Both the position numbers and the translations under genes were made by a program. A stretch of 64,000 nt of DNA. It comes from Vicinamibacterales bacterium. Lineage in GTDB: Bacteria; Acidobacteriota; Vicinamibacteria; Vicinamibacterales; UBA8438. Location: positions 4,564,478 to 4,628,477 of the forward strand of contig OZ242205.1 of NCBI GenBank assembly GCA_965206285.1, read 5' to 3'. Of the stretch, positions 1 through 64,000 are shown piece by piece. Each line of letters opens with the position of its first letter. Positions within the stretch are counted from its first letter, which is position 1. The notes below the pieces were generated by a model. That model was given only the letters and a program-made list of their open reading frames with translations, did not search any database and had not been told where the DNA came from.

Positions 1-665
1 CAGATGTTCCAGTAGCCGTCGATGTGGCGGGTCTCCGCGAGCACGTGCGACAGTCCGCCCACCGACGTCAGGATGAGGGGGCTGACGACCACGAAACCGG
101 TCAGCAGCACCACGAGCTGCACCGCGTTCACCCGGACCGAGGTCAACAGGCCGCCGGCGGTGAAGTAGACCGTCACCACGACCCCGCCGACCAGCGACCC
201 CACCCAGGGATCGAGTCCGCTCACCGCGTGGAGCACGCCGCCCATCGCGATGATCTGCCCGGCGAGGATGGCGAGGGTGCCGACCCACAAGAGGGTGGCG
301 ATGAGAGCGCGCACCTCGCGGCCGTACCGGTGCTCGAGGAAGTCGCCCACCGTCTGCAGGTCGTGGGCCTCGGCCATGCGCCGTAACCGGGGACCCACCC
401 AGAACGCGAGGACGATCGAGCCGATGCCCGCGGACCCGACCCACCACCACGCGCTGAGGCCGTCGCGATAGCCCAGGGCGGCCGCGCCCATCGTCGACCC
501 GGCCCCGATGTTGGCCGCGAGCAGGGTCGTGAAGAGGAGTCCGGGGCCCAGGCGGCGGCCCGCGACGAAGAAATCGACCGGTCCCGAGACCCGCCGGCCG
601 TACCACAGCCCGACCGCCATCAGCAGTCCGGCGTAGCCGAGGATGACGACGAGATACAGATTCAC
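1..665 (-). CDS. sodium:solute symporter (SSF) family permease, N-terminal part; the gene runs off the left edge
   Basis: Not in the ORF track because it is open to the window edge. My translation of the minus strand from GTG (665-663) reads VNLYLVVILGYAGLLMAVGLWYGRRVSGPVDFFVAGRRLGPGLLFTTLLAANIGAGSTMGAAALGY... This is a multi-TM pattern with FFVAGR and GAGSTMG motifs typical of SSF permeases. A GTGA overlap joins it to the stop of the upstream peptidase gene (662-665). Confidence 0.7.
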   Translation of the reverse strand, partial: MNLYLVVILGYAGLLMAVGLWYGRRVSGPVDFFVAGRRLGPGLLFTTLLAANIGAGSTMGAAALGYRDGLSAWWWVGSAGIGSIVLAFWVGPRLRRMAEAHDLQTVGDFLEHRYGREVRALIATLLWVGTLAILAGQIIAMGGVLHAVSGLDPWVGSLVGGVVVTVYFTAGGLLTSVRVNAVQLVVLLTGFVVVSPLILTSVGGLSHVLAETRHIDGYWNI

Positions 666-1717
666 GGACTCGGGCCGGGCGGGAGGTCGCGGGCAGCGGG
701 ATAGCCGGGAATGCCGGTGGCCGCGCGCACCGCCCGCACGACGGCCTCGGCCATCATCTCGGCGGCGAGGGCGCCCACCGTCCCGACGCGCGCCGGCGCG
801 GCGTGGCGTCCCGTCGCCACGGCGAAGATCGCATCGCCGTCGCTGGGGGTATGCGACGGGACGATGGCCCGGGCGAGGCCGTCGTGGGCCATCTGCGCGA
901 CCGTGGTCGCCTCGGCCTGGCTCAGCGCCGCGTTGGTGGCGACGACCCCGAGGGTGGTGTTCTCGCGGGGCCGCCCGCCGCCGGTCCCCGCCCGCAGCAG
1001 GGTGCGCGCGTCGGCGAGGCCCGCGCCGTCGGGGGTGCGGACTCCCGCGACCACCCGGCCCGTCGCGGGGTCGATGACGTCGCCGACGGCGTTGACCGCG
1101 GCCAGCGCGGCCACCACGAGCCCGCCAGGCACGGCGATCGCGGCCGAGCCGAGGCCGCCCTTCATCGCCCGCCCGGCCCCGCCCAGCTTGCCGACCGTCG
1201 CGCCGGCTCCCGCCCCGACGTTGCCCTCCGCCACCGGCCCGGCAGTGGCGGCGGCGGCGGCACGGTAGCCGCAGTCGGCGGTGGGTCGAATCGAGGGGTC
1301 GCCGCCGATGCCCAGATCGAACAGAATCGCGGCCGGCACGATCGGCACCTTCGCGATGCCGGTGTCGTAGCCGATGCCCCGTTCCGACAGGTATCGGACC
1401 ACGCCGCCGGCCGCGTCCAGCCCGAACGCGCTGCCGCCCGCGAGGACGATCGCGTGCACCCGCTGCACGGTCTTGGCGGGGTCGAGCAGATCGGTTTCGC
1501 GCGTCCCCGGGGCGCCGCCTCGGACATCGACCCCGGCGACCGCCCCGGCTCCGGTCAGCACCACGGTGCAGCCGGTCGGCCGCGCGGCGAGGGTGTGGTG
1601 GCCGACCGCGAGACCGGCGACCGCCGTCAGCCCCTGGTGGGGTTGGGCGGACGGCGCCGGCTGGCTCATGAGTCCTCCCGCGAGACAGGAGACCATGACG
1701 AGTATGCGGCGGTCCAT
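662..1717 (-). CDS. P1/S58 family peptidase (DmpA-like L-aminopeptidase)
   Basis: 351-aa ORF. Motifs TGCTVVL, VRGGAPGTRETDLLDP, VHAIVLAGGSAFGLDAA and VPIVPAAILFDL are characteristic of the DmpA/S58 family. The true start may be an internal Met. Confidence 0.8.
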   Translation of the reverse strand: MDRRILVMVSCLAGGLMSQPAPSAQPHQGLTAVAGLAVGHHTLAARPTGCTVVLTGAGAVAGVDVRGGAPGTRETDLLDPAKTVQRVHAIVLAGGSAFGLDAAGGVVRYLSERGIGYDTGIAKVPIVPAAILFDLGIGGDPSIRPTADCGYRAAAAATAGPVAEGNVGAGAGATVGKLGGAGRAMKGGLGSAAIAVPGGLVVAALAAVNAVGDVIDPATGRVVAGVRTPDGAGLADARTLLRAGTGGGRPRENTTLGVVATNAALSQAEATTVAQMAHDGLARAIVPSHTPSDGDAIFAVATGRHAAPARVGTVGALAAEMMAEAVVRAVRAATGIPGYPAARDLPPGPSP

Positions 1718-1916
1718 CGCTCCGGTCGGTCTCTCCGTCGAGGTTCCCGGATGCAGCGGAAAAGCGGAAGTCCGGCGCCTCGGCGGTCCCGGCGCACGGC
1801 CCGGAGCGGCGGGTCGCGTCCCGCGTCCCGGTCGGCCCGGACACCGCCGCCTCGCGGCGCCGCTGCTCGCCCGACCAACCCCGCCGGGAGTCCGCGCCGT
1901 TCCGCGGCGCAGGCGC

Positions 1917-3362
1917 CTACTCGCCGTCGTCGTCGGTCTCGACGCGCTGCAGCGTCTCGCCCGCGAGATAGCGCTCGTACTGCTCGTCGGTCATGAACGC
2001 GACGTCCGTCCAGCCGTGGCCCATCTCGTCCATGGTCCGCGACCCCCAGCCGATCCAGGCGGAGGGGTCGGGGTTGTGCCGGTTGTTGGCGGTGTTGTCG
2101 TGCCAGGACACCGTATGCAGAATCGTGCCCTTCGGGAACGCGTGCGGCTTCTCGTAGGCGTAGACGATCTGCCACGTCTGCTCGTAGTTGGTGACGTCGG
2201 TCAGGATCTCGCGGCGGCCGTCGACGTGAATCGCCTCGAGCAGCATCCGGCTGCCCCGGAAGTGCATGTGGGGCTGGAAGCTGAGGATCAGCGCGGCCTG
2301 CGGCAGCGGCCAGAACCGCTCGTGGCGCGCCACCGTGTCGGGCGGAATGCTCAGGAGGGCGACCCCGTTCAGGGTGTTGTCGTCGATGAGGAGCCCGGTC
2401 GGCATCCTCTCCGCGTGCAGGTCGAGGTCGTGGCCGGCCGCGAGCAGCCGGTCCTCGACCGCCTCGCGGTTCAGCTTCCAGTCGTGCCCGATGCCGGTGC
2501 GGATGCGGTGGGCGGTGACGATCAGCTCGGGCGCCTGTCCCTTGGGATAGAACTTGATGCCGACCTTCTGCCGGTCGATGGTCTCCTCGCCCCACGGATG
2601 GTAGTGGGGGGCGAACCGGAACAGCCCCCCCGCCGGCAGCTTCCGCCCCGTGCCCTCGGGATAGTACTGGCCGGTGCTGCCCATGGCGTACTCGATGAGG
2701 TCGATCTCGCGGGTGTTCGACCCCATGCCGAGCCGGAACTCCTCGCGGTCCTCCGCCGTCTCCGGCACGCTGACGTACACGTGCGAATGGTGCACGCAGC
2801 AGTAGGCTTCGGGAATGATCTGCACCCACTTCACGTACCGGTCCTCGGTCAGCCCCGGATCGACGATCTCGGACGGATAGAAGTCGGCGCCCTCGGCGGG
2901 AATCTCGAAGCCCTTCTCCATCTGGACGATCAGGTCGGGCTCGCCGTAGGTCCACTCGTCCAGCGCCGCGAACTCGAGCGGGGGCGGCGCGTCGGCCGGA
3001 TTGCCCCGCGGCGCTCCGGCCGCGACCCACGCGACGATGGTGGCGATCTCGGCGTCGCTCAGCGACGGGTCGGCGACGTACTCGCCGATGCTGCGGTCGA
3101 GGTGCCACGGCGGCATCTGCCGGGCGACGACGCGATCGCGAATCGCCCGCGCCCACGGGCGGGTCTCCTCGTACGTCAGCAGCGACATCGGGGCCCCGGT
3201 GCCCGGCCGGTGGCATTTCTGACACGAGCGCTGCAGCAGGGGCAGCACGTCGCGGGTGAAGGTGGCGCCGTCGTTGGACTGGCCCGCGGCGGCGGCGTTC
3301 GGGCCGAAGAGACCGGCCGCGAGGGCGATGACGACGGCAACGCGTGTCGAGACGACGCGCAT
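1917..3362 (-). CDS. secreted c-type haem protein with a Cu(II) ascorbate-type monooxygenase-like His pattern
   Basis: 481-aa ORF with a signal-like N-terminus (MRVVSTRVAVVIALAAGLFG). A CxxCH site lies in FTRDVLPLLQRSCQKCH. His clusters CCVHHSH, PHYHPW and QPHMHFRGS, plus later Met residues, follow the HH..H..HxH..M order of PHM/DBH-type copper sites. The product assignment is inference. Confidence 0.55.
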   Translation of the reverse strand: MRVVSTRVAVVIALAAGLFGPNAAAAGQSNDGATFTRDVLPLLQRSCQKCHRPGTGAPMSLLTYEETRPWARAIRDRVVARQMPPWHLDRSIGEYVADPSLSDAEIATIVAWVAAGAPRGNPADAPPPLEFAALDEWTYGEPDLIVQMEKGFEIPAEGADFYPSEIVDPGLTEDRYVKWVQIIPEAYCCVHHSHVYVSVPETAEDREEFRLGMGSNTREIDLIEYAMGSTGQYYPEGTGRKLPAGGLFRFAPHYHPWGEETIDRQKVGIKFYPKGQAPELIVTAHRIRTGIGHDWKLNREAVEDRLLAAGHDLDLHAERMPTGLLIDDNTLNGVALLSIPPDTVARHERFWPLPQAALILSFQPHMHFRGSRMLLEAIHVDGRREILTDVTNYEQTWQIVYAYEKPHAFPKGTILHTVSWHDNTANNRHNPDPSAWIGWGSRTMDEMGHGWTDVAFMTDEQYERYLAGETLQRVETDDDGE

Positions 3363-3737
3363 GGCGATGACCTCCAGGAAGATGCAACCGAGCGGATGTC
3401 GTTCAGTCTAGTGGACTCCGCCGCCCAAATCCATACGCAGCCCGCGGCGCCGCCCCTTGGCGCACCATGAGATGGGGCCTGAATCGGCGAAATCGCTCGG
3501 CCGGCGCGCCGGAGCGACCTCGCGCGAAGGCGAACCGGCGGCTCGGCTCGGCCGGCCCTCGTTCGGGCGCAATCCGTGCCGCGGTGCGTGGTAGAGTCTC
3601 CGTCTGCGGTTCCCGCCGGCCCGCTCGGTTCGAGCGGGGCAGGCGACCGTTTGCCGGACCGGGGGAGCGCGGTTGCCCCGACAGCCCGCTCGGGCGTCGG
3701 CGGCGGGAATTCGAGGGCGAAAGGAGTCGGGGCCAGG

Positions 3738-4508
3738 ATGACTGTCCGAGCCGTGCTGCCCGCGTTGGCCGCGTCGGTGCTGTTCGCCGGAGCGTTGGCC
3801 GCACCGGCGCTCGCGCAGAACGAGCCGGTGTATCCGGTGTACGACGGCTTCACCATCACCGAGGACGGCCTCTACGTGGTGTCGTTCGCCTATTTCAGCC
3901 ACAATTTCGAGCCCGTGACGGTGGCCCCCGGCCCGCGGAACCGGTTCGAGCCGTCCGCCGCCGACCGCGGGCAGCCGGCGATGTTCCTGCCGGGGCACCA
4001 CCGGTTCCAGTGCGTGATGGTCCTCGACGCCGATTTCGCGGGCGATCTGCGGTGGACGGTGGACCATGCCGGCGTCTCGACCGGCACCAGCGAGGACATG
4101 CTGCAGTACAACTGGGAGTTCGAGGAGCGCTCGATGCGCAACCTGCTGCGCGACGTCGAGCCGGCCGAGGCCCCCCGCGGCGTCTGCCTCAACCGGTCGC
4201 CGACGGTCAGGTTCCTCGGGCTGCGGAACAGCCCCGAGGGGGCGCCGCCCGAGGTGGCGGCGGCCGTCGGGCAGCCGCTGAAGCTGTTCGGCAGCGTCCG
4301 CGACGAGGGGCTGCCCCGCGATGGGGCGCTGGCCACCCGCTGGCGGATGCTGAGCGGCCCCGGCGGCGTTACCTTCAGCGCACTGGGCGAGCCGCGCACG
4401 CTGGCCTCGTTCGACGCCGCGGGGCGCTACGAGCTCGAGCTGTGGGCCGGCGACGGCGAGCGCGAGGGGTCCAACCGGGTCGCGGTCACCGTCGGGCCCG
4501 CCCCGTGA
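3738..4508 (+). CDS. secreted hypothetical protein
   Basis: Frame of ORF 3576..4508; I start at Met55 (3738). Signal peptide MTVRAVLPALAASVLFAGALAAPALAQ. An AAGGAG lies upstream at 3721. The C-terminal ~90 aa look like an Ig/PKD-type beta domain (weak). No family recognised. Confidence 0.5.
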   Translation: MTVRAVLPALAASVLFAGALAAPALAQNEPVYPVYDGFTITEDGLYVVSFAYFSHNFEPVTVAPGPRNRFEPSAADRGQPAMFLPGHHRFQCVMVLDADFAGDLRWTVDHAGVSTGTSEDMLQYNWEFEERSMRNLLRDVEPAEAPRGVCLNRSPTVRFLGLRNSPEGAPPEVAAAVGQPLKLFGSVRDEGLPRDGALATRWRMLSGPGGVTFSALGEPRTLASFDAAGRYELELWAGDGEREGSNRVAVTVGPAP

Positions 4509-4511
4509 GGA

Positions 4512-4640
4512 TGCGCGACCTTGCGGCCTTGCCCGCCAGCGAGCCGACCAGGCCGCCGATCCCGGGCAGTAGCTTGCGGTCGCGTTGGGAGTTTCGCTGG
4601 CGCGAGACCCCTACGGCGACGATTTCCGGGTCAGGTCCCA
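4512..4640. repeat. composite copy of the dispersed intergenic repeat family
   Basis: Contains GCGCGACCTTGCGG, GATCCCGGGC, GGTCGCGTTGGGAGTTTCGCTGGCGCG and CGGCGACGATTTCCGGG. Each module recurs at other intergenic sites (9903, 14467, 51051, 14521, 24084, 29370, 29785). Confidence 0.65.
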
Positions 4641-4882
4641 GCGGACGGGCCCGCCCCTTATCTGCTTGTCTCCGTTCGGCCCGGCAGACTACAATTCTTG
4701 GTTCCTGACGTATCAGGGTCGCTCGTGCCAGTCGGGCATATGCCCGTTCGGAGGCGAGAGGTTCCGATACGGCTCCTGACGGAACGTCTGCCGATGGCGC
4801 CTCCATGGTGGCGGCGCCGGTGCCGGCAAGCGCCGAGGCGCCGTGGCGGCGTTGACGGCGGCAGGATCCAGGAAAGGATTCC

Positions 4883-6391
4883 GTGCGCGTATTCATCGTC
4901 AACCCCAGCCACTTCTCGTTCGGCGTAGCCGTCATCACCCCCCGCTGGCTGTACGTGCTCGCGGCGGCGACCCCCCGCAAGTGGGGCGATCCGATCCTGG
5001 TCGACGAGTGTCTCGAGCCGTTCGACGACAGCCAGATCGAGCCCGGCGACGTCGTCGGCATCGGCATTCACACCGGCAATGCCCTGGTGGGCTACGCGCT
5101 CGGCCGGCGGGTGCGCGAGCGCGGGGCGTGGGTCGCGTACGGCGGCATCCACGCGACGCTGTATCCCGAAGAGGCGCACGAGCGGGGCGGCGCCCACGCC
5201 GTGGTCAAGGGCGACGGCGACGTCGCCTGGGGAACCGTCATCGAGGACTGCGCCAAGGGCGAGCCGCAGCGCATCTACGACGCCGGCCAGGTCGACGCCA
5301 GCGTGTTCAAGCCCGCCCGCTGGGACCTGCTGAAGCGCGAGAACTACATGTGGGCGTCGGTCCAGACCGTGCGGGGCTGCCCCAAGCACTGCTCGTTCTG
5401 CTCGGTGTGGCGCACCGACGGGCAGAAGCCGCGCCAGCGGCCGGTGAATCCCGTCGTCGAGGAGATCGTCGAGCTGCGGCGCATGGGCTTCCGGTTCGTC
5501 GCCCTCGCCGACGACAACTTCTATCCCGTCACCCTCGAAGACCTCCGGATGGCCGACCGGCGCGAGGACAAGGCCCGCTACAACCAGCTGAAGGCCCTGC
5601 GGGACGAGCGCTTCGAGCTGATGGCCCAGATGGAGAAGCTGCCGAGCGATCTGGTGTTCTACACCCAGATCACCATGGAGGCGGCCGAGGACACCGAGTT
5701 CCTCGACGCGATGCGGAGGGCCCGCATCCTCGGCGCCCTCGTCGGCGTCGAGGCGGTGACCCCCGACGGCCTGAAGGACGTCTACAAGGAGTTCAATCTC
5801 GCCGGCGACGAGCTCGTCGAGCGGCTGAAGCTGTTCAAGGAGCACGGCGTGCACGTCCTCGGGTCGTTCATCTTCGGGCTGCCGAGCGACCGCCCGGCCA
5901 CCTTCAAGGCCACGCTGGATCTGGCGCGCCGGGCCGACATCACGTTCGCGCAGTTCGTGACGCTGACGCCGTTCCCGGGCACCCTCGACTTCGACCGGTG
6001 GGAGCAGGACAACGCGGAGGACATGCCGCACGTCGACGGCATTCCCATCTCGCGCCACTGGCTCATCCCCCAGTCGAAGCGTCCCAAGCTGATGACCGCC
6101 CACCCGGTGATGTCGGGCGAGGAGATCCGCGTCCACACCCAGGCGGTCTGGGACCACTTCTACAGCGTCAGGGAGGCCTGGCGCCGCTCGGCGGTCCTGA
6201 AGTCGCTGAAGGGCCGTCTCGCCTTCCTCCTGGTCTCCAAGCTCTACCGGCAGATGTTCGCCAACACCGGCCTGTCCACCGACAGCGCCCGCGTGTCGCG
6301 GTCGACCCAGTGGGCCCGCCTGATGGCCAAGCCCGCCCACCGGCTCTTCGCCGCCGAGCCCATGCCCGACCTGCAGGTCCCGGCGCCGTAG
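4883..6391 (+). CDS. B12-binding domain radical SAM protein
   Basis: 502-aa ORF. The N-terminal region is Rossmann-like (cobalamin-binding type: DVVGIGIHTGNA, AYGGIHATL). Radical SAM cluster motif VRGCPKHCSFCSV (CxxxCxxC). Substrate unknown. Confidence 0.85.
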   Translation: MRVFIVNPSHFSFGVAVITPRWLYVLAAATPRKWGDPILVDECLEPFDDSQIEPGDVVGIGIHTGNALVGYALGRRVRERGAWVAYGGIHATLYPEEAHERGGAHAVVKGDGDVAWGTVIEDCAKGEPQRIYDAGQVDASVFKPARWDLLKRENYMWASVQTVRGCPKHCSFCSVWRTDGQKPRQRPVNPVVEEIVELRRMGFRFVALADDNFYPVTLEDLRMADRREDKARYNQLKALRDERFELMAQMEKLPSDLVFYTQITMEAAEDTEFLDAMRRARILGALVGVEAVTPDGLKDVYKEFNLAGDELVERLKLFKEHGVHVLGSFIFGLPSDRPATFKATLDLARRADITFAQFVTLTPFPGTLDFDRWEQDNAEDMPHVDGIPISRHWLIPQSKRPKLMTAHPVMSGEEIRVHTQAVWDHFYSVREAWRRSAVLKSLKGRLAFLLVSKLYRQMFANTGLSTDSARVSRSTQWARLMAKPAHRLFAAEPMPDLQVPAP

Positions 6392-6423
6392 CCGGGAACC
6401 GGCCCTCGTGTTATGTTGAACAC

Positions 6424-6603
6424 GTGGTCGAAACCCTCACCGCCGTTGCGGCCGTGGTCGGCGCCGTCGGTTCCCTCGCGGCGGGGGCCGGGGTGCTGGT
6501 CGTCAACGGCAAGCTCGACCGGCTCACCGGCCGCGTCGACGCCGTCGAGTCGACGCTGCAGACCCTCATGGTCGGCCTGATCGGTCGGTCGGACACGAAG
6601 TAG
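6424..6603 (+). CDS. small hypothetical membrane/coiled-coil protein (59 aa)
   Basis: GTG at 6424, in the frame of shadow ORF 4843..6603. Sequence VVETLTAVAAVVGAVGSLAAGAGVLVVNGKLDRLTGRVDAVESTLQTLMVGLIGRSDTK, i.e. one hydrophobic helix then an amphipathic tail. No homology recognised; may be non-coding. Confidence 0.3.
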   Translation: MVETLTAVAAVVGAVGSLAAGAGVLVVNGKLDRLTGRVDAVESTLQTLMVGLIGRSDTK

Positions 6604-6692
6604 AGGACCGATACAGTCGGGCAGGGCAATCAGGGGGGTCTGCGTTGGGCTGTTCGCGATCGTTCTCAGGACGGCATGGACATCGTATCCGG

Positions 6693-7418
6693 TCATGTGC
6701 TTTCGGCCAGCCGGGCGATGAACCGGCGGTGTTCGTCGGAGTCGATGCCCTTCTGCAGCGCCGCGAGGGCGGCGGCGAGCTCGCCGTTCAGCAGGGCGCG
6801 GCAGGCGATTCGCAGGCCGGGGAAGACGCGGCTGCGGATGACGTCGGCGTCATCGGCGGGCAGGAGACGGTAATCGCCGTCCGCCAGCTCGAACCAGTCG
6901 ATGCGCTGGTCCCGGGTCCGCCACACGACGTACTCCTGCACCCCGTTGCGGCGGTAGGCACGGAGCTTGTCGTGCAGGTCGATCGACGCGCTGCTGGCGG
7001 AGACTTCCACGACGAGCTCCGGCGCCCCCTCCAGATAGCCGTCGCTCAGCCGTGATCGGCCGCCGGCCGGCGCGTCGATGCACAGCAGCACGTCGGGCTG
7101 CGGTTCGTTCTCGAGGTCGAGACGAACGGTGGCGTTGTCGGCGACGCGAACCCCGGCGGTCGAGGCTGCGTAGACACCGAGCACGCTCTGGATCGCGGAA
7201 TGGGCCTCCGCGTGGACGAAGCTGACCGGCGACGGCATGTAGACGATTCCCTCTATCAGTTGCGCCTTCTTGAGGTCCGGCCGCATCGCGTAGCGCCGCT
7301 CGAACTCGCATCGCGTGAGGCGGTCTCCGTTCTCCAGGGCAGGCGCCCGCGACGCCGGAGGGTGCGGCGGCGCGGGCCCGGGTGCCCCCGACCGTGGAGT
7401 GACGTCGAGCTCAGCCAT
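6693..7418 (-). CDS. Uma2 family endonuclease (DUF820)
   Basis: Only the last 241 aa of the 1079-aa ORF 6693..9932 are accepted. Motifs LTRCEFERRY, KAQLIEGIVYMPSPVSFVHAEAH, PDVLLC and APELVVEVSASS match the Uma2/PD-(D/E)XK-like pattern. Confidence 0.8.
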   Translation of the reverse strand: MAELDVTPRSGAPGPAPPHPPASRAPALENGDRLTRCEFERRYAMRPDLKKAQLIEGIVYMPSPVSFVHAEAHSAIQSVLGVYAASTAGVRVADNATVRLDLENEPQPDVLLCIDAPAGGRSRLSDGYLEGAPELVVEVSASSASIDLHDKLRAYRRNGVQEYVVWRTRDQRIDWFELADGDYRLLPADDADVIRSRVFPGLRIACRALLNGELAAALAALQKGIDSDEHRRFIARLAEST

Positions 7419-7444
7419 GGGCGGCAGGGCCTCCGACCCGGGAC

Positions 7445-9868
7445 TCAGTTCGCCGCGCTTCCGCCCGGCTGCAAATGCTCGAGGATGAAGTCGAGCATCT
7501 TCTGGCGCAGGTGGGCGTTCTGGTCGGCGTCGACGATTCCGTGCCGTGAGCGCGGATACAGCATCAGGTCGAACTGCTTGCCGGCCTTCTGGAGCTCGTA
7601 GGCGAACTGCAGGGTGTTCTGCATGTGGACGTTGTCGTCCATGGTGCCGTGGATGAGCAGGAGCGCCCCGTGCAGGTCGGCGGCGTTGAAGCGGGGCGAG
7701 CTGGCGCGGTAGCCGTCGGGGTTGTTCTGGGGCGTCCGCATGTAGCGCTCGGTGTAGATGGTGTCGTAGTCGCGCCAGTCGGTCACCGTGCCCCCGGCGA
7801 TGCCCATCGCGAAGCTGTCGCTGTGGGTCAGCGCGTAGCTGGTCATGAAGCCGCCGTAGCTCCAGCCTTCGATGCCGATGCGGGCGGCGTCGACCCACGG
7901 CTGGTCGCGCAGCCACGCCACCCCGTCCTCGATGTCGGCGAGCTCCTGCTTGCCGAACTGCTGGTACACCGGCCAGGTGGACACCGCGCCCTTGCCGCTC
8001 GCGGTGCGGTTGTCCATGACCCAGACGACGATGCCCTGCTGGGCGAGGAGCTGGTAGAACAGGTTGGCGGTGCCTCCCCAGCGGTTCCGGACCTGCTGCG
8101 CGTGGGGGCCGCCGTAGGTGTGCTGGAACACCGGGTAGCGGTTCGCGGGGTCGAAGTCGGGGGGGCGGATGAGCATGGCCTCCATGACGAACCCGTCCCG
8201 CGCGGTCACCTGCAGGAGCTCGGGGCTCGACAGCCGGTAGTCTTCGAGGGCGCGGACGCGGTTCTCGGCGAGTACCCGGGTCTCGGCGCCGTCGGCGGCG
8301 TGAAGGCGCACCTGGGGCGGGGTCTCGACGTCGCTCCAAGTGTCGAGATAGTGACTGAAGCCGGGGCTGAAGCGGGCAGTGTGGGTGCCGGGGCGCTCGG
8401 ACAGCCGGGTCAGGTCCGCGCCGTCGAGCTTGACGCGGTAGACGTCGCCGCCGATGGGGCTGCGCCGGGTGCCGGAGAAGTACACCCATTCCGACTCCTC
8501 GTCGACGCCGTGCAGGGTGCGCAGCTCCCACTCGCCGTGGGTGACCTGGCGGATCAGGGCGCCGTCGGGCTCGTAGTGGTACAGGTGCTTCCACCCCGAG
8601 CGCTCGCTGAGCCACAGGAACGTCCCGTCGTCGAGCCACCGGGGGTCGCCGTTGACGGAGACCCAGGCCGGGCTGGTCTCGCGGAAGAGCTGCGTCATCT
8701 CGCCGGTGGTGGGATCGGCGAGGTTCAGGTCGAGCCAGGTCTGCTCGCGGTTCTGCACCTGGAAGACGACCTCGTCGCCGCCGGGCGTCCACCCCGCCGA
8801 GACGAGCAACATGTCGGTGGGGGTGTAGCGGCCCAGGTCCACCCAGGCCGTGTCGCCGCCGGCCGCGGGCACGACGCCGAGGCGGACCAGCGGGTTCCGG
8901 TCGCCCGCCTTGGGGTAGTTGGTCTGCTCGAGACCGAGCCGGTAGGGCAGGTGGTCGACCACCGTGAACGCCTGGACGGGGCTCTCGTCGGTCTGCAGAT
9001 ACGCGAGCCGCGACGAGTCCGGGCTCCACCAGTAGCCCTTGAAGTTGCCGCGGCCGTAGATCTCCTCCTGGTACACCCAGTCGAGCTCGCCGTTGAGCAG
9101 CTGTACTCCGTCGCCGCCCTCGGTGAGCGCCCACTCGCGGCCGGTGTCCACGTCCACGACGGAGAGGTCGTAGCCCCGGACGAAGGCCACCATCCGGCCG
9201 TCGGGGCTGAACGCGGGCATCGATTCCGCGGCGGGGTCGCGGGTCAGCCGCCGCACCCGCACCTCGTCGGCGTCCTGCCGATCGAGGTGGTAGAGGTCGC
9301 TCGAGATGTTCATGACCGCGGCCGAGTGGTCGGCGTTCCACACGAGCCGGGGGCCCCGCGCCGCGCGCCGCGCCGCCGCGCTCATCCCCGGCAGGTCGGC
9401 GAGCGCCCGCTCGAGGGCGGCGCCGTCCAGGAACGGCTCGGCGTCGCCGGTCGACGCGTCGACCGACATCAGGTCCGTGCGGCCCGAAGCGCGTTCGTTC
9501 CGGATGTAGTGGGTATCGCTGATCCAGGCGAGTCCGGTCGGTGTCCGGCCGCTGAAGTCGACCCGCCGGTCGGGGTGGTATATCGCGTCGATGGTCAGCG
9601 ACCGCTGCTGGGCCGCCGCCGATTCGGCGAACGACAGCGCCGCGAGGGCCGCCAGCGCGGCGATGCATCCCGCGAGGACGGCGTTGCGCAGCAGACCGCT
9701 CGCGATCCGCGGTCGCCGGGGCCCGACCCGCACCCTCGTCGCGCCCGGCAACGCGGGCGCCTCGCCGGTCTCGATGCAACGTGCGGTTTCGCGGCGGGCT
9801 TCTCGATACCAACGGATCATCGTGCCTCTCCTTGCGATGCGGACCGGACGGTTCCGTACGGGATACAC
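7445..9868 (-). CDS. S9 family serine peptidase, dipeptidyl-peptidase IV-like
   Basis: 807-aa ORF. A long N-terminal beta-propeller-type region precedes an alpha/beta hydrolase domain with GWSYGG. A signal/anchor segment is LAGCIAALAALAALSFAESAAAQ. Alternative start at Met17 (9820). Confidence 0.85.
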   Translation of the reverse strand: MYPVRNRPVRIARRGTMIRWYREARRETARCIETGEAPALPGATRVRVGPRRPRIASGLLRNAVLAGCIAALAALAALSFAESAAAQQRSLTIDAIYHPDRRVDFSGRTPTGLAWISDTHYIRNERASGRTDLMSVDASTGDAEPFLDGAALERALADLPGMSAAARRAARGPRLVWNADHSAAVMNISSDLYHLDRQDADEVRVRRLTRDPAAESMPAFSPDGRMVAFVRGYDLSVVDVDTGREWALTEGGDGVQLLNGELDWVYQEEIYGRGNFKGYWWSPDSSRLAYLQTDESPVQAFTVVDHLPYRLGLEQTNYPKAGDRNPLVRLGVVPAAGGDTAWVDLGRYTPTDMLLVSAGWTPGGDEVVFQVQNREQTWLDLNLADPTTGEMTQLFRETSPAWVSVNGDPRWLDDGTFLWLSERSGWKHLYHYEPDGALIRQVTHGEWELRTLHGVDEESEWVYFSGTRRSPIGGDVYRVKLDGADLTRLSERPGTHTARFSPGFSHYLDTWSDVETPPQVRLHAADGAETRVLAENRVRALEDYRLSSPELLQVTARDGFVMEAMLIRPPDFDPANRYPVFQHTYGGPHAQQVRNRWGGTANLFYQLLAQQGIVVWVMDNRTASGKGAVSTWPVYQQFGKQELADIEDGVAWLRDQPWVDAARIGIEGWSYGGFMTSYALTHSDSFAMGIAGGTVTDWRDYDTIYTERYMRTPQNNPDGYRASSPRFNAADLHGALLLIHGTMDDNVHMQNTLQFAYELQKAGKQFDLMLYPRSRHGIVDADQNAHLRQKMLDFILEHLQPGGSAAN

Positions 9869-9927
9869 TCACAGGAGCTTCGCGCCGGCGAAAACTCCGG
9901 ATGCGACCGCAAGGTCGCGCGGGCGCA

Positions 9928-10063
9928 GGCAAGCCCCCTGGCGCCCGGGATCGCCGGGTTGGCTGTCCCGCGCCCTGGGGCTGTAGACTGCCCTCGGCAA
10001 GCCCCTCGCGCCCGGGATCACCGGGTTGGCTGTCCCGCGCCCGGGGGGCTGTAGACTGCCCTG
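9928..10063. repeat. 2 x 68 bp tandem repeat in a divergent intergenic region
   Basis: Unit 1 (9928-9995) and unit 2 (9996-10063) share GGCAAGCCCC..GCGCCCGGGATC[G/A]CCGGGTTGGCTGTCCCGCGCCC..GGGGCTGTAGACTGCCCT with a few substitutions or indels. It is preceded by GCGACCGCAAGGTCGCGC (9903-9920), the reverse complement of the module at 4513. Confidence 0.85.
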
Positions 10064-10147
10064 GCAGCTTCGGGGCTCCGGCAAATGCACGAGCTTGTTA
10101 GCTTAGCAGAGATGTACGCGGCGACGCGCCGCAGTTGTGGAGGTTCC

Positions 10148-12157
10148 ATGCGTTATCAGAAATGGGTCGGGATGTCGGCGGCGTTGGTTCTGGCAGCGAC
10201 GGTCGCCGCGCCCGCGGTGTCGGCGCAGGAGGACGGCGAGCGCCGCTACCTGCTGGAGCGGATCGACGACGCGGCGGTCGTGCAGCTCTATGCCGACGGC
10301 TTCGAGGCGCTGCCGCTGCGCGACAAGACGCTCATCTGGCATCTGTCTCAGGCGGCGCTGGCCGGGCGTGACATCTACTACGACCAGCGCTACGAGCACA
10401 ACCTCGAGATGCGCGAGGTCCTCGAGGAGATCGTCACCCATTCCGGCGGCGTCGACGGCGGGACGCTGGCCGCGATCGAGAAGTACACGAAGCTCTTCTG
10501 GATCAACACCGGTCCGTTCAACAGCCTCACGGCCCGCCGGTTCGTGATGGAGACGACCCCCGCCGCGTTCGCGGACGCGGTCCGGGCGGCGGCCGGGGCC
10601 GGGGCCGAGTTCCCGCTGCGTGACGGCGAGGACCTCGGGCAGATGGCGGAGCGGATGGCGCCGCTGTTCTTCGATCCCGACTTCGAGCCCATCGTCACCA
10701 ACAAGACCCCCGGTCCCGGCGAGGACATGCTGCTGGCGAGCGCGAACAACCTCTACAAGGGCGTCTCGATGGCCGACCTGGAGGCGTTCGAGGAGGAGTA
10801 CCCCCTGACCTCGCGTCTCGTGAAGGTCGACGGCCGGCTCGTCGAGGAGGTCTACAAGGTCGGCGGCAGGTACAGCGACGAGATCTCCGGGATCATCCGC
10901 CACCTGGAGGCGGCGGTTCCGTACGCGAGCGAACCCATGGCGAAGGCGCTGCGCGCGAACGTCGCCTACTACCGGACGGGGTCGCCGGTCGACCAGCGGG
11001 CCTACGACATCGCCTGGGTCGAGGACCAGAGCTCGTCGGTCGACACCATCAACGGCTTCACCGAGGTGTACATGGACGCCCGCGGGGCCAAGGGCGCGTG
11101 GGAGGCGCTGGTCTTCTACGTCAACCCGGAGAAGACGGGGGCCATCCGGACGCTGGCCGAGAACGCCCAGTGGTTCGAGGACCGGATGCCCTGGGACCCC
11201 CGCTACCGCAAGGCCGGCGTGACCGGCATCACCGCCAACGCCATCGACGTGGTCGTCGAGACCGGCGACTCCGGCCCGCTGACGCCCATCGGCATCAACC
11301 TGCCCAACGACCAGACGGTGCGCGAGCAGTACGGCAGCAAGTCGATCTCGCTGTCGAACGTGAACGAGGCCTACGAGCTGTCCCGGTCCGGGAGCTACCG
11401 GCAGGAGTTCGCGTGGACGGAGGAGGAGGCGGAGCGCTCGGGGCAATGGGGCAGCCTCGCCGGCGAGATGACCACCAACATGCACGAGGTCATCGGCCAC
11501 GCCTCGGGGCAGCTGGCGGAGCGGCTGGGCGGCTCGGCCCAGCCCTACCTGAACGAGCAGTACTCGGCCCTCGAGGAGGCGCGGGCCGACCTCATCGGGC
11601 TCTACTTCCTGGCCGACCCGAAGCTCGTCGAGATCGGCGTCCTCCCGGCCGAGGCGCAGGAGGACATCGTGCTCGCCGAGTACGAGGCCTACACCCGCAA
11701 CGCCCTGCTCCAGCTCCGGCGGATGCGCGAGGGGAGCCAGATCGAGCAGGACCACATGCGCAACCGCCAGATGATCGTCCACTGGCTGATGGCGAACACC
11801 GAGGCGATCGATCGGCGGACGCGCGACGGCCGGACGTACTACGTGATGGTCGATGCCGAGGCGTTCCGCGCGGGGGTGGCGACCCTCCTCGCGGAGGTGC
11901 AGCGCATCAAGTCGGAGGGCGACTACGAGGCGGCCCGGACGCTGTTCGAGACCCACGGCATTCACTTCGATCCCGCCCTGCGCGACGAGATCGTGGCCCG
12001 GGTCGACGCGATCGGTCTGCCGTCGTACTCCGGGTTCGTTCAACCGAAGCTGGAGCCGGTACGGAACGACGCGGGCGAGATCGTCGACGTGGAGATCTCC
12101 TACCCGCGGGACCTGACCGCGCAGATGCTGGAGTACTCCGGCAAGCGGATGCCCTGA
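10148..12157 (+). CDS. M49 family metallopeptidase (dipeptidyl-peptidase III-like), secreted
   Basis: Frame of ORF 10085..12157, started at Met22. Signal MRYQKWVGMSAALVLAATVAAPAVSAQ. Zinc motifs HEVIGHASGQ and EEARADL correspond to the M49 HExxGH / EExRAE(D) pair. Confidence 0.8.
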   Translation: MRYQKWVGMSAALVLAATVAAPAVSAQEDGERRYLLERIDDAAVVQLYADGFEALPLRDKTLIWHLSQAALAGRDIYYDQRYEHNLEMREVLEEIVTHSGGVDGGTLAAIEKYTKLFWINTGPFNSLTARRFVMETTPAAFADAVRAAAGAGAEFPLRDGEDLGQMAERMAPLFFDPDFEPIVTNKTPGPGEDMLLASANNLYKGVSMADLEAFEEEYPLTSRLVKVDGRLVEEVYKVGGRYSDEISGIIRHLEAAVPYASEPMAKALRANVAYYRTGSPVDQRAYDIAWVEDQSSSVDTINGFTEVYMDARGAKGAWEALVFYVNPEKTGAIRTLAENAQWFEDRMPWDPRYRKAGVTGITANAIDVVVETGDSGPLTPIGINLPNDQTVREQYGSKSISLSNVNEAYELSRSGSYRQEFAWTEEEAERSGQWGSLAGEMTTNMHEVIGHASGQLAERLGGSAQPYLNEQYSALEEARADLIGLYFLADPKLVEIGVLPAEAQEDIVLAEYEAYTRNALLQLRRMREGSQIEQDHMRNRQMIVHWLMANTEAIDRRTRDGRTYYVMVDAEAFRAGVATLLAEVQRIKSEGDYEAARTLFETHGIHFDPALRDEIVARVDAIGLPSYSGFVQPKLEPVRNDAGEIVDVEISYPRDLTAQMLEYSGKRMP

Positions 12158-12162
12158 GGGAG

Positions 12163-12747
12163 TTATCTCAGCCAGCCCGGCGGCACGCCGGCTCGCCGGG
12201 CCTCGTCGCGCAGGGCGGCGACGGCCCGGGCGAGGGCGTCGATGGCGGCCCTGGCCTCGTCGAGCTCCGCCAGCGCCGCCTGCCGCTCCTGCTCGAGGGC
12301 CGCGCGCTGCGCGGGGTCGTCGCGGCTGGTGAAATCGGCCCACAGCCCGTCCACGCGGGTCTGGAGCGCGGCGGGGCGGAGCTCGGCCTCCTCGAGCGCC
12401 TGCCGGGCCGCGGTCATGCGGTCTCGCCACCGTTCTTCGTCGCCGGCGGCCACGGCATCGGAGGACGGCGGGGCCGGGGCTTCCGATCTCGTCGCGGCCG
12501 GCCCGGTCCCCGCCGTCGGGTCCGGCGCGGCGTCGCCGATGCGCACGGTGAGCCTGCCGCTGTGCACGAGGTCGGCGTCCGTGTAGACCTTCGGCGGGGC
12601 CGCGTCCGGGCCGGCCTGCCGGGCGAGCGCTTCGCGCCGCAGCCGTTCCTGCCGCGCGACCTCGACGAGGGACTGGGCGGTCGCGGTCGCGGCGGCCGCC
12701 GACACGAGGACGAGCGCGAGCAGGACGTGCAACGTGAGCGATTTCAT
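12163..12747 (-). CDS. secreted coiled-coil hypothetical protein
   Basis: 194-aa ORF. Signal MKSLTLHVLLALVLVSAAAATATAQS, then Ala/Arg/Glu-rich helical repeats. No family recognised. Confidence 0.55.
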   Translation of the reverse strand: MKSLTLHVLLALVLVSAAAATATAQSLVEVARQERLRREALARQAGPDAAPPKVYTDADLVHSGRLTVRIGDAAPDPTAGTGPAATRSEAPAPPSSDAVAAGDEERWRDRMTAARQALEEAELRPAALQTRVDGLWADFTSRDDPAQRAALEQERQAALAELDEARAAIDALARAVAALRDEARRAGVPPGWLR

Positions 12748-12774
12748 GTGGGTTCCCCTGTCATCTCAGCCTGC

Positions 12775-12880
12775 TTCTTGCCCAGGCTTCCTTGTTCCCG
12801 AGGTTCTTGTACGAGCTTCTTGTCCAAGCCGCTTGTTCATGCTTCTTGTTCCAGGTCTCTTGTTCAGGTTCTTTGCAGGA
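12775..12880. repeat. periodic array of 7-8 CTTCTTGT-like motifs (13-15 nt spacing) in a low-GC divergent intergenic region
   Basis: CTTG[T/C] starts at 12778, 12792, 12807, 12820, 12833, 12846 and 12860, with a degenerate copy near 12871. The local sequence is pyrimidine-rich and clearly less GC-rich than the flanks. Confidence 0.8.
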
Positions 12881-13168
12881 ACCGTGCCGGTACTCCGCAG
12901 AACCCTGCCGGCCTGTCTGCGGGCCTGGTCGGACGCGGCTTGGCGTCGCGGCCCGGCATCGCGCCGTGATGTCGGACGCCACGCGCCCTGGCCGGGCCGG
13001 GGGGCGGATCCGCCCCGCCGGGGCGAGGCGGGGAGCGGCTGCGCCCCGCCGGCGCGGGGCGGCCGGAGCCGGCCCGATGAAACGATCCGGCCCCCTGGAT
13101 CGTCCTTCGACATGCGGGCGGCGCCCTCGTCGTGATGAGGGGAGTCGCACCGGGGAGACACCGCGCGC

Positions 13169-14329
13169 ATGAACGTCGGCATCGTCTGTTATCCCACCGT
13201 GGGCGGCAGCGGCATCGTCGCCACCGAGCTCGCCAAGGCGCTGGCCCAGCGCGGTCACGAGGTTCGGCTCATCAGCACCGAGATGCCGTTCCGGGGGCCG
13301 GACTTTCAGGTCGGGCTGGTCTTCCACCCCGTCCAGACCCCCGGCTATCCGCTTTTTCGCGAGCCGCAGCATCTGTTGTCGCTCGCCAACAAGATCGTCC
13401 AGGTCAGCCGCGAGCACCGCCTGGACGTCATCCACGCCCACTACGCCATCCCGCATGCCGCCGCCGCCTATCTGGCGCGGCAGATTCTCGCGAATGCCGA
13501 AGGCGCGAACGTGCCGCGGGTCATCACCACCCTCCACGGCACCGACGTGACGCTGATCGGCAGCGACAGCTCGTACTCGGAGACCGCGGCGTTCTGCATC
13601 GATCAGTCCGACGGGGTGACCGCGGTGTCGGAGAGCCTGCGCGCCGACACCTATCAGCAAATGTCGGTGCGCGCCGACATCCGGGTGATTCCGAACTTCC
13701 TCGATTGCGAGATCCACCGCCGCTCGGAGGACCCCGCGTTGCGCGCCCGTTTCACCGGGGACGACGACGCGGTGCGTCTCGTGATCCACGTGTCGAACTT
13801 CCGGCCGGTGAAGCGGGCCGAGGCGGTGATCGACATCTTCGACCGCATTCGCCGGCGCGTGCCGTCGAAGCTGCTCCTCGTCGGCGACGGGCCGGACCTC
13901 GACCGGGCGGGCCGCCGGGTACGGAACCTCGGGCTGACGGATGCCGTCGTCCAATTGGGCGAGCAGGAACAGGTGGTGCCGCTGCTGTCGGTCGCGGATC
14001 TGTTCCTGCTGCCGTCGGCGCAGGAGAGCTTCGGGCTGGCCGCGCTGGAGGCGATGGCGTGTCAGGTGCCGGTGGTGGCGTCCCGGGTCGGCGGGCTTCC
14101 CGAGGTGATCGAGAACGGAATCACCGGCTTTCTGCACGACCCGGACGACCTCGATGGCATGGCGTCGAGCGGCGTGGCCGTGCTGTCGGATCCCGCCCGG
14201 CATCGGGCGGTCGCGGCGGCCGGGCTCACCGCCGTCCACCAGCGGTTCTGCGCCAACGCCATCGTACCGAAGTACGAGGCGTTCTACACCGAGGTGCTCG
14301 GGCGCGAACCCATGCCCGCGACGCGCTAG
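13169..14329 (+). CDS. bshA: N-acetyl-alpha-D-glucosaminyl L-malate synthase (GT4 glycosyltransferase, bacillithiol biosynthesis)
   Basis: 386-aa ORF. The N-terminus MNVGIVCYPTVGGSGIVATELAKALAQRGHEV closely parallels the Bacillus BshA N-terminus (ITCYPSVGGSGVVATELGK..GHE). C-terminal GT4 motifs are ESFGLAALEAMACQVPVVASRVGGLPEVI. Confidence 0.8.
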   Translation: MNVGIVCYPTVGGSGIVATELAKALAQRGHEVRLISTEMPFRGPDFQVGLVFHPVQTPGYPLFREPQHLLSLANKIVQVSREHRLDVIHAHYAIPHAAAAYLARQILANAEGANVPRVITTLHGTDVTLIGSDSSYSETAAFCIDQSDGVTAVSESLRADTYQQMSVRADIRVIPNFLDCEIHRRSEDPALRARFTGDDDAVRLVIHVSNFRPVKRAEAVIDIFDRIRRRVPSKLLLVGDGPDLDRAGRRVRNLGLTDAVVQLGEQEQVVPLLSVADLFLLPSAQESFGLAALEAMACQVPVVASRVGGLPEVIENGITGFLHDPDDLDGMASSGVAVLSDPARHRAVAAAGLTAVHQRFCANAIVPKYEAFYTEVLGREPMPATR

Positions 14330-14461
14330 TGGTATGTCCCAGAAATAACCTTGCGGTTGCTCGCATGTGGCCGAACGGGTCGTCGAACGGCGATTCCGGC
14401 CCGAACCGTCGAAACGCCTCGCAGATCAAGCGTCAACTTGTTCAAGTGACACACCACTAGC
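14324..14461. repeat. 14-bp inverted repeat pair flanking a ~110 bp lower-GC segment
   Basis: GCTAGTGGTATGTC (14324-14337) against GACACACCACTAGC (14448-14461) gives 13/14 complementary positions. The interior carries CTTGCGGTTGCTCGC and CGGCGATTCCGGCCC, which resemble modules of the dispersed family. Confidence 0.6.
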
Positions 14462-14466
14462 GCGAT

Positions 14467-14631
14467 CGCGCGACCTGACGGTCGCGTTGGACGTTTCGCT
14501 GGCGCGGGCGCAAGCTCCTGGCCCGGAAATCGTCGGCTGTGGCTCCGATTGCCGCTCAACCAACCCTGCCAGGAGTCTGCACGGCTTCTGCGGCTCAGAC
14601 TCCTGGCCCGGAAACCGTTGCCTGCGGCTCC
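14467..14631. repeat. composite copy of the dispersed repeat family (two tandem half-elements around an 11-bp-arm hairpin)
   Basis: Contains CGCGCGACCTGACGGTCGCGTTGGACGTTTCGCTGGCGCG. This is followed by CTCCTGGCCCGGAAATCGTCGGCTGTGGCTCC..CAACCAACCCTGCCAGGAGTCTGC, and by CAGACTCCTGGCCCGGAAACCGTTGCCTGCGGCTCC. CCAGGAGTCTG and CAGACTCCTGG are inverted. Confidence 0.75.
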
Positions 14632-14709
14632 TTGCTGCCCGACGGGCCCTCGGCCTCGGCCACGCCGCCCCGTCCGCGAGGCCCCGCCACCGGGTATACT
14701 CGGAAGACG

Positions 14710-17412
14710 ATGACAAAGATGCGTGCACTGGCGGCAAGCGGAGCCTTGTGTATTTCCCTGGCCGCCCCGGGGGCGACGTTGCGGGCCCAGCCCGCGGAAG
14801 CGGTCAACGGCCGGACCGCGCTCGGGCTGGTGCTGCGGCAGATCAACAACACCGGCACGTTCATGATGGCCACGGCGCATCCCGATGACGAGATCAACGG
14901 GTTGCTGGCATTGTTGAGTCATGGCGAGGGCGTGCGCACGACGCTGGTCACCGCCACCCGCGGCGACGGCGGACAGAACGAGATCGGCCCGGAGCTGTTC
15001 GACGCCCTGGCGGTGCTGCGGACCGAGGAGCTGCTGGCCGCGCATCGCCTGGACGGGGCCGAGCAGTTCTTCACCCGCGCGGTCGACTTCGGCTACTCCT
15101 TCAGCCGCGACGAGACGTTCGAGGCGTGGGGGCGCGAGGTGATCCTGGGCGATTTCGTCCGCATGATTCGCACGCTTCGACCCGATGTCATCGCCGGGAT
15201 GAGTCCCGACGGCGCGGGTGGGGGGCAGCACCATCAGGCCTCGGCGGTGCTGGCGCGGGAAGCCTATGCGGCGGCCGCCGATCCCACGCGGTTTCCGGAG
15301 CAGCTGGCGGAAGGGCTGCGGCCGTGGCAGCCGCGGAAGTTCTATTTCATGGACGGGTTCCCGGCCTTCCGCTTCGGCGGCGGTTTCGGGCGCACCGCCC
15401 CCGGCGGGCCCGGCGGCCCGCGGGGCGGCCGCGGGCAGGCCGCGCGGGCCGGGACGGTGTCCATCAATCTCGGCCGATTCGACCCGTTGCTGGGGCGCAC
15501 CTACGCCGAGATCGGCAGCCAGGCCCGCGGCATGCACAAGTGCCAGGGGATGTCGCCGATCGTCAGTCTGCCGGGGCCGGCGTCGATCCGCTACCGGTTG
15601 GACGACACCGTCATCTCCGGCCACGCGGGTCAGGCCGAGCAGGCGCTGTTCGACGGGGTCGACACCTCGATCGCGGGGCTGGCCCGGCATGCCGGGCCCC
15701 AGCCCCCGCCCGGCCTCGTGGAGGGCCTGACCACCCTCGCCCGGCACGCCGCCACCGCCCTGCAGGTCTACGAGCGGGGCGCCGTCGAGGCCCAGCGGGT
15801 GACCCTGCTGGCGGGTCTGGGGGCGGTCCGCACCCTCCGGGACCAGCTCGGTACGTTCGGCCTGTCCGACGAGGCGGTCTTCGAGATCGACTTCCGGCTG
15901 GCGCAGAAGGAGGCCCAGTACGAACGGGGGGTGGTCCTGGCCCACAACCTGCGGCTCGACGTCTTCGCCGACGACGGCGTCGTCACCCCGGGACAGCCGG
16001 TCACGGTGCTCGCGCAGGTGGCGAACCACGGCGGCGCGGCCGCCACCGTCGAACGGATCCGCTTCGAAGGCTTCGCGGCCGCGGAGTCCACGTGCGGCAC
16101 CGGCGCCCTCGCCCCCGGCGCGGTGTACCGCTGCGAGACCCCGTTGAGTCTGCCGGCGACCGCGCCGCCGACCGACATCCACTGGGAGCGGCTGCCCGAC
16201 GCGGCGCGATATCGGGTCGATGCGGACGTGCCGTTCGGGGCGCCGTTTCGACCGACGCCGTTCCGCGCCACTTTCGAGCTCGATTTCGGCACCGCCCGAA
16301 TCGCCGTCGACCGGCCCATCGCCTTTCGGTCCGGCAGCGACCTGTTCGCCGGCGAGAAGCGCATGGAGCTGCAGGTGGTGCCGCCGTTCGCCGTCGACAT
16401 CGCCCCGCAGATCGCCATCGTGCCCGTCGGGGCGGCCGAGCCCCGCGATGTCCGGGTCACCATCCGCAACGGGGGCGTCCAGCCCGCGAGCGGGGTCGTC
16501 AGCCTCGAGCTGCCCGAGGGGTGGCGGCAGACGCCGGACCGGATACCGGTGGCTCTCGCGCGTGAGGACGAGGCGCGAACCGTCCGCTTCGCCGTGCATC
16601 CGGCCCCCGACGCGCCCGCCGGAGACTACCGCATCGGCGCGCGGTTCGAGGCCGGCGGCGCGCAGTTCGACCGCGGGTATCAGGTGGTGGAGTATCCCCA
16701 CGTCGGCCGCCGGCACCTGGTCCACGCCGCCGAAACGGCGATCAAGGTGATCGACGTCCGGCTGGATCCGGAGCTGCGGGTCGGCTACGTCGACGGGGTC
16801 GGCGACGAGGTGCCGGCGGCGATCGAGCAGCTCGGTGCGCGGTTGGAGCACATCTCGAGCGATGAGCTGGTGTTCGGCGACCTGTCCGGGTTCGATGTCA
16901 TCGTGACGGGGGTCCGGGCCTACGAGCGGAACCAGGACCTGCGGGCCAACAACGGCCGGCTGCTGGAGTACGTCGAGGCGGGCGGCACTCTCGTCGTCCA
17001 GTACAACAAGTTCGAGTTCAACGAGGCGCAGTACGGACCCTATCCGGCCCGCGTCAGCCGCAACCGCGTGACGGACGAGTACGCACCGGTGCGGATGCTG
17101 ACTCCCGACCACCCGGTATTCGGTTTTCCGAACGCGATCTCCGAGGCGACCTGGAGCGGCTGGGTGCAGGAACGCGGACTGTACTTCCTCGGCGACAAGG
17201 ATCCCGCGTACGCCGACCTCGTCGAGCTGCGCGATACGTTCCCGTCCAACCCCGGCGCCAAGCGCGGCGCCCTGGTCGAAACGCGGTACGGCGAGGGGCG
17301 CTGGCTGTATGTCGGGCTCGGCCTCTGGCGGCAGCTTCCCGCCGGCACCCCCGGCGCCTACCAGTTGCTGGCGAATCTGCTCAGCCTCGGCGGGGGTTCC
17401 CAGGCCCCGTGA
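14710..17412 (+). CDS. large secreted PIG-L/LmbE family deacetylase-domain protein
   Basis: Frame of ORF 14539..17412, started at Met58. Signal MTKMRALAASGALCISLAAPGATLRAQ. PIG-L motifs are MMATAHPDDEINGLLA, TRGDGGQNE and HHQAS. A long C-terminal extension ends in a region that looks like a ThuA/class-I amidotransferase-like fold (weak). Confidence 0.8.
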   Translation: MTKMRALAASGALCISLAAPGATLRAQPAEAVNGRTALGLVLRQINNTGTFMMATAHPDDEINGLLALLSHGEGVRTTLVTATRGDGGQNEIGPELFDALAVLRTEELLAAHRLDGAEQFFTRAVDFGYSFSRDETFEAWGREVILGDFVRMIRTLRPDVIAGMSPDGAGGGQHHQASAVLAREAYAAAADPTRFPEQLAEGLRPWQPRKFYFMDGFPAFRFGGGFGRTAPGGPGGPRGGRGQAARAGTVSINLGRFDPLLGRTYAEIGSQARGMHKCQGMSPIVSLPGPASIRYRLDDTVISGHAGQAEQALFDGVDTSIAGLARHAGPQPPPGLVEGLTTLARHAATALQVYERGAVEAQRVTLLAGLGAVRTLRDQLGTFGLSDEAVFEIDFRLAQKEAQYERGVVLAHNLRLDVFADDGVVTPGQPVTVLAQVANHGGAAATVERIRFEGFAAAESTCGTGALAPGAVYRCETPLSLPATAPPTDIHWERLPDAARYRVDADVPFGAPFRPTPFRATFELDFGTARIAVDRPIAFRSGSDLFAGEKRMELQVVPPFAVDIAPQIAIVPVGAAEPRDVRVTIRNGGVQPASGVVSLELPEGWRQTPDRIPVALAREDEARTVRFAVHPAPDAPAGDYRIGARFEAGGAQFDRGYQVVEYPHVGRRHLVHAAETAIKVIDVRLDPELRVGYVDGVGDEVPAAIEQLGARLEHISSDELVFGDLSGFDVIVTGVRAYERNQDLRANNGRLLEYVEAGGTLVVQYNKFEFNEAQYGPYPARVSRNRVTDEYAPVRMLTPDHPVFGFPNAISEATWSGWVQERGLYFLGDKDPAYADLVELRDTFPSNPGAKRGALVETRYGEGRWLYVGLGLWRQLPAGTPGAYQLLANLLSLGGGSQAP

Positions 17413-17482
17413 GTCAGGCCCGGAGGGCGGCGGGGCGGCGAACGGCGAAGCCGCTGGCGGCGGTTTCCGTGCCGGGAGCCCG

Positions 17483-18355
17483 TCAGGGCTGTCCGAGGAG
17501 ATAGACGTCGCCGGTGGGCACCGGCACGCCGCCGGCCGGCTCGATGGTGACGGCCATCGCCGCCGGCATCGGGATCGTTTCCGGGATATCGAGGGTCAGG
17601 GTGGCCGCGCCGTCCGCTTCCAGCGTGAGCAGCGCGGCGCCGACGGCGTTGGCGCCCGGCATGACGAACCAGAGCTGGTAGGCGTCGCCCTCCGGCAGGG
17701 ACGGAAGCCCGGTGGCCAGAAAGGCGAGCCGTGCCGACTCGGTCCACAGGGCGCGTCCCGTGGCGCGCGGGGCGAGGGGCTGTCCGGCCAGCGTCAGGGA
17801 CTGGACGGTCGGGTCGGTGGCGATGGCGATCACCTCTTCCCGCCGCGTGGCCTCGAGGTCCGCGACCGTCGCTTCGAGCTCGAGGATGTCCCGCCGCAGG
17901 GTTGCGGACTCCACGGTCTCCTGCAGATCGGCGATCTGCCGGTGCAGCGCGGCCACGTACCAGCCACCGGCGCCGGCGCCCGCCACGAGCAGGGTCGCCA
18001 TGAGCCAGAACAGGGCGCCGACCCCCGACCTGCGCGGCGCGGCGGCCTGCCTCGGGGCCGGCGCCGGGGGTGCCGTGGGCTTGCTCGGGGCCGGAGGGGC
18101 CGCGGGCCTCGAAGGCGCCGGGGTCCAGCCCGCGACCTCCCGCAGCACCCGCTCGCGGAGCGCCGGCGGCGGGTCGAGGGGGAGGGCCGTCTGCGGCAGA
18201 TGGTGGGTCACCGGCAGCAGCGACTTGACTTCCCTGACGCAGTCCACGCAGGCCTCGAGGTGCGACTCGAAGCGGTCTCGCTCGCCGTCGCCGAGCGCCC
18301 CCAGCGCGTAGAGCGCGGCCAACCCGTCGAATTGTTCGTGCGTCCGTTCGGTCAT
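17483..18355 (-). CDS. anti-sigma factor (zf-HC2 N-terminus, TM helix, RskA-like C-terminal domain)
   Basis: Met107 of ORF 17483..18673. Motif HLEACVDCVREV (HxxxCxxC), TM segment ALFWLMATLLVAGAGAGGWYV. The C-terminal part YQLWFV..AVTIEPAGG is typical of the RskA family. ATGA overlap with the sigma gene stop (18352-18355). Confidence 0.8.
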   Translation of the reverse strand: MTERTHEQFDGLAALYALGALGDGERDRFESHLEACVDCVREVKSLLPVTHHLPQTALPLDPPPALRERVLREVAGWTPAPSRPAAPPAPSKPTAPPAPAPRQAAAPRRSGVGALFWLMATLLVAGAGAGGWYVAALHRQIADLQETVESATLRRDILELEATVADLEATRREEVIAIATDPTVQSLTLAGQPLAPRATGRALWTESARLAFLATGLPSLPEGDAYQLWFVMPGANAVGAALLTLEADGAATLTLDIPETIPMPAAMAVTIEPAGGVPVPTGDVYLLGQP

Positions 18356-18855
18356 GCCTTCAACGCCTCCCGCAAGGTCAGCAGGCCGGTGCGTATGCCG
18401 GTCCTGACCCTCGCGGGCGACTGCTCGAGCCGTTCGGCGATCTGGGCCGCGGTCATGCCTTCGAGAGCCGCGAGCTCGATCGCGGTGCCCTCGATGCCGG
18501 GGAGAGCGGTCAGGGCCGCCCGCAGCCGGGAGACTGCTTCGGCCGGCAGGGGAGGGCGCTCGTCGGCGATGGCGGGCATCGGCAACGCGACGACCGCGGG
18601 TTCGTCCGGGGCGGATGCGGACCGGGCGCGAAGCTGCTCGATGGCGCGGCGGCGGGTCGCGGCCAGGAGCCACGGCGCCGGCGGCTCGCCGTCGCCGCCC
18701 GGCTGTTGCATCCGGGACCAGGCGCGCGAGAAGACCTGCTGCACCACCGTCTCCGCATCCCCGTGGTCCTGGAGGACGCGCAGGGCCAGCCCGTACATCG
18801 CCCGGATGTGCCGGTCGTAGAGCCCTGCCAGGGCGCGCGGGTCCGCGTCGGCCAT
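18352..18855 (-). CDS. ECF-type RNA polymerase sigma-70 family factor
   Basis: 167-aa ORF. A region 2-like segment (LYDRHIRAMYGLALRVLQDHGDAETVVQQVF) and a region 4 HTH (LEGMTAAQIAERLEQSPARVRTGIRTGLLTLR). Confidence 0.85.
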   Translation of the reverse strand: MADADPRALAGLYDRHIRAMYGLALRVLQDHGDAETVVQQVFSRAWSRMQQPGGDGEPPAPWLLAATRRRAIEQLRARSASAPDEPAVVALPMPAIADERPPLPAEAVSRLRAALTALPGIEGTAIELAALEGMTAAQIAERLEQSPARVRTGIRTGLLTLREALKA

Positions 18856-18869
18856 GTACTGATACTACT

Positions 18870-20306
18870 TCACTCGCCGCCGGTGCGCGGGTTCGTTCCG
18901 GCTCGCGCCGCGGGGGCGGCCGGGGACGGCGGGGGGCCCGGCGGATCGGCGCCCGGCCCGCGGGCGTGCAGCCAGTCGTGGACGCGGTCGAGCACCCTGG
19001 CGATCGCCGCCTGCTGGCGTTTCAGGCGGGCGCGCGCGCGGAGCGGGGTCTGCCGGGTGGCGAGAAACGCGCGCACGAGCCGGAGCACCGCGGACTGCCG
19101 CTCGATCGCGGGCAGGCCGGCAAACGCCAGGAAGACCAGCCCGACCCCCGTCGCCGCCCCGATGCCGCTTCCGAACCACAGACCGCTCGCCACGGCGAGG
19201 GCCGCGACCCAGGCTCCGTAGACGACGGCGCCCCCGACGACCTCCCAGGCGGCGCGGCTCTGCGGGTCGGGGGCCCGACCGCTGATCGCCCAGGTGCCGT
19301 AGTACGGGACGGCGAAGCAGACCAGGGCGAGACCCGCCACGGGCGCCGTCACGAGGGCCAGGCTGCCTTCCCGCAGGACGAACCGCAGCACCTGGCTGGC
19401 CGGCATCCGCCGGTCGAGGTCCCGCTCGCGGAGCCCGAGGGCCCGGAGCTGCTCGTCGTGGGCGAGCACGTCGCGCAGGATGGCGTCGTAGAGAACCGGA
19501 TCTTCCCCCCGCAGGCGTTCCATGCCCCGCGCGATCAACCGCCGCCGGCGGACCCGCTCGGCCGGATCCCGCGAGACGCCGCGCGCCGCGGCGTAGAGGC
19601 GATCGATGCGGTCGACGAGTGGCAGATCCGACCGCGGATCCGCCTCGATCATCACCCGGCGGAGCCGTGCGGAGATGCGGTCGGTCAGGATGCGGGTGGC
19701 GTCCCGCGGATCCGCGTGGAAGGCGTCGACGAGATCGGTGGCGTCGAACGGCCGGCCGAACAGGGCCGTGACCCGCGACCGGAACATCGGCAGGCGGTCG
19801 AAGTTGAGCCCGACGGGCACGATCGCGACGGGATGGCCGGCCGCGGTGCCGGCGAGGGCCATGCGGGCGGCGCCGGTCCGCAGCGGCTCGAGACGACCGC
19901 TGACGTGGCTGATGCCCTCGGGGAAGAGGCAGATGGCGTCCCCCGCGGTCAGGGCCCGCCCCACCGCCGCGAACGTCTCCGCGTTGCGGGACGTATCGAC
20001 CCCCGTGTCCATGCGGCGATAGACCGGGATCGCGCCCGACCGGCGGACGAGGGGGCTGAGCACGTGCCGGTGGAACAACGTCGACTTGGCGAGGAAGCGG
20101 ATGGGTCGGGTGGCCGTCCGCTGTATGACCGCGGGGTCGAGGACGGTGTTGGGGTGATTGGCGACGAGGAGGACGGGGCCCTCCGGCAGCGGCGAACCGA
20201 CCCGCTCGATGCGATAGAAGATCGATACCCCGAGCACCACGAGCCGCCAGAGCACCGGGCTGCCAGGATACCGGCGGTCTGGCGGCTTCCGGTCTGGCGC
20301 GGTCAT
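18870..20306 (-). CDS. lysophospholipid/glycerol-3-phosphate acyltransferase family protein (PlsC-like) with C-terminal membrane domain
   Basis: 478-aa ORF. Acyltransferase blocks VANHPNTVLD (NHxxxxD), FLAKSTLF, FPEGISH and IVPVGLNF. The C-terminal half has several hydrophobic helices. Confidence 0.8.
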   Translation of the reverse strand: MTAPDRKPPDRRYPGSPVLWRLVVLGVSIFYRIERVGSPLPEGPVLLVANHPNTVLDPAVIQRTATRPIRFLAKSTLFHRHVLSPLVRRSGAIPVYRRMDTGVDTSRNAETFAAVGRALTAGDAICLFPEGISHVSGRLEPLRTGAARMALAGTAAGHPVAIVPVGLNFDRLPMFRSRVTALFGRPFDATDLVDAFHADPRDATRILTDRISARLRRVMIEADPRSDLPLVDRIDRLYAAARGVSRDPAERVRRRRLIARGMERLRGEDPVLYDAILRDVLAHDEQLRALGLRERDLDRRMPASQVLRFVLREGSLALVTAPVAGLALVCFAVPYYGTWAISGRAPDPQSRAAWEVVGGAVVYGAWVAALAVASGLWFGSGIGAATGVGLVFLAFAGLPAIERQSAVLRLVRAFLATRQTPLRARARLKRQQAAIARVLDRVHDWLHARGPGADPPGPPPSPAAPAARAGTNPRTGGE

Positions 20307-20344
20307 GACGGGCGCATTCTAGCGCTTCCCGCCCTGCGCCGCTT

Positions 20345-21091
20345 CTACGGCCGGGCGGCGGCGAACCGCAGGCGGACGTAGTCGACGACCCACCTCCCGT
20401 CCTGGCGCTGGATGCGCGGGGCCAGCCGCCCCCGCATCTCGGTCAGCAACCCCGCCCGTTCCGGCTCCGGCACCGCGGTGATGAACGGCTGGGCGAACAC
20501 CTCCAGCCAGTGGACCACGTCGCCGGGCAGCGGGGTCGGGCGCGGGAACAACTGGACGGAGTCGACCCGGAAGCCGCGCCGCTCGAGACGGGCGCGGTAC
20601 TGGTCGGCGGTGGGGAAGTACCAGGGGTCCACGGCGGCGCTGTCGACGCCCCGCGCGCGCAGCGCCTCGGCGAAGGACTCCCGAATCGAGGCGACGCAGC
20701 CGGCGCCGCCGCACTCGGCCACGAACCGCCCGCCGGGCTTCAGGGCCTTCCACACGCCGTCGATGGCCGCGTCGGGATCCGGGATCCAGTGGAGGGCGGC
20801 GTTGCTGAAGACGGCGTCGAACTCGGCGTCGAACGGAAGCTCGCGGGCGTCGATGATCCGGGCGTCGAGCCCCCGCTGAAGCGCCGCCCACACCTGCTCG
20901 GGGCTGCTGTCGATGCCCACGACGTGGCAGCCGGCGCTCCGGAACCGTTCGGTGAGGGCGCCGTCCCCGCAGCCGAGGTCCAGGATGCGCTCGCCGGGTT
21001 GGGGGGCCAGCAGGTCCGCGACCGGCGCCCCCAGATCGGAGACGAAGCGAGCGTGCTCGGCGTAGGATTCAGGGTCCCAGTACTGGGTCAT
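20345..21091 (-). CDS. class I SAM-dependent methyltransferase
   Basis: 248-aa ORF. Motif I is ILDLGCGDGALT; post-I/II motifs are VVGIDSS and FSNAALHW. Confidence 0.8.
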   Translation of the reverse strand: MTQYWDPESYAEHARFVSDLGAPVADLLAPQPGERILDLGCGDGALTERFRSAGCHVVGIDSSPEQVWAALQRGLDARIIDARELPFDAEFDAVFSNAALHWIPDPDAAIDGVWKALKPGGRFVAECGGAGCVASIRESFAEALRARGVDSAAVDPWYFPTADQYRARLERRGFRVDSVQLFPRPTPLPGDVVHWLEVFAQPFITAVPEPERAGLLTEMRGRLAPRIQRQDGRWVVDYVRLRFAAARP

Positions 21092-21123
21092 GACGGCGCC
21101 AACCTCGAGAATCGGCCGGTAAG

Positions 21124-21537
21124 CTATGGACCGAGCAGGCGAACCAGATTGGGGCGGTCGACGCGGCGGGCGGCGCGCGCGTCGGCCGTGAGCCAGACCC
21201 CGTCACACAACGCCGCGAGCGCGACATATACGGCGTCGTACCCCGACAGCTTCCACCGCCCGGCGAAATCCGCCGCGAGCGCAAGGAGATCGTGGCCATT
21301 CCCGACGCGCGTCATCCCCAGCGCTTCGACGAGCGCCATCGCCTCCTGCACCTTCGCCGGCCGACTCGCGGGCAGGCGGCACAGAACCGCCAGCAGCTCG
21401 TTCATGAAGAGCTCCGGCACCAGATAGGGCGACGGGTCGCGTTCGATCTCGTCGAGCACCCGCGCCGCCTCGTGGACGAGCGGCTCGCCTGCCACGAACC
21501 ACTTGAGCGCGACCGACGCGTCGACGACGATGGTCAC
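21124..21537 (-). CDS. vapC: PIN-domain toxin (VapC-like)
   Basis: 137-aa ORF. N-terminal IVVDASVALKW and C-terminal YDAVYVALAA..LTADARAARR carry the PIN acidic residues. ATGA overlap with the upstream antitoxin gene. Confidence 0.8.
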   Translation of the reverse strand: MTIVVDASVALKWFVAGEPLVHEAARVLDEIERDPSPYLVPELFMNELLAVLCRLPASRPAKVQEAMALVEALGMTRVGNGHDLLALAADFAGRWKLSGYDAVYVALAALCDGVWLTADARAARRVDRPNLVRLLGP

Positions 21538-21803
21538 GACCGCAGGTCGCGGAGCATGTCGAGAGTGGTCCCCGTGGCGGGCGGATCGAACGAGAGCTGC
21601 TTGAGCCGCGCGACCACCTGCCGCCGCCGATCGTCCGCGTCCCGGTCGACGAACCGCTCACGATAGTCCTTGAGACTCACGAGGGCGGCCGCCGGGGTTC
21701 GCCCTCGGCACACCAGGATCGGCGCGCCGTTGCGCTCGAGCTGGTCGAGCACCTTGCCGAGCGATTGACGAAGCTCCAACGCGTTCACCGTTTCCACGGA
21801 CAT
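21534..21803 (-). CDS. Phd/YefM-type antitoxin
   Basis: 89-aa ORF. ELRQSLGKVLDQLERNGAPILVCRGRTPAAALVSLKDY fits the Phd/YefM N-terminal fold. Coupled to the PIN toxin gene. Confidence 0.7.
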   Translation of the reverse strand: MSVETVNALELRQSLGKVLDQLERNGAPILVCRGRTPAAALVSLKDYRERFVDRDADDRRRQVVARLKQLSFDPPATGTTLDMLRDLRS

Positions 21804-21866
21804 GTCATAACACTTGCACAGTATTGTGTCAAAATCACCTCGCGGTCGCCTTCACGGTGGAGACCA

Positions 21867-22550
21867 CTACCCGTCATCGAGGGCCAGGGCGCCGGTGTAG
21901 ATGGCCATCCCGACGACCGCGTCGATGCCCGCGGCGTCGAGGGCGTCGATCTCGTCTCGCGTGGTGATGCCGCCGGCCGCGGTGACGCGGCGGGTCGTCG
22001 CCGCCGCCACCGCCTGCGCCGCGCCCAGGTCGGTGCCGTTCATCAGCCCCTCCCGGTCCACGTGGGTGTACAGGAACTCGCCGCAGTACGGCTCGAGCCG
22101 GCGCACCGCCTCGACCGCGGTCACCTCGACCGGCTCGGTCCAGCCGCGAATGACGACCCGGCCGGCCTTGCTGTCGACCGCCGCGATGATCCGTTCGACC
22201 CCGACCGCGTCCGCCAGCGCCTGGGCGAACTCGAGGTCCGGCTGGCCGTCCCGGAAGAGGGCCGAGCTGACGATGACCGCCCGCGCGCCGTAGTCGAGCA
22301 CCGCCTCGGCGCGGTCGATCGAGCGGATGCCGCCGCCGACCCGGCAGGGAAGACGTGGCGCGACCCGCCGGACCAGCGCGTCGTTGTCGCCCGACCCCAT
22401 GGCGGCATCGAGGTCGATGAGCTGCACCTTCGGAAACCCGGCGAACCGCGCGACCCACCCGTCGAGGTCGTCGCTCTCGATGGCCAGGCGCTCCCCCTGG
22501 ACGAGCTGCACCACGCGGCCGTTCTTGAGGTCGATGGAGGGGATCAGCAT
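21867..22550 (-). CDS. hisA: ProFAR isomerase
   Basis: 227-aa [34 protein letters not shown] and [12 protein letters not shown] match the HisA (beta/alpha)8 motifs. Confidence 0.85.
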
Positions 22551-23353
22551 GGGGTCGCGGGCGCGCGGGCGGGGCCGTCAGCCGCGCCGACGGGCTTCGG
22601 CAGCCGCACCGGGATGCCGTGCGCGTGCAGATGGGCCTTCAGGTCCTCGACGGCGTGCTCGGCATAGTGGAATATCGAGGCGGCGAGGGCGGCGTCGGCC
22701 CGGCCCGCGGTGAAGACCTCGACGAAATGGTCGAACGTGCCGGCGCCGCCGGAGGCGATGACGGGGATGGGCACGGCGGACGACACCGCTGCCGTCAGCC
22801 CGCAGTCGAAGCCCTGCTTCGTGCCGTCCCGGTCGATCGAGGTCAGCAGAATCTCGCCGGCGCCGCGGTCGGCCGCCTCGCGCGCCCATTCCACCGCGTC
22901 CCGCTCGGTGCCCTGCTGGCCGCTGCGGACGTAGATCTTGAAGCGATCGTCCTCGCGCTTGGCGTCGATGGCGACGATGACCGCCTGGCTGCCGTAGCGC
23001 CTCGCCAGGGTCGTGATCAGCTCCGGCTGGGCGAGCGCCGCGGTGTTGATGCCCACCTTGTCGGCCCCGGCCTCGATCGCGGCCTCCGCGTGGTCCTCGC
23101 CGCGGATGCCGCCGCCGACGCACAGCGGCAGGAATATCTCGCGCGCGACGGCCCGGATCGTCTCCGCGAGTGCCTTGCGCCCCTCGATGGTGGCGGTGAC
23201 GTCGAGGATCACGACCTCGTCGATCCCCTCCCGGTTGTAGCGGCCGGCCAGGGTGGCGGGGTCGCCCGCGTTCCGCAGACCCTCGAAGTTGATGCCCTTG
23301 ACGACGGCGCCGTCCCGGACGTCGAGGCAGGCGATGATACGTTTCGACAGCAT
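22544..23353 (-). CDS. hisF: imidazole glycerol phosphate synthase cyclase subunit
   Basis: Met121 of ORF 22544..23713. [41 protein letters not shown] and ASGGAG are canonical HisF blocks. Confidence 0.9.
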
Positions 23354-23363
23354 GGCGCGCGTC

Positions 23364-24059
23364 TCAGGAGGGCACCCTGCGCAGGAAGTTGCCGAGGATG
23401 CGGAGGCCGACGTCCGACGATTTCTCGGGGTGGAACTGCACGCCGCCGACCGCGCCGCGCTCGACCGCCGCCGCGAACTCGACGCCGTAGCGGGTCGACC
23501 CCACGCAGCTCTCCGTGACGGGGGCGGCGTAGGAGTGCGTGAAGTAGACCTGGTCGCCCTCGCCGACGCCTTCGAGCAGCCACGAGTCGCGGGCGCGGTG
23601 CAGCGAGTTCCACCCCACGTGGGGCACCTTGAACGCGCCGGCGCCTCCGCGGGTCTCCGCGGGACGGCGGCCGGTTTCCGCGAGATCCCCGCTGGTTTCT
23701 GCGGGACGGTCACCCGCTTCCGCCGCGCTCTCCCCGTCGGTGATCAGGCTGCACGTGCCCGGCAGCAGCTCGAGGCCGAGGTGGCCGGGCGCCTCGGCGC
23801 TACCGTCGAACAGCCACTGCATGCCGACGCAGATGCCGAGCAGGGGCCGCTCGCGCGCGATATGGCGCCGGATGGCGGCGCGCCAGTCGGCGTCGAGGGC
23901 CGACGTCACCTCGAAGTTGCCGACGCCGGGCACGATGATGCCGGTCGCCCCCGCGAGATCCGCCGGCGCCGCCGGGGTCGTCACCGGCGCCCCCAGGTGG
24001 CCCAGCGCCTTGCGCACCGATGTCAGGTTCCCGGCCCCGTAGTCAATCAACGCAATCAT
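23364..24059 (-). CDS. hisH: imidazole glycerol phosphate synthase glutaminase subunit, with a ~35-aa internal low-complexity insertion
   Basis: Met55 of ORF 23364..24221. [26 protein letters not shown] (catalytic Cys), KVPHVGWN and FHPEKS. The insertion [37 protein letters not shown] lies before KVPHVGWN. Confidence 0.85.
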
Positions 24060-24077
24060 CGTGCAGCACCCTCGTCG

Positions 24078-24242
24078 CCAGTCCGGAAATCGCCGCCTGC
24101 GGCTCCTCCGCCGCCTTGCGGCGCCGCCCTCCCAACCAACCCGGCTCGGGAGCCGGCGCCTCCCTGCATGAGGCGGCGCCTTCCCTGCACGAGACAGCGC
24201 CTCCCCTGCACGAGGCAGCACCGTCTTCTACGGCGCAGACTC
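24078..24242. repeat. dispersed-family repeat element filling the hisH-hisB spacer; contains a 3 x ~21 nt tandem
   Basis: GTCCGGAAATCGCCGCCTGCGGCTCC..CCCAACCAACCC..three units of GCGCCTYCCCTGCAYGAGRC (24156-24217)..CTACGGCGCAGACTC. It has the same module order as the copy at 29299-29400, in reverse orientation. Confidence 0.75.
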
Positions 24243-24246
24243 GCAG

Positions 24247-24834
24247 CTACAACAACCCCTTGGTGCTCGGCAACTGCTTCGCCATGCGGTCGTCCTTGTC
24301 GCACGCGACCCGCAGCGCCCGCGCGAACGCCTTGAACAGCGCCTCGACCTTGTGGTGGCTCGACCGGCCGTAGAGCACCTTCAGGTGCACGTTGGCCCGC
24401 GCCCCCTGGGCGAACCCCTCGAAGAAGTCGTGCAGCAGCTCGGACTGCAGATCGCCGACGAGCCTGACGCGCAGGCGCAGGTCGACCACCGCGTGGGGGC
24501 GCCCGCTGAGGTCGATGGCCGCGACGGCGAGGGTCTCGTCCATCGGCATGATGAAGTAGCCGGCGCGGTTGATGCCCCGCCGCGACCCGATCGCCTTCGC
24601 GACCGCCTCGCCGAGGGCTATCCCGACATCCTCGACGGTGTGGTGCTGGTCGACGTCGAGGTCCCCGGCGGCGTCGATCTGCAGGTCGAAGGCGCCGTGC
24701 CGCGCCACGAGCTCGAGCATGTGGTCGAGAAAGCGGATCCCGGTGCTGACCGTGTACCGGCCGCGCCCTTCGAGACCCAGCCGGATGGTGATCTGCGTCT
24801 CGGTGGTCCGCCGCTCGATCCGTGCGCGTCTCAT
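24247..24834 (-). CDS. hisB: imidazoleglycerol-phosphate dehydratase
   Basis: 195-aa [33 protein letters not shown] and [19 protein letters not shown] are canonical IGPD motifs. Confidence 0.9.
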
Positions 24835-24961
24835 GGCAGCAGCACCCGGCCGCGTCCACCGTCCTCGGCGCTACGGCGGCGGTGGCGCCGTCCCACGTTC
24901 GGCGGCGGCGATGTGGCCGCCATCCGGGCCAGCGGCGCCGTCCCGGGAGTCGCGATGACCT

Positions 24962-26212
24962 TCATCGGTTCCTGGCCCCGGCCGTGCGCACGCGGACCGA
25001 CTCGGCGTGGGCGGTCAGTCCCTCCGCCTCGGCCAGGGTGAGAATCGTCGGGGCGAGGGTCTCCAACCCCGCCTGCGTGATGCGTTGGGTGCTCTGCACG
25101 GACACGAAGTCCGCCGCGCTGAGCCCGCCGCGGAACCGCGCCGCGCCTCCGGTGGGCAGGACGTGGTTCGAGCCGGTCGCATAGTCGCCGGCCGCCTGCG
25201 CCGCGTGCGGGCCGATGAAGACGGTGCCGGCGCGGGTGGTGCGCGCGGCGACCTCCTCGTCGAGGCACACCAGATGCTCGGGCGCGATGTCGTTGGCCAG
25301 ATCGATCGCTTCGTCGAGCGAGCCGGTGATCACGATGACCCCGTTGCGCTCGATGGACGTGCGCGCGGGTCCGTCCGCGGGCAGTTGGGCCTGGACCCGC
25401 CGGGCGATGCGCGCGGCGAACCGGCGGTCGGGGGTCAGCACGATGGCGCGGGCGTCGGGGTCGTGCTCGGCCTGCGCAATCAGGTCGGCGGCGATCCAGC
25501 GCGTCTCGCCCCGCGCGGCGAGGATGACGATCTCGGTCGGGCCGGCGTGGAAGTCGATGGGGCAGTCGGCGGCCACCAGGGACTTGGCGGCGGCGACCCA
25601 GGCGCTTCCCGGCCCGACGATCTTGTCGACCCGGGGGACGGTCGCGGTGCCGTAGGCGAGCGCGGCGACGGCGTGGGCGCCGCCCAGGCGGAACAGGCGG
25701 GTGACGCCGGCGATGGCGGCGGCGGCGAGGGTCGCGGGGTCCGGGCGCGGGCAGACCGCGATGACCTCGGGCACCCCCGCGACGCGGGCGGGGATCGCGG
25801 TCATCAGCAGCGAGGAGGGCAGCGGGTAGCGTCCGGCGGGGACGTAGCAGCCGACCCGCTGGAGGGGGGTCACGCGCTGCTCGATGTCCACCCCCCCGGT
25901 GACCGTGGTCCGCCATCCCCGCGGCAACTGCCGCCGGGCGATGCGGCGGATGTGGTTCGCCGACGTGCGCAGCGCCGCCCGCAGGTCCGCCGGGATGGCC
26001 CGCAGCGCGGCCTTCGGCTCCTCCTGCGGCACCTCGGCCGGGCCGTCCAGGCCGTCGAACCGCCGCGCATAGCGCAGCAGCGCCTCGTCGCCCGAGCGGC
26101 GAACCGCGCTGACGATCCGGGCGACCCGGCGGGTGAGGGCGGGATCGACGTCCTGACGCCGGTCGATCAGGCGCTGGACGTCCGGGCGATCCGACGCGTC
26201 GATGATCCGCAT
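24962..26212 (-). CDS. hisD: histidinol dehydrogenase
   Basis: Last 416 aa of ORF 24962..26962. VGCYVPAGRYPLPSSLLMTAIPA, IVGPGSAWVAAAK, AGPTEIVI, AQAEHDP and GDYATGSNHVLPT. The start codon overlaps the hisG stop by 1 nt (26212). Confidence 0.9.
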   Translation of the reverse strand: MRIIDASDRPDVQRLIDRRQDVDPALTRRVARIVSAVRRSGDEALLRYARRFDGLDGPAEVPQEEPKAALRAIPADLRAALRTSANHIRRIARRQLPRGWRTTVTGGVDIEQRVTPLQRVGCYVPAGRYPLPSSLLMTAIPARVAGVPEVIAVCPRPDPATLAAAAIAGVTRLFRLGGAHAVAALAYGTATVPRVDKIVGPGSAWVAAAKSLVAADCPIDFHAGPTEIVILAARGETRWIAADLIAQAEHDPDARAIVLTPDRRFAARIARRVQAQLPADGPARTSIERNGVIVITGSLDEAIDLANDIAPEHLVCLDEEVAARTTRAGTVFIGPHAAQAAGDYATGSNHVLPTGGAARFRGGLSAADFVSVQSTQRITQAGLETLAPTILTLAEAEGLTAHAESVRVRTAGARNR

Positions 26213-27117
26213 CAGAGGACGATCTTGTTCAGCGGGAACTCCACGATGCCTTCGGCCCGCGCCGCCTTCAGCTTCGGAATCAGATCGCGCGCCGACGATT
26301 CCTCGATGATGGTGGAGACCGCGACCCACGCGTCGTCGCTGAGGGGGGCCACCGTCGGGTCGTGCAGGGCCGGCAGCAACCCGAGCACCCCGTCGAGCTC
26401 GGCGCGCCGGACGTTCAGCATCAGACCCACCCGGCCCTGGGCCTCGATGGCCGCGCGCAGCAGCAGGGCGATGTTCTCGATCTTGGTCCGCTTCCAGTCG
26501 TCCTGGAGGGCCGCGGGGTTCGCGATCAACTGGGGGTTCGATTCGATGACGGTGTCGATGATGCGCAGCCGGTTGGCGCGCAGGGTCGAGCCGGTCTCCG
26601 TCGCCTCGACGATGGCGTCGGCGAGCAGCGGGGGCTTGACCTCCGTCGCCCCCCACGAGAACTCCACCTTCACCGGCACCTTCAGGCGCTCGAAGTACGC
26701 CTCGGTGACCCGCACCAGCTCGGTCGCGATGGTGGCGCCGGCGAGGTCCTGCGGAGTCCGGTACTTCGAGTCCTCGGGCGCCGCCAGCACCCACCGGACC
26801 TTGCGGAAGCTCTGCTTCGAGTAGATCAGATCCGCGATGTCGACGACCTCGTCGCCGGTGGCGGCGTGATGCTCCGCTATCCAGTCCTGGCCGGTCAGCC
26901 CGGCGTCGAGCGCGGCGTCGGCGACGTAGCGCGCCATCTCCTGGGCCCGGATCAGCGTGCACTCGATCTCGGGGTCGTCGATCGCGGGAAAGTAGGAACG
27001 GGAGCTCGTGTAGATGTTGAAGCCCGAGTGCGCGAACAACTGGATCGTCGAGTCCTGCAGCGAGCCCTTCGGGATACCGAGTCGCAATGTCCTGTCAGCC
27101 ATGTTTCGATGCGTCAA
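26212..27117 (-). CDS. hisG: ATP phosphoribosyltransferase, long form
   Basis: 301-aa [22 protein letters not shown].., [13 protein letters not shown] and a C-terminal regulatory domain (GRVGLMLNV...). Confidence 0.85.
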
Positions 27118-27123
27118 CCGTGG

Positions 27124-27474
27124 TCAGCGGGGAGAAGGGGTCGCGCTCGGGTCGTCCGCGAGACGATCCAGCGTCCGGTAGAAGCAGGTCCGTTCGCCGG
27201 TGTGGCAGACGTTGCCGTCACCGTTGCGGGTGACCCGCAGCAGCACGGTGTCGTCGTCGCAGTCGACGAGAATCTGCTGCACCGCCAGGGTGTTGCCCGA
27301 CGTCTCTCCCTTCATCCACTGCTTGCCGCGGGTCCGGCTGAAGAACGTGGCGAAGCCCGAGCGGCGGGTCCGGTCCAGCGCCTCCTGGTTCATGAAGCCG
27401 ACCATCAGGACCTCGTTGCTCGAGGCGTCCTGCACGACGGCGGGGATGAGTCCGTCCAGTTTCGAAAAGTCCAT
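27124..27474 (-). CDS. hisI: phosphoribosyl-AMP cyclohydrolase (monofunctional; no HisE domain)
   Basis: 116-aa ORF. GLIPAVVQD, MVGFMNQEAL, FFSRTRGKQWMKGETSGN and DCDDDTVLL..G..CHTG. Confidence 0.85.
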   Translation of the reverse strand: MDFSKLDGLIPAVVQDASSNEVLMVGFMNQEALDRTRRSGFATFFSRTRGKQWMKGETSGNTLAVQQILVDCDDDTVLLRVTRNGDGNVCHTGERTCFYRTLDRLADDPSATPSPR

Positions 27475-27548
27475 GTCGTGTCCTGCCGCGCGCCGGCGTG
27501 CGGCTCCGGGCGCGGATCGTCTGTCCGATGTGTCTGCACGCCAGGCTC

Positions 27549-27581
27549 AAAAAAAAAGCCCCGCCGGGTCGTCGGCGGGGC
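27549..27581 (-). terminator. intrinsic terminator inside the his-operon leader
   Basis: On the minus strand: GCCCCGCCG-ACGACC-CGGCGGGGC (perfect 9-bp GC stem, 6-nt loop) followed by nine T. It lies 75 nt upstream of the hisI ATG. This is the only long T/A run of its kind I found in the window. Confidence 0.8.
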
Positions 27582-27618
27582 GGTCGCATGCGTTGGGGTG
27601 ACGGGCAGTCGCGCTACC

Positions 27619-27690
27619 TCACATGCAGATCCGCAGCCCCGCCCCGTGGGCAGTCGGCTGCGCAGAGTGATGGCCATGTTGCCGCGCCAT
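27619..27690 (-). promoter_or_regulatory. candidate his leader mini-ORF (23 codons, 4 His) containing an antiterminator segment
   Basis: The minus strand ATG GCG CGG CAA CAT GGC CAT CAC TCT GCG CAG CCG ACT GCC CAC GGG GCG GGG CTG CGG ATC TGC ATG TGA translates as MARQHGHHSAQPTAHGAGLRICM. The GGCGGGGC within it (27636-27643) is complementary to the 5-prime terminator arm GCCCCGCC. Confidence 0.35.
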
Positions 27691-27701
27691 AATTGTGGAG
27701 T

Positions 27702-27730
27702 ACCCTATCCCACGCAGTCGGACGTGTCAA
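27702..27730 (-). promoter_or_regulatory. sigma-70-type promoter candidate for the his operon
   Basis: Minus strand TTGACA (27730-27725), a 17-nt spacer, then TAGGGT (27707-27702). The predicted start is a few nt upstream of the mini-ORF ATG, so the transcript would be nearly leaderless. Confidence 0.5.
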
Positions 27731-27782
27731 ATGGATGCCGACCCCCGGCCGGGCCTGAGCCGCGAGGTCGTCGCGACGGAGC

Positions 27783-28511
27783 GTGATGCCTGAGAACGCC
27801 GGGTCCGGGACCGCGCGGTGGGTGGCGCTCCACTCGTACAACGTCCGCATCTGTCACTGGATCAACGTCGTCGCCGGGGGCTACCTGCTGTTGAGCGGCA
27901 TCCACATCTTTCTCGATTTTCCCGAGCTCTATTGGGGGCACACCGGCTACCAGGGTTATCCCGCGATATTCCGCCTCGCGGACTGGGGAATCTCCTGGGA
28001 CGAGGCGGGGGCGATGGGGGACCGCCGGTGGGGCCGGAACTACCACTTCACCTTCGCCTGGGTGTTTCTCGTCAACGGACTGGTCTACGCCGGGTGGAAC
28101 CTCGCGACCGGACGCTTTCGCGAGCGCCTGGTGCCGCGCCGGAACGAGCTCACCGCCGCGCATCTCGGGCGCGACCTCCGCGCGCATCTCCCCTGGCGCC
28201 TGCGCGCGCGCGCCTCGGCGACCCGTTACGGGGTGCTGCAGAAGGTGTCCTATCTGCTGCTGCTGGCCCTCTTCGTGCCGCTGATGACGCTGACCGGGCT
28301 CGCGCAGTCGCCCGGCTTCACGGCCGCGATGCCCTGGCTGCTCGACCTGTTCGGCGGCCGGCAGTCGGCGCGGACGCTGCACACCCTCGGCACCGTCGTG
28401 TTCGTCCTGTTCGTCGTCGTGCACGTGCTGGAAGTGGTGGCGGCCGGCGCCGTCAACCGCATCCGTTCGATGATCACCGGGAAGCTCCGGTTGCCCGTGG
28501 AGGAGTCATGA
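27783..28511 (+). CDS. membrane b-type cytochrome (cytochrome b561 / PhsC / YedZ-like haem subunit)
   Basis: 242-aa ORF. Four or five TM helices with conserved His (RICHWINV, YHFTFAWVF, TLHTLGTVVF..VVHVLE). ATGA overlap with the downstream Mo-enzyme gene. Confidence 0.7.
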   Translation: MMPENAGSGTARWVALHSYNVRICHWINVVAGGYLLLSGIHIFLDFPELYWGHTGYQGYPAIFRLADWGISWDEAGAMGDRRWGRNYHFTFAWVFLVNGLVYAGWNLATGRFRERLVPRRNELTAAHLGRDLRAHLPWRLRARASATRYGVLQKVSYLLLLALFVPLMTLTGLAQSPGFTAAMPWLLDLFGGRQSARTLHTLGTVVFVLFVVVHVLEVVAAGAVNRIRSMITGKLRLPVEES

Positions 28512-29296
28512 GCACACCGATGTCCACACCGCGGCGGACGATCCGCCCCCGGACCCTTTCGCGGCGCCGCCTGCTGGCGCACGTCCCCGCCCTCGGCGGG
28601 CTGCTGGCGGCCGGATGCTCCCGCGATGCCTACCTGCCGCCGCACGTCCGGGGCGGCCTGGTGGGCGCGGCCGACGTGCTGACCATGAGCACCAGCCGTC
28701 TGCTGCTCCGGGACCAGCCCCTGGCGCGCGAGTACCAGCCGAGCGACATCGCCCCCGACTTCCCGACCTGGGGGCAGACCAATCCCCGGGACGAGGAATA
28801 CCAGGCCCATTTGCGGGACGGGTTCCGCGACTGGCGCCTCCCGGTGAGCGGTCTCGTCGGCCGGCCGGTGTCGCTCTCGCTCGACGACATCCGGGGGCTG
28901 CCCGCGCGCACGCAGATCACCGCCCACGTCTGCGAGCAGGGCTGGTCGGCGATCGCCCAGTGGACCGGCGCGCCGCTGCTGCGGGTGCTCGAGGCGGCGG
29001 GCGGGGTGCAGCCGGGCGCGCGGTACGTGATGCTCGACACCGTCGACGGCTGGTACGAGGGCATCGACCTGTTCGAGGTCGTGCATCCGCAGACCATCCT
29101 CGCCTACGGCCTCAACGGCGAGGATCTGCCGGTCGGCAACGGCGCGCCGCTGCGGCTCCGGGTCGAGCGCCAGTGCGGGTACAAGAACCTGAAGTTCCTG
29201 AAGTCCATTCAGGTCGTGGACTCGATGGCCGGCTTCGGCCAGGGCACCGGCGGCATCAACTCCGACTGGGGATTCCACTGGTACGCCGGTGTCTAG
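28508..29296 (+). CDS. molybdopterin-dependent oxidoreductase, sulfite-oxidase fold (MsrP/YedY-like)
   Basis: Last 262 aa of ORF 27818..29296. A Tat-like SRRRLLAHVPALGGLLAAGCS, with a possible lipobox. Motifs TAHVCEQGWS, NGEDLPVGNGAPLRLRVERQCGYKNLKFL. Confidence 0.8.
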   Translation: MSTPMSTPRRTIRPRTLSRRRLLAHVPALGGLLAAGCSRDAYLPPHVRGGLVGAADVLTMSTSRLLLRDQPLAREYQPSDIAPDFPTWGQTNPRDEEYQAHLRDGFRDWRLPVSGLVGRPVSLSLDDIRGLPARTQITAHVCEQGWSAIAQWTGAPLLRVLEAAGGVQPGARYVMLDTVDGWYEGIDLFEVVHPQTILAYGLNGEDLPVGNGAPLRLRVERQCGYKNLKFLKSIQVVDSMAGFGQGTGGINSDWGFHWYAGV

Positions 29297-29298
29297 CC

Positions 29299-29400
29299 GT
29301 CTGCGCCGTAGTAGCAGTGGAAGCCGGGCAGGCTCCTGGCAGGGTTGGTTGGGGCGGTAAGCGGAGCCGCAAAGGCGGCGATTTCCGGGCCGGGAGTCCG
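29299..29400. repeat. dispersed-family repeat element
   Basis: GTCTGCGCCGTAG..GGCTCCTGGCAGGGTTGGTTGGGGCGGTAAGCGGAGCCGCAAAGGCGGCGATTTCCGGGCCGGGAGTCC. It is near-identical in module order to the reverse complement of 14515-14580. Confidence 0.8.
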
Positions 29401-29744
29401 TGGCAAGGGCCCCGTTGCATTCGACCGGCGCTGCGTCCTGCGTGGACCGCGTTGCTCCGCGGCTGCGTTGCTCGCGGTTGTCTGGCAACAGGCGCCCTTG
29501 CCACGCCGGCGCCTCACCGGCCTCGGTGCAACACGCGGTTTCCACCACGGGCTTCCAACGGTGGTCGCGGGGGGCTCAGGGGGCTCTCGTCCCGTCCGCC
29601 ACGCGTCGCGTGAGGGCTCTCGGGCCCGCCGTTTCCGGCCCGACCTCGCCCCGGTGAGTCCGGCGGAAGGCCGGCCGTACGTTGACGCTCGCACTGGCGA
29701 CCAAGTGCCGATAAGCTAGGGGACTGCCCGGTGGCGACGGAGCG

Positions 29745-29800
29745 GACTTCTGCAGGTTGGTTGGACGAAGAGGCGGAGCCCGAAGGCGGCGATTTCGGGC
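29745..29800. repeat. partial dispersed-family repeat
   Basis: CTGCAGGTTGGTTGGACGAAGAGGCGGAGCCCGAAGGCGGCGATTTCGGGC parallels 29335-29390. Confidence 0.7.
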
Positions 29801-29895
29801 TGGACAATTGCATGTACGACATGACATCGCGCGCGCCGGGACATCGATTCGGACCGTACCTGTCGAGGCCGCGGCTCGCGGCGGTCTGCCTGCGG

Positions 29896-32800
29896 ATGCG
29901 GATGCCCGCGATGGTCCTCGCCGGGGCGGCGCTCATCGCCCCGGCGGCGCCCGCGGTTGGACAGAGGTCTCCCACGGTGGTGGTCGCGCCGTTCACGAAC
30001 GTGAGCCGGCAACCCGCCGATGACTGGATCGGCGCGGGCATCGCCGAGACGATCGCCGTCGATCTGCAGGACGCGCCGGACTGGAGGTCGTCGGACACCT
30101 CGCCATCGCGCCGAAGCGTATCGGCTACCGCGGCGCCGCGAACGCCCCCGACCGCGCGGGCGTCCTCGACGCCTATCACCGACAGGGCGTCGTCTGGATG
30201 ATCGACGGCACCCTGCAGCGGTTGGGAGACGCCCTGCGCATCACCACCCGGATCGTGGACGTCGAGACCGGCGCGGTCGAGTTCGGCACTCGGGTCGACG
30301 GCGGGATAGCCGACATCTTCGGAATCCAGGACGAGGTCGCCTCGGTGCTCGCGGCACGGCTCTCGACGGGTGCGGGCGGCCGGTTCACCCCAAGTAGACG
30401 GCCCGCCCCGGACCGATTCGCCCCGGACCGGTTCGTTCCGGACCGGCCCGTGCCGAACCGACCCCCACCGGGGGTCCGGCCCGCGCCGAACCGGCCCCCA
30501 GCCGGGGTCCGGCCCGCGCCGGGGCCGGTGCCCCCGCGCTTCGTCGCCGCGGTTCCCCCCGCCGCGCCCGAGGCTCGGCCCGAGCGGCCCGTCAGCGGCG
30601 CGCTGGCCTTCGGCGGCGGTTCCGCCGTCCGGCCCGCGCCGGCCGGGGACGCCGCCCCGCGCCCGCCCGTCCGGGGAGGCGGGGGATTCGCCCCGGCCCT
30701 CCTGGGTCGTCCGACCGCGGTCATCGAACGGACCGTCACGCCGCCCGAGATCGACGGCCGGCTCGACGACTCGGTCTGGGAGACCGCCACCCACGTCACG
30801 AACTTCATCCAGATCGCGCCGATCGAGGGCGCGCCGGGGTCGGAGGAGACCGAGGTGTGGATGGCGTACGACAGCGAGAACCTCTACTTCGCCTTCTACG
30901 CCCACTACACGCGGCCCGAGACCATGCGCATCAACCGGGCCGACCGCGAGGAGATCCGCGGCGACGACCGCATGGCGGTCCTGTTCGACCCGTTCCTCGA
31001 CCAGCAGCGCGCGTATCAGTTCGAGGTGAACGGCTACGGCGTGCAGGCCGACTCGCTCGTGAACGCCGACGGCAGCAGAGGGTTCTCGCGGTCGAGCGGC
31101 AGCTCGTCGGCGACCCGCGGCAGCAGTGGCGGCGGCGGCTCGCGGGGCGGCGGCGGCAGCGGAATGGGCAGCTCGGGGCAGTTCGGCGTCCGCGGCGACC
31201 AGTCGTGGGACGCGCTGTACGACAGCGGCGGCCTGGTCGTCGCGGACGGCTGGACGGCCGAGATGCGCATTCCGTTCAAGAGCCTGCGGTATCCGTCGCG
31301 CGGCCGGGGCCAGCCGCACCGCTGGGGCTTCCAGATCATCCGGATCATCCGGGACAAGTCGGAAGCGCAGTCGTGGTCGCCGATCTCGCGGGGGGTGGCC
31401 GGTCAGCTCACGCAGTTCGGCGTGCTCGAGGGCCTGTCCGATCTGTCCCTGAGCCGCAACCTCGAGCTCCTGCCGGAGGTGACCGGGTTCAGGCTCGGTG
31501 CGCTCGACACCGGCACCGGCGAGTACGCCACCAACGACCCGGCCGGGGAGCTGGGATTCGGCGTCAAGTACGGGATCACCCCCAACCTGACCGCGGATTT
31601 CACCGTCAACCCCGACTTCTCCCAGATTGAGTCGGACCGGCCGCAGGTCGAGACCAACCAGCGGTTCGCGCTGTTCTATCCCGAGCAGCGCCCGTTCTTC
31701 CTCGAGGGGCAGGAGATCTTCCAGACCGCGACGCCGCTGACCCTGGTGCACACCCGCACCATCGTCGACCCCCGCTTCGGCGGCAAGCTGACCGGCAAGG
31801 TCGGCCAGGCCACGCTGGGGTTCGTCGTGGCCGACGACGAGGCGGCGGGCCGTCTCGACGACAGCGCCCACCCGCAGTACGGCACCACCGCGCAGACCGT
31901 CCTCGGACGCGCCCGCTACGACTTCTACGCCGAGTCGTATCTCGGCGCCATCATGACCACGCGCGCCAGTTCGGCGCCGACTACAACCGGGTGGCCGGGG
32001 TCGACGGGCGGTTCCGGTTGGGCCGGACCCACCGGATCAGCTTCCTCGCGGCGGGCTCCGAGACGGAGGACGGGGTCCTCGGCTCGCTCTCCGGGGGGGT
32101 GATCGAGGCGGACTTCTCGAAGCAGGGGCGCAACCTCAGCTACAACGTCGCCCACAGCCGCATCGATCCGGGGTTCCTCACCAACACCGGCTTCCTGCCG
32201 CGCGTCGACCTCCAGCAGACCAGCGGCACCGCGTCGTACCGGTGGTGGCCCGAGTCGACCCTCATGACCTGGGGCCCCTCGGTGACCTATCTGCGCCTCT
32301 ACGACCACGCCGGCGTGCTGCAGGACGAGCAGGTCCAGGGCACCGCGAGCTTCTCGTTCCGCAACAACATGGCCATCACCGGCATGGTCAACCGCGACCT
32401 CGAGCGCTACGGGGCGATGGACTTCCGCAAGACGGGCTTCGGCTTTTTCGGGGTCATGAGCGCGCGCCTCCTCTCGATATACGGCGGCTACAACTTCGGC
32501 GACGGCATCTTCTACGACCCGGACAGCCCCTACATCGGGCGATCGACCGTCGGCAACGTCAACTTCCGCTTCCAGCCCACGTCCCGGCTGCGGACGGAGT
32601 TCAACATGGTCTCGAGCGACTTCGTCGATCCGGTGGCCGAGGCCGACATCTTCAACGTCAGGATCTTCCGCACCCGCACCACCTACCAGTTCACCGACCG
32701 GCTGCTGGCGCGCTACATCCTGGAGCACAACACCGCGGCCGCGACCCTCGGCAACAACGTGCTCTTCACCTATCGGGTCAACGCCGGCACCGTCATCTTC

Positions 32801-32923
32801 ATCGGCTACGACGACCGCTACCGGCAGGGCATGCTGATCGACGACATGCTGTTCCCGACCGCCGAGCTGCTGCGGACGAACCGGGCCTTCTTCGGTAAGA
32901 TCTCGTATCTTTTCCGGTACTGA
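29896..32923 (+). pseudogene. large secreted/outer-membrane protein: TolB-N/LpoB-like domain, Pro-rich linker and CBM9-like/DUF5916 domain, interrupted by two 1-nt frame changes
   Basis: Frame 1 (29896 to about 30080): MRMPAMVLAGAALIAPAAPAVGQ..VVVAPFTNVSRQPADDWIGAGIAETIAVDLQDAP. Frame 0 (30081 to about 31966): LEVVGHLAIAPKRIGY..GVVWMIDGTLQRLGDALRITTRIVDVETG..PPEIDGRLDDSVWE..NPDFSQIESD.. Frame 2 (31967-32923): QFGADYNRVAGVDGRFRLG..ISYLFRY. Sense continues across both junctions only if 1 nt is restored at each. Confidence 0.7.
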
Positions 32924-33040
32924 CCTTCACGCCGTCCATCCACTATTCCAGGCCTGAAGCTCCGCGGCCGCCGATGTCCGCCGCCGTCAGCGGCATCGGC
33001 AGCAACCACCCGGCGGGCGCCGCCGCGCAGGGGAGGCCAA

Positions 33041-34228
33041 ATGAGCGAAACGGATCCCGGTATCACGCTCGGCATCGAGGAGGAGTTCTTCCTCGTCGAT
33101 CCGGAGTCGCGCGACCTGCTGTCCGATCCGGACCGGCGCATCTTCGAGGCGTGCGAACGCAACCGCGGGCCGCACAACGCGGTGCCCGAGTTTCTCCGCT
33201 CCCAGATCGAGACCGGCACGAAGGTCTGCCGGTCGGTGGCCGAGGTGCGGCAGGCCCTCCGGGAGACCCGCCGCCTCGTCATCGACGCGGCGGCGGAGCA
33301 CGGTGCGTCGGTCATGGCCGCTTCGACGCATCCGTTCGCGGCGTGGCGGGCGCAAATGGTCACGCCGCGGGAACGCTACGAGCGGTTCGCGGTCACCTTC
33401 CAGGAGAGCCTGCGGCGGCTCGTCGTCGGCGGCATGCACATCCACGCCGGCTTCGGCGACGCCGACTCGCGCATCCGGGTCATGACCGCGCTCCGGCGCT
33501 ACCTGCCGCTGCTGCACGCGCTGTCGACGTCGTCGCCGTTCACCGGCGGCCGCGAGACCGGGTTCAAGTCCTACCGGCTGACCATCATGGGGGCGATTCC
33601 GCGTACCAACCTGCCCGGCCCGCTGTCGTCCCAGGCCGATTTCGACCGCATCGTGGGAACCTATCAGCGCATGAAGTTCATCGAGAGCGCGAGCGAGCTT
33701 TGGTGGGACGTCCGCCCCTCGCAGGCCTTTCCCACCGTGGAGATGCGGATCTGCGACGTCTGCCCGCGCATCGACGACGCGGTGGGCATCGCGGCGCTCT
33801 ACGCGTGCCTGATCCGTCGCCTGATGCGGCTGGATCGCGAGGGCCGGCTGCCTGCAGAGCCGCCCACCGAGATCATCGCCGAGAACCGGTGGCTCGCGCA
33901 GCGCTACGGCGTGCTCGCTTTTTTCGGCGACGAGGGGAGCGACGGCCGCGTCGACATCGAGGACCACGCCGCCGCGCTGGTGGAGCAGTTGACCGATGAC
34001 GCCCGCGCCCTCGGCTGCGAGCCCGAGCTGCGCGGAGTGCTCGGCATCATCCGCGACGGCGCCGGCGCGGACCGTCAGATCGACCACTTCCGCCTTCGCC
34101 GGCTGGAAGGCGACACCGAGGAGGAGGCGTTGCGGTCCGTCGTCGATCTGGTGGTCGCCGAAACAGAGTTCCCCATTGCAAAAGGAATTACATCGTTCGA
34201 CTCAAGTCCGCCTATCGGAAGATTATGA
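33041..34228 (+). CDS. ybdK: carboxylate-amine ligase (glutamate-cysteine ligase family 2, YbdK-type)
   Basis: 395-aa ORF. TLGIEEEFFLVD, SQIETGT, GMHIHAG and WWDVRPS..PTVEMRICD match GCS2/YbdK blocks. Confidence 0.8.
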   Translation: MSETDPGITLGIEEEFFLVDPESRDLLSDPDRRIFEACERNRGPHNAVPEFLRSQIETGTKVCRSVAEVRQALRETRRLVIDAAAEHGASVMAASTHPFAAWRAQMVTPRERYERFAVTFQESLRRLVVGGMHIHAGFGDADSRIRVMTALRRYLPLLHALSTSSPFTGGRETGFKSYRLTIMGAIPRTNLPGPLSSQADFDRIVGTYQRMKFIESASELWWDVRPSQAFPTVEMRICDVCPRIDDAVGIAALYACLIRRLMRLDREGRLPAEPPTEIIAENRWLAQRYGVLAFFGDEGSDGRVDIEDHAAALVEQLTDDARALGCEPELRGVLGIIRDGAGADRQIDHFRLRRLEGDTEEEALRSVVDLVVAETEFPIAKGITSFDSSPPIGRL

Positions 34229-34244
34229 CGTGACGGACCACCTA

Positions 34245-34354
34245 GGAGTCTGCGCCGCAGGAAATTACCGCCCCCATATATAGCGGGGTTGGAACTCTAC
34301 GACTACCATATAGGGCCTGATCGCGCCCAAAAATCGTTCTGCGGCGCAGACTCC
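34245..34354. repeat. MITE-like element with perfect 16-bp terminal inverted repeats (archetype of the dispersed family)
   Basis: GGAGTCTGCGCCGCAG (34245-34260) and CTGCGGCGCAGACTCC (34339-34354) are exact reverse complements. The AT-richer core carries GAAATTACCGCC, GGGGTTGG and two CCATATA motifs. Confidence 0.85.
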
Positions 34355-34371
34355 GCACCGGGGGCCGAACC

Positions 34372-35124
34372 TTGAAGGTAGCACGATCTGTCGCCGCCGC
34401 GGGCGGGGGTGTGCGCGGCGGTGCCGAACGGCCCCTGGCCGGCGCGTCGTCCATCGGCGAGCTCAACGAACGGTCGCTGCACCGGGCCCTGAAGGCGCGC
34501 TACGCCGTCGCCGGCGGCGCGACCGAGCAGGCCGTCGACGGCTTCGTCGCCGACGTGGTCGCCGACGGCCGCATCGTCGAGGTCCACACCGGCAGCTTTC
34601 GGGCCCTCAAGCGCAAGCTGCCGCGACTGCTCGAGCGGTATCCGGTCACGCTGGTGTATCCGATCGCCCGCGACCGGTACATCGTCAAGGTGCCGGCCGA
34701 CCCGAACGCGCCTCCGAGCCGGCGCAAGTCGCCGAAGCACGGCTCGGTCTTCCAGGTCTTCTCGGCCCTCGCCAGTATTCCGGCCCTGCTCGCGCATCCC
34801 AACCTGACGCTGGAGGTCGTGATGACCGTCGAAGAGGAGGTCCGTGCGAAGAACGGGCGCGGCAGTTGGCGACGCCGCGGCTGGGCCATCCTGGACCGCC
34901 GGCTCGTGGACGTCGTCGAGACTTGCACCATCGCGTCGATGGCCGACCTGTTCGCTCTGGTCGACGCCGATGTGCCCGAGCCGTTCACGACCAGCGACCT
35001 CGCCGCCGCCATGAGCTCGCCGCGGCGCCTCGGCCAGCTGGCCGCGTTCTGCTTTCGCGAAGGCGGCGTCAGCGAGACCTGCGGCAGGAACGGCAACGCC
35101 CTGGTGTACCGGCGCGTTGATTGA
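34372..35124 (+). CDS. conserved hypothetical protein, possibly a PD-(D/E)XK-like nuclease fold
   Basis: 250-aa ORF. ELNERSLHRALKARY..VDGFVADVV..GRIVEVHTGSF..LKRKLPRLLERYPVTLVYPI..RRKSPKHG. The D..E-x-H/K-like arrangement is my inference only. Confidence 0.55.
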   Translation: MKVARSVAAAGGGVRGGAERPLAGASSIGELNERSLHRALKARYAVAGGATEQAVDGFVADVVADGRIVEVHTGSFRALKRKLPRLLERYPVTLVYPIARDRYIVKVPADPNAPPSRRKSPKHGSVFQVFSALASIPALLAHPNLTLEVVMTVEEEVRAKNGRGSWRRRGWAILDRRLVDVVETCTIASMADLFALVDADVPEPFTTSDLAAAMSSPRRLGQLAAFCFREGGVSETCGRNGNALVYRRVD

Positions 35125-35129
35125 ACCTC

Positions 35130-35376
35130 GCCTCGACGCCCAGCCGCCCCAGTCGCCTCCCGGTGGCGTCGGCGAGAATCTGCGGCAAGAACGGCAACGC
35201 TCTTGTGTACCGACGCGCCGGTTGACTTGGGACAGAGATCGATACAGTTTGCCCAGACTGCGCGCTGGCGCAGCCCGTTGTGCGGTTGGTGCGGTTGGCG
35301 CGCCTGGCACACGCACCCAAGTTGGTTTCCGTCAGCGTCCTGAGCTTGGCCTCGACGCCCAGCCGCCCCACTCGCC
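35130..35376. repeat. degenerate duplication of the 3-prime end of the preceding gene, plus a 28-nt direct repeat
   Basis: Gene end 35062-35124 (GGCGGCGTCAGCGAGACCTGCGGCAGGAACGGCAACGCCCTGGTGTACCGGCGCG) recurs, degenerate, at 35162-35226. GCCTCGACGCCCAGCCGCCCCA[G/C]TCGCC occurs at 35130-35158 and 35349-35376. TGCGGTTGG is doubled at 35281-35298. Confidence 0.75.
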
Positions 35377-35404
35377 GCCCGATTGCGAGTGATGCGACGG
35401 CCGG

Positions 35405-36412
35405 TCAGCGATGGCGATCGAGCCAGGCCCGCAGGCGCGCCGCCTCGTCGGCCGCCGAGGGGTCGCGTTCGACCTGGTGGAGCCGGGTCCGGACCACGAA
35501 CAGGTCCCACTCGCCCGGCCGCGTGTCGCGCTCGACGAGCTCCTGCACCTTGCGCGGGAAGAAGCTGCCCCAGTCGGGCCGGCGGCCGTCCACGTCGGTG
35601 AAGCTGTACTCCTTCGCCAGCCCCCAACTCGAGAACAGCCCGCCGCTCTTGACCGCCACGTTCGGGTCGGCGGCCAGCGCCGCCACCGCCCGCCCGACGT
35701 AGCACGGCGTCTCGGACTCGGCGAAGTAGGGGTCCTCCGCGATGGCGTCCCGCCAGTTGGCCTCGGTCACCCCACAGGCGTCGAGCACCGCCTCGGACCG
35801 CAGAAACCCCGGCGTGAGGGCCAGGGCCGTCACCCGGTGCGCGTGCAGGTCCGCCGCCATCGCGTAGGCGAGGCGGATGACCGCGTTCTTCGCCAGGTCG
35901 TAGAAGAGATTGCCGCGATACCCGAGGGTGTCGCCGTCGGTGACCTCGACGACGAGCCCGGCGTTCCGCTCGACCATCAGCGGCACGCCGTGCCGGCTCG
36001 TGATGATGTGGCTGTGGACCGCGCGCTCCAGGAGCTCGAGTCCCCGCACCGTGGAAAGCTCCCAGAAAGGCTTGACCCACTCGGTCAGCGCATCGCCGCC
36101 CCAGACGTCGTTGACCAGCACGTCCAGCCGGCCCTCTTCCGCGCGGACGCGTACGAACAGCCGCTCGACCTCGGCCTCGACGGTGTGGTCGGTCCGGACG
36201 GCGATGCCCCGCCCCCCCGCCGCGGTCACCAGCTCCGCCGTCTCCTCGATCGTCTCGGGCCGCCCCTCGGTGGCCGGGCGCCCCCGCACGCTGCGGCCGG
36301 TGCAGTAGACGGTGGCCCCTACCGCCCCGAGCATGCGGGCGATGCCCCGCCCGGCTCCGCGGGTGGCCCCGGCGACGACGGCGACCTGATTCAGGAGAGG
36401 CTGGCTGGACAT
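35405..36412 (-). CDS. short-chain dehydrogenase/reductase (SDR) family oxidoreductase
   Basis: 335-aa ORF. VAVVAGATRGAGRGIA (TGxxxGxG-like), NDVWGG and YDLAKNAV (YxxxK). Confidence 0.8.
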   Translation of the reverse strand: MSSQPLLNQVAVVAGATRGAGRGIARMLGAVGATVYCTGRSVRGRPATEGRPETIEETAELVTAAGGRGIAVRTDHTVEAEVERLFVRVRAEEGRLDVLVNDVWGGDALTEWVKPFWELSTVRGLELLERAVHSHIITSRHGVPLMVERNAGLVVEVTDGDTLGYRGNLFYDLAKNAVIRLAYAMAADLHAHRVTALALTPGFLRSEAVLDACGVTEANWRDAIAEDPYFAESETPCYVGRAVAALAADPNVAVKSGGLFSSWGLAKEYSFTDVDGRRPDWGSFFPRKVQELVERDTRPGEWDLFVVRTRLHQVERDPSAADEAARLRAWLDRHR

Positions 36413-36455
36413 CGGGCTCCTTCGGGTTCGGCTCGTTCAGTCCGACGATTCTACG

Positions 36456-36752
36456 GTGAAGGCGCCTGCTCTCGTCGAGCTGGATGCTCCATCGACACGA
36501 ACCCCTCGTACTCCGGGACGTGGACTGGTTCCTGTCCACGTTCGACGTCCTCAAGGACGGCCCCGCCGTCACCCGCGCGCTGACGGCCTTGTGTCGCGAG
36601 GTTCGGTGGCCGGGCGTCAGATCCACGATGCGAACATCGTGGCCACCATGCTCGCGCACGGCGAACGGCGCCTGCTTGTGTTCGACGATGGCGACTTTCG
36701 GCGATACGGCGACCGCATCGAGTTGATCGATCCAACGATGATGCCGGAGTGA
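36456..36752 (+). pseudogene. PIN-domain (VapC-like) gene remnant, frameshifted and lacking an N-terminus
   Basis: One frame reads FDVLKDGPAVTRALTALCREV. Another frame reads GRQIHDANIVATMLAHGERRLLVFDDGDFRRYGDRIELIDP, a typical PIN C-terminus. No intact start or first acidic motif was found. Confidence 0.45.
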
Positions 36753-36796
36753 ACGGTTGCGCTCGCCGGTCGCGCGAAGGGTGGTTCCCCGTCCGG

Positions 36797-37225
36797 TCAG
36801 CCCGATTTCCCCGATGAGGCCGGGCCGTGGTCAGGCAGGAGGAATCTGCACGACGGGCCCGGCGCACGGCCAAGGCGGGCGTCGAGCGTCGCCAGGGGTA
36901 CCGCCAGCGCCTCGGCGCAGGCGACGTACCAGGCGTCGTAGGTGGTCAGGTTGAGGCGCAGCTCCCAAATCCGCGAAGCGAACGGTTCGAAGCTCAGCAA
37001 CTCGATCGGAAGATCGACGATGTCCCGATAGCCCGCCGTCGCCTCCGGGCCGGAGATTTCACGCGCCAACTCGGCGCGCCGCAACACGTTGCCGGCTTCT
37101 ATCGGGGCCAGCTGTGGCGCCATCAGGGGTCTTTCGGCGGTCACCCTGCGAGCCCAGTCGCCGTCGGATCCGGTGTCCATCACCGCCGCCACGAGAACCG
37201 AGGCATCGACCACGACCGGCGGCAT
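36797..37225 (-). CDS. vapC: PIN-domain toxin
   Basis: 142-aa ORF. VVVDASVLVAAV.. and TYDAWYVACAEALAVPLATLDARL. Confidence 0.8.
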   Translation of the reverse strand: MPPVVVDASVLVAAVMDTGSDGDWARRVTAERPLMAPQLAPIEAGNVLRRAELAREISGPEATAGYRDIVDLPIELLSFEPFASRIWELRLNLTTYDAWYVACAEALAVPLATLDARLGRAPGPSCRFLLPDHGPASSGKSG

Positions 37226-37231
37226 CGCGTC

Positions 37232-37468
37232 TCAGCTCCGGCCGGCATCGAGGTGGCGGAGAATCTCGCTGGCGGGCAGGCGTGTCCGCGTGGCGGTCTG
37301 GCGCTCGCGCACCCGTTCGAGCCATCGATCGACGGACGGCCTCGACGCCAATCGTTCGAGCTCGCCGCGCAAGTACTCCTGCATCGACTTGCGGGCCAGG
37401 GCGGCGCGGGCGGCGAGCTCGTCACGCACCGCTTCCGGGACGTTGCGCACCGTGATTTGAACGGCCAT
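37232..37468 (-). CDS. vapB: ribbon-helix-helix antitoxin (FitA/VapB-like)
   Basis: Met46 of ORF 37232..37603. MAVQITVRNVPEAVRDELAARAALARKSMQEYLRGEL. It lies 6 nt upstream of vapC. Confidence 0.75.
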   Translation of the reverse strand: MAVQITVRNVPEAVRDELAARAALARKSMQEYLRGELERLASRPSVDRWLERVRERQTATRTRLPASEILRHLDAGRS

Positions 37469-37474
37469 GCTGTC

Positions 37475-37503
37475 ATTATGACGCCGTTGCTGTCTGTCTG
37501 CAA
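37475..37503 (-). promoter_or_regulatory. promoter candidate giving a leaderless vapB mRNA
   Basis: Minus strand TTGCAG (37503-37498), 17 nt, CATAAT (37480-37475), then 6 nt to the vapB ATG (37468). Confidence 0.4.
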
Positions 37504-37563
37504 TCGCCTGCGCGCCGTGGGCAGCGTCCCGTCGGCGCGCCGTGCGCTGTACCCGTACCAGGT

Positions 37564-39290
37564 TCACGCCAACGCGACATGCCGAATCGGCTCCTCCCGA
37601 CACGTGCGAACGCCCTGCATGTCAGAGCCGCGCTGGCGAACGGTTCGAAGCGCGAGTTCCTCAGGGAGGCAGGAGGAGAACTTCAGTGAGTCCGTAGCGT
37701 CGGCCGTTGTGGGGAAGAGATCGGCGGTGGTATCCCCGGGCAGGTCATCCAGTCGCCGTCTCAGGTCCTCGATGCTGACGTCATCGCGGAGCCGGATGGA
37801 GAGATTGTCCTCACGGGAGGTTGGGAGATGAAGCGGCCCAGCCAGCTCTCCGAGGATCGCGTTCGCCCGGAGGCCGGCGAAGGTCCACCAGCGGCTGGCG
37901 CCCGCTTGGTCGCGGACGATCGCGGTACCGGTAGCGTCAACCCAGGAGAAGTCTTCTTGGAACTCGTCGAGCTTCATCCGGGCGCGCTTGCTGATATCGA
38001 TGCGGAGCGATCCCTCGACAAGGACTTGGCGGATAGCGCGGCAAAGGTCGAAGGACAGCGGAACACCCGGTCCGATCCAGCGAGAGCGTCCCCTCTCGGT
38101 GGAGGCCTTCACGTAGGCGACGCGGTGGTCCCAGTCGATGTGAGACACCTCCCAGCTCCTGCCTGCGAGCAGGAGCACGACGGGACCGTCGCGGCGGACC
38201 TGGAAGGAGACCGTCGTCGGACGTTGCGAGGAACAGGCAGTTCCGGACGGTTCCGGGCCGTCGGCCGGTGCGGCCCAGTCGCTGGAGGAAGGAGGCGACG
38301 GTGGCGGGCGCGTCGATCTGGATGACGCGGTCGAGGTCGCCGACGTCGATTCCCAGCTCGAGCGTGCTCGTGGCGACGATGACACAGTCACGGCTCTGTG
38401 AGAACGCCTCCTCGGAACGTCGGCGCTCGTCCAGCGCAAGTGAGCTGTGGGAGACGAAGGTCTCGGTACCGGCTTGACGGAGTTCCGCGGCCAGCGCCTC
38501 GACACGGGCTCGACTGTCGCAGAACACGAGGCGTTTCTCGCCTCGGTGCAGCGCTGAGACTACCTTCGCTGCGTTCCGGATGCTGCCTACGTAGTCCAGA
38601 TGCGCTGTTGCCGAGCTCGCAGCTTCGCCCCCCCGGCGCGATGACGCGCCGCGGTCGGGAAGAAGCGGGGGCGAGCCATTCGAGGAGCGCCTCGGGATTC
38701 CCGATGGTCGCGGAGAGACCGAGGCGCTGAATCTCACGTCCCGCCAAGTGGCGCACTCGCTCCAGGACCGCGAGCAGATGCCAGCCTCGATCGTCGCCGG
38801 CGAAGGCGTGCAACTCGTCTACGACGACGGCTTGGATGTCCTGGAAGAGCACGCGGGGCTCCGCGCGGCTCGAGACGAGCATGACCTCGATGGACTCGGG
38901 TGTCGTGAGCAGAAGGTCGGGCCGTTCCTGCATGATGGCCCGCCGTCGGGAGGCGCCGATGTCGCCGTGCCAGAGCGCGACCCGCCGGCCGACCAGGGTG
39001 CCGTAGGCCCGAAGGCGCGACTCGATGTTGTTGAGCAGAGCCTTGATTGGACAGACGTAGAGCACGCTCAACCCGCTCCAGCGTTCGGTCAGCATCCGCG
39101 AAAGCAGCGGAAACACCGCCGCCTCGGTCTTGCCGCCAGCGGTGGGCGCCAGCAGCAAGGCGTGATCGCCGTCCAGCACGGGAGGAATGGCGTGCTCCTG
39201 GAGCGGCCGCAACGACGTCCACCCGAGCGAGTTGACGATGTGATGTTGAAGGGCGGGGTGCAGCCGCTCGAACGCGGGCTTGTGATTCAC
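37564..39290 (-). pseudogene. brxHI: Lhr-like DEAD/DEAH helicase of BREX (BrxHI-type), split over three frames
   Basis: Frame a (39290 to about 38630): LLLAPTAGGKTEAA, VVDELH, LSATIGNPE. Frame b (about 38626-38212): RLVFCDSRARVEALA..VATSTLELGIDVG..QRLGRTGRR. Frame c (about 38211-37564): VSFQVRRDGPVVLLLAGRSWEV... The first switch sits at a run of seven G (C7 on the plus strand, 38628-38634). Confidence 0.75.
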
Positions 39291-40600
39291 GGCTCCAGCT
39301 CGATGTCGTCCGGGGTGGTTGCGGCGCGGGCGTTGCGCTCGACATCGGTCAGCTCGCCGTCGGTCAGGGTCAGGGCATAGTCGCGCCGCGGGTCGAAGTC
39401 CGGGTGGAGGTCGATCCGATCGAGCACGTCCTGGACCAACTTCTTGAGGAAGACCCGTGGCGCGATGCCGATTCGGCCACCCAGACCGCCGGTGACGGCG
39501 CGGGCGAGACTGCTCAAGTACGGATCGTCCGCTCGATCAAGAACGCGTCCGGGGGCGGCGGCGCCCTCGGCGTAGAGATCACGAGTCTTCCGCCCCACGG
39601 CCTCCAGGCGCGAGAGGTCGAAGTTCTGCAACCGCACCTGCGGCGCCCGCGGGTTGTCGAAGCGCTGCGCGCCGGAGAAGTCCACGGCGAGCCGCTGGGC
39701 CAGGGGTGGCAGGCGCTGCACCCCTTGCGGTCCCTCGAAGAACGCGGGGGTCCCTGTGATCACGAGGTAGAGGCCCGGGAAGCGGCCAGAGTCGATCTCG
39801 TCGATTACCTGCCGGAGGGCATTCAGGCTCTTCTCTCGCACGTCGCTACGCACGCGTTGCAGGGTCTCGACCTCGTCGAGCACGACGACGAGCCCCGAGA
39901 AGCCCGAATCGCGCAGGATGACGAGCAGGCCCTGGAGGAAGCTGAGTGCGCCGAAGTGGTCGAGGTCGCCCTTGACGCCCGCGTACCGCTTGGCGGCGGC
40001 GCCGACGTTGGGCTGCCCGCCGACCCAGGCCAACAGCGCCTCGGCCATGGCGCGGTCGTTCCCGGCGACGGCCCGTCGATAGGCGCGGAGCGCCGCTGCA
40101 AACGACGGAGCGTGGCGGGCAACCTGCGCGAGACGCCGTTCCATGAGGTCGGTCGTTCGGGCCAGGAGCGCCTCCGCATCACCCTCCGCCACGCTGCCCT
40201 CGGCGAGCACGTCTTCCTCCAGCGCGTAGAACCAGTTGTCGAGGATGGACCGGAGGGCGCCCTGCTGGGTATCCGCGGTCGAGAGGCGTTCGGTCAGCCG
40301 GCGGTACACCGTCTCGAGGCGGTGCAGCGGCGTCTCCGTCTCGGAGATCTGCACCTCGGCCGCGGCGAACCCTTCGCGTTTCGCGCGTTCCTGCAGCCAC
40401 CGCACGAAGAAGGTCTTCCCGCTGCCGTACTCTCCGCGAACCGCCTTGAACTTCGCGCTCCCGGCTGCGACGGATGCCAGCTCTTCGCCCACCACGGCAA
40501 GAGCCGGCAGGCCGATGCCGATGGCGCGGGCGTCCGGATACCGGTCGCGGATCGACTTCACCTGGGCGAGTACCTGCGCCAACGATGGGACGCCGGTCAT
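39287..40600 (-). CDS. brxD: BREX system ATP-binding protein BrxD (DUF2791-type)
   Basis: Intact 437-aa ORF. Walker A GEYGSGKTFF, Walker B LVVVLDEVE. Length and the pattern ..PLHRLETVYRRL.. and ..YLVITGTP.. fit BrxD. The ATGA overlaps the downstream helicase start and an upstream frame. Confidence 0.75.
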   Translation of the reverse strand: MTGVPSLAQVLAQVKSIRDRYPDARAIGIGLPALAVVGEELASVAAGSAKFKAVRGEYGSGKTFFVRWLQERAKREGFAAAEVQISETETPLHRLETVYRRLTERLSTADTQQGALRSILDNWFYALEEDVLAEGSVAEGDAEALLARTTDLMERRLAQVARHAPSFAAALRAYRRAVAGNDRAMAEALLAWVGGQPNVGAAAKRYAGVKGDLDHFGALSFLQGLLVILRDSGFSGLVVVLDEVETLQRVRSDVREKSLNALRQVIDEIDSGRFPGLYLVITGTPAFFEGPQGVQRLPPLAQRLAVDFSGAQRFDNPRAPQVRLQNFDLSRLEAVGRKTRDLYAEGAAAPGRVLDRADDPYLSSLARAVTGGLGGRIGIAPRVFLKKLVQDVLDRIDLHPDFDPRRDYALTLTDGELTDVERNARAATTPDDIELEP

Positions 40601-40679
40601 GGGCGGTCCTTCCCGTCGCGCAGCAGCTTCCAGGTGGTCCCCATTCGCGCGCCCGGTTCCCTGCGCAGCCCGCGGCGGC

Positions 40680-41240
40680 CCCGGCGGTGCTCACGGCGGT
40701 CTCGTTCACGCGGGCGAAGAACGTCTCGTCGCCGATCTCCTCCCGCAGCCGCCGAGCGTCGTCGAAGAACCCCGCGCCGCGGTAGACGCCCGGCGTGGGC
40801 GCGTCGGGGTGCAGCTTGGCGACCCGCGCCGCATAGCCCCCCAGCACCGCCGCATCGAGGCTCGGCTTGCCGATCATGTGATAGGGCGCGAGCAGGAAAC
40901 GCCGGCCGGCGAGCCAGTCACCGTGGCGCGTGACGACGCCTTCGAGACCCTCGGCGGCGCAGGCCTCCGCGTGCTGCTGCAGCAGCAGGTGGAGCACCAC
41001 CATGAAGTGGCTCTTGCCGCTGCCGAAGCTGCCGTGCAGGTAGGCCGCCTTGCTCGAGCCGGACGCGAGCGCGCCCTTGATGAGGTCGAGCGCCCGGTCG
41101 AAGGCGTCGGCGAACTGCGGCGTCACGACGTAGGTCCGCAGCGTCTCTGCGGGCTTCGCCACGCCCTCGGCGAGCCGCAGGACGAAGTCGTCGCGGTGCA
41201 CCCGCTCGGGGATGTCGATCAGGTCGCGGAGCGGCGTTAT
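40680..41240 (-). pseudogene. pglY: 5-prime fragment (~187 codons) of pglY (DUF499 P-loop ATPase of BREX type 2)
   Basis: ITPLRDLIDIPERVHRDDFVLRLAEGV..YVVTPQFADAFDRAL..AAYLHGSFGSGKSHFMVVLHLLL..FFARVNE, after which sense is lost. The start position reads ATA. The frame runs on into brxD with no stop. Another frame ends WKLLRDGKDRP-stop at the brxD ATGA. Confidence 0.65.
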
Positions 41241-41728
41241 GCCGGGTCGGTTCCCCTGCCCATCTTCGCTGACGCCGGCTGGTGGGGGACGCCGGCTCCC
41301 GCCTCGTCGGCCTCCGAAACGAGCGCCTCGACACGCCGGGCCGCCCAGCCGACGACGGCCGCCGCGGCCTCCATGGCCTCGTCGTATTCCTCTCTCGTTG
41401 TCGTTGCTCTCTCGTCGGCCGTGTTCGGATACCTCCCGCCGCCGCTGTAGAGCGTCAGCGCCTCCCCCTTGCGGACCTCGTCGGGAATCGCCTCGCCGAT
41501 CCGTGCCGCCCGGTCGAGCAGCAGGCCGATGTCGTGCGTGTACGGAAACACTTCGCCGCGCGCGATCATCACGCCCTTGACTGCCTTTTCGGCCCCCAGG
41601 TGCGCCTCGGAGCACAACAGCCGCAGGTTCAGGCCGGGCTCGTGCTTGCCGGCGATCTTCAAGTGATCCCGCGCTTCGTCGATCCACAGTGGCGCGGCGC
41701 TCGCTTCAAGCGCCCGGCGCTGATTCAT
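41237..41728 (-). CDS. HEPN domain protein (toxin partner of MNT)
   Basis: 163-aa ORF. ..SEAHLGAEKAVKGVMIARGEVFPYTHDIGLLL.. fits the PF05168-type HEPN helix pattern. Overlaps the upstream NTase gene by 23 nt. Confidence 0.7.
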   Translation of the reverse strand: MNQRRALEASAAPLWIDEARDHLKIAGKHEPGLNLRLLCSEAHLGAEKAVKGVMIARGEVFPYTHDIGLLLDRAARIGEAIPDEVRKGEALTLYSGGGRYPNTADERATTTREEYDEAMEAAAAVVGWAARRVEALVSEADEAGAGVPHQPASAKMGRGTDPA

Positions 41729-42041
41729 AAACAGTCCTGCCTTCCCGTAGCGCCGGTGCTATCACGAGCCAATAGGAGTCCTTGTGCCGAAGGAGATCTT
41801 CCGGCCAGACGACCACGACGTCGACCGGAGGACGCGGCCTCGGCAGGTTGCGGTAGATCAGGGCCGCCGTTTTCCGTTGATGACAGTGGTCCTTCACGAC
41901 GAGGAGGTCGAGGTCGCTCGAGGAGGTCATCTCGCCCCGAGCAGCGGAACCGAACAGGATGATCTTCTCTGGCGCCACCGCGTCGACGATGCTCTCGACG
42001 ATGCGCCCGACAACGCTGTCCAGCCGCTCTTGATCCATCAT
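41706..42041 (-). CDS. minimal nucleotidyltransferase (MNT-type antitoxin)
   Basis: Met33 of ORF 41706..42137. KIILFGSAARGEMTSSSDLDLLVV carries the GS..x(9-11)..D.D NTase signature. Confidence 0.75.
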   Translation of the reverse strand: MMDQERLDSVVGRIVESIVDAVAPEKIILFGSAARGEMTSSSDLDLLVVKDHCHQRKTAALIYRNLPRPRPPVDVVVVWPEDLLRHKDSYWLVIAPALREGRTVYESAPGA

Positions 42042-42099
42042 CGCGATTATGCCGCGCCGGCCGGCGCGGCGGCAATCGCCGCAAAGGTGCCCGCCCGGG

Positions 42100-43229
42100 T
42101 CACGTGGCTTTTCTGCGGCGGCCTCGCCCCGTCCCACCGCCCGGCGGCGGCCAGTCCCGCAGCGACTCGCGGGTCAGCGAGAGCGCCCGCGCCTCGTCGT
42201 CGATGAACGCCTCGAAGTAGTCGCCCATCCCGATGTCGAACTCGGGGTCCGGCTCGTTGTGGTACTGCCGTACCCACGGCAGCAGCTCCAGCAGGGCCGC
42301 GAGCAGGGGCGCCAGCCGCTCCGCCGTCCAGCCCTCCTGCTCCCGCATCCGGCTGAAGTACCCGGCGACGGCCCGGCTCTGCTCCAGCGCGTCCAGCCCG
42401 CCCACCCGACCACCAGCGACGGGTCGGCGTCGCGCTCGCAGCCCGGCAGGCTGACGAAGCGTTCCTTGGGCACGTCGAGCTTGCCCCGCAGGCGCCACCA
42501 CACGCCCTTGCGGAAGTCGGCTGCCGCATACCGCGGCGGGACGGGGACGGCGCCGACCTCGGCCGCCTTGAGCGCCACCGCCGCTTCCGGCGTCAGTCGA
42601 TCAGGGTCCGCCGCGGGCAGGGCGACCCGCGCGTCGATGGCGTCCTCCATCCGCTGCAGCGCCCAGGTGTGCTCCCAGGCCGCCCGCTTGCGGAGCCCCG
42701 AGGGCTTGTAGCGCAGCACCGGGAGCAGCGGGACGCTCTCGTCCTCGACCAGTAGGGCCACCAGCTTCGCGACGTCGAAGTCGGCACGTCCCGTGTACAG
42801 CGCGGCCACCTGCAGGAACTCGGCATCGTCCCGCATCTGGTCCGCCAGCGTGGCGGTGGTCGTGAGGCGCGGCTCCAACCAAAGCGACGGCGCTTCCAAC
42901 CGGTCGAGCAGCCAGCCCCGGAGCGCCCGCTCCTGCTGCGTCTCCCACGGCTCGTCGTTCCAGCGGCGCTTGTACTCCGGCTGCTCGATCAGGGCCACGC
43001 CGCCGATCTCCGAGATCCCCGCACACTGGCCGACCGCGTACCGGGCGCTGGTCCGGCGGCGCATCGAGGGCATCGAGAACAACACCAACGTCGAGGCGTG
43101 CCGCTCGAACCACTTCGTCTCGACCTCGCCGGCGGCCATCTTCCGCGCGAGGACGATTTCGAAGGCGCGCTCGCCAAGGCGGACAGCGGGTACGTCGCTG
43201 GCAGACATACAGAGGTCGTCCTCTGTCAA
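42100..43229 (-). pseudogene. pglX: 3-prime third of BREX adenine methyltransferase gene pglX, with one frame change
   Basis: IEQPEYKRRWNDEPWETQQERALRGWLLDRLE, RYKPSGLRKRAAWEHTWALQRMED, LRGKLDVPKERFVSLPG and GWAGW. After a switch near 42395 it reads LDALEQSRAVAGYFSRMREQEGW..LPWVRQYHNEPDPEFD..LRDWPPP. No methyltransferase catalytic N-terminal part is present. Confidence 0.6.
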
Positions 43230-43282
43230 TCCGTAGAGCCGGTAGCAGCGCCAGTCGCGGCCGGGGGCTGCGGGCGCCGGCG

Positions 43283-43440
43283 GTTGCGGTTGGTGACGGC
43301 GCGCTGGGCTTCTGGTCCGCGTTACGGGACGTGTGGCCGAAGACGACCGTGCAACGCGACTGGTGCCACAAGCTCGCCAACGTGCTCGACAAGCTGCCGA
43401 AGCGGCTTCGACCGCGGGCGAAGCGGGCGCTACGCGAGAC
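43283..43440 (+). mobile_element. IS256-family (mutator-type) transposase remnant, ~52 codons
   Basis: AVGDGALGFWSALRDVWPKTTVQRDWCHKLANVLDKLPKRLRPRAKRALRE matches the conserved central block of IS256-family transposases (GDGALGFW..QRCW.HK..NVL..LPK). No intact ORF or ends were found. Confidence 0.7.
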
Positions 43441-43509
43441 GAGCCGGAGGACGAAGTCGTCGCGGTGGATCCGTTCCGGGATGTGGATCAGGTCGCGGAT
43501 CAGCGGCAT
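43438..43509 (-). pseudogene. pglY: second pglY 5-prime fragment (24 codons) truncated by the IS scar
   Basis: ATG CCG CTG ATC CGC GAC.. translates as MPLIRDLIHIPERIHRDDFVLRLV. By eye it is about 85% nt identical to 41165-41235. Confidence 0.6.
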
Positions 43510-44450
43510 GTCGTCGAAGGCGCCGCCGACATCGAGCGCCGTTGCTGGAGGATCTCGGGAATACGCCGTTCCGCGTGCTGAACGATGGTGACCGCGATCT
43601 GCCGAACATCCCGAAAGTCCTGCTCGGTAGTCTCCCCGCCCGAGCCCGGATACTGGGCTTCTCCCCCGTAGTCCGATAGAAGATGCAGCTTCTGCCGATC
43701 CAGCGGAGGCAGGTTCTCGCCTGCGCGCTGCGCCTGCTCGGCCAACGTCCCCAGCTTGTGGGTGAACTCCACGGCAACGCCATGCGCGGTGATGATGCCT
43801 TTCAAGGCCCGCTCCGCCGCCGCCGGGAGATTGATGCAGCGGCTGTCGAGCTCCACTTCGGGATCCGGGTTGCGGCTCTGCGCCAGCTCGCTCCGCGCCT
43901 TGCGAAGCCAATCGAGCGCTTCCTCCGGCTTGTAGAGGCGATTCTGCATCATGTCCGCCGCCCTCGCGCACCTGTTGGCGGCGCTTCCGCGCCGCACCGC
44001 GTCCGAAATCTCGACGGCCGTGGTCCTGTCGTAGACGGTGATGCCGTCGCGGAGAGCCGGCGCCAGGACCAGACTCAGACTGTCCTTGTGCCGCTCGGCA
44101 TGCTCGGGGGTGGCCGCGATGACGTCGACCGGGGGCCCTTCCGCGGACAGGCTGCACTGCGCCCGAGCCGCGAGCTCGCGGCTGTTGCAGCCCGCCTTGA
44201 CGATGAGGAGATCGAGATCGCTCCCGGCCTTCATCATCCCGCGGGCGCCAGACCCGAACAGCACGATCCGATCCGGGTCGACCGCCCGGACGATGCGCTG
44301 TACGACGTCGGCGAGGATGCGACCGTTCGGAGATCCATCCTCGTCGACCCACCCGCGTCGCGACTCGAACGAGCCGTTCGCGTCGAGCGCCGGCCGCGCA
44401 GGCGTCGTCGCCGTCGATGCGCTCATGAAGACCTCGGAATCACCTTCCAT
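43500..44450 (-). CDS. single-chain nucleotidyltransferase-HEPN fusion protein
   Basis: 316-aa ORF. NTase half: RIVLFGSGARGMMKAGSDLDLLIV..PVDVIAATPE. HEPN half: ..WLRKARSELAQS..AAERALKGIITAHGVAVEFTHKLGTL..DYGGEAQYP. The domain junction is near 44000-44020. Alternative start at Met9 (44426). Confidence 0.7.
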   Translation of the reverse strand: MEGDSEVFMSASTATTPARPALDANGSFESRRGWVDEDGSPNGRILADVVQRIVRAVDPDRIVLFGSGARGMMKAGSDLDLLIVKAGCNSRELAARAQCSLSAEGPPVDVIAATPEHAERHKDSLSLVLAPALRDGITVYDRTTAVEISDAVRRGSAANRCARAADMMQNRLYKPEEALDWLRKARSELAQSRNPDPEVELDSRCINLPAAAERALKGIITAHGVAVEFTHKLGTLAEQAQRAGENLPPLDRQKLHLLSDYGGEAQYPGSGGETTEQDFRDVRQIAVTIVQHAERRIPEILQQRRSMSAAPSTTCR

Positions 44451-44692
44451 CGACAGGGTACACCGCCGGCGGTCCGCGGCAAACTCCCACTTGGAACGGC
44501 TGCCGTGGCCGCGATTCCTGGTACCCCTCCTGACCGGCGTTCACACGCCGACATCGGAGGAACGGCGCGCGCTTGGTGTCTCTCGAGGCGGCGTGAGTCG
44601 CTTGCCCGCGACGAAGGCGCGCCGCGTGCGCGAGGCCCCTCAGCCGAATCGGCTGGACGCTGAAGCGGGGCTGCCGCCACCGACGGCTGACT

Positions 44693-45166
44693 TCAGGGTT
44701 CCGTGGACGGAGGGTGCTCCGAGGGGGGCGTGGCGCGCTCGTCCCGCGGCGCCTCCTTCGCGATCATCACTTCGGTCGCCTTGATCAGCGCCGTCGCGTC
44801 GTCGCCGCGTTTCAATCCCAGCTCGTCGAGGGCGTCGCGGGTGATGACCGCGGTCAGCCACTGGTCGCCGATGCGGAGGCGAACCTGGGCGACGAGGCCT
44901 TCCCGCCGCACCTCGTCGACGATGCCCTGCAGGCGGTTGCGGCCGCTGATGCGGACGAGCACGCCGCCGCCGCGCGGGCTGCCCTCGGGGCGGGAGGGCG
45001 GCCGGTCGGTGCGGGCGAGCAGGCGTTCGACTTCCGCTTCCGATATCCGGTGGTGTCCGCCGGCGGTGCGGGTGGTGCGGACGCCGCCGCGGTAGATCCA
45101 GTGCTTGAGGGTCGAGTAGCCGATGCCGAGACGCTCTGCCGCCTGTCTCACCGTCAGCGTGGCCAT
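44693..45166 (-). CDS. transcriptional regulator: excisionase/MerR-type HTH plus a single TOBE (molybdate-binding) domain
   Basis: Met21 of ORF 44693..45226. MATLTVRQAAERLGIGYSTLKHWIYRGGV, then ISGRNRLQGIVDEVRREGLVAQVRLRIGDQWLTAVITRDALDELGLKRGDDATALIKATEV. Divergent from modABC. Confidence 0.75.
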   Translation of the reverse strand: MATLTVRQAAERLGIGYSTLKHWIYRGGVRTTRTAGGHHRISEAEVERLLARTDRPPSRPEGSPRGGGVLVRISGRNRLQGIVDEVRREGLVAQVRLRIGDQWLTAVITRDALDELGLKRGDDATALIKATEVMIAKEAPRDERATPPSEHPPSTEP

Positions 45167-45198
45167 TCGCTCTCGCTCCCGCCTGCCGTGGTCGCGGC

Positions 45199-45226
45199 GT
45201 GACCGGCATCGGCCGATGCCGGTCAC
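45199..45226. promoter_or_regulatory. 28-bp perfect palindrome in the regulator-modA divergent region
   Basis: GTGACCGGCATCGG|CCGATGCCGGTCAC is exactly self-complementary. It is followed at 45240-45290 by a low-GC stretch, CGAATCGAATCATACTATATTGTTCAGAATGAT. Confidence 0.7.
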
Positions 45227-45273
45227 GCCGAATCGTTTGGCGAGTCGAATCGAATCATACTATATTGTTCAGA

Positions 45274-46188
45274 ATGATTGGCTGGCCGAGGCGGCTCGAT
45301 CGTCCGGGCGGCCCGCCCTCGCGGGGCGGGGGGGGCGAAGAACGGGCAACGGCGCCGGGCGCCGGCACGGGCGGGCTGGGGGTCGGGCGGGGGCTGACGG
45401 CGTTCGCGGCGTTCGTTGCCGTCGCCATGCTGGCGGCCTGCGCCGGGCCGGGAGCGTCCCCGCCGGACCGGGTTCGCGTGTCGGCGGCGGTCAGCCTGAC
45501 CGGCCCGCTGGAACGGGTGGCGGGCGCCTTCCAACAGGACACCGGCACCGCGGTCGAGCTGAACCTGGCCGGCTCGAGCACCCTGGCCGCGCAGATCCTG
45601 GCCGGGGCGCCGGTCGACCTGTTCATCAGCGCCGACGAGCGGCAGATGGACCGGGTGGCGGCGGAAGCGCTGATCGACGGGAACACGGGGGTGGTGCTGC
45701 TGTCGAACCGGCTCGCGGTGGTGGTGCCGGCCGGCGCGCCGACGCCGCCGGGCGACGCGGGGGCGTTGCGGGCCCCGGGGTTCCGCCGCATCGCCATCGG
45801 AGATCCGGCCGGGGTGCCCGCCGGTGTCTACGCGCGCGGCTATCTGGCTTCGCTGGGGCTCTGGGACGCGCTGGCGCCCCGGGTGGTGCCGACGCGCAGC
45901 GTGCGGGCGGCGCTGGCCGTGGTCGAGGCGGGCGACGCCGATGCGGGCATCGTGTACCGGACGGACGCGCGGTCGTCGGACGAGGTCGCTGTCGCGTTCG
46001 AGGTGCCGGAGGACGAGGGGCCGGCCATCGCGTATCCGGCGGCGGTGCTGACCGACGCTCCGAACCCGGCGGGGGGGGCGCGGTTCCTCGCCCATCTCCA
46101 GCGCCCGGCCGCCCGCGAGGTGTTCAGGCAAGCCGGCTTCATCGTGCCGGAGCCTGCGCCCGCCGCCGACCGGCCCGCCGCGCCATGA
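45274..46188 (+). CDS. modA: molybdate ABC transporter substrate-binding protein
   Basis: First ATG of ORF 45199..46188. Lipoprotein-like LTAFAAFVAVAMLAACAG. Motifs AAVSLTGPL, NLAGSSTLAAQI, DLFISAD, PAGVYA and IVYRTDA. Confidence 0.8.
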   Translation: MIGWPRRLDRPGGPPSRGGGGEERATAPGAGTGGLGVGRGLTAFAAFVAVAMLAACAGPGASPPDRVRVSAAVSLTGPLERVAGAFQQDTGTAVELNLAGSSTLAAQILAGAPVDLFISADERQMDRVAAEALIDGNTGVVLLSNRLAVVVPAGAPTPPGDAGALRAPGFRRIAIGDPAGVPAGVYARGYLASLGLWDALAPRVVPTRSVRAALAVVEAGDADAGIVYRTDARSSDEVAVAFEVPEDEGPAIAYPAAVLTDAPNPAGGARFLAHLQRPAAREVFRQAGFIVPEPAPAADRPAAP

Positions 46189-46258
46189 ACGACGTCCCCT
46201 CCGTCGCCCGGTTGGCCTCAGCCGAAGGGACGGCCATCGACGGCGAGGCGACTGGCCC

Positions 46259-46909
46259 ATGAACGACGTCCTGTCCGTCGCCGGGTTCACCGCGGGCATG
46301 GCCGCCCTCGCCACCGCCGTCATGCTTCCCCCCGGCCTCGCCGTCGCGTGGGTGCTGGCGCGGCGCCGCTTCCCGGGGCACGCGGTGCTCGAGACCCTGG
46401 TGTCGCTGCCCCTGGTGCTTCCGCCGGTGGCGACGGGGCTGATCCTCATCACCGTCCTGGGGCGGCGGGGCGTGCTCGGGGGGCTGCTCGAACGGATGGG
46501 CCTGGAGGTGATGTTCACGTGGCGCGCGGTGGTGGTGGCGATGGCGGTGATGGGCCTGCCGCTGCTCGTGCGCTCGGCGCGGGCGGGGTTCGAGCAGGTG
46601 GACCGGCGCTACGAGCAGATCGCGGCGACGCTGGGGGCCCGGCCGTCGCGGGTCTTCTTCACGGTGAGCCTGCCCCTGGCCCGGCGCGGCGTCCTCGCGG
46701 GGTCGCTGCTGGGGTTCTCGCGGGCGCTGGGCGAGTTCGGGGCGACGATCATGGTGGCGGGCGCGCTGCCGGGCACGCGGACCATCGCGGTGGCCATCTA
46801 CACCTACACCGAGACCGGCCAGGACGCCGCCGCCGCGATGATGCTGGCGGTGTCGGCGGCCATCGCGTTCGGCGCCCTGCTCGCGTCGAACCGCCTGACC
46901 GCGGCATGA
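46259..46909 (+). CDS. modB: molybdate ABC transporter permease
   Basis: 216-aa ORF. It has five or six TM helices. The EAA-type loop is ATLGARPSRVFFTVSLPLARRGVLAG. Confidence 0.85.
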   Translation: MNDVLSVAGFTAGMAALATAVMLPPGLAVAWVLARRRFPGHAVLETLVSLPLVLPPVATGLILITVLGRRGVLGGLLERMGLEVMFTWRAVVVAMAVMGLPLLVRSARAGFEQVDRRYEQIAATLGARPSRVFFTVSLPLARRGVLAGSLLGFSRALGEFGATIMVAGALPGTRTIAVAIYTYTETGQDAAAAMMLAVSAAIAFGALLASNRLTAA

Positions 46910-47574
46910 CCGGCGAGGCGCCGAGCCCCGGCTCCATCACCCTCGACTTCGCCCTGCAGCAGGGCGGCTTCGTGCTCGAGCTGCGCGAGCGCATCGAGGC
47001 GCGGGTCGTCGCCCTGTTCGGCCCGTCGGGGGCCGGCAAGACGACGGTGCTCGAGTCGATCGCGGGGCTGCGCCGGCCGCGGCGCGGCGTCATCCGCATC
47101 GGCACGCGCACCCTCTTCGACGCCGAGGCGGGGGTGGACGTGCCCTGCCACCGCCGGGGCGTCGGCTACGTGCCCCAGGACCTCGCCCTCTTCCCCCACA
47201 TGAACGTGCGCCGCAACATCCTCTACGGCGCGGGGGCGGGACCGGGCGGCGGGTTCGAGCACGTCATCGCCCTGCTCGAGCTCGGTCCCCTGCTCGACCG
47301 CGGCGTCGCCGGTCTTTCCGGCGGCGAGCGCCAGCGCGTCGCCCTCGCCCGCGCCCTCGCCGCGTCGCCGGCCCTCCTGCTGCTCGACGAGCCCCTCGCG
47401 GCCCTCGACGCCACCCTGCGCGGCCGCATCCTGCCGTATCTGGAACGCATCCGGGACGACCTGGCGACCCCGATGCTCTACGTGTCCCACGCCGAGGCCG
47501 AGGTGCGGGCTCTCGCCGACTGGGTGGTGGTGCTCGACGCCGGCCGCGCCGTGCGGTCGGGGGCCGAGCTGTGA
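46906..47574 (+). CDS. modC: molybdate ABC transporter ATP-binding protein (no C-terminal TOBE domain)
   Basis: ATG at 46906 (ATGA overlap with modB), in the frame of ORF 46348..47574. GPSGAGKTT, LSGGERQRVALARAL, LLLDEP. Confidence 0.85.
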   Translation: MTGEAPSPGSITLDFALQQGGFVLELRERIEARVVALFGPSGAGKTTVLESIAGLRRPRRGVIRIGTRTLFDAEAGVDVPCHRRGVGYVPQDLALFPHMNVRRNILYGAGAGPGGGFEHVIALLELGPLLDRGVAGLSGGERQRVALARALAASPALLLLDEPLAALDATLRGRILPYLERIRDDLATPMLYVSHAEAEVRALADWVVVLDAGRAVRSGAEL

Positions 47575-47664
47575 CGTGCCGGGCGCGGAAGGTCCGGCAC
47601 GCGTGCACGGAGCCGCCGCGTGCGCTATGATCGGACCTGAATTCAGACCGTTTTCGAGGTGGTT

Positions 47665-47943
47665 ATGCCGACTGCGGTTGTCAGTCTGAGCGCATTCAAG
47701 GCCAAGGCAGCACAGATGCTCGCCGACATGAAGGCCGCAGAGCACGAGATCGTCCTCACGCAGCGTGGGGCGGCGAGTGCGGTGGTGCAGGACTTCGACG
47801 CACACCAGCGCCAGCAGGACGCGCTGCTCATGTTGAAGCTCATGGTGCAGGGTGAGGTCGACATCCAGGCGGGGCGGACGACTCCGCAGGATCAGGTGTT
47901 CGCGGAGATCAAGGCTCGCTTGACCACGCCCACGGATGGCTGA
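47665..47943 (+). CDS. Phd/YefM family antitoxin
   Basis: Met3 of ORF 47659..47943, preceded by GAGGTGG. VVSLSAFKAKAAQMLADMKAAEHEIVLTQRGAASAVVQDFDAH. Overlaps the toxin gene by 8 nt. Confidence 0.75.
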   Translation: MPTAVVSLSAFKAKAAQMLADMKAAEHEIVLTQRGAASAVVQDFDAHQRQQDALLMLKLMVQGEVDIQAGRTTPQDQVFAEIKARLTTPTDG

Positions 47944-48259
47944 CTTCGAGGTCCTGTGGACCGACGCGGCGAAACTCGACCTCCATCGAATCGTCACGTT
48001 CATTGCCGAAGGGAACCCTGCCCGTGCTCTTGGCGTGTCGCAGCAGGCGGAGCAACGGTGCCGGGCTCTCGTCTCCTTTCCGGAACGTGGCCGTATCGTT
48101 CCCGAGCTGAGAGCAGTGGGCGTGCTCGCCTACCGGGAGCTGGTCGAAGGGCCATGGCGCATCGTGTATCGATTCGATGCGGATCGTGTCCACGTCACCG
48201 CGGTTCTCGACGCCCGTCGGGATCTGTCCAGCCTGCTGCTCGAACGGCTGGTCCGCTGA
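47936..48259 (+). CDS. parE: ParE/RelE family toxin
   Basis: 107-aa ORF. W.DAAKLDLHRIVTFIA, FPERGRIVPEL, YRELVEGPWRIVYRFDADRVHVTAVLDARRDL. Confidence 0.8.
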   Translation: MADFEVLWTDAAKLDLHRIVTFIAEGNPARALGVSQQAEQRCRALVSFPERGRIVPELRAVGVLAYRELVEGPWRIVYRFDADRVHVTAVLDARRDLSSLLLERLVR

Positions 48260-48271
48260 GCAGCGCCCTCG

Positions 48272-48685
48272 GTGTCTCCGTGTTTCCGGGCGTTCATTCC
48301 GGCGGCGCCCCGGCGCGGCATCCATCTCGTCCATCTCGGCCAGCAGGATCCGTTGACCCGCTTCACGGACGAGGTCGTCGATCTCTACGACCGCATGGAG
48401 GTGGAGATCGACGACGCGCTGCGCGACGAGCTGGCCGCGGTCCGCGTGGACGACGCGCGCATCGACCTGGCGGGGGTGGGTATCAAGGGGCCGGCCTCGA
48501 CCTGGACCTACGTGGTGAACGACAACCTGTTCCGCGACCAGATCGGCCGGCTCCTTGCGGGGCCGGGACGGACGAGCGTCGCAATCTTCGCGGCGGTGTG
48601 GCTGATGCCGCTGATGATCGCGTGGGGCCTCGTCGATAGGTACTTGCGGAAGCGTCCGCACCGCCGGGCCGACCCGTATCGGTGA
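48272..48685 (+). pseudogene. orphan SecA-like C-terminal fragment fused to a TM helix
   Basis: RRGIHLVHLGQQDPLTRFTDEVVDLYDRMEVEIDDAL aligns by eye with the SecA helical-scaffold block ([33 protein letters not shown]). No SecA N-terminal motor is encoded upstream. It ends in the TM-like SVAIFAAVWLMPLMIAWGLV. Confidence 0.35.
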
Positions 48686-48912
48686 GGTTGCGCGCGCGAG
48701 CAGCCGGTGGCGCAACTCCGTGTTGCACGGAGGCTGCCCAGGAAGGTGCCTCGCCGGTCGAATGCTGCGGGGCCCATCACCATGGGCTCCCGGGCCACTT
48801 CAGAGTGCAGCGGGGACTCTCACCCTGGGCTGAATGGCCGCGTGCCACCAGGAACCCGTCGCCGCCGGACCCGGACGGGCCAGTCTTTTACGCGGGCGGT
48901 CGAGCCGGCCGC

Positions 48913-49866
48913 TCAACCGCGATAGCGGCGAGCCCCGCCGTCGCGGTGCCAGAGTCGCAGCATGAGGCGTTTTCGCGCCGGATCGTCGACATAGGCGGTG
49001 CGCCCATGGCCGCACCAGCGGTTGTTCACGAACTGCAGCTCGCCCGGGCGCAGGGTGAATTCGCAGCAGAGATCCGGGTCCTGCACCACCCGGGTCATCG
49101 TATCGAACGCGGCCCGCGTCACCTCGTCCATTTCGACCCCCGCCGTCTCGTATCCGGCCGGGATGGTGAAGTGGGTGTACCGGCAGCGCAGGTCGGGCCG
49201 CAGCTCGAAGACGGGGAAGAACACGGTTTGCGATTCGTCCGGCCAGAAATCACCCTGCCGGTCCTGATAGAAGGGGAGATACAGGCGTTCGAGCAACCGC
49301 GGGTGCTCTGCGAGCAGGGCGTTGTGGACCGAACAGAAGCTCACGAAGCGGCTCGCCCCGCCCTCCCGGGCGGTGGCAAGGCAGAGCAGGCTCACATGGT
49401 CCGGCGGTGCATGATTGAAAGAGTTGTCGACGTGCGGGGGCTGCGCGACATTGGTGCGGAATCCGCGTACCCCGATCCGCTTCTTCACGCCGGTGTCGGT
49501 CACTTCCAACAGGATCTGCCCATCGCGGGTCTGGACCACGGGACGGCCGACCATCGCCGCGAGCAACCAGAACACGGCCTCGATCTGCGGGCGGCCGGAC
49601 AGCTCCTCGATCGGGATCCGGTCTACCACGGCCACGCCGGGGCCTTCATCCAGGCGTTGCCGCACCTCGCCCAGCAGGTTGCGGCAGGCGTCGAGCTCGT
49701 AGTCCGAGGGGTCGAGCAGGCAGGTCGGCACCGGGTCGCGCTCGAGCGCGCGCGCGAGCTGGTCGATCTCGTCGAGGCAGCTCGATGGTACCGCGATCCG
49801 CCAATCGCTCTCGCGAATCGTGCGGCGGGTCCAGGCCCGCGGGCCGGTGATCGGCTCGCGAATCAT
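48913..49866 (-). CDS. TauD/TfdA family Fe(II)/2-oxoglutarate dioxygenase
   Basis: Met59 of ORF 48913..50040. PPHVDNSF (HxD), RWCGHGR (distal His/Arg). The overall length is typical. Confidence 0.7.
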   Translation of the reverse strand: MIREPITGPRAWTRRTIRESDWRIAVPSSCLDEIDQLARALERDPVPTCLLDPSDYELDACRNLLGEVRQRLDEGPGVAVVDRIPIEELSGRPQIEAVFWLLAAMVGRPVVQTRDGQILLEVTDTGVKKRIGVRGFRTNVAQPPHVDNSFNHAPPDHVSLLCLATAREGGASRFVSFCSVHNALLAEHPRLLERLYLPFYQDRQGDFWPDESQTVFFPVFELRPDLRCRYTHFTIPAGYETAGVEMDEVTRAAFDTMTRVVQDPDLCCEFTLRPGELQFVNNRWCGHGRTAYVDDPARKRLMLRLWHRDGGARRYRG

Positions 49867-50094
49867 GGGCGGCGCCGGGTCCCGGGCTTCGCCGAGAGGC
49901 GCGGGGTGGTCATGAAGGGGTCGGCGCCGAGGGCCCGTCGGTATCACGATCGGCCTGCTTTCCCCATCCAGGGCCTCGACTGGAATCCCGACCGCGAGCA
50001 CATCGCCGCGGCCCGCGCGGTTCCGCGCCATCGGCGGCACGAGCGCATCGGTGGAATGGCGGATCGCGGCATGTCTCGCATCGAGCCCGTCGAT

Positions 50095-50859
50095 TCAGCG
50101 CGCGCGGGAATGTCCGCGAAAGAACGAGACGATCCGCTCGCTGGTCCCGCGCGGGTAGACGTGGGCGCCGGCATGGATCCAGGTCATGACCGGCGCCGCC
50201 GTGCCCGCGCCGTATACCGTGCAGCCGGCTCCGCAACGGGTCGTTGCCTCGACGCCGTTCACCTCGAGGGCGAGGGCGATCGCGGCTTCCTGATCGGAGA
50301 AGCGGACCACCCGATCGCGCTCCCCGGCCACATGGAAGACGGGCCGAGGCTGCCCGGGCCGCACCGAGGGACGGAGGCGGGCCGCCACCGGCGCGTACGC
50401 GGCGAACATGCCGGGGCGCTCCGCCCACAAGAGGTAGGTGAACATCCCGCCGTTCGAGTAGCCCGTCGCGTAGATGCGGTCGTCGTCGACGCTGTACGTT
50501 TCGCGCAGCGACGCCAGCGCCACGTCGACGAGCCTGAGGTCGCGGTCGCCGCGGCCGCCGCGCTCCACCTGCCAGCCGAGGAGGCCGCCGCGCCTCTCGA
50601 GTCCCTGAAAGTACACGACGATCGCGTCGGGCCACGCCACGTGGAGGTTCGTGTACTGGAAGTTCTGCATGTTGTCGCCGAACCCGTGGAACGACAGGAC
50701 CAGCGGTGCTCCTTCCCCTCCCGGTGACGCCGGAGCGTAGACGATGGCTTCGCGCGTCTCGCCGTCGACCTGCCATCTCATGACCTGCGCGGCGGCGTCC
50801 CCGACGCCGGGAATCAGCAACAGGCCGACCAGGGCCACGTGCGTCAGTTGCATTCTCAT
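50095..50859 (-). CDS. secreted alpha/beta-hydrolase esterase (PHB depolymerase/LpqC-like)
   Basis: Met52 of ORF 50095..51012. Signal MRMQLTHVALVGLLLIPGVGDAAAQ. Motifs LSFHGFG, GYSNGG (nucleophile elbow). Confidence 0.7.
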   Translation of the reverse strand: MRMQLTHVALVGLLLIPGVGDAAAQVMRWQVDGETREAIVYAPASPGGEGAPLVLSFHGFGDNMQNFQYTNLHVAWPDAIVVYFQGLERRGGLLGWQVERGGRGDRDLRLVDVALASLRETYSVDDDRIYATGYSNGGMFTYLLWAERPGMFAAYAPVAARLRPSVRPGQPRPVFHVAGERDRVVRFSDQEAAIALALEVNGVEATTRCGAGCTVYGAGTAAPVMTWIHAGAHVYPRGTSERIVSFFRGHSRAR

Positions 50860-51050
50860 CCATGCCTCCACGTTCGCTGACGACGGTATCCGCCGGCCGC
50901 GGTCCGGACCGAGAGCGACCTTGGGACGGTGACGGAAACGACCTTGCCGTGCCCAGCGCGCGCGACCAACGGGCTGTGCCCGGGGTGCGGTTGTCGACTT
51001 CATCTCGGTCACCGTCCTTGCCGTCGCGCGGGGAGCCTGTGCCGCAGAAG

Positions 51051-51093
51051 TCTCGCGTCAGCGAAACTTCCAACGTGACCGCCAGGTCGCGCG
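51051..51093. repeat. dispersed-family module (reverse orientation)
   Basis: TCTCGCGTCAGCGAAACTTCCAACGTGACCGCCAGGTCGCGCG is the reverse complement of the CGCGCGACCTG.CGGTC.CGTTGGA.GTTTCGCTG.CGCG module seen at 14467 and 4576. Confidence 0.7.
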
Positions 51094-51133
51094 GTCGCGC
51101 TGGCTCCGAACCGGCGCGCCCGGAGGCCGCTGC

Positions 51134-52438
51134 CTACACCCCGATGCCGAGCACGCTGAACAGCAGCCAGGACACGAGGCCGCCGACCACGGTCATCGAC
51201 AACCCCCACGCCATCAGCTTGTTGAACAGGTCGCGGGTGTCCACGCTGGGGTGGGCGGCGGCCATGCACAGGGCGCCGAGGGTTGACAGCGGCGAGACGT
51301 CGACCAGGTGCCCGCCGACGTTCATCGCCGAGGCGAGGGCGAGCGGCTCCACCGAGAGCCGTTCCGCGAGGTCGGCGACGGTCGGCAGGAACGCGGGCAG
51401 CACGACGCCGGAGGTGCTGCTGTAGAGCGAGATGAACCCGGTGGACGCGGCCATGATGAACGTCGGGGCGATGGCCGCGGGGCGCTCGATGAGGTCGGTG
51501 AACAGGTCGAGTCCGCCGGTCGCGCCGAGCACCTCGATCAGCACGGTGACCCCGCACACCATCATGATGACGCGCCACGGCATGATCTTCACCGCCTCGA
51601 GCTCGTCCCCCGCCTTCAGCAGGCTCAGCAGCACCGCGCCGGCGAAGGCCCCCAGCCCGACGTCGACGTCGAAGAAGATGACGGTGACGATCAGCGTCGC
51701 GATCACCGCCAGGGTCACGAGATGCGTCCGCGAGAACGTGACGGCGCCGGCGTCGTCGCCGCCCTCGGTCCCGTCGCTCGACGGCACGTCCAGCGCGCCC
51801 TCGTGGTAGCGGCCGAGCAGCTTCAGGCCGCCGAAGAGGAAGTAGGCCGTGAACACCACGACGGTGTGGGCGATCATGTTGTTCAGGTAGTTGTACAGCT
51901 CGTACCCGCCCATGCCGAACTGCTCCATCACCCCGTTGACGATGACCCCGGTGGGAGCGATGGGGGAGAGCGACCCCGCGTTGGCGCCCATGCCGACCAT
52001 GATCGCCATCAGGAACGCGGGCACCCCGACCTGTCCCGCCACCGCCATCGCCATCGGGGCGATGATCGCGGTCGAGGCGATGTTGCCCGGCCCGATCGAC
52101 GCGAGGACGAACGCGAGCAGGAAGAACATCATCGGCATCACGCCGACGTTGCCGCGGGCGTAGCTGACGGCCCGGTGCGCCACCCGGTCGAGGGTGCCGT
52201 TGAGCTGGGCGAGGGAGAACAGCAGGGTGACGCCGGCCAGGGTCAGGAACAGCCGGGCGGGGAATCCCGCCATCACCTCGCGCGCGCTCATCCCCGCGAC
52301 GTAGACCCCCACCAGCCATGCCAGCGAGATGGCCAGGAAGCCGACGTGCAGCCTGATCGTGCAGCTGACGACGATGGCCACCGCGAGGGCGCCGAGGGAG
52401 ACGGCCGCGACCGGGTCTACCGAGCTGAACAGGTCCAT
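51134..52438 (-). CDS. ion-transporter superfamily anion permease (SLC13/DASS/MatC-like)
   Basis: 434-aa ORF. About 12 TM helices in two halves around a hydrophilic loop (DVPSSDGTEGGDDAG). Repeated SxxxGP/NAGS hairpin-type motifs. Substrate unknown. Confidence 0.65.
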   Translation of the reverse strand: MDLFSSVDPVAAVSLGALAVAIVVSCTIRLHVGFLAISLAWLVGVYVAGMSAREVMAGFPARLFLTLAGVTLLFSLAQLNGTLDRVAHRAVSYARGNVGVMPMMFFLLAFVLASIGPGNIASTAIIAPMAMAVAGQVGVPAFLMAIMVGMGANAGSLSPIAPTGVIVNGVMEQFGMGGYELYNYLNNMIAHTVVVFTAYFLFGGLKLLGRYHEGALDVPSSDGTEGGDDAGAVTFSRTHLVTLAVIATLIVTVIFFDVDVGLGAFAGAVLLSLLKAGDELEAVKIMPWRVIMMVCGVTVLIEVLGATGGLDLFTDLIERPAAIAPTFIMAASTGFISLYSSTSGVVLPAFLPTVADLAERLSVEPLALASAMNVGGHLVDVSPLSTLGALCMAAAHPSVDTRDLFNKLMAWGLSMTVVGGLVSWLLFSVLGIGV

Positions 52439-52700
52439 GGCGGGCGATCATATCGCGGATGCCGGTGCGTTCCTGGCGGGCCGGGCGTCCCGAGGAGCCC
52501 GTGGTCGAACCGCGGGTTGCAGCGAGATCGGCGAGGGCGCCAGCGGCAAGGCGCTACGCAGTTCCGCAGCGCAACGTATTCCGCGCGTGATGCACGTCGG
52601 TCGAATGCCAGCGGGGCTCGCGACTCGAGCTTCTGGTACGCCCCCGCGCCCCGGGGTTGACCGCGCGGCGTGGCCGCGCCATCCTCGGGACGGCCACCCG

Positions 52701-53150
52701 ATGTTCCTCTTCCTCGCCCACCACGGAGACGCGCTCGGACCGGGGCAGGACCCCCAGCGGCCCCTGTCGCCGCGCGGGCGCGCGCAGGCCGACGCACTCT
52801 CGACGCAGGCGGCGGCGCGGGGAGTACGTCCCGCCGCCATCTGGCACAGCGGCAAGCTGCGGGCTCGCCAGACGGCCGAGGCGTACTGGCGTGTCTGCAA
52901 CCCTCTGGCCGAGTACTCGGCCACGCGGTGGGCGCAGCCCGGCGATCCGCCGCGGCTCGCCGACCTGCTCGAGGTCGAGACCCGCGACGTGATGGTGGTG
53001 GGCCACCTGCCGCATCTCGACCGGCTGCTGCGCCACCTGCTGCTCGACGACGAGAGCCTGCCGCCGTTCCCCGTGAACGGGCTGGTGGCGGTCGAGCGGG
53101 TGGACGAGGCGTGGGTCGAGCGCTGGCGCCTCGCCGCGCCGCCGGCGTGA
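52701..53150 (+). CDS. sixA: phosphohistidine phosphatase SixA-like
   Basis: Met125 of ORF 52329..53150. MFLFLAHHGDA (RHG-type motif with R replaced by H), SPRGRAQA, VVGHLPHL. Confidence 0.65.
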   Translation: MFLFLAHHGDALGPGQDPQRPLSPRGRAQADALSTQAAARGVRPAAIWHSGKLRARQTAEAYWRVCNPLAEYSATRWAQPGDPPRLADLLEVETRDVMVVGHLPHLDRLLRHLLLDDESLPPFPVNGLVAVERVDEAWVERWRLAAPPA

Positions 53151-53335
53151 GCCGGTCTCCTCGGTGGCGCATACGAGACGACGGCGTCAACGTTGGCGCC
53201 CGCCGGGGCCCCGGTGGGTGGGAGTCTGGTGCCGTGGCCAGATGCGTCCGGCCCGGCGCCAGGTCCGCTGGCGGGCGGGTGCCACGGCGCCGCACCGACG
53301 GGCCTGCCGTCGGGGGCCGGCCCGTCAGCCTGCCG

Positions 53336-54757
53336 TCAGGCCGGCAGGAGCCGTTCGAGATGCTCCTGCAGGAGAGTCCAGGCCCGCCGGACGTGGCGCT
53401 CCTCGGTGCGGATGTGTCCGACGGCCAGCCGCAGGGCGAAGCGGCCGTCGAGGCGCGTGTGCGACAGGAACACCTCGCCGGTGGCGTTGACGGCGTCGAG
53501 CAGCCGGGCGTTCAGGGCGTCGAGGTCGCCGGCGGGCGCCGCGGGGTTGGCGCGGAAGCAGACGACCGAGAACGGCGCCGGGGCGAGCCGCTCGAAGCGG
53601 TCGCTGGCGTCGACCCAGTCGGCGAAGCACCGGGCGAGCCGCATGTGCTCGGCGATGCGGCGGCGGATGCCGTCGGCCCCGAAGTAGCGCAGCACCGTCC
53701 ACAGCTTCAGGGCGCGGAACCGGCGCCCGAGCTGCACGCCGGTGTCCATGAGGTTGCGGACCGCCCCCGGTTCCCGGCTCTGCAGATAGTCCGGGGTCAG
53801 GGCGAACGCCGCTTCGATCCGGTCCATGCGGCGGCAGAAGAGCGCGCTCAGATCGAACGGCGTGAACAGCCACTTGTGCGGGTTCACGACCAGCGAATCG
53901 GCCCGGTCGCATCCGGCCAGCGTCTGTTCGTGGCCCGGCACCATCGCCGCGACCCCCGCGTAGGCGGCGTCGACGTGCAGCCACAGGCGCTCCCGGGCGC
54001 AGATGTCCGCGATGTCCGGCACCGGGTCGACGCTGGTGACCGCGGTCGTGCCCACCGTCGCCACCACCGCCAGCGGGGTGACGCCGCTTCCCCGGTCCTC
54101 GTCGATTGCCGCCGCGAGCGCGGCGGGGCGCAGGCGGAACCGTTCGTCGGCGTCGATGCGCCGGAGCCCGCTCTGTCCCAGTCCCAGCGTCATCACCGCC
54201 TTGTCGACCGACGAGTGGGCATGCTCGGAGCAGTAGATCCGCAACCGCGCGAGGTCCGGGCGGCCCGCGAGGCCGCGCTCGCGCACCTCGGGCACCGCCT
54301 GCCGGGCCGCGGCGAGGGCGTGCAGGGTCGAGATGGAGGCGGTGTCGTAGATGACCCCCTCGAACGCGTCCGGCAGCCCGAGCAGGCGCCGGAGCCAGCC
54401 GAGGGCCACCTCTTCGAGCTCGGTCACCGCCGGGGAGGTGCGCCACAGCATGCCCTGGGCGTTGAACGCGGCGCTCAGGAACTCGGCGAGCACGCCGGGG
54501 CCGCTGGCGCTGATCGCGAAGTACGCGAAGAACCCGGGATGGTTCCAGTGGGTCAGGCCAGGGACGATGAGCCGTTCGACGTCGTCCCGGATGGCGCTCC
54601 ACGGCTCGCCGGAGGCGGGCGCCTCGGGCGGCAGGGCCTCGCGAACCTCGCCCGGCTTCACCCGCGACAGCACCGGATACCGCTCGGCCTCTTCGAGATA
54701 CCGGCCGATCCAGTCGACCAGCTCGTGACCCGCCTGCCGGAACGCCGCCGCGTCCAT
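53336..54757 (-). CDS. PLP-dependent group II decarboxylase (aromatic-L-amino-acid decarboxylase-like)
   Basis: ORF 53336..54853, with the most plausible start at Met33 (MDAAAFRQAGHELVDWI). Motifs HWNHPGFFAYF, DAAYAG, NPHKWLFTPFD (Lys for PLP). Confidence 0.8.
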   Translation of the reverse strand: MDAAAFRQAGHELVDWIGRYLEEAERYPVLSRVKPGEVREALPPEAPASGEPWSAIRDDVERLIVPGLTHWNHPGFFAYFAISASGPGVLAEFLSAAFNAQGMLWRTSPAVTELEEVALGWLRRLLGLPDAFEGVIYDTASISTLHALAAARQAVPEVRERGLAGRPDLARLRIYCSEHAHSSVDKAVMTLGLGQSGLRRIDADERFRLRPAALAAAIDEDRGSGVTPLAVVATVGTTAVTSVDPVPDIADICARERLWLHVDAAYAGVAAMVPGHEQTLAGCDRADSLVVNPHKWLFTPFDLSALFCRRMDRIEAAFALTPDYLQSREPGAVRNLMDTGVQLGRRFRALKLWTVLRYFGADGIRRRIAEHMRLARCFADWVDASDRFERLAPAPFSVVCFRANPAAPAGDLDALNARLLDAVNATGEVFLSHTRLDGRFALRLAVGHIRTEERHVRRAWTLLQEHLERLLPA

Positions 54758-54973
54758 GTCGCCGAGCGGAGGCGCGGACGTTGGAAGTGGCGGCTCGCCG
54801 GGGGGGTGTGCGGACATCGGCCCTTGGTGTGCGCGGACCGAAAATTGTAGCATCAGGTGTCGGAGGTGTCGGGGCCGTCGGCCCGGGGCGACGGCCGTCC
54901 CGGGGGCCCCGACCTCGGTTCAGCGCCCGAAGAGTGCGGGCGCACGGAGGTTCTGGTGGCAGAAGCAGCAGTA

Positions 54974-55426
54974 GTGCATACGAGCCGGTTGCGGATCGAG
55001 CGCATCGGCGGTCCCTTGCGGCACGCGTATCTGGAGGGCTTCGACGAACCGATCCGGTTCGGGGTCCACGGTGGGATCAAGGCGTTCTACGGTGTCGAGC
55101 CGCCGGAAGACGTGCCGGCCACGCTGGATTACATGGTCGGCGCCGTCGGCGGTTGACTGCTCGGCACCCTTGCACGCGCACTGGAGGTGCGCGACATCCC
55201 GGCGCCGACGGAGAAGCTGCAGGCCAGCGTGGAAGGCGACATCCAGGCCATCGACAACGTGCTGCGAATCACGAAGATCCGCGTGCGGTACCGTATCCGG
55301 ATCCCGGCCGGGACCCGCGAGCGGGCGCAGCGGGCGGTCGACACCCACGCGACGAAGTGCCCCGCCGCCAACAGCGTACGCGGGTGCATCGACCTCGATA
55401 TCGCCGCCGACATCGCGGAGGAGTGA
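54974..55426 (+). CDS. OsmC/Ohr family peroxiredoxin-like protein with in-frame UGA at the first catalytic Cys position (candidate selenoprotein, or a nonsense pseudogene)
   Basis: ORFs 54857..55156 and 55187..55426 are in the same frame, separated only by TGA (55154-55156). Joined they read ..PATLDYMVGAVGG-U-LLGTLARALEV..DTHATKCPAANSV. U is at residue ~61 and Cys at ~129 of ~150 aa, mirroring the two conserved OsmC cysteines. Confidence 0.6.
55175..55193 (+). other. candidate bacterial SECIS-like hairpin
   Basis: CGCGCAC-TGGAG-GTGCGCG, a perfect 7-bp stem with a 5-nt G-containing loop, starting 18 nt after the UGA. Confidence 0.4.
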
Positions 55427-55704
55427 TCCGGGCGTCCATCGAAGCTGCGCAGGTGGAGAACCGGGCCGCGCACACGGAGCTGGATCGGAAGATGGAGAAC
55501 CTCGGAGAGCGTATCGACCGGCTGTACGAGCTGCTGCCGGCCCAGGCGGACCGGGTAATCGCGCCGCGCGACCTCGGGGAAACAAGAGTTGCGGAGGCCG
55601 GCAACGGTGGTGGTCACGGGCCGTCCGCCGTCGTCCCGCTCTGCGTCGGGCCAGGATCACCGGTTTCAGAACGCGACTTGGGGGTTGTCGTTCGTACACC
55701 GTGA
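55423..55704 (+). CDS. small hypothetical protein (93 aa), translationally coupled on both sides
   Basis: Its GTG overlaps the OsmC-like stop (GTGA) and its TGA overlaps the next ATG (TGATG). Sequence ..AAHTELDRKMENLGERIDRLYELLPAQ.. has coiled-coil character. No family recognised. Confidence 0.35.
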   Translation: MIRASIEAAQVENRAAHTELDRKMENLGERIDRLYELLPAQADRVIAPRDLGETRVAEAGNGGGHGPSAVVPLCVGPGSPVSERDLGVVVRTP

Positions 55705-57281
55705 TGCCTGCGGCGGAATCGATCGCCTGGCTCGCATGGGGAGCCGACGCCTTCGCCCGCGCCGCGGCGGAGCAGAAACCGGTCCTCCTGTTCATCGGCA
55801 CCGCGTGGTGCCGGTGGACGGCGGAGATGGATCGGTTCAGCTACCGCGATGCGCGCGTCGTGCGTCTCGTGGCCGACCGGTTCCTGCCGGTGCGGGTCGA
55901 CGCCGAGCGGCGCCCCGACGTCAGCGCGCGGTACAGCCTCGACGGGTGGCCGACCACCGCGTTCCTCACCCCGGACGGCGACCTCCTGGGAGGCGGAACC
56001 TATCTCGATGCCGACGCCCTGACCGCGGTGCTGGCCGACGTGGCCGCCGCGTTCGCGGGCCGGCGCGCGGACATCGACGCGCGCGCCGCCGCCGTCCGGA
56101 CCGCGGCGGCGCCGTCCGGGCAGCCGGGCCGCACCGCCGGCGTCCGCCGGACCCCCGGGGATGCGGATTACCCCGCCGGGCTGGGCGGCGCCACGGGACC
56201 GGGCCACGATGCCGGCCTGGACCACGACGCCGGGCAGTGGCTGCACGATCTGCTGCTGGTGCGCTTCGACGCGACCTGGGCCGGCTTCGGCGACGGCGCC
56301 AAGCGGGTCGAGGCCGACGCCCTCGCCGCCGCCCTTCTGCGGTGTCGCGACACCCGGGACCCGGACCTGACCCGCATCGTCGCCCGCACGCTGGACGGCA
56401 TGGCCGGCGGAGGCCTGTGGGATCCGGTCGACGGCGGGTTCTTCCGCTACTGCGCGGCGCGCGACTGGTCGGAGCCGGCGCCGGAAAAGCTGCTGGTGCC
56501 GAACGCGCGCCTGCTCGATCTGTACCTCTCCGCGTCGACCATCCTGGATCGGCCGGACTACGCCGAACGCGCGCGCGCCATCGTCCGCTTCGTGCACGGC
56601 GCGCTGGCCGACGCCGACGGCGGGTTCTTCGCCAGCCAGCGGGGAGCGCCCGATCCCGACCGGCCCGGGCACTCCCCGGCGCCGGGACACGGGGCCATCG
56701 ACCCGACCGTCTACACGGATGCCACCGCGGTCATGGCCTCCGCCTACGTGCACGGCGCGTCGGTGCTCGACGACCGTTCGCTCCTCGAGTTCGCGGCCGA
56801 GTCGGTCGATCGGGTGGTGATGGCGACGTACGAGCGCGGCGGCGGCGTCGGACACACCGCGGCCGGGAGTCCGATCCCGCGCGGACTGCTCGGCGACCAG
56901 GTGCTGGCGAGCGCGGCCCTGCTCGATCTGTACGAGGTGACGGGGCAGCCCGTCTATCTCGACATGCCGCGTGAGCTGATGGCCTATTGCCACCAGACCC
57001 TGTGGGACGAGACCGGCGGCTTCGCCGACCGGGACCCCAGGCTCCCCGGCCCGGACGCACCGGCCGGGCTCCTGCGCGATCCCGTCTACCCGCTGGACCT
57101 CAACTGCCGCGCCGCGATGGTGCTCGTCCGCCTGGCCGCCCTGGCCGAAGAGCCGGGCTATCTGGACCTCGCGCGCCGGACCCTGGCGCTGCAGACGCCC
57201 GTGTATCGCGAGCTGGGACTCGCCGGCGCCGCCTACGTGCTGGCGCTGGACGCGGCGTCCGGTGCGTCGTCGCGACAATGA
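55704..57281 (+). CDS. thioredoxin-domain protein of the DUF255/YyaL type (thioredoxin fold plus alpha/alpha-toroid domain)
   Basis: In the frame of ORF 55071..57281 from the ATG at 55704. IAWLAWGADAFARAAAEQKPVLLFIGTAWCRW..DAERRPDVSARY..WPTTAFLTPDG..GGLWDPVDGGFFRY. The usual CxxC is reduced to a single Cys. Confidence 0.75.
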   Translation: MPAAESIAWLAWGADAFARAAAEQKPVLLFIGTAWCRWTAEMDRFSYRDARVVRLVADRFLPVRVDAERRPDVSARYSLDGWPTTAFLTPDGDLLGGGTYLDADALTAVLADVAAAFAGRRADIDARAAAVRTAAAPSGQPGRTAGVRRTPGDADYPAGLGGATGPGHDAGLDHDAGQWLHDLLLVRFDATWAGFGDGAKRVEADALAAALLRCRDTRDPDLTRIVARTLDGMAGGGLWDPVDGGFFRYCAARDWSEPAPEKLLVPNARLLDLYLSASTILDRPDYAERARAIVRFVHGALADADGGFFASQRGAPDPDRPGHSPAPGHGAIDPTVYTDATAVMASAYVHGASVLDDRSLLEFAAESVDRVVMATYERGGGVGHTAAGSPIPRGLLGDQVLASAALLDLYEVTGQPVYLDMPRELMAYCHQTLWDETGGFADRDPRLPGPDAPAGLLRDPVYPLDLNCRAAMVLVRLAALAEEPGYLDLARRTLALQTPVYRELGLAGAAYVLALDAASGASSRQ

Positions 57282-57485
57282 CGGCGGGGACGCCGAGCCA
57301 CCCGCGGCACGCGCGTCAATCCCGGGCGCCGATGCCCGTCGATCGCCGCGGACTCCTCCCGGTACGCGATGTCCGAGCCCGGAAGCCCGGGGTGAAAAGC
57401 CGGCGCTTTTGCCGTGGGCTCTCCAGCGTGGCGCACCCCCGGGCCGAGGCGTCACCGTGGTACACTGCGTCGCCCTGGAGGTGCC

Positions 57486-59357
57486 GTGTCCATCGATCGC
57501 TCACTGCTTCCCGCGTTGCGCAACGTCGCGACCCGGCTTCGGATCGAGTCGGTCCGGGCCACGAGTCGGGCGGGAAGCGGTCATCCCACGAGTTGCTGTT
57601 CGGCCGCCGAGATCATGGCGGCGCTGTTCTTCGGGCAGATGCGGTTCGACCCGCGGGACCCCGGCCACGAGGACAACGATCGTTTCGTGCTGTCGAAAGG
57701 GCATGCGGCGCCGGTGCTGTACGCGGCATGGGCCGAGGCGGGGGTGATCCCGCACGAGCAGCTCGCGACGCTGCGGGAGATCGAGTCCGATCTGGAGGGG
57801 CACCCGACGCCGCGGCTGCCGTTCGTGGACGTCGCGACGGGTTCGCTCGGGCAGGGCATCTGCGCGGCGGTGGGGATTGCCCTCAACGCGCGCCGCATCG
57901 GATCCGGCTATCGCACTTACGTGCTTGTCGGTGACGGGGAGTCGGCGGAAGGATCGGTCTGGGAGGCGGCGCAGGCCGCGGCCGGGCTGGGCCTCGACAA
58001 CCTGTGCGCGATCACCGACGTCAACGCCCTGGGCCAGAGCCGGGCCACGCAGTGGGCGCACGACCTCGCGGCCTACGAGCGGCGGTGGCAGGCGTTCGGG
58101 TGGCATGTCGTGGTGGTCGACGGGCACGACCTCGCCGCCGTCCTGGATGCGCTGGACGAGGCGGCGAGCACCGCCGGCCAGCCGACGATGATTCTCGCGC
58201 GTACCGTCAAGGGCAAGGGCGTGTCATTCGCCGAGGGGCTCGACGGTTGGCACGGCAAGCCGTTCAAGGGGGCCGATCTCGATCGCGCCCTTCAGGAGCT
58301 CGATGGGCAGCTCGGCGAGCCGACCCGCAATCCGCCGATATCGCCCCCGCCGTCGCGGGCGAGCCGACCCGCCTCGCCGCCGGCGCTCCGTCTGCCCGCG
58401 TACGAGCTCGGCGCCAAGGTCGCGACCCGCGAGGCCTACGGCGTGGCGCTGGCCGCGCTGGGGGCCTCCGACCCGCGGGTGGTCGCGCTCGACGCCGACG
58501 TCAAGAACTCGACCTTCAGCGACAAGTTCGAGCAGCAGCATCCCGACCGCTTCTATCAGACTTACATCGCCGAGCAGGTGATGGTGGGGGCGGCGCTCGG
58601 CCTCGCGAGCCGCGGCGCGATTCCCTTTCCGTCGACGTTCGCCGCCTTTCTCACCCGGGCCGCCGACTTCATCCGCATGGGGGGCATCGGCAACGTCAAC
58701 GTCAAGCTCGCGGGCTCGCACGCGGGAGTGTCGATCGGCGAGGACGGCCCCTCGCAGATGGCCCTGGAGGACCTGGCGATGATGCGGGCGGTGCCGGGTT
58801 GCGTGGTGCTCTATCCGTGCGACGCGGTCAGCACGTCGGCGCTCGTCGCGGCGGCGGCCGCGCACGACGGCATGACCTACATCCGGACCTCGCGCCCGAA
58901 GACCCCGGTCGTCTACGCGGCGGACGAGCGGTTCCCCATCGGCGGGTCCAAGACCCTGCGCCAGAGCGCGGCGGACGCGGCCACCGTGGTCGCGGCCGGG
59001 GTCACCGTCTTCGAGGCGCTGGCCGCCTGCGAGACGCTGGCCGAGGCCGGGGTGCGCATTCGGGTCATCGACGCCTACTCCCTGCAGCCGATCGACGCCG
59101 ACAGGCTGGTGGCCGCCGCGCGCGAGACCGGCGACCGTCTGATCACCGTCGAGGACCACTACGCGGCGGGCGGGCTGGGAGATGCGGTGAGCGACGCCGT
59201 TGCCCCCCACGGCATCGCCGTTCAGCGCCTCGCGGTGCGCGACGTGCCCCGGAGCGGCAAGCCGGCCGAGCTGCTCGACCGGTTCGGCATCTCTTCCCGG
59301 CACATCGTGGCCGCGGTCAGGGCCGCGGTCGAGGCCGGTCCGATGTCTCCGGCCTGA
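57486..59357 (+). CDS. transketolase family protein (N- and C-terminal halves fused)
   Basis: GTG at 57486 in ORF 57414..59357. SGHPTSCCSAAEIMA, LSKGHAAP, GSLGQG, VGDGESAEG, then the pyrimidine-binding and C-terminal domains (AEQVMVGAA.., SHAGVSIGEDGPSQ). Confidence 0.85.
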   Translation: MSIDRSLLPALRNVATRLRIESVRATSRAGSGHPTSCCSAAEIMAALFFGQMRFDPRDPGHEDNDRFVLSKGHAAPVLYAAWAEAGVIPHEQLATLREIESDLEGHPTPRLPFVDVATGSLGQGICAAVGIALNARRIGSGYRTYVLVGDGESAEGSVWEAAQAAAGLGLDNLCAITDVNALGQSRATQWAHDLAAYERRWQAFGWHVVVVDGHDLAAVLDALDEAASTAGQPTMILARTVKGKGVSFAEGLDGWHGKPFKGADLDRALQELDGQLGEPTRNPPISPPPSRASRPASPPALRLPAYELGAKVATREAYGVALAALGASDPRVVALDADVKNSTFSDKFEQQHPDRFYQTYIAEQVMVGAALGLASRGAIPFPSTFAAFLTRAADFIRMGGIGNVNVKLAGSHAGVSIGEDGPSQMALEDLAMMRAVPGCVVLYPCDAVSTSALVAAAAAHDGMTYIRTSRPKTPVVYAADERFPIGGSKTLRQSAADAATVVAAGVTVFEALAACETLAEAGVRIRVIDAYSLQPIDADRLVAAARETGDRLITVEDHYAAGGLGDAVSDAVAPHGIAVQRLAVRDVPRSGKPAELLDRFGISSRHIVAAVRAAVEAGPMSPA

Positions 59358-59677
59358 CGTTCTCGCTTGGCGACGTGCGTCTCGGGTGGCTCCACGATCT
59401 GACCATCCCGTTCGATCTCTGCCGGGGCTCGCGGCGACAGAGGCCCTCCTCGAAGCCCGCTATGAGCCCCTGTCGCCGTTCGTGGTGCTCGGACGTGCGG
59501 TTTTACCGAGGGCTGCCCGGGGCTATCCCTGACAGCCGTAAACGCCGAGCTGCACGACGGTCCCGTCGGGTCGTTACGGATTGCGCGCGGCAGTCGAAGC
59601 TGGTCGACCGTCGCCGAACGTCCAGGTCACGGCCGGACGTGCCGGCCCGCGGCCTGCGGACGCCGGGCCGGTGGTGG

Positions 59678-60544
59678 TCAGTTCCGTACGGCGCGCCACT
59701 CGGTGATTCCGGCGGGCGTCCGGGCGGTGCCGCTCATGGTCGAGCCGCCGGCCATCTGGCCGGTGTACGAGATGCCGCCGGCTTCGAAGCTGATCCGGTC
59801 GCCGCGCAGCCGCCCTTCGGTTATCGCGAACGCGCCGTCCGCGGTGCGGAGCTCGCCGGAGACCTGCTGGAAACGCTGCTCGAGGACCAGCTCGCCGGCG
59901 TCCATCCGCCAAGCGCCGGCGACTTTGGCGGGGACGATCCAGAGCAGCGACGTGCACCAGGTGGGGCACGGGTCGAGCACGACGGTCTCGTCGGGGATCC
60001 ACCCGGGGGCGTCGGGGTCGGTCTCGGACCCGCCGAGGTCCCAGGTGTTGGAGACGATGCGGGTGCCCGGCCGCAGGTCGAAGAGGGTGGGGCGCAGCCG
60101 GTAGTTGATGTCCGGCAGCAGGAACATCGTCACCACCGTGGCCGTCGAGAGATCGAACTCGAACAGGTCGGTCGCGACGAAGTCGGTGCGGTCGGACACC
60201 CCCGCCTCGGCCGCGCGGCGCGCCGACAGCGCCACGAGGTTCGGCTCGAGCTCGACGCCGATGGCCCGCGCGCCGAGGCGCGCCGCCGCGATCACGGTAC
60301 GGCCGTCGCCCGACCCGAGGTCGATGACGATGTCCTCCGGCGCCACCGCCGCCATCTCGAGCATCTTGTCGACGAGCACGTCGGGCGTCGGCACCCAGGG
60401 AACGTCCTTGCCCTCCTGGCCGATCGCGGGCTCGGGAGCCGGCTGTCCGGCCGCCTCGGGCGGTGACCACGGGCCACCCGCCACCAACAGGGCAATCGTG
60501 ACCGCGGCGAGCCGCGGTAGCGGACGGGGCTGTCGATTCGACAT
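59678..60544 (-). CDS. secreted class I SAM-dependent methyltransferase-like protein
   Basis: Met37 of ORF 59678..60652. Signal PRLAAVTIALLVAGGPWSPPEAAG. Motif I VIDLGSGDGRTV. Confidence 0.7.
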   Translation of the reverse strand: MSNRQPRPLPRLAAVTIALLVAGGPWSPPEAAGQPAPEPAIGQEGKDVPWVPTPDVLVDKMLEMAAVAPEDIVIDLGSGDGRTVIAAARLGARAIGVELEPNLVALSARRAAEAGVSDRTDFVATDLFEFDLSTATVVTMFLLPDINYRLRPTLFDLRPGTRIVSNTWDLGGSETDPDAPGWIPDETVVLDPCPTWCTSLLWIVPAKVAGAWRMDAGELVLEQRFQQVSGELRTADGAFAITEGRLRGDRISFEAGGISYTGQMAGGSTMSGTARTPAGITEWRAVRN

Positions 60545-60566
60545 CGCGGCGGCGGGCCTCGACGGT

Positions 60567-61169
60567 TCAGCGCACCGCGTCGCTTGCCAGGCGGTCGTCC
60601 GGGTCGAACCGGTCGCGCGCCGGCATGACGACGTCGGGCAGGGTGGCCGCATTCATCACCGCCTGGTCGTCGATGATGCCGTTCTTGGCCAGGATCCAGG
60701 CGACGAGCCCGTATACCTCGTCCGGGCTCAACGTCCCGGGGGCATTGCGGGGCATCGCGCGGTAGATGTAGTCGTAGAGGGTCGTGGCGTACGGCCAGTA
60801 GTTGCCGACGGTCGGCGGACGCGCCGCCGGGTCGCGGCCGACCAGCGGAGCGGCGATGCTGCCTTCGCCCTCCCGGCCATGACAGGAGCGGCAGGCGCGC
60901 CCCCAGACGAGCGCGCCCTCCGCGGCGCTGCCGCCGCCGAGCGGCAGTCCGGCGCCGTCCGGCATGACGTCGATGTCGAGGGCCGCGATTTCGTCCGCGG
61001 TCGCCGGGCGTCCCAGCCCCAGCGGGCCCGCCGCCGGGTCCGCCGACTGCCCGGCCGCGGCCCAGGGCGCTCCCGCCAGCAGGAGAGCCAGCCCGAACCC
61101 GCCGGCAAGCGCGCTTGCGCGCGGCCGCGCCGGCCGGCCGGTTCCGCGCGGGGAAGCCGTGCGGGTCAT
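60567..61169 (-). CDS. sorB: c-type cytochrome subunit of sulfite dehydrogenase (SorB/SoxD-like)
   Basis: Last 200 aa of ORF 60567..62492. Haem site CRSCHG. ATGA overlap with the Mo-subunit gene stop (61166-61169). Confidence 0.7.
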   Translation of the reverse strand: MTRTASPRGTGRPARPRASALAGGFGLALLLAGAPWAAAGQSADPAAGPLGLGRPATADEIAALDIDVMPDGAGLPLGGGSAAEGALVWGRACRSCHGREGEGSIAAPLVGRDPAARPPTVGNYWPYATTLYDYIYRAMPRNAPGTLSPDEVYGLVAWILAKNGIIDDQAVMNAATLPDVVMPARDRFDPDDRLASDAVR

Positions 61170-62395
61170 GACTGCAGCCTTTCCGCTCCGAACAGGACCC
61201 TTCCGTCGGCGCCGATGGTCCACGAGGTGATGGGGTTCTGGTGGTACCGGGTCCGCGGTCCCCGGGCCGCGACGAGAGCCTCCCAGGTCGGCTGCACGTA
61301 GCCGGTCTCGTCGGTCGCGCGGCTCATGATCTCGGCCGCGCCGCCGTCCCAGCGCCACGGGGCGCGGAACCGCACATGGGCCTTCGCCAGCACCGGCGCC
61401 TGCAGCTCCGCTTCCTGCCAGGTCGCGCCGCCGTCGGCGCTGACGTCGACCCGCGCGATCCGGCCGCGGCCGCTCCACGCCAGCCCGCGGATCTCGTGCC
61501 AGCCGGGCTCGATGACGCGGGGATAGGCGGGATCGGTGATGATGGACCGCGCGTCCATGACGAAGCTGAACTGGCGCGAGCGGCTCCCGTCCCCGAGGGG
61601 GTCGGTGTACTTCGACGTTTCTTCCCGGGTCATGAACGGCCGGTCGGCGAGCTCGATGCGGCGGAGCCACTTGACGCTGGAGTTGCCTTCCCACCCCGGC
61701 AGCAGCAGCCGGGCGGGGTACCCGTTGCCGGGCATCAGGGCGTCGCCGTTCTGCGCGTAGACGATCATCGCGTCGTCGAACGCCTTCTCCATCGGGATGC
61801 TGCGGGTCATCACCGCGGCGTCCTGTCCCTCGGCGAGGAACCACGTGGCGCCGGCGTGCGCGCCGACCTCGCGGAGCACCGTCGACAGCAGGACCCCGGT
61901 CCACTCGGTCTGGCTCGTGAGCCCGCAGACCATCTGCGGCAGAGTCTCCGGCGCGCCCCGCCGGAGGTTGCCCGAGCACTCGAGGAAGCAGATCCGCGAC
62001 GTGGCGGGGAAACGCTCGAGGTCGGCCAGCGTGAAGAGGGTCGGGCGGTCGACCAGGCCGTGGACGAGGAGCTCGTACCGATCCGGGTCGATCGCGGGCA
62101 CCCCGCCGTGGTGCCGCTCGAAATGCAGATCCGCCGGGGTGATGGTGCCCCGCAGTTCCTGCAGAGGCGTGCGCGAGGACGTCGAGCTGGGGTCGCGCCG
62201 CGGGGTCACGAAGGGCGAGCGCTGCCCGACCTCGTTCGGACCGGGTCCGGGACGCCGGGTGGTGTCGATGGCCTGCTGCCCGGCCGCCGGCGCCGCCGCG
62301 GCCACCGCCCCGGCCGCCCCGGCGAGCACTTCCCGGCGGGTCAGGCCGACCCGCCGCGGGCGAGAGGAGTCTGCCGATCGTTCGTGGTGCGCCAT
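61166..62395 (-). CDS. sorA: sulfite dehydrogenase molybdopterin subunit (SorA/SoxC-like)
   Basis: 409-aa ORF. Tat signal TRREVLAGAAGAVAAAAP. Motifs FERHHGG, FLECSGN (Mo-ligand Cys), GYPARLLLPGWEGNSSVKWL, plus a C-terminal dimerisation domain. Confidence 0.8.
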   Translation of the reverse strand: MAHHERSADSSRPRRVGLTRREVLAGAAGAVAAAAPAAGQQAIDTTRRPGPGPNEVGQRSPFVTPRRDPSSTSSRTPLQELRGTITPADLHFERHHGGVPAIDPDRYELLVHGLVDRPTLFTLADLERFPATSRICFLECSGNLRRGAPETLPQMVCGLTSQTEWTGVLLSTVLREVGAHAGATWFLAEGQDAAVMTRSIPMEKAFDDAMIVYAQNGDALMPGNGYPARLLLPGWEGNSSVKWLRRIELADRPFMTREETSKYTDPLGDGSRSRQFSFVMDARSIITDPAYPRVIEPGWHEIRGLAWSGRGRIARVDVSADGGATWQEAELQAPVLAKAHVRFRAPWRWDGGAAEIMSRATDETGYVQPTWEALVAARGPRTRYHQNPITSWTIGADGRVLFGAERLQS

Positions 62396-62530
62396 GGCTC
62401 AGCCACCCCCAATTTGTCCGCCTTCGTTTCGAAGCCGGCCCTGCGGTGTTTCCGCCGCAACCCCGGCGCCGCCAGCCGGTATTATGACGCACTCCGACCG
62501 TAAGCGGCCCGGAGGCAACGCGGGGACCCT

Positions 62531-62767
62531 TTAGATGGAAGGGACCGAGAGCGAGCGCAATGCTCCGATGACCTCGTCGGGCTCGGGAAACCGCTGCTCC
62601 TTCTGCTTCGAGAAGATCAGCTCACCGTCGGCGACCACGTCGAACTGTCCGCGGCCACCGACCACCACGTCGGTTTCGACGCCGATCGCGTCCTTGATTG
62701 CGGCCGCCAAACTGGCGGCCTTGGGCAGGTAGTTTCAAACCTTGCAGTAACTGATTGACAGCTTCAT
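62531..62767 (-). CDS. SelW-like / Rdx family selenoprotein (CxxU), 78 aa including Sec
   Basis: Not in the ORF track because it is split by TGA at 62737-62735. My translation: MKLSISYCKV-U-NYLPKAASLAAAIKDAIGVETDVVVGGRGQFDVVADGELIFSKQKEQRFPEPDEVIGALRSLSVPSI-stop. This is a textbook Rdx pattern (I.YC..U.Y..+A..LA, GG.G.F.V..DGELIFSK...RFPE). Confidence 0.8.
62702..62720 (-). other. candidate bacterial SECIS hairpin of the SelW-like gene
   Basis: RNA GGCCGCC-AGUUU-GGCGGCC, a perfect 7-bp stem with a 5-nt loop, starting 14 nt after the UGA. Confidence 0.5.
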
Positions 62768-62839
62768 GGCGGCTCATGGTACCGCAGCGAGCCCCGTGCG
62801 TGCAACGGCGCTTCGAGCCCGTCTGGAGCGGCGTCGTGG

Positions 62840-63283
62840 TCAGGGCATGATGACTTCGACGTGGGCGCGCGTGGCCGCGAGGGGCGCCAGGCGCCGATCG
62901 AGCGTCAAGAGCGTGGCGTTGTTGGTGACGGCGACCGCCAGCAGGTAGGCATCCGTCACCTGCTGGTGCCCAAGCAGATGTCCGAAGTGTGTCTCCACCT
63001 GCCGGAGGGGCGGAAGCGGCTCCACGTAGCGGTGCCGGCGGTCGCGAACCAGCCTGGCGAGCACATCGAGCGCCTGGGCGGGCGTTCGGCGCACGCCCAC
63101 GACGGCGGGGTTCGACGAGAGGCGTACGAAACCGAGCTGGGTGAGCACGCACGTGGCCCAGCCGGCGGCGGGCCGGCGCTCGAGCCGGCCCACCACGGCC
63201 CGGTGGAACTGGTGGTTGGGCCACCCGAGCGCCATGAGCGCGTTGACGTCGAGCAGCAGCGGACGGTTCTCAGACGACGCCAT
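62840..63283 (-). CDS. vapC: PIN-domain toxin
   Basis: 147-aa ORF. LLLDVNALMAL..H.FH, and QVTDAYLLAVAVTNNATLLTLDRRL. Confidence 0.8.
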   Translation of the reverse strand: MASSENRPLLLDVNALMALGWPNHQFHRAVVGRLERRPAAGWATCVLTQLGFVRLSSNPAVVGVRRTPAQALDVLARLVRDRRHRYVEPLPPLRQVETHFGHLLGHQQVTDAYLLAVAVTNNATLLTLDRRLAPLAATRAHVEVIMP

Positions 63284-63515
63284 CGGCGTCGAGCGCCTTC
63301 TGGATCCGGGAGGCGGGAATCACGCTCGCGGTTCGGGGAACCTCGAACGCGGCGAACCGTCCCGTGCCTCCACGTTTCTCGGGAGCCTGCGGCTCGGGTT
63401 GCAGCGCCTGCCGCGCCATGTCCGACAGGACGCGTCCGAGTCGCTGACCGGTGGCGCGGGCGTGGCTCAGCGCCGCTTCGTAGATGTCGTCGTCGATGGT
63501 CACCGTCGTTCGCAT
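63270..63515 (-). CDS. vapB: VapB-type antitoxin
   Basis: Met13 of ORF 63270..63551. MRTTVTIDDDIYEAALSHA.. is the typical N-terminus of this antitoxin family. Overlaps vapC by 14 nt. Confidence 0.75.
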   Translation of the reverse strand: MRTTVTIDDDIYEAALSHARATGQRLGRVLSDMARQALQPEPQAPEKRGGTGRFAAFEVPRTASVIPASRIQKALDADGVV

Positions 63516-63591
63516 GGCCGCATGATACAGTGATACACCTGCATCGTCCACGCGATATCGTCGCGCCGCCGGCCGACAGCCGCGCGCGGCG

Positions 63592-64000
63592 TCAGGGCAT
63601 CAGGCCCGCGACCCGGGTGCGAATCCGGTAGAGCCCGGTCTGCGCCGTCATGTAGAGAGTCGTGCCGTCGTTGCCGAACGCCGCGTTGGCGGGCTGCTCC
63701 CCGGGCCGCACGGTCCCGAGGTGATCCCCCTCCGGGCTGATGACCACGATGCCGCCGGGACCGCTCGCCCACAGGTTGCCGGAGGTATCGACCGCGAAGC
63801 CGTCGGGCACGCCGGCGTCGGCGCTGTCCGTCAGGTCGAGGAGCACGCGACCCTCGCCGAGGCCGAGATCGTCGTTGACGGGATAGGCGATCCACTGCCG
63901 CGCGGCGCCGTCGGAGTTGGCCACGTACAGCGTGCGCTCGTCGGGTGAGAGCCCGATGCCGTTGGGCCGGGTCTGTCCGTCGGCCAGGAGGCGGACGGCG
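63592..64000 (-). CDS. SMP-30/gluconolactonase/LRE family protein, C-terminal part; the gene runs off the right edge
   Basis: ..PNGIGLSPDERTLYVANSDGAARQWIAYPV..VPDGFAVDTSGNLWASGPGGIVVISPEGDHLGTV..PANAAFGNDGTTLYMTA.. The frame stays open to the window end. Confidence 0.75.
   Translation of the reverse strand, partial: AVRLLADGQTRPNGIGLSPDERTLYVANSDGAARQWIAYPVNDDLGLGEGRVLLDLTDSADAGVPDGFAVDTSGNLWASGPGGIVVISPEGDHLGTVRPGEQPANAAFGNDGTTLYMTAQTGLYRIRTRVAGLMP

Follow-up and report, generated by a model that had tools for sequence, protein, structure and literature searches.

A predicted histidine-responsive leader-peptide attenuator upstream of the hisIGDBHAF operon in the Vicinamibacterales (Acidobacteriota)

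What controls transcription of the histidine biosynthesis operon in an uncultured soil bacterium of the order Vicinamibacterales (Acidobacteriota)? The question is raised by the region 5′ of hisI in the stretch of 64,000 nucleotides analyzed here (hereafter, the window; 71% GC over 64 kb). A preliminary description of this DNA reported a promoter, a histidine-containing mini-ORF, the tract GGCGGGGC, and an intrinsic terminator in front of the operon, and interpreted them as a ribosome-mediated attenuator; direct reading found all of these elements at the coordinates first given. Our analysis indicates that the region very probably encodes a histidine-responsive leader-peptide transcription attenuator, in which the position of the ribosome would tie expression of hisIGDBHAF to the supply of charged tRNA-His. 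Sequence comparison shows a conserved anatomy, His enrichment specific to one frame, covariation in the terminator, antiterminator complementarity that co-varies between lineages, and linkage to hisI; the site where transcription starts, initiation without a leader, stalling of the ribosome, and the histidine response are inferred. The main features are as follows.

21867..27474, minus strand: hisI-hisG-hisD-hisB-hisH-hisA-hisF operon (Pfam matches and ORF coordinates)
27475..27548, minus strand: variable terminator-hisI spacer, carrying the hisI Shine-Dalgarno (SD) sequence AGGA (species and strain comparison)
27549..27581, minus strand: intrinsic terminator with a 9-bp GC stem, a 6-nt loop, and T9 (direct reading, scan, and fold)
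27619..27690, minus strand: leader ORF MARQHGHHSAQPTAHGAGLRICM, 23 codons plus TGA (27619-27621), without an SD sequence (direct reading and homologues)
27646-27648, minus strand: further His codon, codon 15 (direct reading)
27667..27678, minus strand: putative regulatory His codon cluster, codons 5, 7, and 8 (CAT GGC CAT CAC; direct reading)
27702..27707, minus strand: putative -10 hexamer TAGGGT (direct reading; TAnnnT conserved)
27725..27730, minus strand: putative -35 hexamer TTGACA (direct reading; conserved in relatives)

The operon is recognizable from Pfam matches along its length (PRA-CH, HisG and HisG_C, Histidinol_dh, IGPD, GATase, and His_biosynth twice), and hisI begins with an ATG at 27474 on the minus strand. 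The genes 5′ of the leader, which encode a cytochrome b561-type protein and a molybdopterin oxidoreductase, are divergent from the his operon, so the terminator cannot belong to a co-directional upstream gene; this explanation of the hairpin is ruled out in the window.

Relatives of the locus are numerous at two evolutionary depths. At least 22 metagenomic contigs encode a HisI identical to that of the window, and ten of them were used for a strain-level comparison. The intergenic regions of these ten near-identical contigs share 95% identity, with the mini-ORF open throughout; substitutions, both synonymous and non-synonymous, lie nearly all within codons 2–14 (strains L002 and L004 have Tyr in place of His7), and the stretch from GGGGCGGGGC to the T-run is nearly invariant. 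The species-level sample comprises one genome per species, 80 loci in all, from metagenome-assembled genomes of Vicinamibacterales or unclassified Acidobacteriota (HisI 69–97% identical). A T-run, mostly T9 or T7, is found 5′ of hisI in nearly all of the 80 species, and 77 have both a small His-rich ORF and a GC hairpin there (the exceptions are L055, L063, and L064); the mini-ORF and its His codons, whose presence in orthologous leaders had been proposed as a check, are thus conserved. A detector that combines promoter, His ORF, and T-run was positive in 75 of the 80 true upstream regions versus 8 of 1974 control windows taken from the same loci; these eight may be real leaders, hisI being at non-standard coordinates in eight loci. 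The window's upstream neighbor is kept in just 17 of 72 leader-bearing loci, which indicates that the leader module travels with hisI.

The terminator of the window has the stem GCCCCGCCG/CGGCGGGGC at 27581–27558, followed by T9 at 27557–27549, and ends 74 nt before the hisI ATG. The earlier claim that it is not fortuitous holds well: T9 is the sole A or T run longer than six in the 64-kb window, a 16-kb scan showed no other strong terminator-like site, the hairpin's predicted energy of -22.3 kcal/mol (z = -4.8) was equaled by none of 200 shuffles, and the terminator is conserved in relatives. Stem variants among these relatives read either GCCCCGCCG/CGGCGGGGC or GCCUCGCCG/CGGCGAGGC; the stem covaries: in 22 sequences a C-G pair has changed on both sides to U-A, there are three U-G intermediates, and two more pairs also show double changes. 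RNAalifold, applied to the full leader alignment, recovered the terminator and nothing else. The distance from the leader stop codon to the stem is 24–48 nt, or 28–41 nt if two species are set aside. The terminator directly adjoins the hisI start codon in six relatives.

The -35 and -10 hexamers are separated by 17 nt in the window. Promoter and ORF were scored in 76 regions (the window and 75 relatives), and TTGAC[A/G/T] followed after 17–18 nt by TAnnnT is present in 75 of them; L085 has GTGACA instead. TAGGGT is the -10 hexamer in 31 of the 76. A generic sigma-70 scan did not call the leader promoter, because TAGGGT agrees with TATAAT at 3 of 6 positions only, and it is conservation among relatives that argues for the assignment of this putative promoter.

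In the window the leader ATG (27690) follows the -10 box by 11 nt; the start codon, which is ATG in 70 and GTG in 6 of the 76 regions, follows the hexamer by 9–10 nt in 58. An SD-like 4-mer lies 5′ of 1% of leader ORFs versus 79% of hisI genes. The missing SD sequence and near-leaderless start, originally listed as a weak point, are largely resolved as conserved features of the family. With the -10 box only 9–10 nt away, the leader ORF would start at the 5′ end of the transcript or within about 4 nt of it. In the canonical bacterial leaderless signature, TANNNT is about 3 nt closer than in these leaders (PMC3160421); given the longer spacing we describe the leader ORF as leaderless or near-leaderless, with transcription predicted to start a few nucleotides before the ATG.

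The coding content of the mini-ORF is strikingly frame specific. CAY triplets number 436 in the ORF frame versus 11 and 48 in the other two (22.6% of codons versus 0.6% and 2.6%), and the ORF frame is the richest in CAY in every one of 76 leaders. His makes up 22.6% of leader residues versus 2.4% in the neighboring his enzymes; leader ORFs were chosen for at least three His codons, so the absolute share is somewhat inflated, the frame contrast and the control windows being unaffected. Across the family the number of His codons per leader is 3–9, mostly 5–9, and typical relatives encode peptides such as MTLRQRHHHTHHPATAAGQWTCV, MRSGVHHAHHHHHSRQGGGPVDLRVT, and MFRAQHHHRHHHHSCSGGPVGLHAY; the lineage of the window (HGHH...H) is the poorest in His, and species L013 has Tyr at codon 5. 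The scarcity of His codons, another acknowledged weakness, stands for the window itself, where three are clustered, but is a peculiarity of its lineage, most relatives having 5–9.

A lineage that carries two or three clustered His codons and tolerates His-to-Tyr changes could be taken to favor a constitutive, partly leaky terminator, or a general sensor of translation (ribosome availability or growth rate), in which the His codons are incidental or minor. We consider this very unlikely: His enrichment is specific to the reading frame in all 76 leaders and ten times background, the element is found exclusively before histidine biosynthesis genes, and known attenuators can work with as few as two or three regulatory codons, E. 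coli trpL having two for Trp.

The leader peptide shows no conservation beyond its His run. In the 3′ third of the ORF it is the nucleotide sequence that is kept (GGCGGGCC.G.GGA.CUGCGYGUGA.GUAG), with a reading frame that differs among species, and the stop codon lies at either of two overlapping sites within GYGTGAnnTAR (TGA in 23 species, TAR in 27). Because nucleotides and stop position are kept while frames differ, this pattern argues for selection on the RNA and on the site where the ribosome stops, rather than on a functional peptide.

These findings bear on a second alternative, that the promoter, mini-ORF, and terminator constitute a self-contained small gene, encoding a small RNA or a His-rich micropeptide (e.g., a metal binder), and that his has a promoter of its own. 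The module has its own promoter and an efficient-looking terminator, 74 nt separate that terminator from hisI in the window, and His-rich peptides are able to bind metals. However, whatever its upstream neighbor, the module always lies directly 5′ of hisI and in the same orientation. The spacer is unconserved, ranging from 4 to 211 nt among species and indel-prone among strains, and no conserved promoter is apparent in it from the species and strain comparisons; in six species the T-run ends only 4–6 nt 5′ of hisI, which leaves no space there for a separate his promoter. The peptide is unconserved beyond its His run, with a C-terminal half whose conserved nucleotides are translated in differing frames, and the RNA past the His codons shows complementarity to the terminator 5′ arm. 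A stand-alone small RNA or micropeptide gene is thus very unlikely, and was rejected on linkage to hisI, short spacers, unconserved peptide, and terminator-arm complementarity.

For the attenuator, this same complementarity would provide the antiterminator. The predicted elements, numbered in the usual order of pairing regions, are as follows.

27573..27593, minus strand: predicted antiterminator 3′ strand (region 3) ACGCAUGCGACCGCCCCGCCG, containing the whole terminator 5′ arm (duplex energy and single-hairpin fold)
27619..27644, minus strand: predicted antiterminator 5′ strand (region 2) GGGCGGGGCUGCGGAUCUGCAUGUGA, ending with the leader stop codon (duplex energy, shuffle, and swap test)
27632..27662, minus strand: possible 1:2 hairpin (GCAGCC..CUGCCC / GGGCGG GGCUGC), which would sequester region 2 (minimum-free-energy folds)

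The preliminary description equated the antiterminator with GGCGGGGC (27643–27636); the tract does take part, but the full predicted helix has about 19 bp and extends from the tract through the stop codon. In the window, the duplex between 27644–27619 and 27593–27573 has 19 pairs and a predicted energy of -33.1 kcal/mol, and the 74-nt pre-terminator segment (27646–27573) folds as one long hairpin (-36.1 kcal/mol). In each lineage the 12–14 nt that precede the terminator, together with its 5′ arm, have a potential partner in the RNA that begins just past the His cluster and runs to the end of the stop codon. Across species, medians are 18 bp for helix length and -30.7 kcal/mol for energy; the helix begins 7 nt (median) beyond the final His codon and extends as far as the stop codon. 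It takes in 7–9 nt of the terminator 5′ arm in 64 of 73 species.

Several tests addressed complementarity in RNA of this composition. Dinucleotide shuffling of region 2 gave a median z of -2.6 (-2.9 for the window), with p ≤ 0.05 in 77% of species; complementarity beyond composition was not found by this shuffle in five small, distant lineage groups, and the fold of the whole antiterminator segment of the window is just 1.6 sd better than shuffles. In a cross-lineage swap test, which used complete-linkage groups and double-centred energies (the interaction term), cognate pairs were better in 11 of 14 lineage groups, by a mean of -2.5 kcal/mol (Wilcoxon p = 0.008), and no derangement matched cognate pairing; a version with single-linkage groups and raw energies gave a null, but confounded, result.

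Compensatory changes, which had been suggested as a check on the stems, are present in the terminator (the C-G to U-A change in 22 sequences) and modest in the columns of the antiterminator. By eye, a position beside the conserved antiterminator core is C:G, G:C, or A:U in different lineages. RNAalifold returned no order-wide antiterminator consensus from either the full alignment or the pre-terminator segment, because bulges are lineage specific and the register shifts. A hand-specified helix on the MAFFT alignment had 70.3% of cells paired versus 67.1% when shuffled, and a covariation score of 0.115 versus 0.075, which a slid control exceeds; a second hand-specified register was no better than chance. 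We take the predicted antiterminator to be supported, although covariation does not prove it.

We propose that the attenuator would operate as follows. Transcription would begin a few nucleotides 5′ of the leader ATG, and translation of the 23-codon ORF would proceed in an SD-independent way. Under a shortage of His-tRNA, the ribosome would stall at the early His codons (codons 5–8 here; relatives have up to nine His codons), leaving the RNA from GGGCGGGGC to the stop codon free to pair with the segment that enters and includes the terminator 5′ arm; the resulting long antiterminator helix would block the terminator, and RNA polymerase would continue into hisI. When His-tRNA is plentiful, the ribosome would reach the stop codon and sit on the 3′ half of the antiterminator 5′ strand; with the antiterminator blocked, the GC hairpin and U9 would form, and transcription would end 74 nt before hisI.

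A model of the ribosome footprint (-15 to +12 nt around the A site) is consistent with this scheme. With the ribosome placed at the stop codon, a median of 10 of 18 antiterminator pairs fall under its footprint (12 of 19 in the window), in agreement with the masking originally proposed; at the His cluster the footprint covers about 0, partly by construction, as region 2 was defined after the cluster. In minimum-free-energy snapshots of eight lineages, taken before the terminator 3′ arm, a ribosome on the His codons leaves the antiterminator intact, and one at the stop codon disrupts it. Folding of the alternative states, another check suggested at the outset, turned out differently: single-sequence thermodynamic simulations with ribosome masking fail to discriminate between them. 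The equilibrium probability of the terminator, with the footprint at each codon, did not separate the states, and the stable local hairpin nearly always wins; the probability that the terminator 5′ arm is paired while the 3′ arm has yet to be transcribed also discriminated poorly, the arm always being partnered in GC-rich RNA. Equilibrium probabilities are expected to be uninformative for a kinetic switch in very GC-rich RNA.

A 1:2 protector (anti-antiterminator) hairpin is seen in the minimum-free-energy fold of the window and is not statistically supported: against shuffles, 1:2 complementarity has z = -1.3 and p = 0.12 in the window and a median z of -0.65 across species. The antiterminator has a greater predicted stability than the terminator (-30.7 versus -19.9 kcal/mol), and a protector hairpin finds no statistical support; a leader left untranslated would therefore probably read through, unlike those of E. 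coli trp and his. The same two properties can also be counted in favor of a general sensor of translation, as any failure of translation would then give readthrough. For the histidine-responsive attenuator, we regard the leaderless start and the two-state (no protector) design as plausible refinements, at about even chances. A broader reading, in which these are independently evolved, order-wide his attenuators of Acidobacteriota, each a leaderless two-state switch with the antiterminator as default and termination only after translation to the GYGTGAnnTAR stop, is tentative, and we rate it slightly below an even chance. Were the two-state reading true, the same hairpin would occlude the hisI ribosome-binding site in some species.

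An Rfam scan of the window (E ≤ 10) detected no T-box (RF00230), His_leader (RF00514), or riboswitch, and only weak terminator-hairpin matches; ten His-rich relatives (E ≤ 1) yielded nothing but a sub-threshold Thr_leader match on L056 (32 bits versus a gathering score of 55). The scan for T-box and His leader families, recommended in the preliminary description, thus gave no match that speaks against attenuation. T-boxes serve the his operons of Firmicutes and Actinobacteria (PMC9413887), and a terminator/antiterminator pair is common to all such mechanisms, which makes it conceivable that tRNA-His or a metabolite is sensed directly, by a leader RNA of the T-box, riboswitch, or protein-binding kind, and that the mini-ORF is fortuitous. 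This is extremely unlikely here, as neither the window nor the ten relatives score anywhere near the gathering threshold of any Rfam family, the roughly 70 nt from stop codon to terminator end are too short for a T-box, and conservation extends to the ORF, the start codon, and the His codons in frame. A reinitiation-type leader gene was rejected, the stop codon being about 145 nt from hisI, not 10–15 nt (PMC4833913). Ribosome-mediated his attenuation is supported by conservation in 77 of 80 species, frame-specific His codons, covariation in the terminator, and the lack of an Rfam match.

Gammaproteobacterial hisL (RF00514) is alike in having a short ORF rich in His codons before the first his gene, together with a terminator and an alternative antiterminator, the proposed signal being a ribosome stalled at the His codons (PMC9413887). 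It comes from a different phylum and has no detectable sequence or structure similarity to the Vicinamibacterales leader; it has seven consecutive His codons, whereas the latter has 3–9 that are interrupted (HGHH in the window), and its first gene is hisG, not hisI. The Vicinamibacterales leader differs further in having no SD sequence, an ATG 9–11 nt after the -10 hexamer, and no supported 1:2 protector hairpin. Amino-acid attenuation in this group seems to have arisen separately from the proteobacterial His leader.

Leader-peptide attenuators responding to His have also been predicted in Firmicutes, for hisZ/hisS in the Bacillus cereus group and in Peptostreptococcaceae and Erysipelotrichales (PMC2965389; PMC9413887). 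These were found independently, are likewise restricted to particular lineages, have no RF00514 match, and place 3–5 His codons before terminator/antiterminator hairpins (PMC2965389; PMC9413887); they belong to another phylum, are not described as leaderless, and are not expected to be related in sequence to the Vicinamibacterales family, which, unlike them, spans an order (77 of 80 species sampled). In Actinobacteria, leader-peptide attenuation has been analyzed (PMC1262725), and a passage of PMC4833913 cites a dedicated search for His-containing leader peptides.

Mycobacterial Ms5788A is a leaderless polycysteine sensor small ORF for cysteine and the first ORF of its transcript; it acts on translation, by SD sequestration with polarity, and transcription termination was excluded (bioRxiv 10.1101/834739). 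As in that system, the Vicinamibacterales sensor ORF is predicted to be the first ORF of its transcript and to be leaderless or nearly so. Unlike Ms5788A, the leader of the window has a canonical intrinsic terminator, with a hairpin and U9 74 nt 5′ of hisI, and the hisI SD sequence (AGGA) lies outside it; in the six relatives noted above, however, the terminator reaches the hisI start codon.

Similarities of the proposed attenuator to E. coli trpL include the small number of regulatory codons, the blocking of region 2 by a ribosome at the stop codon, and the competition of 2:3 with 3:4 pairing. trpL has two Trp codons and a 2:3 antiterminator set against a 3:4 terminator; it also has an SD sequence and a well-defined 1:2 pause/protector hairpin, so an untranslated trpL leader terminates, whereas an untranslated Vicinamibacterales leader is predicted to read through. 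The class of attenuators to which trpL belongs is treated in PMC1183508.

We found no description of amino-acid attenuators from Acidobacteriota in a literature search whose coverage was incomplete, so that an earlier description is possible, and in a 2010 survey almost no predicted acidobacterial attenuator had a function assigned (PMC2965389). The leader would be a new, lineage-specific, sequence-unrelated addition to a well-understood type of regulator, and apparently the first described in this phylum. It reveals no new principle, and its mechanism is unsurprising. Its value is partly one of annotation, the mini-ORF and leader being at present unannotated and without an Rfam model. The family also offers natural variation through which attenuator sensitivity may be tuned (3–9 His codons, two stop frames, and spacers of 4–211 nt), and its conserved start points to SD-independent, leaderless-type translation in Acidobacteriota. 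For bacteria that are abundant in soil and whose gene regulation is almost uncharacterised, it would supply a concrete element, open to testing, in the control of a core biosynthetic operon throughout an order.

The his operon and neighboring features of the window are as follows.

21867-27474, minus strand: hisIGDBHAF operon
23364-24221, minus strand: hisH, glutamine amidotransferase ORF
24835-24961: non-coding gap of 127 nt within the operon, between hisD and hisB
30198-32102, plus strand: large DUF5916-type ORF

hisI encodes a 116-aa monofunctional PRA-CH protein, and neither hisE nor hisC is present in the cluster (21867-27474). The hisH ORF contains a low-complexity insert and acquires a long N-terminal extension when read from its first GTG; a 43-aa ORF is called in the hisD-hisB gap on one related contig (L005). 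At its start, the DUF5916-type ORF has near-repeats rich in Pro and Arg, RFAPDRFVPDRPVPNRPPPGVRPAPNRPPAGVRPAPG.

Variation in the attenuator was examined in an alignment of window positions 27465-27790 with metagenomic contigs encoding an identical HisI (L001-L010). Substitutions among these strains cluster in codons 2-14 of the leader ORF and indels are concentrated in the spacer following the terminator, where L003, for example, has lost 14 nt. Hardly any changes fall in the antiterminator or the terminator.

Among the species-level relatives (L011-L090), three (L055, L063, and L064) have neither a His-rich ORF nor a T-run within 300 nt upstream of hisI; the only remnant in this region is a GC hairpin followed by TTTC or CTCTTTC, and the attenuator looks to have been lost or to have decayed. 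The distance from the attenuator T-run to hisI exceeds 200 nt in L060 and L084, compared with 4-140 nt elsewhere; the long spacers may reflect insertion.

Across the leader ORFs, counting that of the window (27619-27690) together with those of L011-L090, CAT accounts for 53% of His codons (231 CAT versus 205 CAC), whereas the first 100 codons of hisI at the same loci contain 8 CAT and 71 CAC (odds ratio 10, p = 1e-13). This excess could reflect tuning of the sensor with a slow codon or, alternatively, could help to keep the 5′ end unstructured.

In six relatives (L068, L072, L075, L076, L081, and L089), the hisI ATG lies only 4-6 nt past the end of the T-run, and the expected Shine-Dalgarno site of hisI is occupied by the 3′ arm of the terminator (GGCGAGG). 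Because of this placement, a single hairpin may serve in these species both as transcription terminator and as occluder of the ribosome-binding site.

Follow-up and report, generated by a model that had tools for sequence, protein, structure and literature searches.

A mosaic family of short hairpin-forming mobile repeats, REP-like and MITE-like, spread across the Vicinamibacterales

The window, by which we mean the whole 64,000-nt stretch of DNA analyzed here (71% GC), contains at 34245-34354, with no strand assigned, an element with perfect 16-nt inverted arms, GGAGTCTGCGCCGCAG at 34245-34260 and CTGCGGCGCAGACTCC at 34339-34354, around an AT-richer core of 78 nt, as the initial annotation of this DNA had described it. 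The predicted fold of this archetype has a z score of about -6 against shuffled sequences on either strand, and a terminator scan of the region returned only a trivial 5-bp stem. Immediately upstream, at 34167-34242 on the + strand, lies module G, a right-end remnant of an IS630-family insertion sequence (IS) that matches the right end of an intact IS in strain L121. Module G adjoins the archetype at ...CCACC-TA-GGAGTC and provides the upstream GCS2 ORF with its last codons and its TGA stop, and cross-genome similarity at the archetype starts at 34167/34213, within the end of that ORF. No clean junction was found for an empty archetype site, L001 being too diverged and L116 and L117 carrying a replacement. 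The site is a replacement hotspot, at which other strains have unrelated DNA.

The initial annotation took this element as the archetype of one repeat family. A single family is confirmed, but it is a mosaic of at least 5 distinct, re-combining module types, which we call H, T, B, C, and F, and the archetype, a class C element, is a minority member (about 8 full class C copies vs 213 unit matches in the DNA examined). Module H is a 37-nt palindrome with two GGAGTCTGCGCCGYAG arms, laid out as CYAG-GAGTCTGCGCCG-TAGAA-CGGCGCAGACTC-CTRG, in which the GYRG tag sits in the hairpin loop and not in the canonical REP position. Module T is a nearly invariant 48-nt tail, AGGGTTGGTTGGGCGGCAATCGGAGCCGCAGGCGACGATTTCCGGGCYAG, and H followed by T makes up unit A (about 83 nt). 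Unit A is found alone or repeated head-to-tail every 82-84 nt; H and T also exist as solo copies. Module B, with 29 copies in the DNA examined and 4 in the window, consists of a GYAG tag, hairpin B1 directly after it, CAA, and hairpin B2. Its stems are 7-10 bp long, both have compensatory variants, the B2 loops are mostly GNRA-like, and in nearly all copies the tag reads GCGCC-GTAG/GCAG directly 5' of stem B1. In class C, H arms enclose a conserved 78-nt core that contains an inverted repeat of its own, TATATAG/CTATATA, and its 8 full copies, 108-112 nt long and from different genomes, have both arms and the core in common. Family F comprises longer hairpins. Terminal inverted repeats (TIRs) are a property of class C (16-18 nt), H, and F and are absent from H+T, T, and B. 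Most modules come after YAG and finish in YAG, with 3' ends reading ...CTGG(C)AG in H, ...CCGGGCYAG in T, ...GCGCYAG in B, and ...GACTCCYAG in C. Read directly, T is similar in its 3' half to the end of class C (TIR plus ACGATTT..GGGC). A promoter in T or class C was considered and rejected, as neither has a sigma-70-like site and manual spacing checks failed.

Unit A was found 6 times in the window with an nhmmer profile (E 1e-19 to 4e-5). The copy at 1834-1920 (- strand; E=5e-9; 27 cross-genome matches) lies at a distance of 0 from the TAG that ends the gene at 1917-3362(-). At 14517-14643 (- strand), a unit A at 14517-14606 and a second partial tail at 14602-14643 (nhmmer E=1e-19 and 4e-5) form a short head-to-tail array that is antisense to both neighboring genes, has up to 133 cross-genome matches, and adjoins a partial B at 14459-14516 (- strand). 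The unit A at 24079-24242 (- strand; profile and motif matches) has a hairpin with three sub-hairpins of about 24 nt, GCGCYGYCTCRTGCAGGGRAGGC; it starts 4 nt past the TAG that terminates the gene at 24247-24834(-) and is common to L116 and L117, with small length differences. Directly after the TAG stop at 29294-29296, a unit A at 29297-29394 (+ strand) is followed by an F-like long hairpin at 29395-29538 (+ strand; arms GTGGCAAGGGC and GCCCTTGCCAC), both within one strain-specific insertion, and at 29716-29801 (+ strand; nhmmer E=1.4e-6 and alignment) lies a degenerate, old unit A that is common to L117. Module B occurs at 9872-9927 (+ strand; B1 GGAGCTTCGC-GCCG-GCGAAAACTCC, B2 GCGACC-GCAA-GGTCGC) and, with its GCAG head, at 51038-51101 (+ strand), in a spacer whose orthologs vary between strains. 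A chimera at 4513-4640 (- strand) joins a reversed B to the 3' part of T (GGCGACGATTTCCGGGTCAGG on the + strand); its B2 hairpin is split by a 51-nt insert at 4527-4577, and its junction, at which CTACG runs directly into GCGACGATTTCCGG, is the same at unrelated loci in L003/L004 and in L058. Finally, a family F hairpin with arms CCCGTGGTCGAACCGCGGGTTGCA and TCGAATGCCAGCGGGG lies at 52474-52640, with no strand assigned, and is absent from L002 and L037.

All of the sites cited in the initial annotation carry family members, and a sensitive self-BLAST of the window recovers the same sites, although the earlier copy list missed 1834-1920 and gave as 9903-9927 what belongs to the longer B at 9872-9927. 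The statement that all copies are intergenic is essentially right, with the qualification that several adjoin or overlap a stop codon (1917, 24247, and 29296). The recurrent motifs named there do recur beyond the expectation from dinucleotide shuffles: GGTCGCGTTGGANGTTTCGCTGGCGCG has 3 matches vs 0.00 expected, GTCTGCGCCGYAG 5 vs 0.70, GGGTTGGTTGG 5 vs 0.73, and GCGCGACCTTGCGG 3 vs 0.30. The 26-nt GGAGCC...TTTCCGG pattern has one ungapped match only.

The anatomy given above was taken from all copies listed in register, 78 of them aligned, and these support the H hairpin through covariation. Its stem has 14 supported pairs, in 10 of which both partners have changed, and contains 53 compensatory cells vs 16.7 +/- 3.7 in column shuffles (0/500 as high), while slid-partner controls gave 11-18. 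On the sense strand, which is the strand shown, G.U pairs outnumber A.C by about 109:32. A sense-oriented H is predicted to give the upstream mRNA a stable 16-bp hairpin at its 3' end; H is followed by AGGGTTGGTTGGG, with none of the T/U tract of an intrinsic terminator. The predicted helices of T showed no covariation among the aligned copies; since T never varies, covariation is silent on its structure and no RNA structure is supported. A candidate T stem, AATCG/CGATT, was rejected because a common AAGCG variant breaks it. The near-invariance of T is in part a matter of ascertainment, the loci having been fetched with the exact T-core pattern. In Rfam 15 the window has no match at the gathering score, and in permissive Rfam scans the canonical copies and module G gave chance-level matches only. 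Two other readings of the arrays and of T were also tried and set aside: the period of about 83 nt recalls a CRISPR-like array, but the would-be spacers are conserved modules, and GTTGGGC resembles the R' core of an integron attC site, but there is no upstream inverse core and the flanking genes are housekeeping genes.

When GTDB species representatives were scanned for the 24-nt T core GGAGCCGCAGGCNNCGNTTTCCGG, more than 109 exact matches came up, where about 0.1 would be expected by chance (21 specified bases, 596 Gb). Among the matches listed, almost all are in metagenome-assembled genomes (MAGs) of Vicinamibacterales/Vicinamibacteraceae (Acidobacteriota), from many species, and the core has 0 copies in the 2.9 million viral contigs scanned. 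The unit A profile HMM found 213 copies in about 1 Mb of fetched DNA. These counts bear out the initial annotation's expectation of hundreds of copies genome-wide; the 6 units in 64 kb extrapolate to several hundred per genome of about 6.3 Mb, a rough figure based on one window. Both outcomes that the annotation had named as fatal to its claim, motifs confined to this window and similarity at the level of GC-rich chance, are excluded by the database matches and the shuffles. The hairpin sequences are slightly, yet significantly, more alike within genomes than between them (identity 0.803 vs 0.774; 0/1000 permutations), an excess that points to amplification inside genomes. Our literature search turned up neither a paper in which these sequences are printed nor one on repeats in Vicinamibacter. 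We describe here, for the first time, a short hairpin-forming mobile repeat family that is Vicinamibacterales-wide and that is a REP/MITE-like variant, not a new class.

The placement of unit A relative to genes, assessed on rough gene calls based on third-position GC (GC3), is strongly biased toward the sense orientation. The gene on the 5' side of a unit is co-directional in 105 vs 20 cases (105/125), and in tandem-gene spacers sense units outnumber antisense ones 58 to 12. Unit A lies in convergent spacers 35 times and in divergent ones 6 times, with 137 HMM matches intergenic vs 24 "inside" the rough gene calls; module B is likewise convergent (8 vs 1 divergent) but has no sense bias. For about 40% of first units, a stop codon is no more than 20 nt away. 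In 20 of the 66 first units with a co-directional upstream gene, a TAG stop directly adjoins the GAGTC of the element, the upstream stop codon is TAG in 71% of cases, compared with 40% of all called genes, and TAG precedes H in 10% vs a background of 0.3%, a 33-fold excess. In the complete chromosome OY282382.1 we saw no replichore bias: the orientations were about 4+/3- where the skew is positive and about 6+/6- where it is negative, a small sample of about 19 independent sites.

The gain and loss of these modules shows in comparisons of closely related strains. Proteins encoded in the window were found to be identical on long-read metagenome contigs of several such strains, and the strains compared for insertion have flanks that are 96-99% identical and differ by clean presence or absence. 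The 241-nt insertion at 29298-29538 (unit A plus the F-like hairpin) is absent in L116 and L117, whose empty site reads GGTGTCTAGC followed directly by TTTCACC. At window position 20323, a 77-nt F hairpin follows CTAGC in L117 and L121, the site is empty in the window and in L116, and L120 has an additional 142-nt MITE at this hotspot. The family F element at 52474-52640 is filled in the window and empty in L002 and L037. In the spacer after a transporter gene, where the window has the B at 51038-51101, 7 strains show 3 module combinations; strains other than that of the window have either A+B or, reversed, a long A+B, and B occurs either way round. Array copy number and the copy number of a 67-nt tandem repeat also vary between strains, and one H has been lost precisely between CAG repeats (L084 vs L091).

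Between two reference species, L056 reads GACTAG followed directly by ACATCC, where L092 reads GACTAG, a unit A that ends in GGGCTAG, a class C element that ends in GACTCCTAG, and then H; the empty L056 site already has CTAG, so the TAG exists before insertion. Module B, with its own GTAG, has been precisely inserted in a reversed T, and this arrangement recurs at window position 4612, in L003, and in L058. On the other hand, covariation ties the 5' YAG to the 3' arm (TAG..CTA in 13/22), so YAG may be part of the element and not its target. The initial annotation had suggested looking for target-site duplications. At the two cleanest strain-specific events, 29298-29538 and L117 2491-2567, there are none, and the clean empty/filled pairs lack the target duplication expected of a MITE. 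Both of these events are inserted after CTAGC, not CTAG, and the inserts have neither a GAGTC start nor a YAG end. The flanks of class C are T[A/G]...[T/C]A in 11/14 cases, one TA...TA among them, and TA...TA was seen in only 1/7 copies.

If these observations are taken together, we lean toward a lineage-specific superfamily of non-autonomous hairpin DNA modules, REP/BIME-like and in some members MITE-like, that is moved in trans. New copies land right after an existing TAG or CTAG, usually that of a stop codon, without visible duplication, and each insertion would recreate the YAG target. If the target is indeed recreated, then head-to-tail arrays, nesting at the GTAG inside the loop of H, and chimeras that subsequently spread would all follow from it, and target regeneration after TAG/CTAG would also place the modules behind stop codons. 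The enzyme would be encoded elsewhere in the genome. For H+T and B, which have no inverted ends, a single-strand, duplication-free cut-and-join of the HUH/RAYT type would fit best, as it could accommodate GYAG-tagged hairpins, lack of duplication, insertion into hairpin loops, and modules without inverted ends. For H and class C, with their perfect inverted ends, a DDE transposase would be the simpler account, and these ends, together with TA-like flanks, make an IS630-type MITE a real possibility for the archetype itself. Selection on the 3' mRNA hairpin of sense copies probably shapes which copies persist, and an RNA-level role of sense copies as a putative 3' hairpin is plausible and compatible with either enzyme route. 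Among the natures that the initial annotation had offered, a non-autonomous transposon and a REP-type element are thus supported, while a recombination hotspot family is not.

Several results count against this mobile-module explanation: the two cleanest events break the YAG grammar, the 5' YAG may belong to the element, H and class C have perfect inverted ends, and a mechanism acting on lagging-strand single-stranded DNA predicts a replichore bias, of which none was seen. The check for a cognate RAYT or other transposase, also proposed in the initial annotation, turned up neither a RAYT nor a matching autonomous IS in the DNA examined. Searches of 1.06 Mb with a motif regex, with tblastn using 120 PF01797 proteins, and with a six-frame profile HMM gave 0 homologs of PF01797/RAYT, ORFs bracketed by inverted units encode housekeeping or unknown proteins according to Pfam, with no RAYT among them, and a database search with a RAYT bait returned proteobacterial proteins only, which gave no link to this lineage. 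RAYT genes are usually single-copy, so their absence is weak evidence. No autonomous IS bounded by H arms was found either, and the spacings of inverted arms in the DNA examined peak only at 100-150 nt.

The IS630 family offers a serious competing account of mobility for the members with inverted repeats, the archetype among them, which we regard as possible but less likely. Here, an IS630-family DDE transposase would move class C and H into the TA of CTAG with duplication of the TA, H would be a collapsed TIR-loop-TIR, and T, B, and H+T would have arisen by rearrangement or be carried along as passengers; an element starting with G and ending with C would recreate CTAG on both sides and so give arrays and nesting. 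IS630 elements prefer CTAG targets, in agreement with the CTAG sites seen here, and this family's transposase is hugely abundant. A search for distant IS630 relatives with matching ends reached close ones, the best 120 homologs all being at least 76% identical to the L121 transposase. In L121, the intact IS630-family IS interrupts the CTAG at the stop codon of the window gene at 13169-14329 and has a perfect TA duplication, the 142-nt MITE of L120 at hotspot 20323 has TIRs of about 30 nt and a TA duplication, and the IS630-end remnant at 34167-34242 meets the archetype through a shared TA. The uniform length, perfect TIRs, and TA-like flanks of class C argue in the same direction, as does the likeness of the 3' half of T to the class C end. 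However, the TIRs of the IS and the MITE (GTGGTKCGTCAC and GTGTCCCG) do not match GGAGTCTGCGCCG, no long element bounded by H arms occurs in the DNA examined, and the dominant unit, H+T, is without inverted ends, as are B and T. The two cleanest repeat insertions have no TA at the right junction, whereas true IS630 insertions in these strains have one, the consensus flanks CA...TG repeat each other in inverted and not in direct orientation, and a palindromic CTAG target alone cannot produce a sense bias of 58:12. That sense bias, with its preference for gene 3' ends and for the first 20 nt after stop codons, is instead what one would expect if these were host-functional RNA or DNA elements, with H as a 3'-UTR stabilizer, terminator, or translation-coupled regulator, T as a binding site for a protein or RNA, and mobility incidental. 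That G.U pairs exceed A.C pairs on the sense strand, that the B2 loops are GNRA-like, and that T is near-invariant across many species while H drifts with compensation would also suit such a role. REPs this close to stop codons have been reported to affect translation in Escherichia coli. An RNA argument of this kind is made for REPs in PMC3733652. As the primary explanation we nevertheless judge host function unlikely: the copies in the window are visibly decayed, so that most are not strongly constrained, close strains differ in presence or absence beside housekeeping genes, no U-tract follows H, no Rfam family matches, T shows no covariation and B no sense bias, and the invariance of T owes something to the exact-pattern fetching. 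It is compatible with the mobile-module explanation as a secondary layer.

Explanations that dispense with mobility fare worse. Local duplication, replication slippage where there are palindromes, and conversion or recombination among existing copies could draw on the precise H loss in L084 vs L091, the strain-variable arrays and 67-nt tandem repeats, the replacement hotspot at the archetype, and chimeric junctions that lie in the microhomology GGCG, but the hundreds of copies scattered over unrelated loci in dozens of species, clean gains at sister-strain empty sites without flanking direct repeats, and the within-genome similarity excess make this very improbable. Chance resemblance of GC-rich, low-complexity intergenic DNA might be suspected in a window of this composition, on which generic repeat finders give many spurious 65-75% matches, yet shuffle expectations of 0.0-0.7 against the 3-5 matches seen, HMM E values down to 1e-19, and a T core found more than 109 times where about 0.1 matches are expected, with almost all of the matches listed in one order, reduce its probability to next to nothing. 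A bolder version of the mobile-module explanation is that order-wide modules are put behind stop codons by an unrecognized, duplication-free, YAG-directed cut-and-join, through a divergent HUH enzyme or another, that is distinct from both RAYT-REP and IS630-MITE systems, with T as a domesticated recognition site, either of the mobilizing enzyme or of a host RNA- or DNA-binding protein, that is regulatory at mRNA 3' ends; we consider this speculative and rather improbable.

The Vicinamibacterales are abundant and almost uncultured soil Acidobacteriota whose genome dynamics have barely been described. Hundreds of copies per genome that vary between strains of about 96-97% identity would constitute a major source of micro-heterogeneity and a marker for strain typing. 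Assembly and gene calling could suffer from them, since some copies supply or overlap stop codons. The rule that modules insert after YAG and end in YAG would give a simple account of mosaic arrays. If a cognate HUH enzyme exists, then REP-RAYT-like systems would reach a new phylum in a new architecture, and if IS630 is responsible, the family would represent an unusually diversified MITE radiation.

Several known systems share features with this family. Class C resembles IS630/Tc1-mariner MITEs in its perfect TIRs, its length of about 110 nt, its position near CTAG, and its TA-like flanks, and the same spacers hold an active IS630-family IS and genuine IS630-type MITEs; it differs in that its TIR is not that of the IS found, inverted ends are absent from most of the family (H+T, T, and B), and TA duplication is not demonstrable. 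Like the palindrome-associated elements (PATEs) of IS200/IS605, the modules have a subterminal hairpin, insert 3' of a short specific sequence in an orientation fixed relative to the target, and have no inverted ends or duplication, but they differ from PATEs in that no TnpA/TnpB partner was found and the copies in OY282382.1 have no replichore (lagging-strand) bias. With BOX elements of Streptococcus pneumoniae and the MIRUs of mycobacteria they share a modular intergenic organization built from a few box types, variable numbers of tandem modules, and a location between operon genes. There is no sequence relationship, however, BOX and MIRU are not tied to a stop-codon TAG/CTAG, and the reading-frame logic of MIRUs is absent at periods of 82-84 nt. 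The closest comparison is with the REP/BIMEs of Enterobacteria and the REPINs of Pseudomonas, GTAG-tagged palindromes that are mobilized by RAYT, an IS200-like HUH-Y1 transposase. In the 2013 survey from which we take the REP criteria (PMC3733652), GTAG REPs were not reported in Acidobacteria, only TIR-flanked "TIRYT" genes. The family departs from REPs in having the GTAG of H in the loop and not at the 5' foot, an H stem of 14-16 bp vs the usual 6-9, an invariant, non-palindromic 48-nt tail alongside, and arrays that run head-to-tail and not head-to-head or tail-to-tail, and no RAYT was found in the 1.06 Mb examined; with this absence and with the H tag in the loop, REP membership is not established. 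It does have palindromes able to form stem-loops, among them the 37-nt H, which falls within the 20-40 nt of the REP definition, in high extragenic copy number with enrichment at gene 3' ends and in convergent spacers. It further shares with REP, BIME, and REPIN elements short GC-rich palindromes with a GYRG tag in hundreds of extragenic copies, a preference for unidirectional and convergent spacers, G.T/G.U pairs in the stems, compensatory sub-families, strain polymorphism, vertical, lineage-restricted spread, and a lack of target duplication, and with BIMEs a mosaic association with other motifs. Module B, in which GTAG is followed directly by a 9-bp stem, has the canonical REP layout as defined in PMC3733652.

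The archetype (window 34245-34354, two arms of the 37-nt palindrome H around an AT-rich core) lies in a replacement hotspot that spans window 34118-34354 and that corresponds to 18156-18626 in L116 and 15336-15806 in L117, two of the contigs of closely related strains that were compared with the window. In the window, this interval holds the 3' end of GCS2, the remnant of an IS630-family end, and the archetype, and the GCS2 gene at the hotspot was fused by the gene caller into a 513-aa product. The L116 and L117 counterparts consist of approximately 480 nt of DNA that is unrelated to that of the window and carries small antisense ORFs, which are toxin-antitoxin-like. A strain-specific insert of approximately 775 nt occupies window 21093-21866, compared with approximately 50 nt at the same place in L116 and L117, and contains 2 small ORFs on the minus strand. 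The annotation of L120 and L121, contigs of 2 further related strains, has a PhdYeFM antitoxin and a PIN toxin at this place, and this pair is a VapBC-like module.

An intact IS630-family IS is present in L121 (11166-12478), with HTH_32 and DDE_3 domains and an apparent frameshift between its ORFs, and a MITE of 142 nt is present in L120 (17156-17297). Each sits in CTAG with a duplication of TA, and the spacers that hold them are empty in the window. The L121 transposase has thousands of relatives in public data, with identities of at least 76% among the best 120 homologues. In L116, a strain-specific insert of approximately 2.8 kb (10938-13742) lies downstream of the Oxidored_molyb gene, in a spacer that is rich in repeats. 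This insert is probably another IS, since it contains a 414-aa ORF whose sole match, a weak one, is to an integrase core (rve).

The divergent promoter region at window 9928-10062 carries 2 tandem copies of a 67-nt repeat with 93% identity, whereas L121 has a single copy, and the repeat therefore shows VNTR behavior; a cross-genome search did not find it repeatedly present in other genomes. In the DUF8091 gene, the 3' end together with the stop codon (35079-35124) is duplicated approximately 100 nt downstream (35180-35225), and a second segment (35122-35168) recurs 219 nt away (35341-35387), both duplications lying within window 35079-35387. The DUF5916 gene, a single 1026-aa ORF in L117, is split in the window (30198-32923) into 2 overlapping ORFs (30198-32102 and 31991-32923); the split is due either to a frameshift or to a sequencing error, or the gene is a pseudogene. 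The 5' part of the gene contains 33-nt tandem repeats (30441-30523). Between divergent genes lies a perfect 36-nt palindrome, GGCGTGACCGGCATCGGCCGATGCCGGTCACGCC (45195-45230), which precedes a stretch of unusually high AT content and is a possible operator or bidirectional terminator.

Canonical units of the repeat family (H plus its 48-nt tail) also occur at 2 loci, L024 and L067, on CAXXKS010000001.1, a contig that is 2.9 Mb long and belongs to a MAG labeled Alphaproteobacteria, and either this bin is mislabeled or the family has spread from one phylum to another. Every H arm, in all copies of H, contains a GANTC site (GAGTC/GACTC), those of the archetype being at window 34246-34250 and 34349-34353, and CTAG arises at the junctions of H copies. 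These motifs may link the H copies to DNA methylation. GANTC and CTAG rank among the classic motifs of methylation or restriction and, described as tetranucleotides, are rare in GC-rich genomes.

Follow-up and report, generated by a model that had tools for sequence, protein, structure and literature searches.

The window, by which we mean the whole 64-kb stretch of DNA that was analysed, comes from a Vicinamibacterales-like soil acidobacterium. Its closest relatives were Vicinamibacterales MAGs, so the Streptomyces framing of an earlier sequence-only reading of this DNA had to be dropped. The locus has a core-chromosome setting, with a molybdate (modE-like/modABC) cluster on one side and a short-chain dehydrogenase (SDR) gene on the other. 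All the BREX-related features which that reading had listed lay where it had put them, on the minus strand except for an IS256 scrap on the plus strand. Core BREX pieces were placed with PADLOC profiles, and accessory and transposase domains with Pfam. The features are as follows:

44503..44571, minus: pglX 3'-end scrap, about 65 nt plus downstream spacer, a relic of a locus A (blastn)
43500..44426, minus: NTase-HEPN fusion gene, intact, 308 aa, accessory-slot cassette (Pfam)
43440..43513, minus: first pglY 5' fragment, about 23 codons, ATG at 43509-43507, cut by the IS scrap (blastn/tblastn)
43268..43441, plus: interior scrap (about 58 codons) from the gene of an IS256-family transposase, with neither IS end left (Pfam)
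42100..43257, minus: pglX 3' third, aa about 889-1256 of 1276, DUF7008 (PADLOC PglX 839-1189/1189)
41706..42041, minus: MNT (minimal nucleotidyltransferase) gene, intact, 111 aa, GS..DLD motif (Pfam NTP_transf_2 and Polbeta)
41237..41728, minus: HEPN-domain gene, intact, 163 aa (Pfam HEPN, 8e-15)
40666..41240, minus: second pglY 5' fragment, codons 1 to about 191, Walker A present (PADLOC BrxC-PglY)
40597..40665, minus: 3' end of pglY in a different frame, ~22 codons ending ..WKLLRDGKDRP-stop, ATGA overlap with the next ATG (blastn/tblastn)
39287..40600, minus: chimeric ORF, 437 aa, pglZ codons 1-34 plus brxD from codon ~36 (tblastn, PADLOC)
37564..39290, minus: brxHI pseudogene in three frames (PADLOC BrxHI)
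37232-37462, minus: FitA-like antitoxin gene, intact (Pfam FitA-like_RHH)
36797-37225, minus: PIN/VapC toxin gene, intact (Pfam PIN)

In intact relatives the order is pglW-pglX-[accessory slot]-pglY-pglZ-brxD-[second slot]-brxHI. Five of them (L001, L002, L005, L008 and L012) were colinear, with PglW upstream of PglX. The genes used as references for PglY, PglZ, BrxHI and PglW were confirmed by PADLOC. One syntenic relative was intact except for an internal brxD deletion. The claim of missing genes (all of pglW, virtually all of pglZ and the larger part of both pglX and pglY) was borne out by tblastn of the 64 kb: neither pglW nor additional pglX, pglY or pglZ DNA was found anywhere in it. The reading of the locus as an eroded, mosaic BREX type 2 system is thus backed by the profile matches, by the lack of further remnants in the window and by the colinear intact relatives. 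Profile placement had been set as a test beforehand, and the PglY N-terminus, the PglX C-terminus and BrxD were all placed as predicted. Errors in the sequence-only reading were minor and almost every other line of it was confirmed.

At the upstream end, the scrap at 44503-44571, which had been missed, showed 76-82% identity by blastn to the region around the pglX stop in L005, L006, L091 and L034. The adjoining 44430-44503 is the shared upstream arm of the accessory slot (90.7% identity to L006 4061-4135). The NTase-HEPN fusion was recognised by Pfam in the ORF 43500-44450 (NTP_transf_2 2e-6, HEPN 6e-11). It probably begins with the ATG at 44426 and not at the ORF edge at 44450, because homologues run 305-308 aa. 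The family has 32 proteins, and an 88%-identical homologue lies directly upstream of a full pglY in the BREX-2 loci L091, L110 and L111. The first pglY start fragment also held up: its 74 nt match pglY 5' ends at 84-94% in more than 20 loci, best L006 (94%, blastn), and correspond to PglY aa 1-29 by tblastn. They form a direct repeat with 41171-41244 (85% identity over 74 nt). The transposase scar matched the Transposase_mut profile at 228-278 of 379 (E 8.5e-5), with 94.7% amino acid identity to the full-length L030 transposase (447 aa).

The PglX C-terminal third was well placed, 42174-43229 matching profile positions 839-1099 of 1189 (E 4e-95) and the second frame, 42100-42501, positions 1092-1186 (E 2e-26). 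The frame change suspected near 42395 is a 1-bp deletion at ~42392, as alignment to L010 showed. The remnant also carries an inversion of about 89-97 bp at about 43000-43088, flanked by 5-nt inverted repeats, which had escaped notice earlier; with it undone, the alignment scored 130 instead of 49 and the reading frame was regained. A nonsense codon at 42913 is polymorphic, and was present in only some population variants.

MNT followed by HEPN was as proposed, and both domains were matched by Pfam. The cassette also occurs in L010, L012, L015 and L022, and MNT is 95.5% identical to its L010 counterpart. Relatives have an ATGA in which the HEPN stop and the pglY start overlap. In the window one G-to-A change kept the HEPN stop (TGA to TAA) and destroyed the pglY start codon, which is the ATA seen earlier at 41240-41238. 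The pglY head behind it has an intact Walker A, matches PADLOC BrxC-PglY at 4-202 of 1240 (E 2e-86) and shows 92% amino acid identity to L010 PglY. This head, said earlier to lose sense near 40690, ends at a deletion junction at 40666-40669 with a GCTG overlap, where 3088 bp are missing relative to L010.

The WKLLRDGKDRP tail had been taken for the end of pglZ. It is in fact the PglY C-terminus (aa 1227-1243 by tblastn), and the ATGA is the pglY/pglZ overlap; this region has 93-94% nucleotide identity to L010, L012 and L022 at 7085-7157, that is, the pglY end and pglZ start. As for brxD, its identity stood (profile 29-439 of 440, E 2e-187), but the gene is not intact, for the first 34 codons are pglZ. 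The two parts, pglZ 40600-40499 and brxD 40498-39287, are fused in frame at a junction at 40497-40505, and matched L010 by tblastn at 97% (PglZ aa 1-34) and 92% (BrxD aa 26-438); the L010 pglZ reference gene was itself placed by PADLOC PglZ at 4e-258. About 2.77 kb is missing at the junction, comprising the brxD 5' end and all but a small part of pglZ, and the BrxD part is without its own conserved N-terminal ~30 residues. The ORF is uninterrupted and keeps a Walker A motif. It is most likely an unselected by-product, and may have a residual role.

The brxHI helicase does extend over three frames, at BrxHI profile positions 4-221, 222-360 and 487-695 of 698. Alignment to the intact 703-aa BrxHI of L001 showed two lesions. 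At 38634 one G has been gained in a run of seven (G7), and at 38206 a stretch of 386 bp (~128 aa; aa ~363-488) has been deleted, with a short TTCC-like overlap. So one of the proposed frame changes is a frameshift, and the other is more than that, since 386 bp were also lost. The FitA-VapC cassette beyond it lies between pglX and pglY in L004, L005, L006 and L110 (tblastn/blastn and the L110 gene table).

More than 12 independent metagenome contigs, from other samples and other assemblers (SPAdes NODE contigs, LUOR22-1 scaffolds), aligned to the window without a single gap, at 98.2-100% identity. Coverage of 44885-40411 comes jointly from L095, L096 and L098-L103, and that of 39441-36328 from L104-L109; the brxD interior (39442-40410) lies outside this coverage and no lesion is claimed there. 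The gap-free contigs run across the two 1-bp indels, every deletion junction, the inversion and the joints of the IS scrap, and both brxHI lesions are present in L104 and L105. Every lesion in the covered intervals is therefore real and population-wide, and one structure is fixed in a natural population. An intact locus whose frame changes and junctions come from homopolymer errors or from collapsed or chimeric contigs is thus very improbable. The G7 frameshift and the single-base loss at 42392 are typical error types, and many relatives are long-read MAGs, but contigs from several samples and assemblers reproduce all the lesions without a gap, and L033, a syntenic locus, has independently eroded still further.

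A working system in reduced form is also improbable, although slightly less so. Such a system could be a PglZ'-BrxD chimera with RNase/NTase modules, or brxD-brxHI as a Shango-like (SngB/SngC) module; BrxD and BrxHI match the SngB and SngC models (1e-31 and 2e-62), they form a tightly linked dyad (PMC12839542), and the 437-aa chimera is open. However, brxHI is frameshifted and without 128 aa, with both lesions fixed in the population, BrxD has lost the N-terminal residues mentioned above, an accidental junction has a 1-in-3 chance of being in frame, and no SngA-like gene is present. The pglX 3' copy as a silent cassette for phase-variable switching of PglX target recognition is hardly credible: full-length pglX was not found in the 64 kb, neither a recombinase gene nor long inverted repeats are present, and the copy is internally inverted, frameshifted and, in some variants, interrupted by the nonsense codon. 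This idea draws on restriction systems, some of which switch specificity via partial 3' copies, and on type 1 BREX, where the PglX C-terminal region reportedly determined motif specificity in one study.

So the locus is very probably a non-functional relic of a BREX type 2 (Pgl-like) phage defence system, made of the remains of two BREX-2 loci. Deletion with IS decay and recombination of two loci had been proposed as alternatives, and both proved correct at once. The former is indicated by the 3-4-nt overlaps at the pglY and brxHI junctions and by the internal IS256 scrap, the latter by the presence of the pglY head and the pglX 3' end in two copies, each copy beside a different accessory cassette. 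Both cassettes occur in complete BREX-2 loci elsewhere. The remains stand head to tail, joined by the IS256 scrap: locus A consists of the pglX 3' scrap, the NTase-HEPN cassette and 74 nt of pglY, and locus B of the pglX 3' third, MNT, HEPN, and the pglY head and onward. Locus B has lost 3,088 bp of pglY, ~2.77 kb of pglZ and the brxD 5' end, and 386 bp of brxHI, with the ~90-bp inversion, the ATG-to-ATA start loss and the two 1-bp frameshifts as further lesions. Decay of a single locus in place, with the pglY heads as a local duplication that accompanied cassette insertion, is unlikely. Such a duplication can arise within one locus, because L110 has a 147-nt pglY head on either side of its FitA-VapC cassette. 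But it would not by itself put a pglX 3' third between the two heads. A second pglX 3' scrap also lies upstream, the heads are 15% apart and each has its own nearest relatives, and divergence to relatives shifts sharply along the locus.

Since PglW, PglZ and a methyltransferase domain are all lacking and PglY and BrxHI survive just as stubs, BREX-based defence and methylation have presumably been lost. The sole intact parts are small toxin-antitoxin-like accessory genes, and MNT plus HEPN, the NTase-HEPN fusion and FitA-VapC are likely the only modules still active. The relic pieces have low dN/dS (0.07-0.3), so the decay is recent. Among the intact accessory genes dN/dS is ~0.1 for MNT, ~0.3 for the NTase-HEPN fusion and ~0.3-0.4 for HEPN. 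As putative addiction or abortive-infection modules, these cassettes might resist loss and outlast the core genes. This suggestion is based on three or four eroded loci which keep cassettes (the window, L033, L093 and L097). Instead of a toxin, the fusion may encode an enzyme, because HEPN domains fused to MNT are usually without catalytic residues (PMC3710099).

The likeness to BREX type 2/Pgl, whose prototype is the Streptomyces coelicolor Pgl system, extends to the protein families and the order of every surviving piece, and close relatives of the window carry the complete six-gene set including PglW. In contrast, of the six genes the window has four either gone or reduced to stubs and a fifth (brxHI) broken, its relatives have additional genes in the pglX-pglY and brxD-brxHI intervals, and the lineage is Acidobacteriota, not Actinomycetota. 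Published descriptions already exist of HEPN, MNT-HEPN and PIN genes inside BREX/Pgl loci (PMC12839542, 2026; PMC3710099, 2013). The window likewise has HEPN plus MNT, an MNT-HEPN fusion and PIN plus antitoxin in or beside the operon, but here the accessories, as putative toxins, outlived the core system. The two-gene cassettes resemble Type II/VII MNT-HEPN and VapBC (FitAB-like) toxin-antitoxin pairs in their overlapping small ORFs, defining domains and purifying selection. Unlike the DUF86/HepT proteins studied biochemically, the window HEPN belongs to PF05168, and its nearest solved structure is TT1696 (1UFB).

The case is well-documented but ordinary defence-gene decay. The IS256 scrap at a joint, the short overlaps and the eroded alleles of relatives agree with IS- and microhomology-mediated pseudogenisation of defence islands. 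Differently eroded alleles were found in L003, L006, L007, L009, L011, L022, L029-L033 and L097. L022, which shares the SDR/orf250 flank with the window, has intact pglY and pglZ, and L033, which shares the modA/modE and SDR flanks, has only scraps with MNT and HEPN intact. Compared with usual defence-island decay nothing is unusual; its idiosyncrasies are the ~90-bp inversion and the in-frame joining of PglZ' to BrxD.

Profile searches with PADLOC and Pfam were run on the mechanical ORFs of the window (G+C about 71%), and the BREX type 2 locus in it is real and dead. The sequence-only reading had taken 37564-44450 for an eroded, mosaic locus of this type; that observation is confirmed, and its interpretation is supported with corrections. 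The PglY N-terminus, the PglX C-terminus and BrxD, for which that reading had named profile checks, were each placed as claimed. All BREX and accessory features lie on the minus strand, and a scrap of an IS256 transposase lies on the plus strand.

Features of the locus and its immediate flanks in the window
44693-45226, modE-like regulator with HTH and TOBE domains
43500-44450, minus, nucleotidyltransferase and HEPN fusion (PADLOC and Pfam searches)
43268-43441, plus, IS256-type transposase scrap (Pfam Transposase_mut positions 228-278 of 379)
42174-43229, minus, PglX remnant (profile positions 839-1099 of 1189, E 4e-95; Pfam DUF7008)
42100-42501, minus, PglX remnant in a second frame (profile positions 1092-1186 of 1189, E 2e-26; Pfam DUF7008)
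41706-42137, minus, mechanical ORF of MNT, a minimal nucleotidyltransferase (profile searches)
41237-41728, minus, HEPN protein (profile searches)
40680-41240, minus, PglY N-terminal frame (BrxC/PglY profile positions 4-202 of 1240, E 2e-86)
39287-40600, minus, BrxD ORF (PADLOC BrxD positions 29-439 of 440, E 2e-187; Walker A present)
between 39290 and 37564, minus, BrxHI in three ORFs (profile positions 4-221, 222-360 and 487-695 of 698)
37462-36797, minus, FitA-VapC, followed by a dehydrogenase gene

The surviving pieces have 78-100% nucleotide identity to the related loci L001, L010, L012 and L022 and stand in the same order. As colinear and homologous pieces, they mark the window locus as a descendant of a complete BREX type 2 locus. 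Searched with the BrxD ORF, species-representative genomes gave 33 loci (best amino-acid identity up to 97%), nearly all in Vicinamibacterales or other Acidobacteriota MAGs, and since the nearest loci are found there, the organism is not Streptomyces. In the relatives, tblastn maps from reference genes, which were checked by PADLOC (PglY E=0, PglZ 4e-258, BrxHI 1e-299), gave the order pglX-(slot A)-pglY-pglZ-brxD-(slot B)-brxHI, in which the slots are variable gaps holding accessory genes. In metagenomes, the PglX N-terminus as query led to loci that carry a 1422-aa PglW (PADLOC E=0) upstream of PglX. Because PglW stands upstream of PglX in the relatives L034 and L037, the family is canonical BREX type 2.

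Slot A is empty in L001, L002 and L008. It holds MNT and HEPN in L010, L012, L015 and L022, FitA-VapC in L005 and L006, FitA-VapC with MNT in L004, and the NTase-HEPN fusion in L091, L110 and L111. Slot B has an insert of 0.75-1.05 kb in L022, L002, L004, L006, L015 and L029; the protein encoded by the one in L022 (10971-11624) has 217 aa, is phosphoribosyltransferase-like (VVIVDDVVTSGGS) and had no PADLOC match. Downstream of brxHI, L022 has a Fic-motif protein (14115-15296, minus strand; HPFGDGNGRVSR) at the place of FitA-VapC in the window, which means that the gap between brxHI and the dehydrogenase gene is also variable. Additional brxHI scraps are present in L004 (15265-15532) downstream of an intact brxHI, and pglZ-pglY-MNT is inverted relative to brxD-brxHI in L007 (13604-21036).

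The sequence-only reading had also proposed a comparison with the syntenic region in related genomes, and this comparison gave an allelic series at one chromosomal site. L022 shares the flank of dehydrogenase and orf250 with the window (95% aa) and is intact except for an internal brxD deletion, with pglX, MNT, HEPN and full pglY, pglZ and brxHI. The window is half eroded. The locus is almost gone in L033, which shares both flanks with the window (modA/modE and dehydrogenase) and retains no more of the core than scraps of pglX, residues 11-66 of PglY and the final 44 codons of BrxD, with the MNT and HEPN ORFs intact. Other relatives are eroded in differing ways (L003, L006, L007, L009, L011, L029-L032 and L097).

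Much of the core is missing from the window. PglW, a kinase/NERD protein of about 1400 aa, was not found in the 64 kb by tblastn with the PglW of L034 (PADLOC E=0), the best E value being 0.26, and tblastn with full-length PglX, PglY and PglZ over the same 64 kb revealed no pglX, pglY or pglZ DNA beyond the remnants described here. There is no full-length PglX with the N6-adenine methyltransferase domain: only the DUF7008 part (839-1189 of 1189) is left, frameshifted and partly inverted, and no N-terminal part occurs elsewhere in the 64 kb. The full-length PglY/BrxC ATPase is reduced to positions 4-202 of 1240 plus its last ~22 codons in another frame, and to ~23 codons in a second copy. From the PglZ phosphatase/nuclease only codons 1-34 remain, joined to brxD, and an intact BrxHI (Lhr/Ski2-like helicase) is absent, its three frames having lost profile positions 361-486. 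With PglW, the methyltransferase domain and PglZ gone, and with PglY and BrxHI present only as stubs, we infer that BREX activity has been lost. Between 35 and 47 kb Rfam gave no RNA family at E<=0.1, and the window has no tRNA, which leaves no basis for an att site or a riboswitch.

At the upstream end, a scrap of ~65 nt (44503-44571) is similar to the stretch around the pglX stop in four relatives. The homologues of the NTase-HEPN fusion have 305-308 aa, so its start is probably ATG 44426; its stop overlaps the start of the first pglY copy (ATG 43509). This copy breaks off after ~23 codons at 43440, where the opposite-strand IS256 piece begins, which is 94.7% identical to a complete 447-aa transposase adjoining pglZ fragments in the relative L030. 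No complete IS256 element with DDE transposase and terminal inverted repeats is present, only ~58 internal codons (228-278 of 379). The two pglY 5' ends form a direct repeat of 74 nt (41171-41244 and 43440-43513) with 85% identity, just as had been estimated by eye over about 70 nt.

The pglX homology begins at 43257 in the nucleotide alignment; a tblastn extension of PglX to 43415 was dropped, as it overlaps the IS scrap. The segment ~43000-43088 matches all relatives in reverse orientation only, and translation of its reverse complement gives the PglX sequence expected there, PPISEIPAHWPTAYRALVRRRIEGIENNTNV. When the segment is re-inverted, the frame is restored and the alignment to L022 scores 130 instead of 49; the boundaries of the inversion are uncertain by a few bases because CGACG/CGTCG flank the segment. 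The pglX frame change is explained by the loss of one A at ~42392 (GGAAC to GGAC), and one population variant has an extra nonsense codon at 42913.

MNT and HEPN follow the pglX remnant, both intact, with an overlap of 23 nt. Both had Pfam matches, and the MNT motif GSAARGEMTSSSDLD was read from the translation. The two adjacent small genes fit the definition of an MNT-HEPN pair (GS...DxD nucleotidyltransferase plus HEPN), and a toxin-antitoxin role is predicted. In L010 the HEPN stop and pglY start, and likewise the pglY stop and pglZ start, overlap as ATGA. In the window the second pglY start is ATA (41240-41238): one G-to-A change turned the pglY ATG into ATA and the overlapping HEPN stop TGA into TAA, so that the stop of HEPN survives and the start of pglY is lost. 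This pglY fragment runs for ~191 codons to 40666-40669, where a GCTG overlap links it to the final ~22 codons of the same gene; compared with L010, the deletion has removed 3,088 bp and shifted the frame. The frame ending WKLLRDGKDRP-stop, which had been taken for the end of pglZ, is this pglY end joined across the deletion.

The pglZ start is ATG 40600, and codons 1-34 share 97% identity with the PglZ of L010. At 40497-40505 these codons join brxD at about codon 36 in frame, with ~2.77 kb missing. It means that brxD, which had appeared intact, is an in-frame chimera PglZ(1-34)::BrxD(36-438), whose own N-terminal ~35 residues were replaced by PglZ residues. In agreement, BrxD profiles match only from position 29-34 onward. 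At the fusion point (40499-40525), PglZ residues 26-34 (AIGIGLPAL) resemble BrxD residues 26-35 (AFAVGLEAF) of relatives. An exact-protein look-up of the chimera gave no record. Compared with the intact 703-aa gene of L001, brxHI has gained a G in the G7 run (38634) and lost 386 bp at 38206, where the deletion shows a short TTCC-like overlap.

The frame changes and junctions might have been assembly artefacts of an intact locus, as the sequence-only reading had allowed. Exact-protein look-ups with NTase-HEPN homologues, the window HEPN and the window VapC led to short contigs from many samples and two assembly pipelines. L095, L096 and L098-L103 jointly cover 46418-40411, and L104-L109 cover 39441-35664, that is, all but the brxD interior (39442-40410), in which no lesion is claimed. 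They are 98.2-100% identical to the window, with zero gaps in 44885-40411 and 39441-36328, and independently carry both IS joints, the inverted segment, the single-base deletion in pglX, the ATA codon and both pglY/pglZ junctions, as well as the extra G of the G7 run and the 386-bp loss in brxHI. An artefact is therefore excluded for every lesion. The locus is a clean, population-validated case of a large defence operon being dismantled, in which IS activity and microhomology deletions are joined by a small inversion, the loss of a start codon and frameshifts.

The decay is recent: between the relic pieces and intact relatives, dN/dS lies at 0.07-0.3, near the values among intact loci, so most of the divergence is older than the inactivation. 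Identity to single relatives shifts sharply along the locus. The pglX tail, the pglY head and the 3' part of brxHI are nearest to L022, MNT-HEPN to L010 (96-98%), and the 3' part of brxD and the 5' part of brxHI to L001 (94-100%), a pattern that fits recombination among BREX-2 loci. Two loci were probably combined here and joined at the IS256 element, as is supported by three things together: the two pglY heads have different nearest relatives, the pglX 3' end occurs twice, and there are two different slot-A cassettes. Pure duplication in place is less likely, and what speaks for it is L110, a fairly complete BREX-2 locus otherwise, in which the pglY head (147 nt) is duplicated around an inserted cassette. 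The copies, at 6848-6994 and 7921-8067, flank FitA-VapC downstream of the NTase-HEPN gene.

Beyond the combination of two loci, we hold it possible, and rather improbable, that the pglX-pglY gap in this BREX-2 lineage is a cassette-exchange site with conserved arms. The arms would be formed by the 3' end of pglX and the initial ~75-150 nt of pglY, and the exchanged RNase/NTase modules would be MNT plus HEPN, the NTase-HEPN fusion and FitA-VapC. Cassettes would be swapped and stacked with copies of the pglY head, and then act as selfish addiction units which outlive the BREX core and can be transported away. If true, this would account for blocks of cassette plus pglY head stranded in non-BREX contexts. 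In the locus L093, NTase-HEPN with a pglY head cut at nt ~72-74 (4111-5138) is surrounded by a non-BREX defence island with Fic, DUF488, SLFN/AlbA and SIR2, and this cut and the one in the window (43440) are ~2-4 nt apart. A common truncation point as a sign of a site-specific process was rejected, since the L110 head of 147 nt leaves no universal boundary. Silent-cassette/phase-variation and Shango-like readings were considered and also rejected.

The intact ORFs at the locus are the accessory modules and the BrxD chimera. By their dN/dS (MNT ~0.1, HEPN ~0.3-0.4, NTase-HEPN ~0.3, FitA-VapC ~0.2) the four modules look to be under constraint, and they may persist as putative addiction or abortive-infection modules. 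HEPN domains fused to MNTs usually lack the catalytic residues (PMC3710099). We put forward as a hypothesis, not a result, that small toxin-antitoxin-like accessories outlast their host system, which bears on the orphan TA genes littering defence islands. Type 2 BREX is frequently incomplete (PglW in ~80%, BrxHI in 91% and BrxD in 88% of 1309 taxa; PMC12839542), and BREX/Pgl loci with embedded HEPN, MNT-HEPN fusions and PIN RNases are already published (PMC12839542, PMC3710099). The window locus is therefore a new, well-documented case of a known kind, and its novelty is low. In annotation pipelines, what is really a chimera and a fragment can pass here for BrxD and PglX genes.

Further small elements lie around the relic. 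Between VapC and the dehydrogenase gene, 36456-36752 (plus strand) encodes a PIN-like C-terminal scrap (..DANIVATML..FDDGDFRRY..) with no Pfam match, probably another dead toxin gene. An element of ~90 nt (44577-44667) recurs between the pglZ tail and brxD in L011, and 1.2 kb upstream of NTase-HEPN in L097, with identities in the range of 79-86%. Exactly where the modE-like regulator and modA start divergently, there is a perfect 36-bp palindrome (45195-45230; 18+18 nt without a spacer), probably the operator of this regulator. Just past the mod transporter genes, a Phd/YefM-type antitoxin gene (47659-47943) marks another TA module near the relic.
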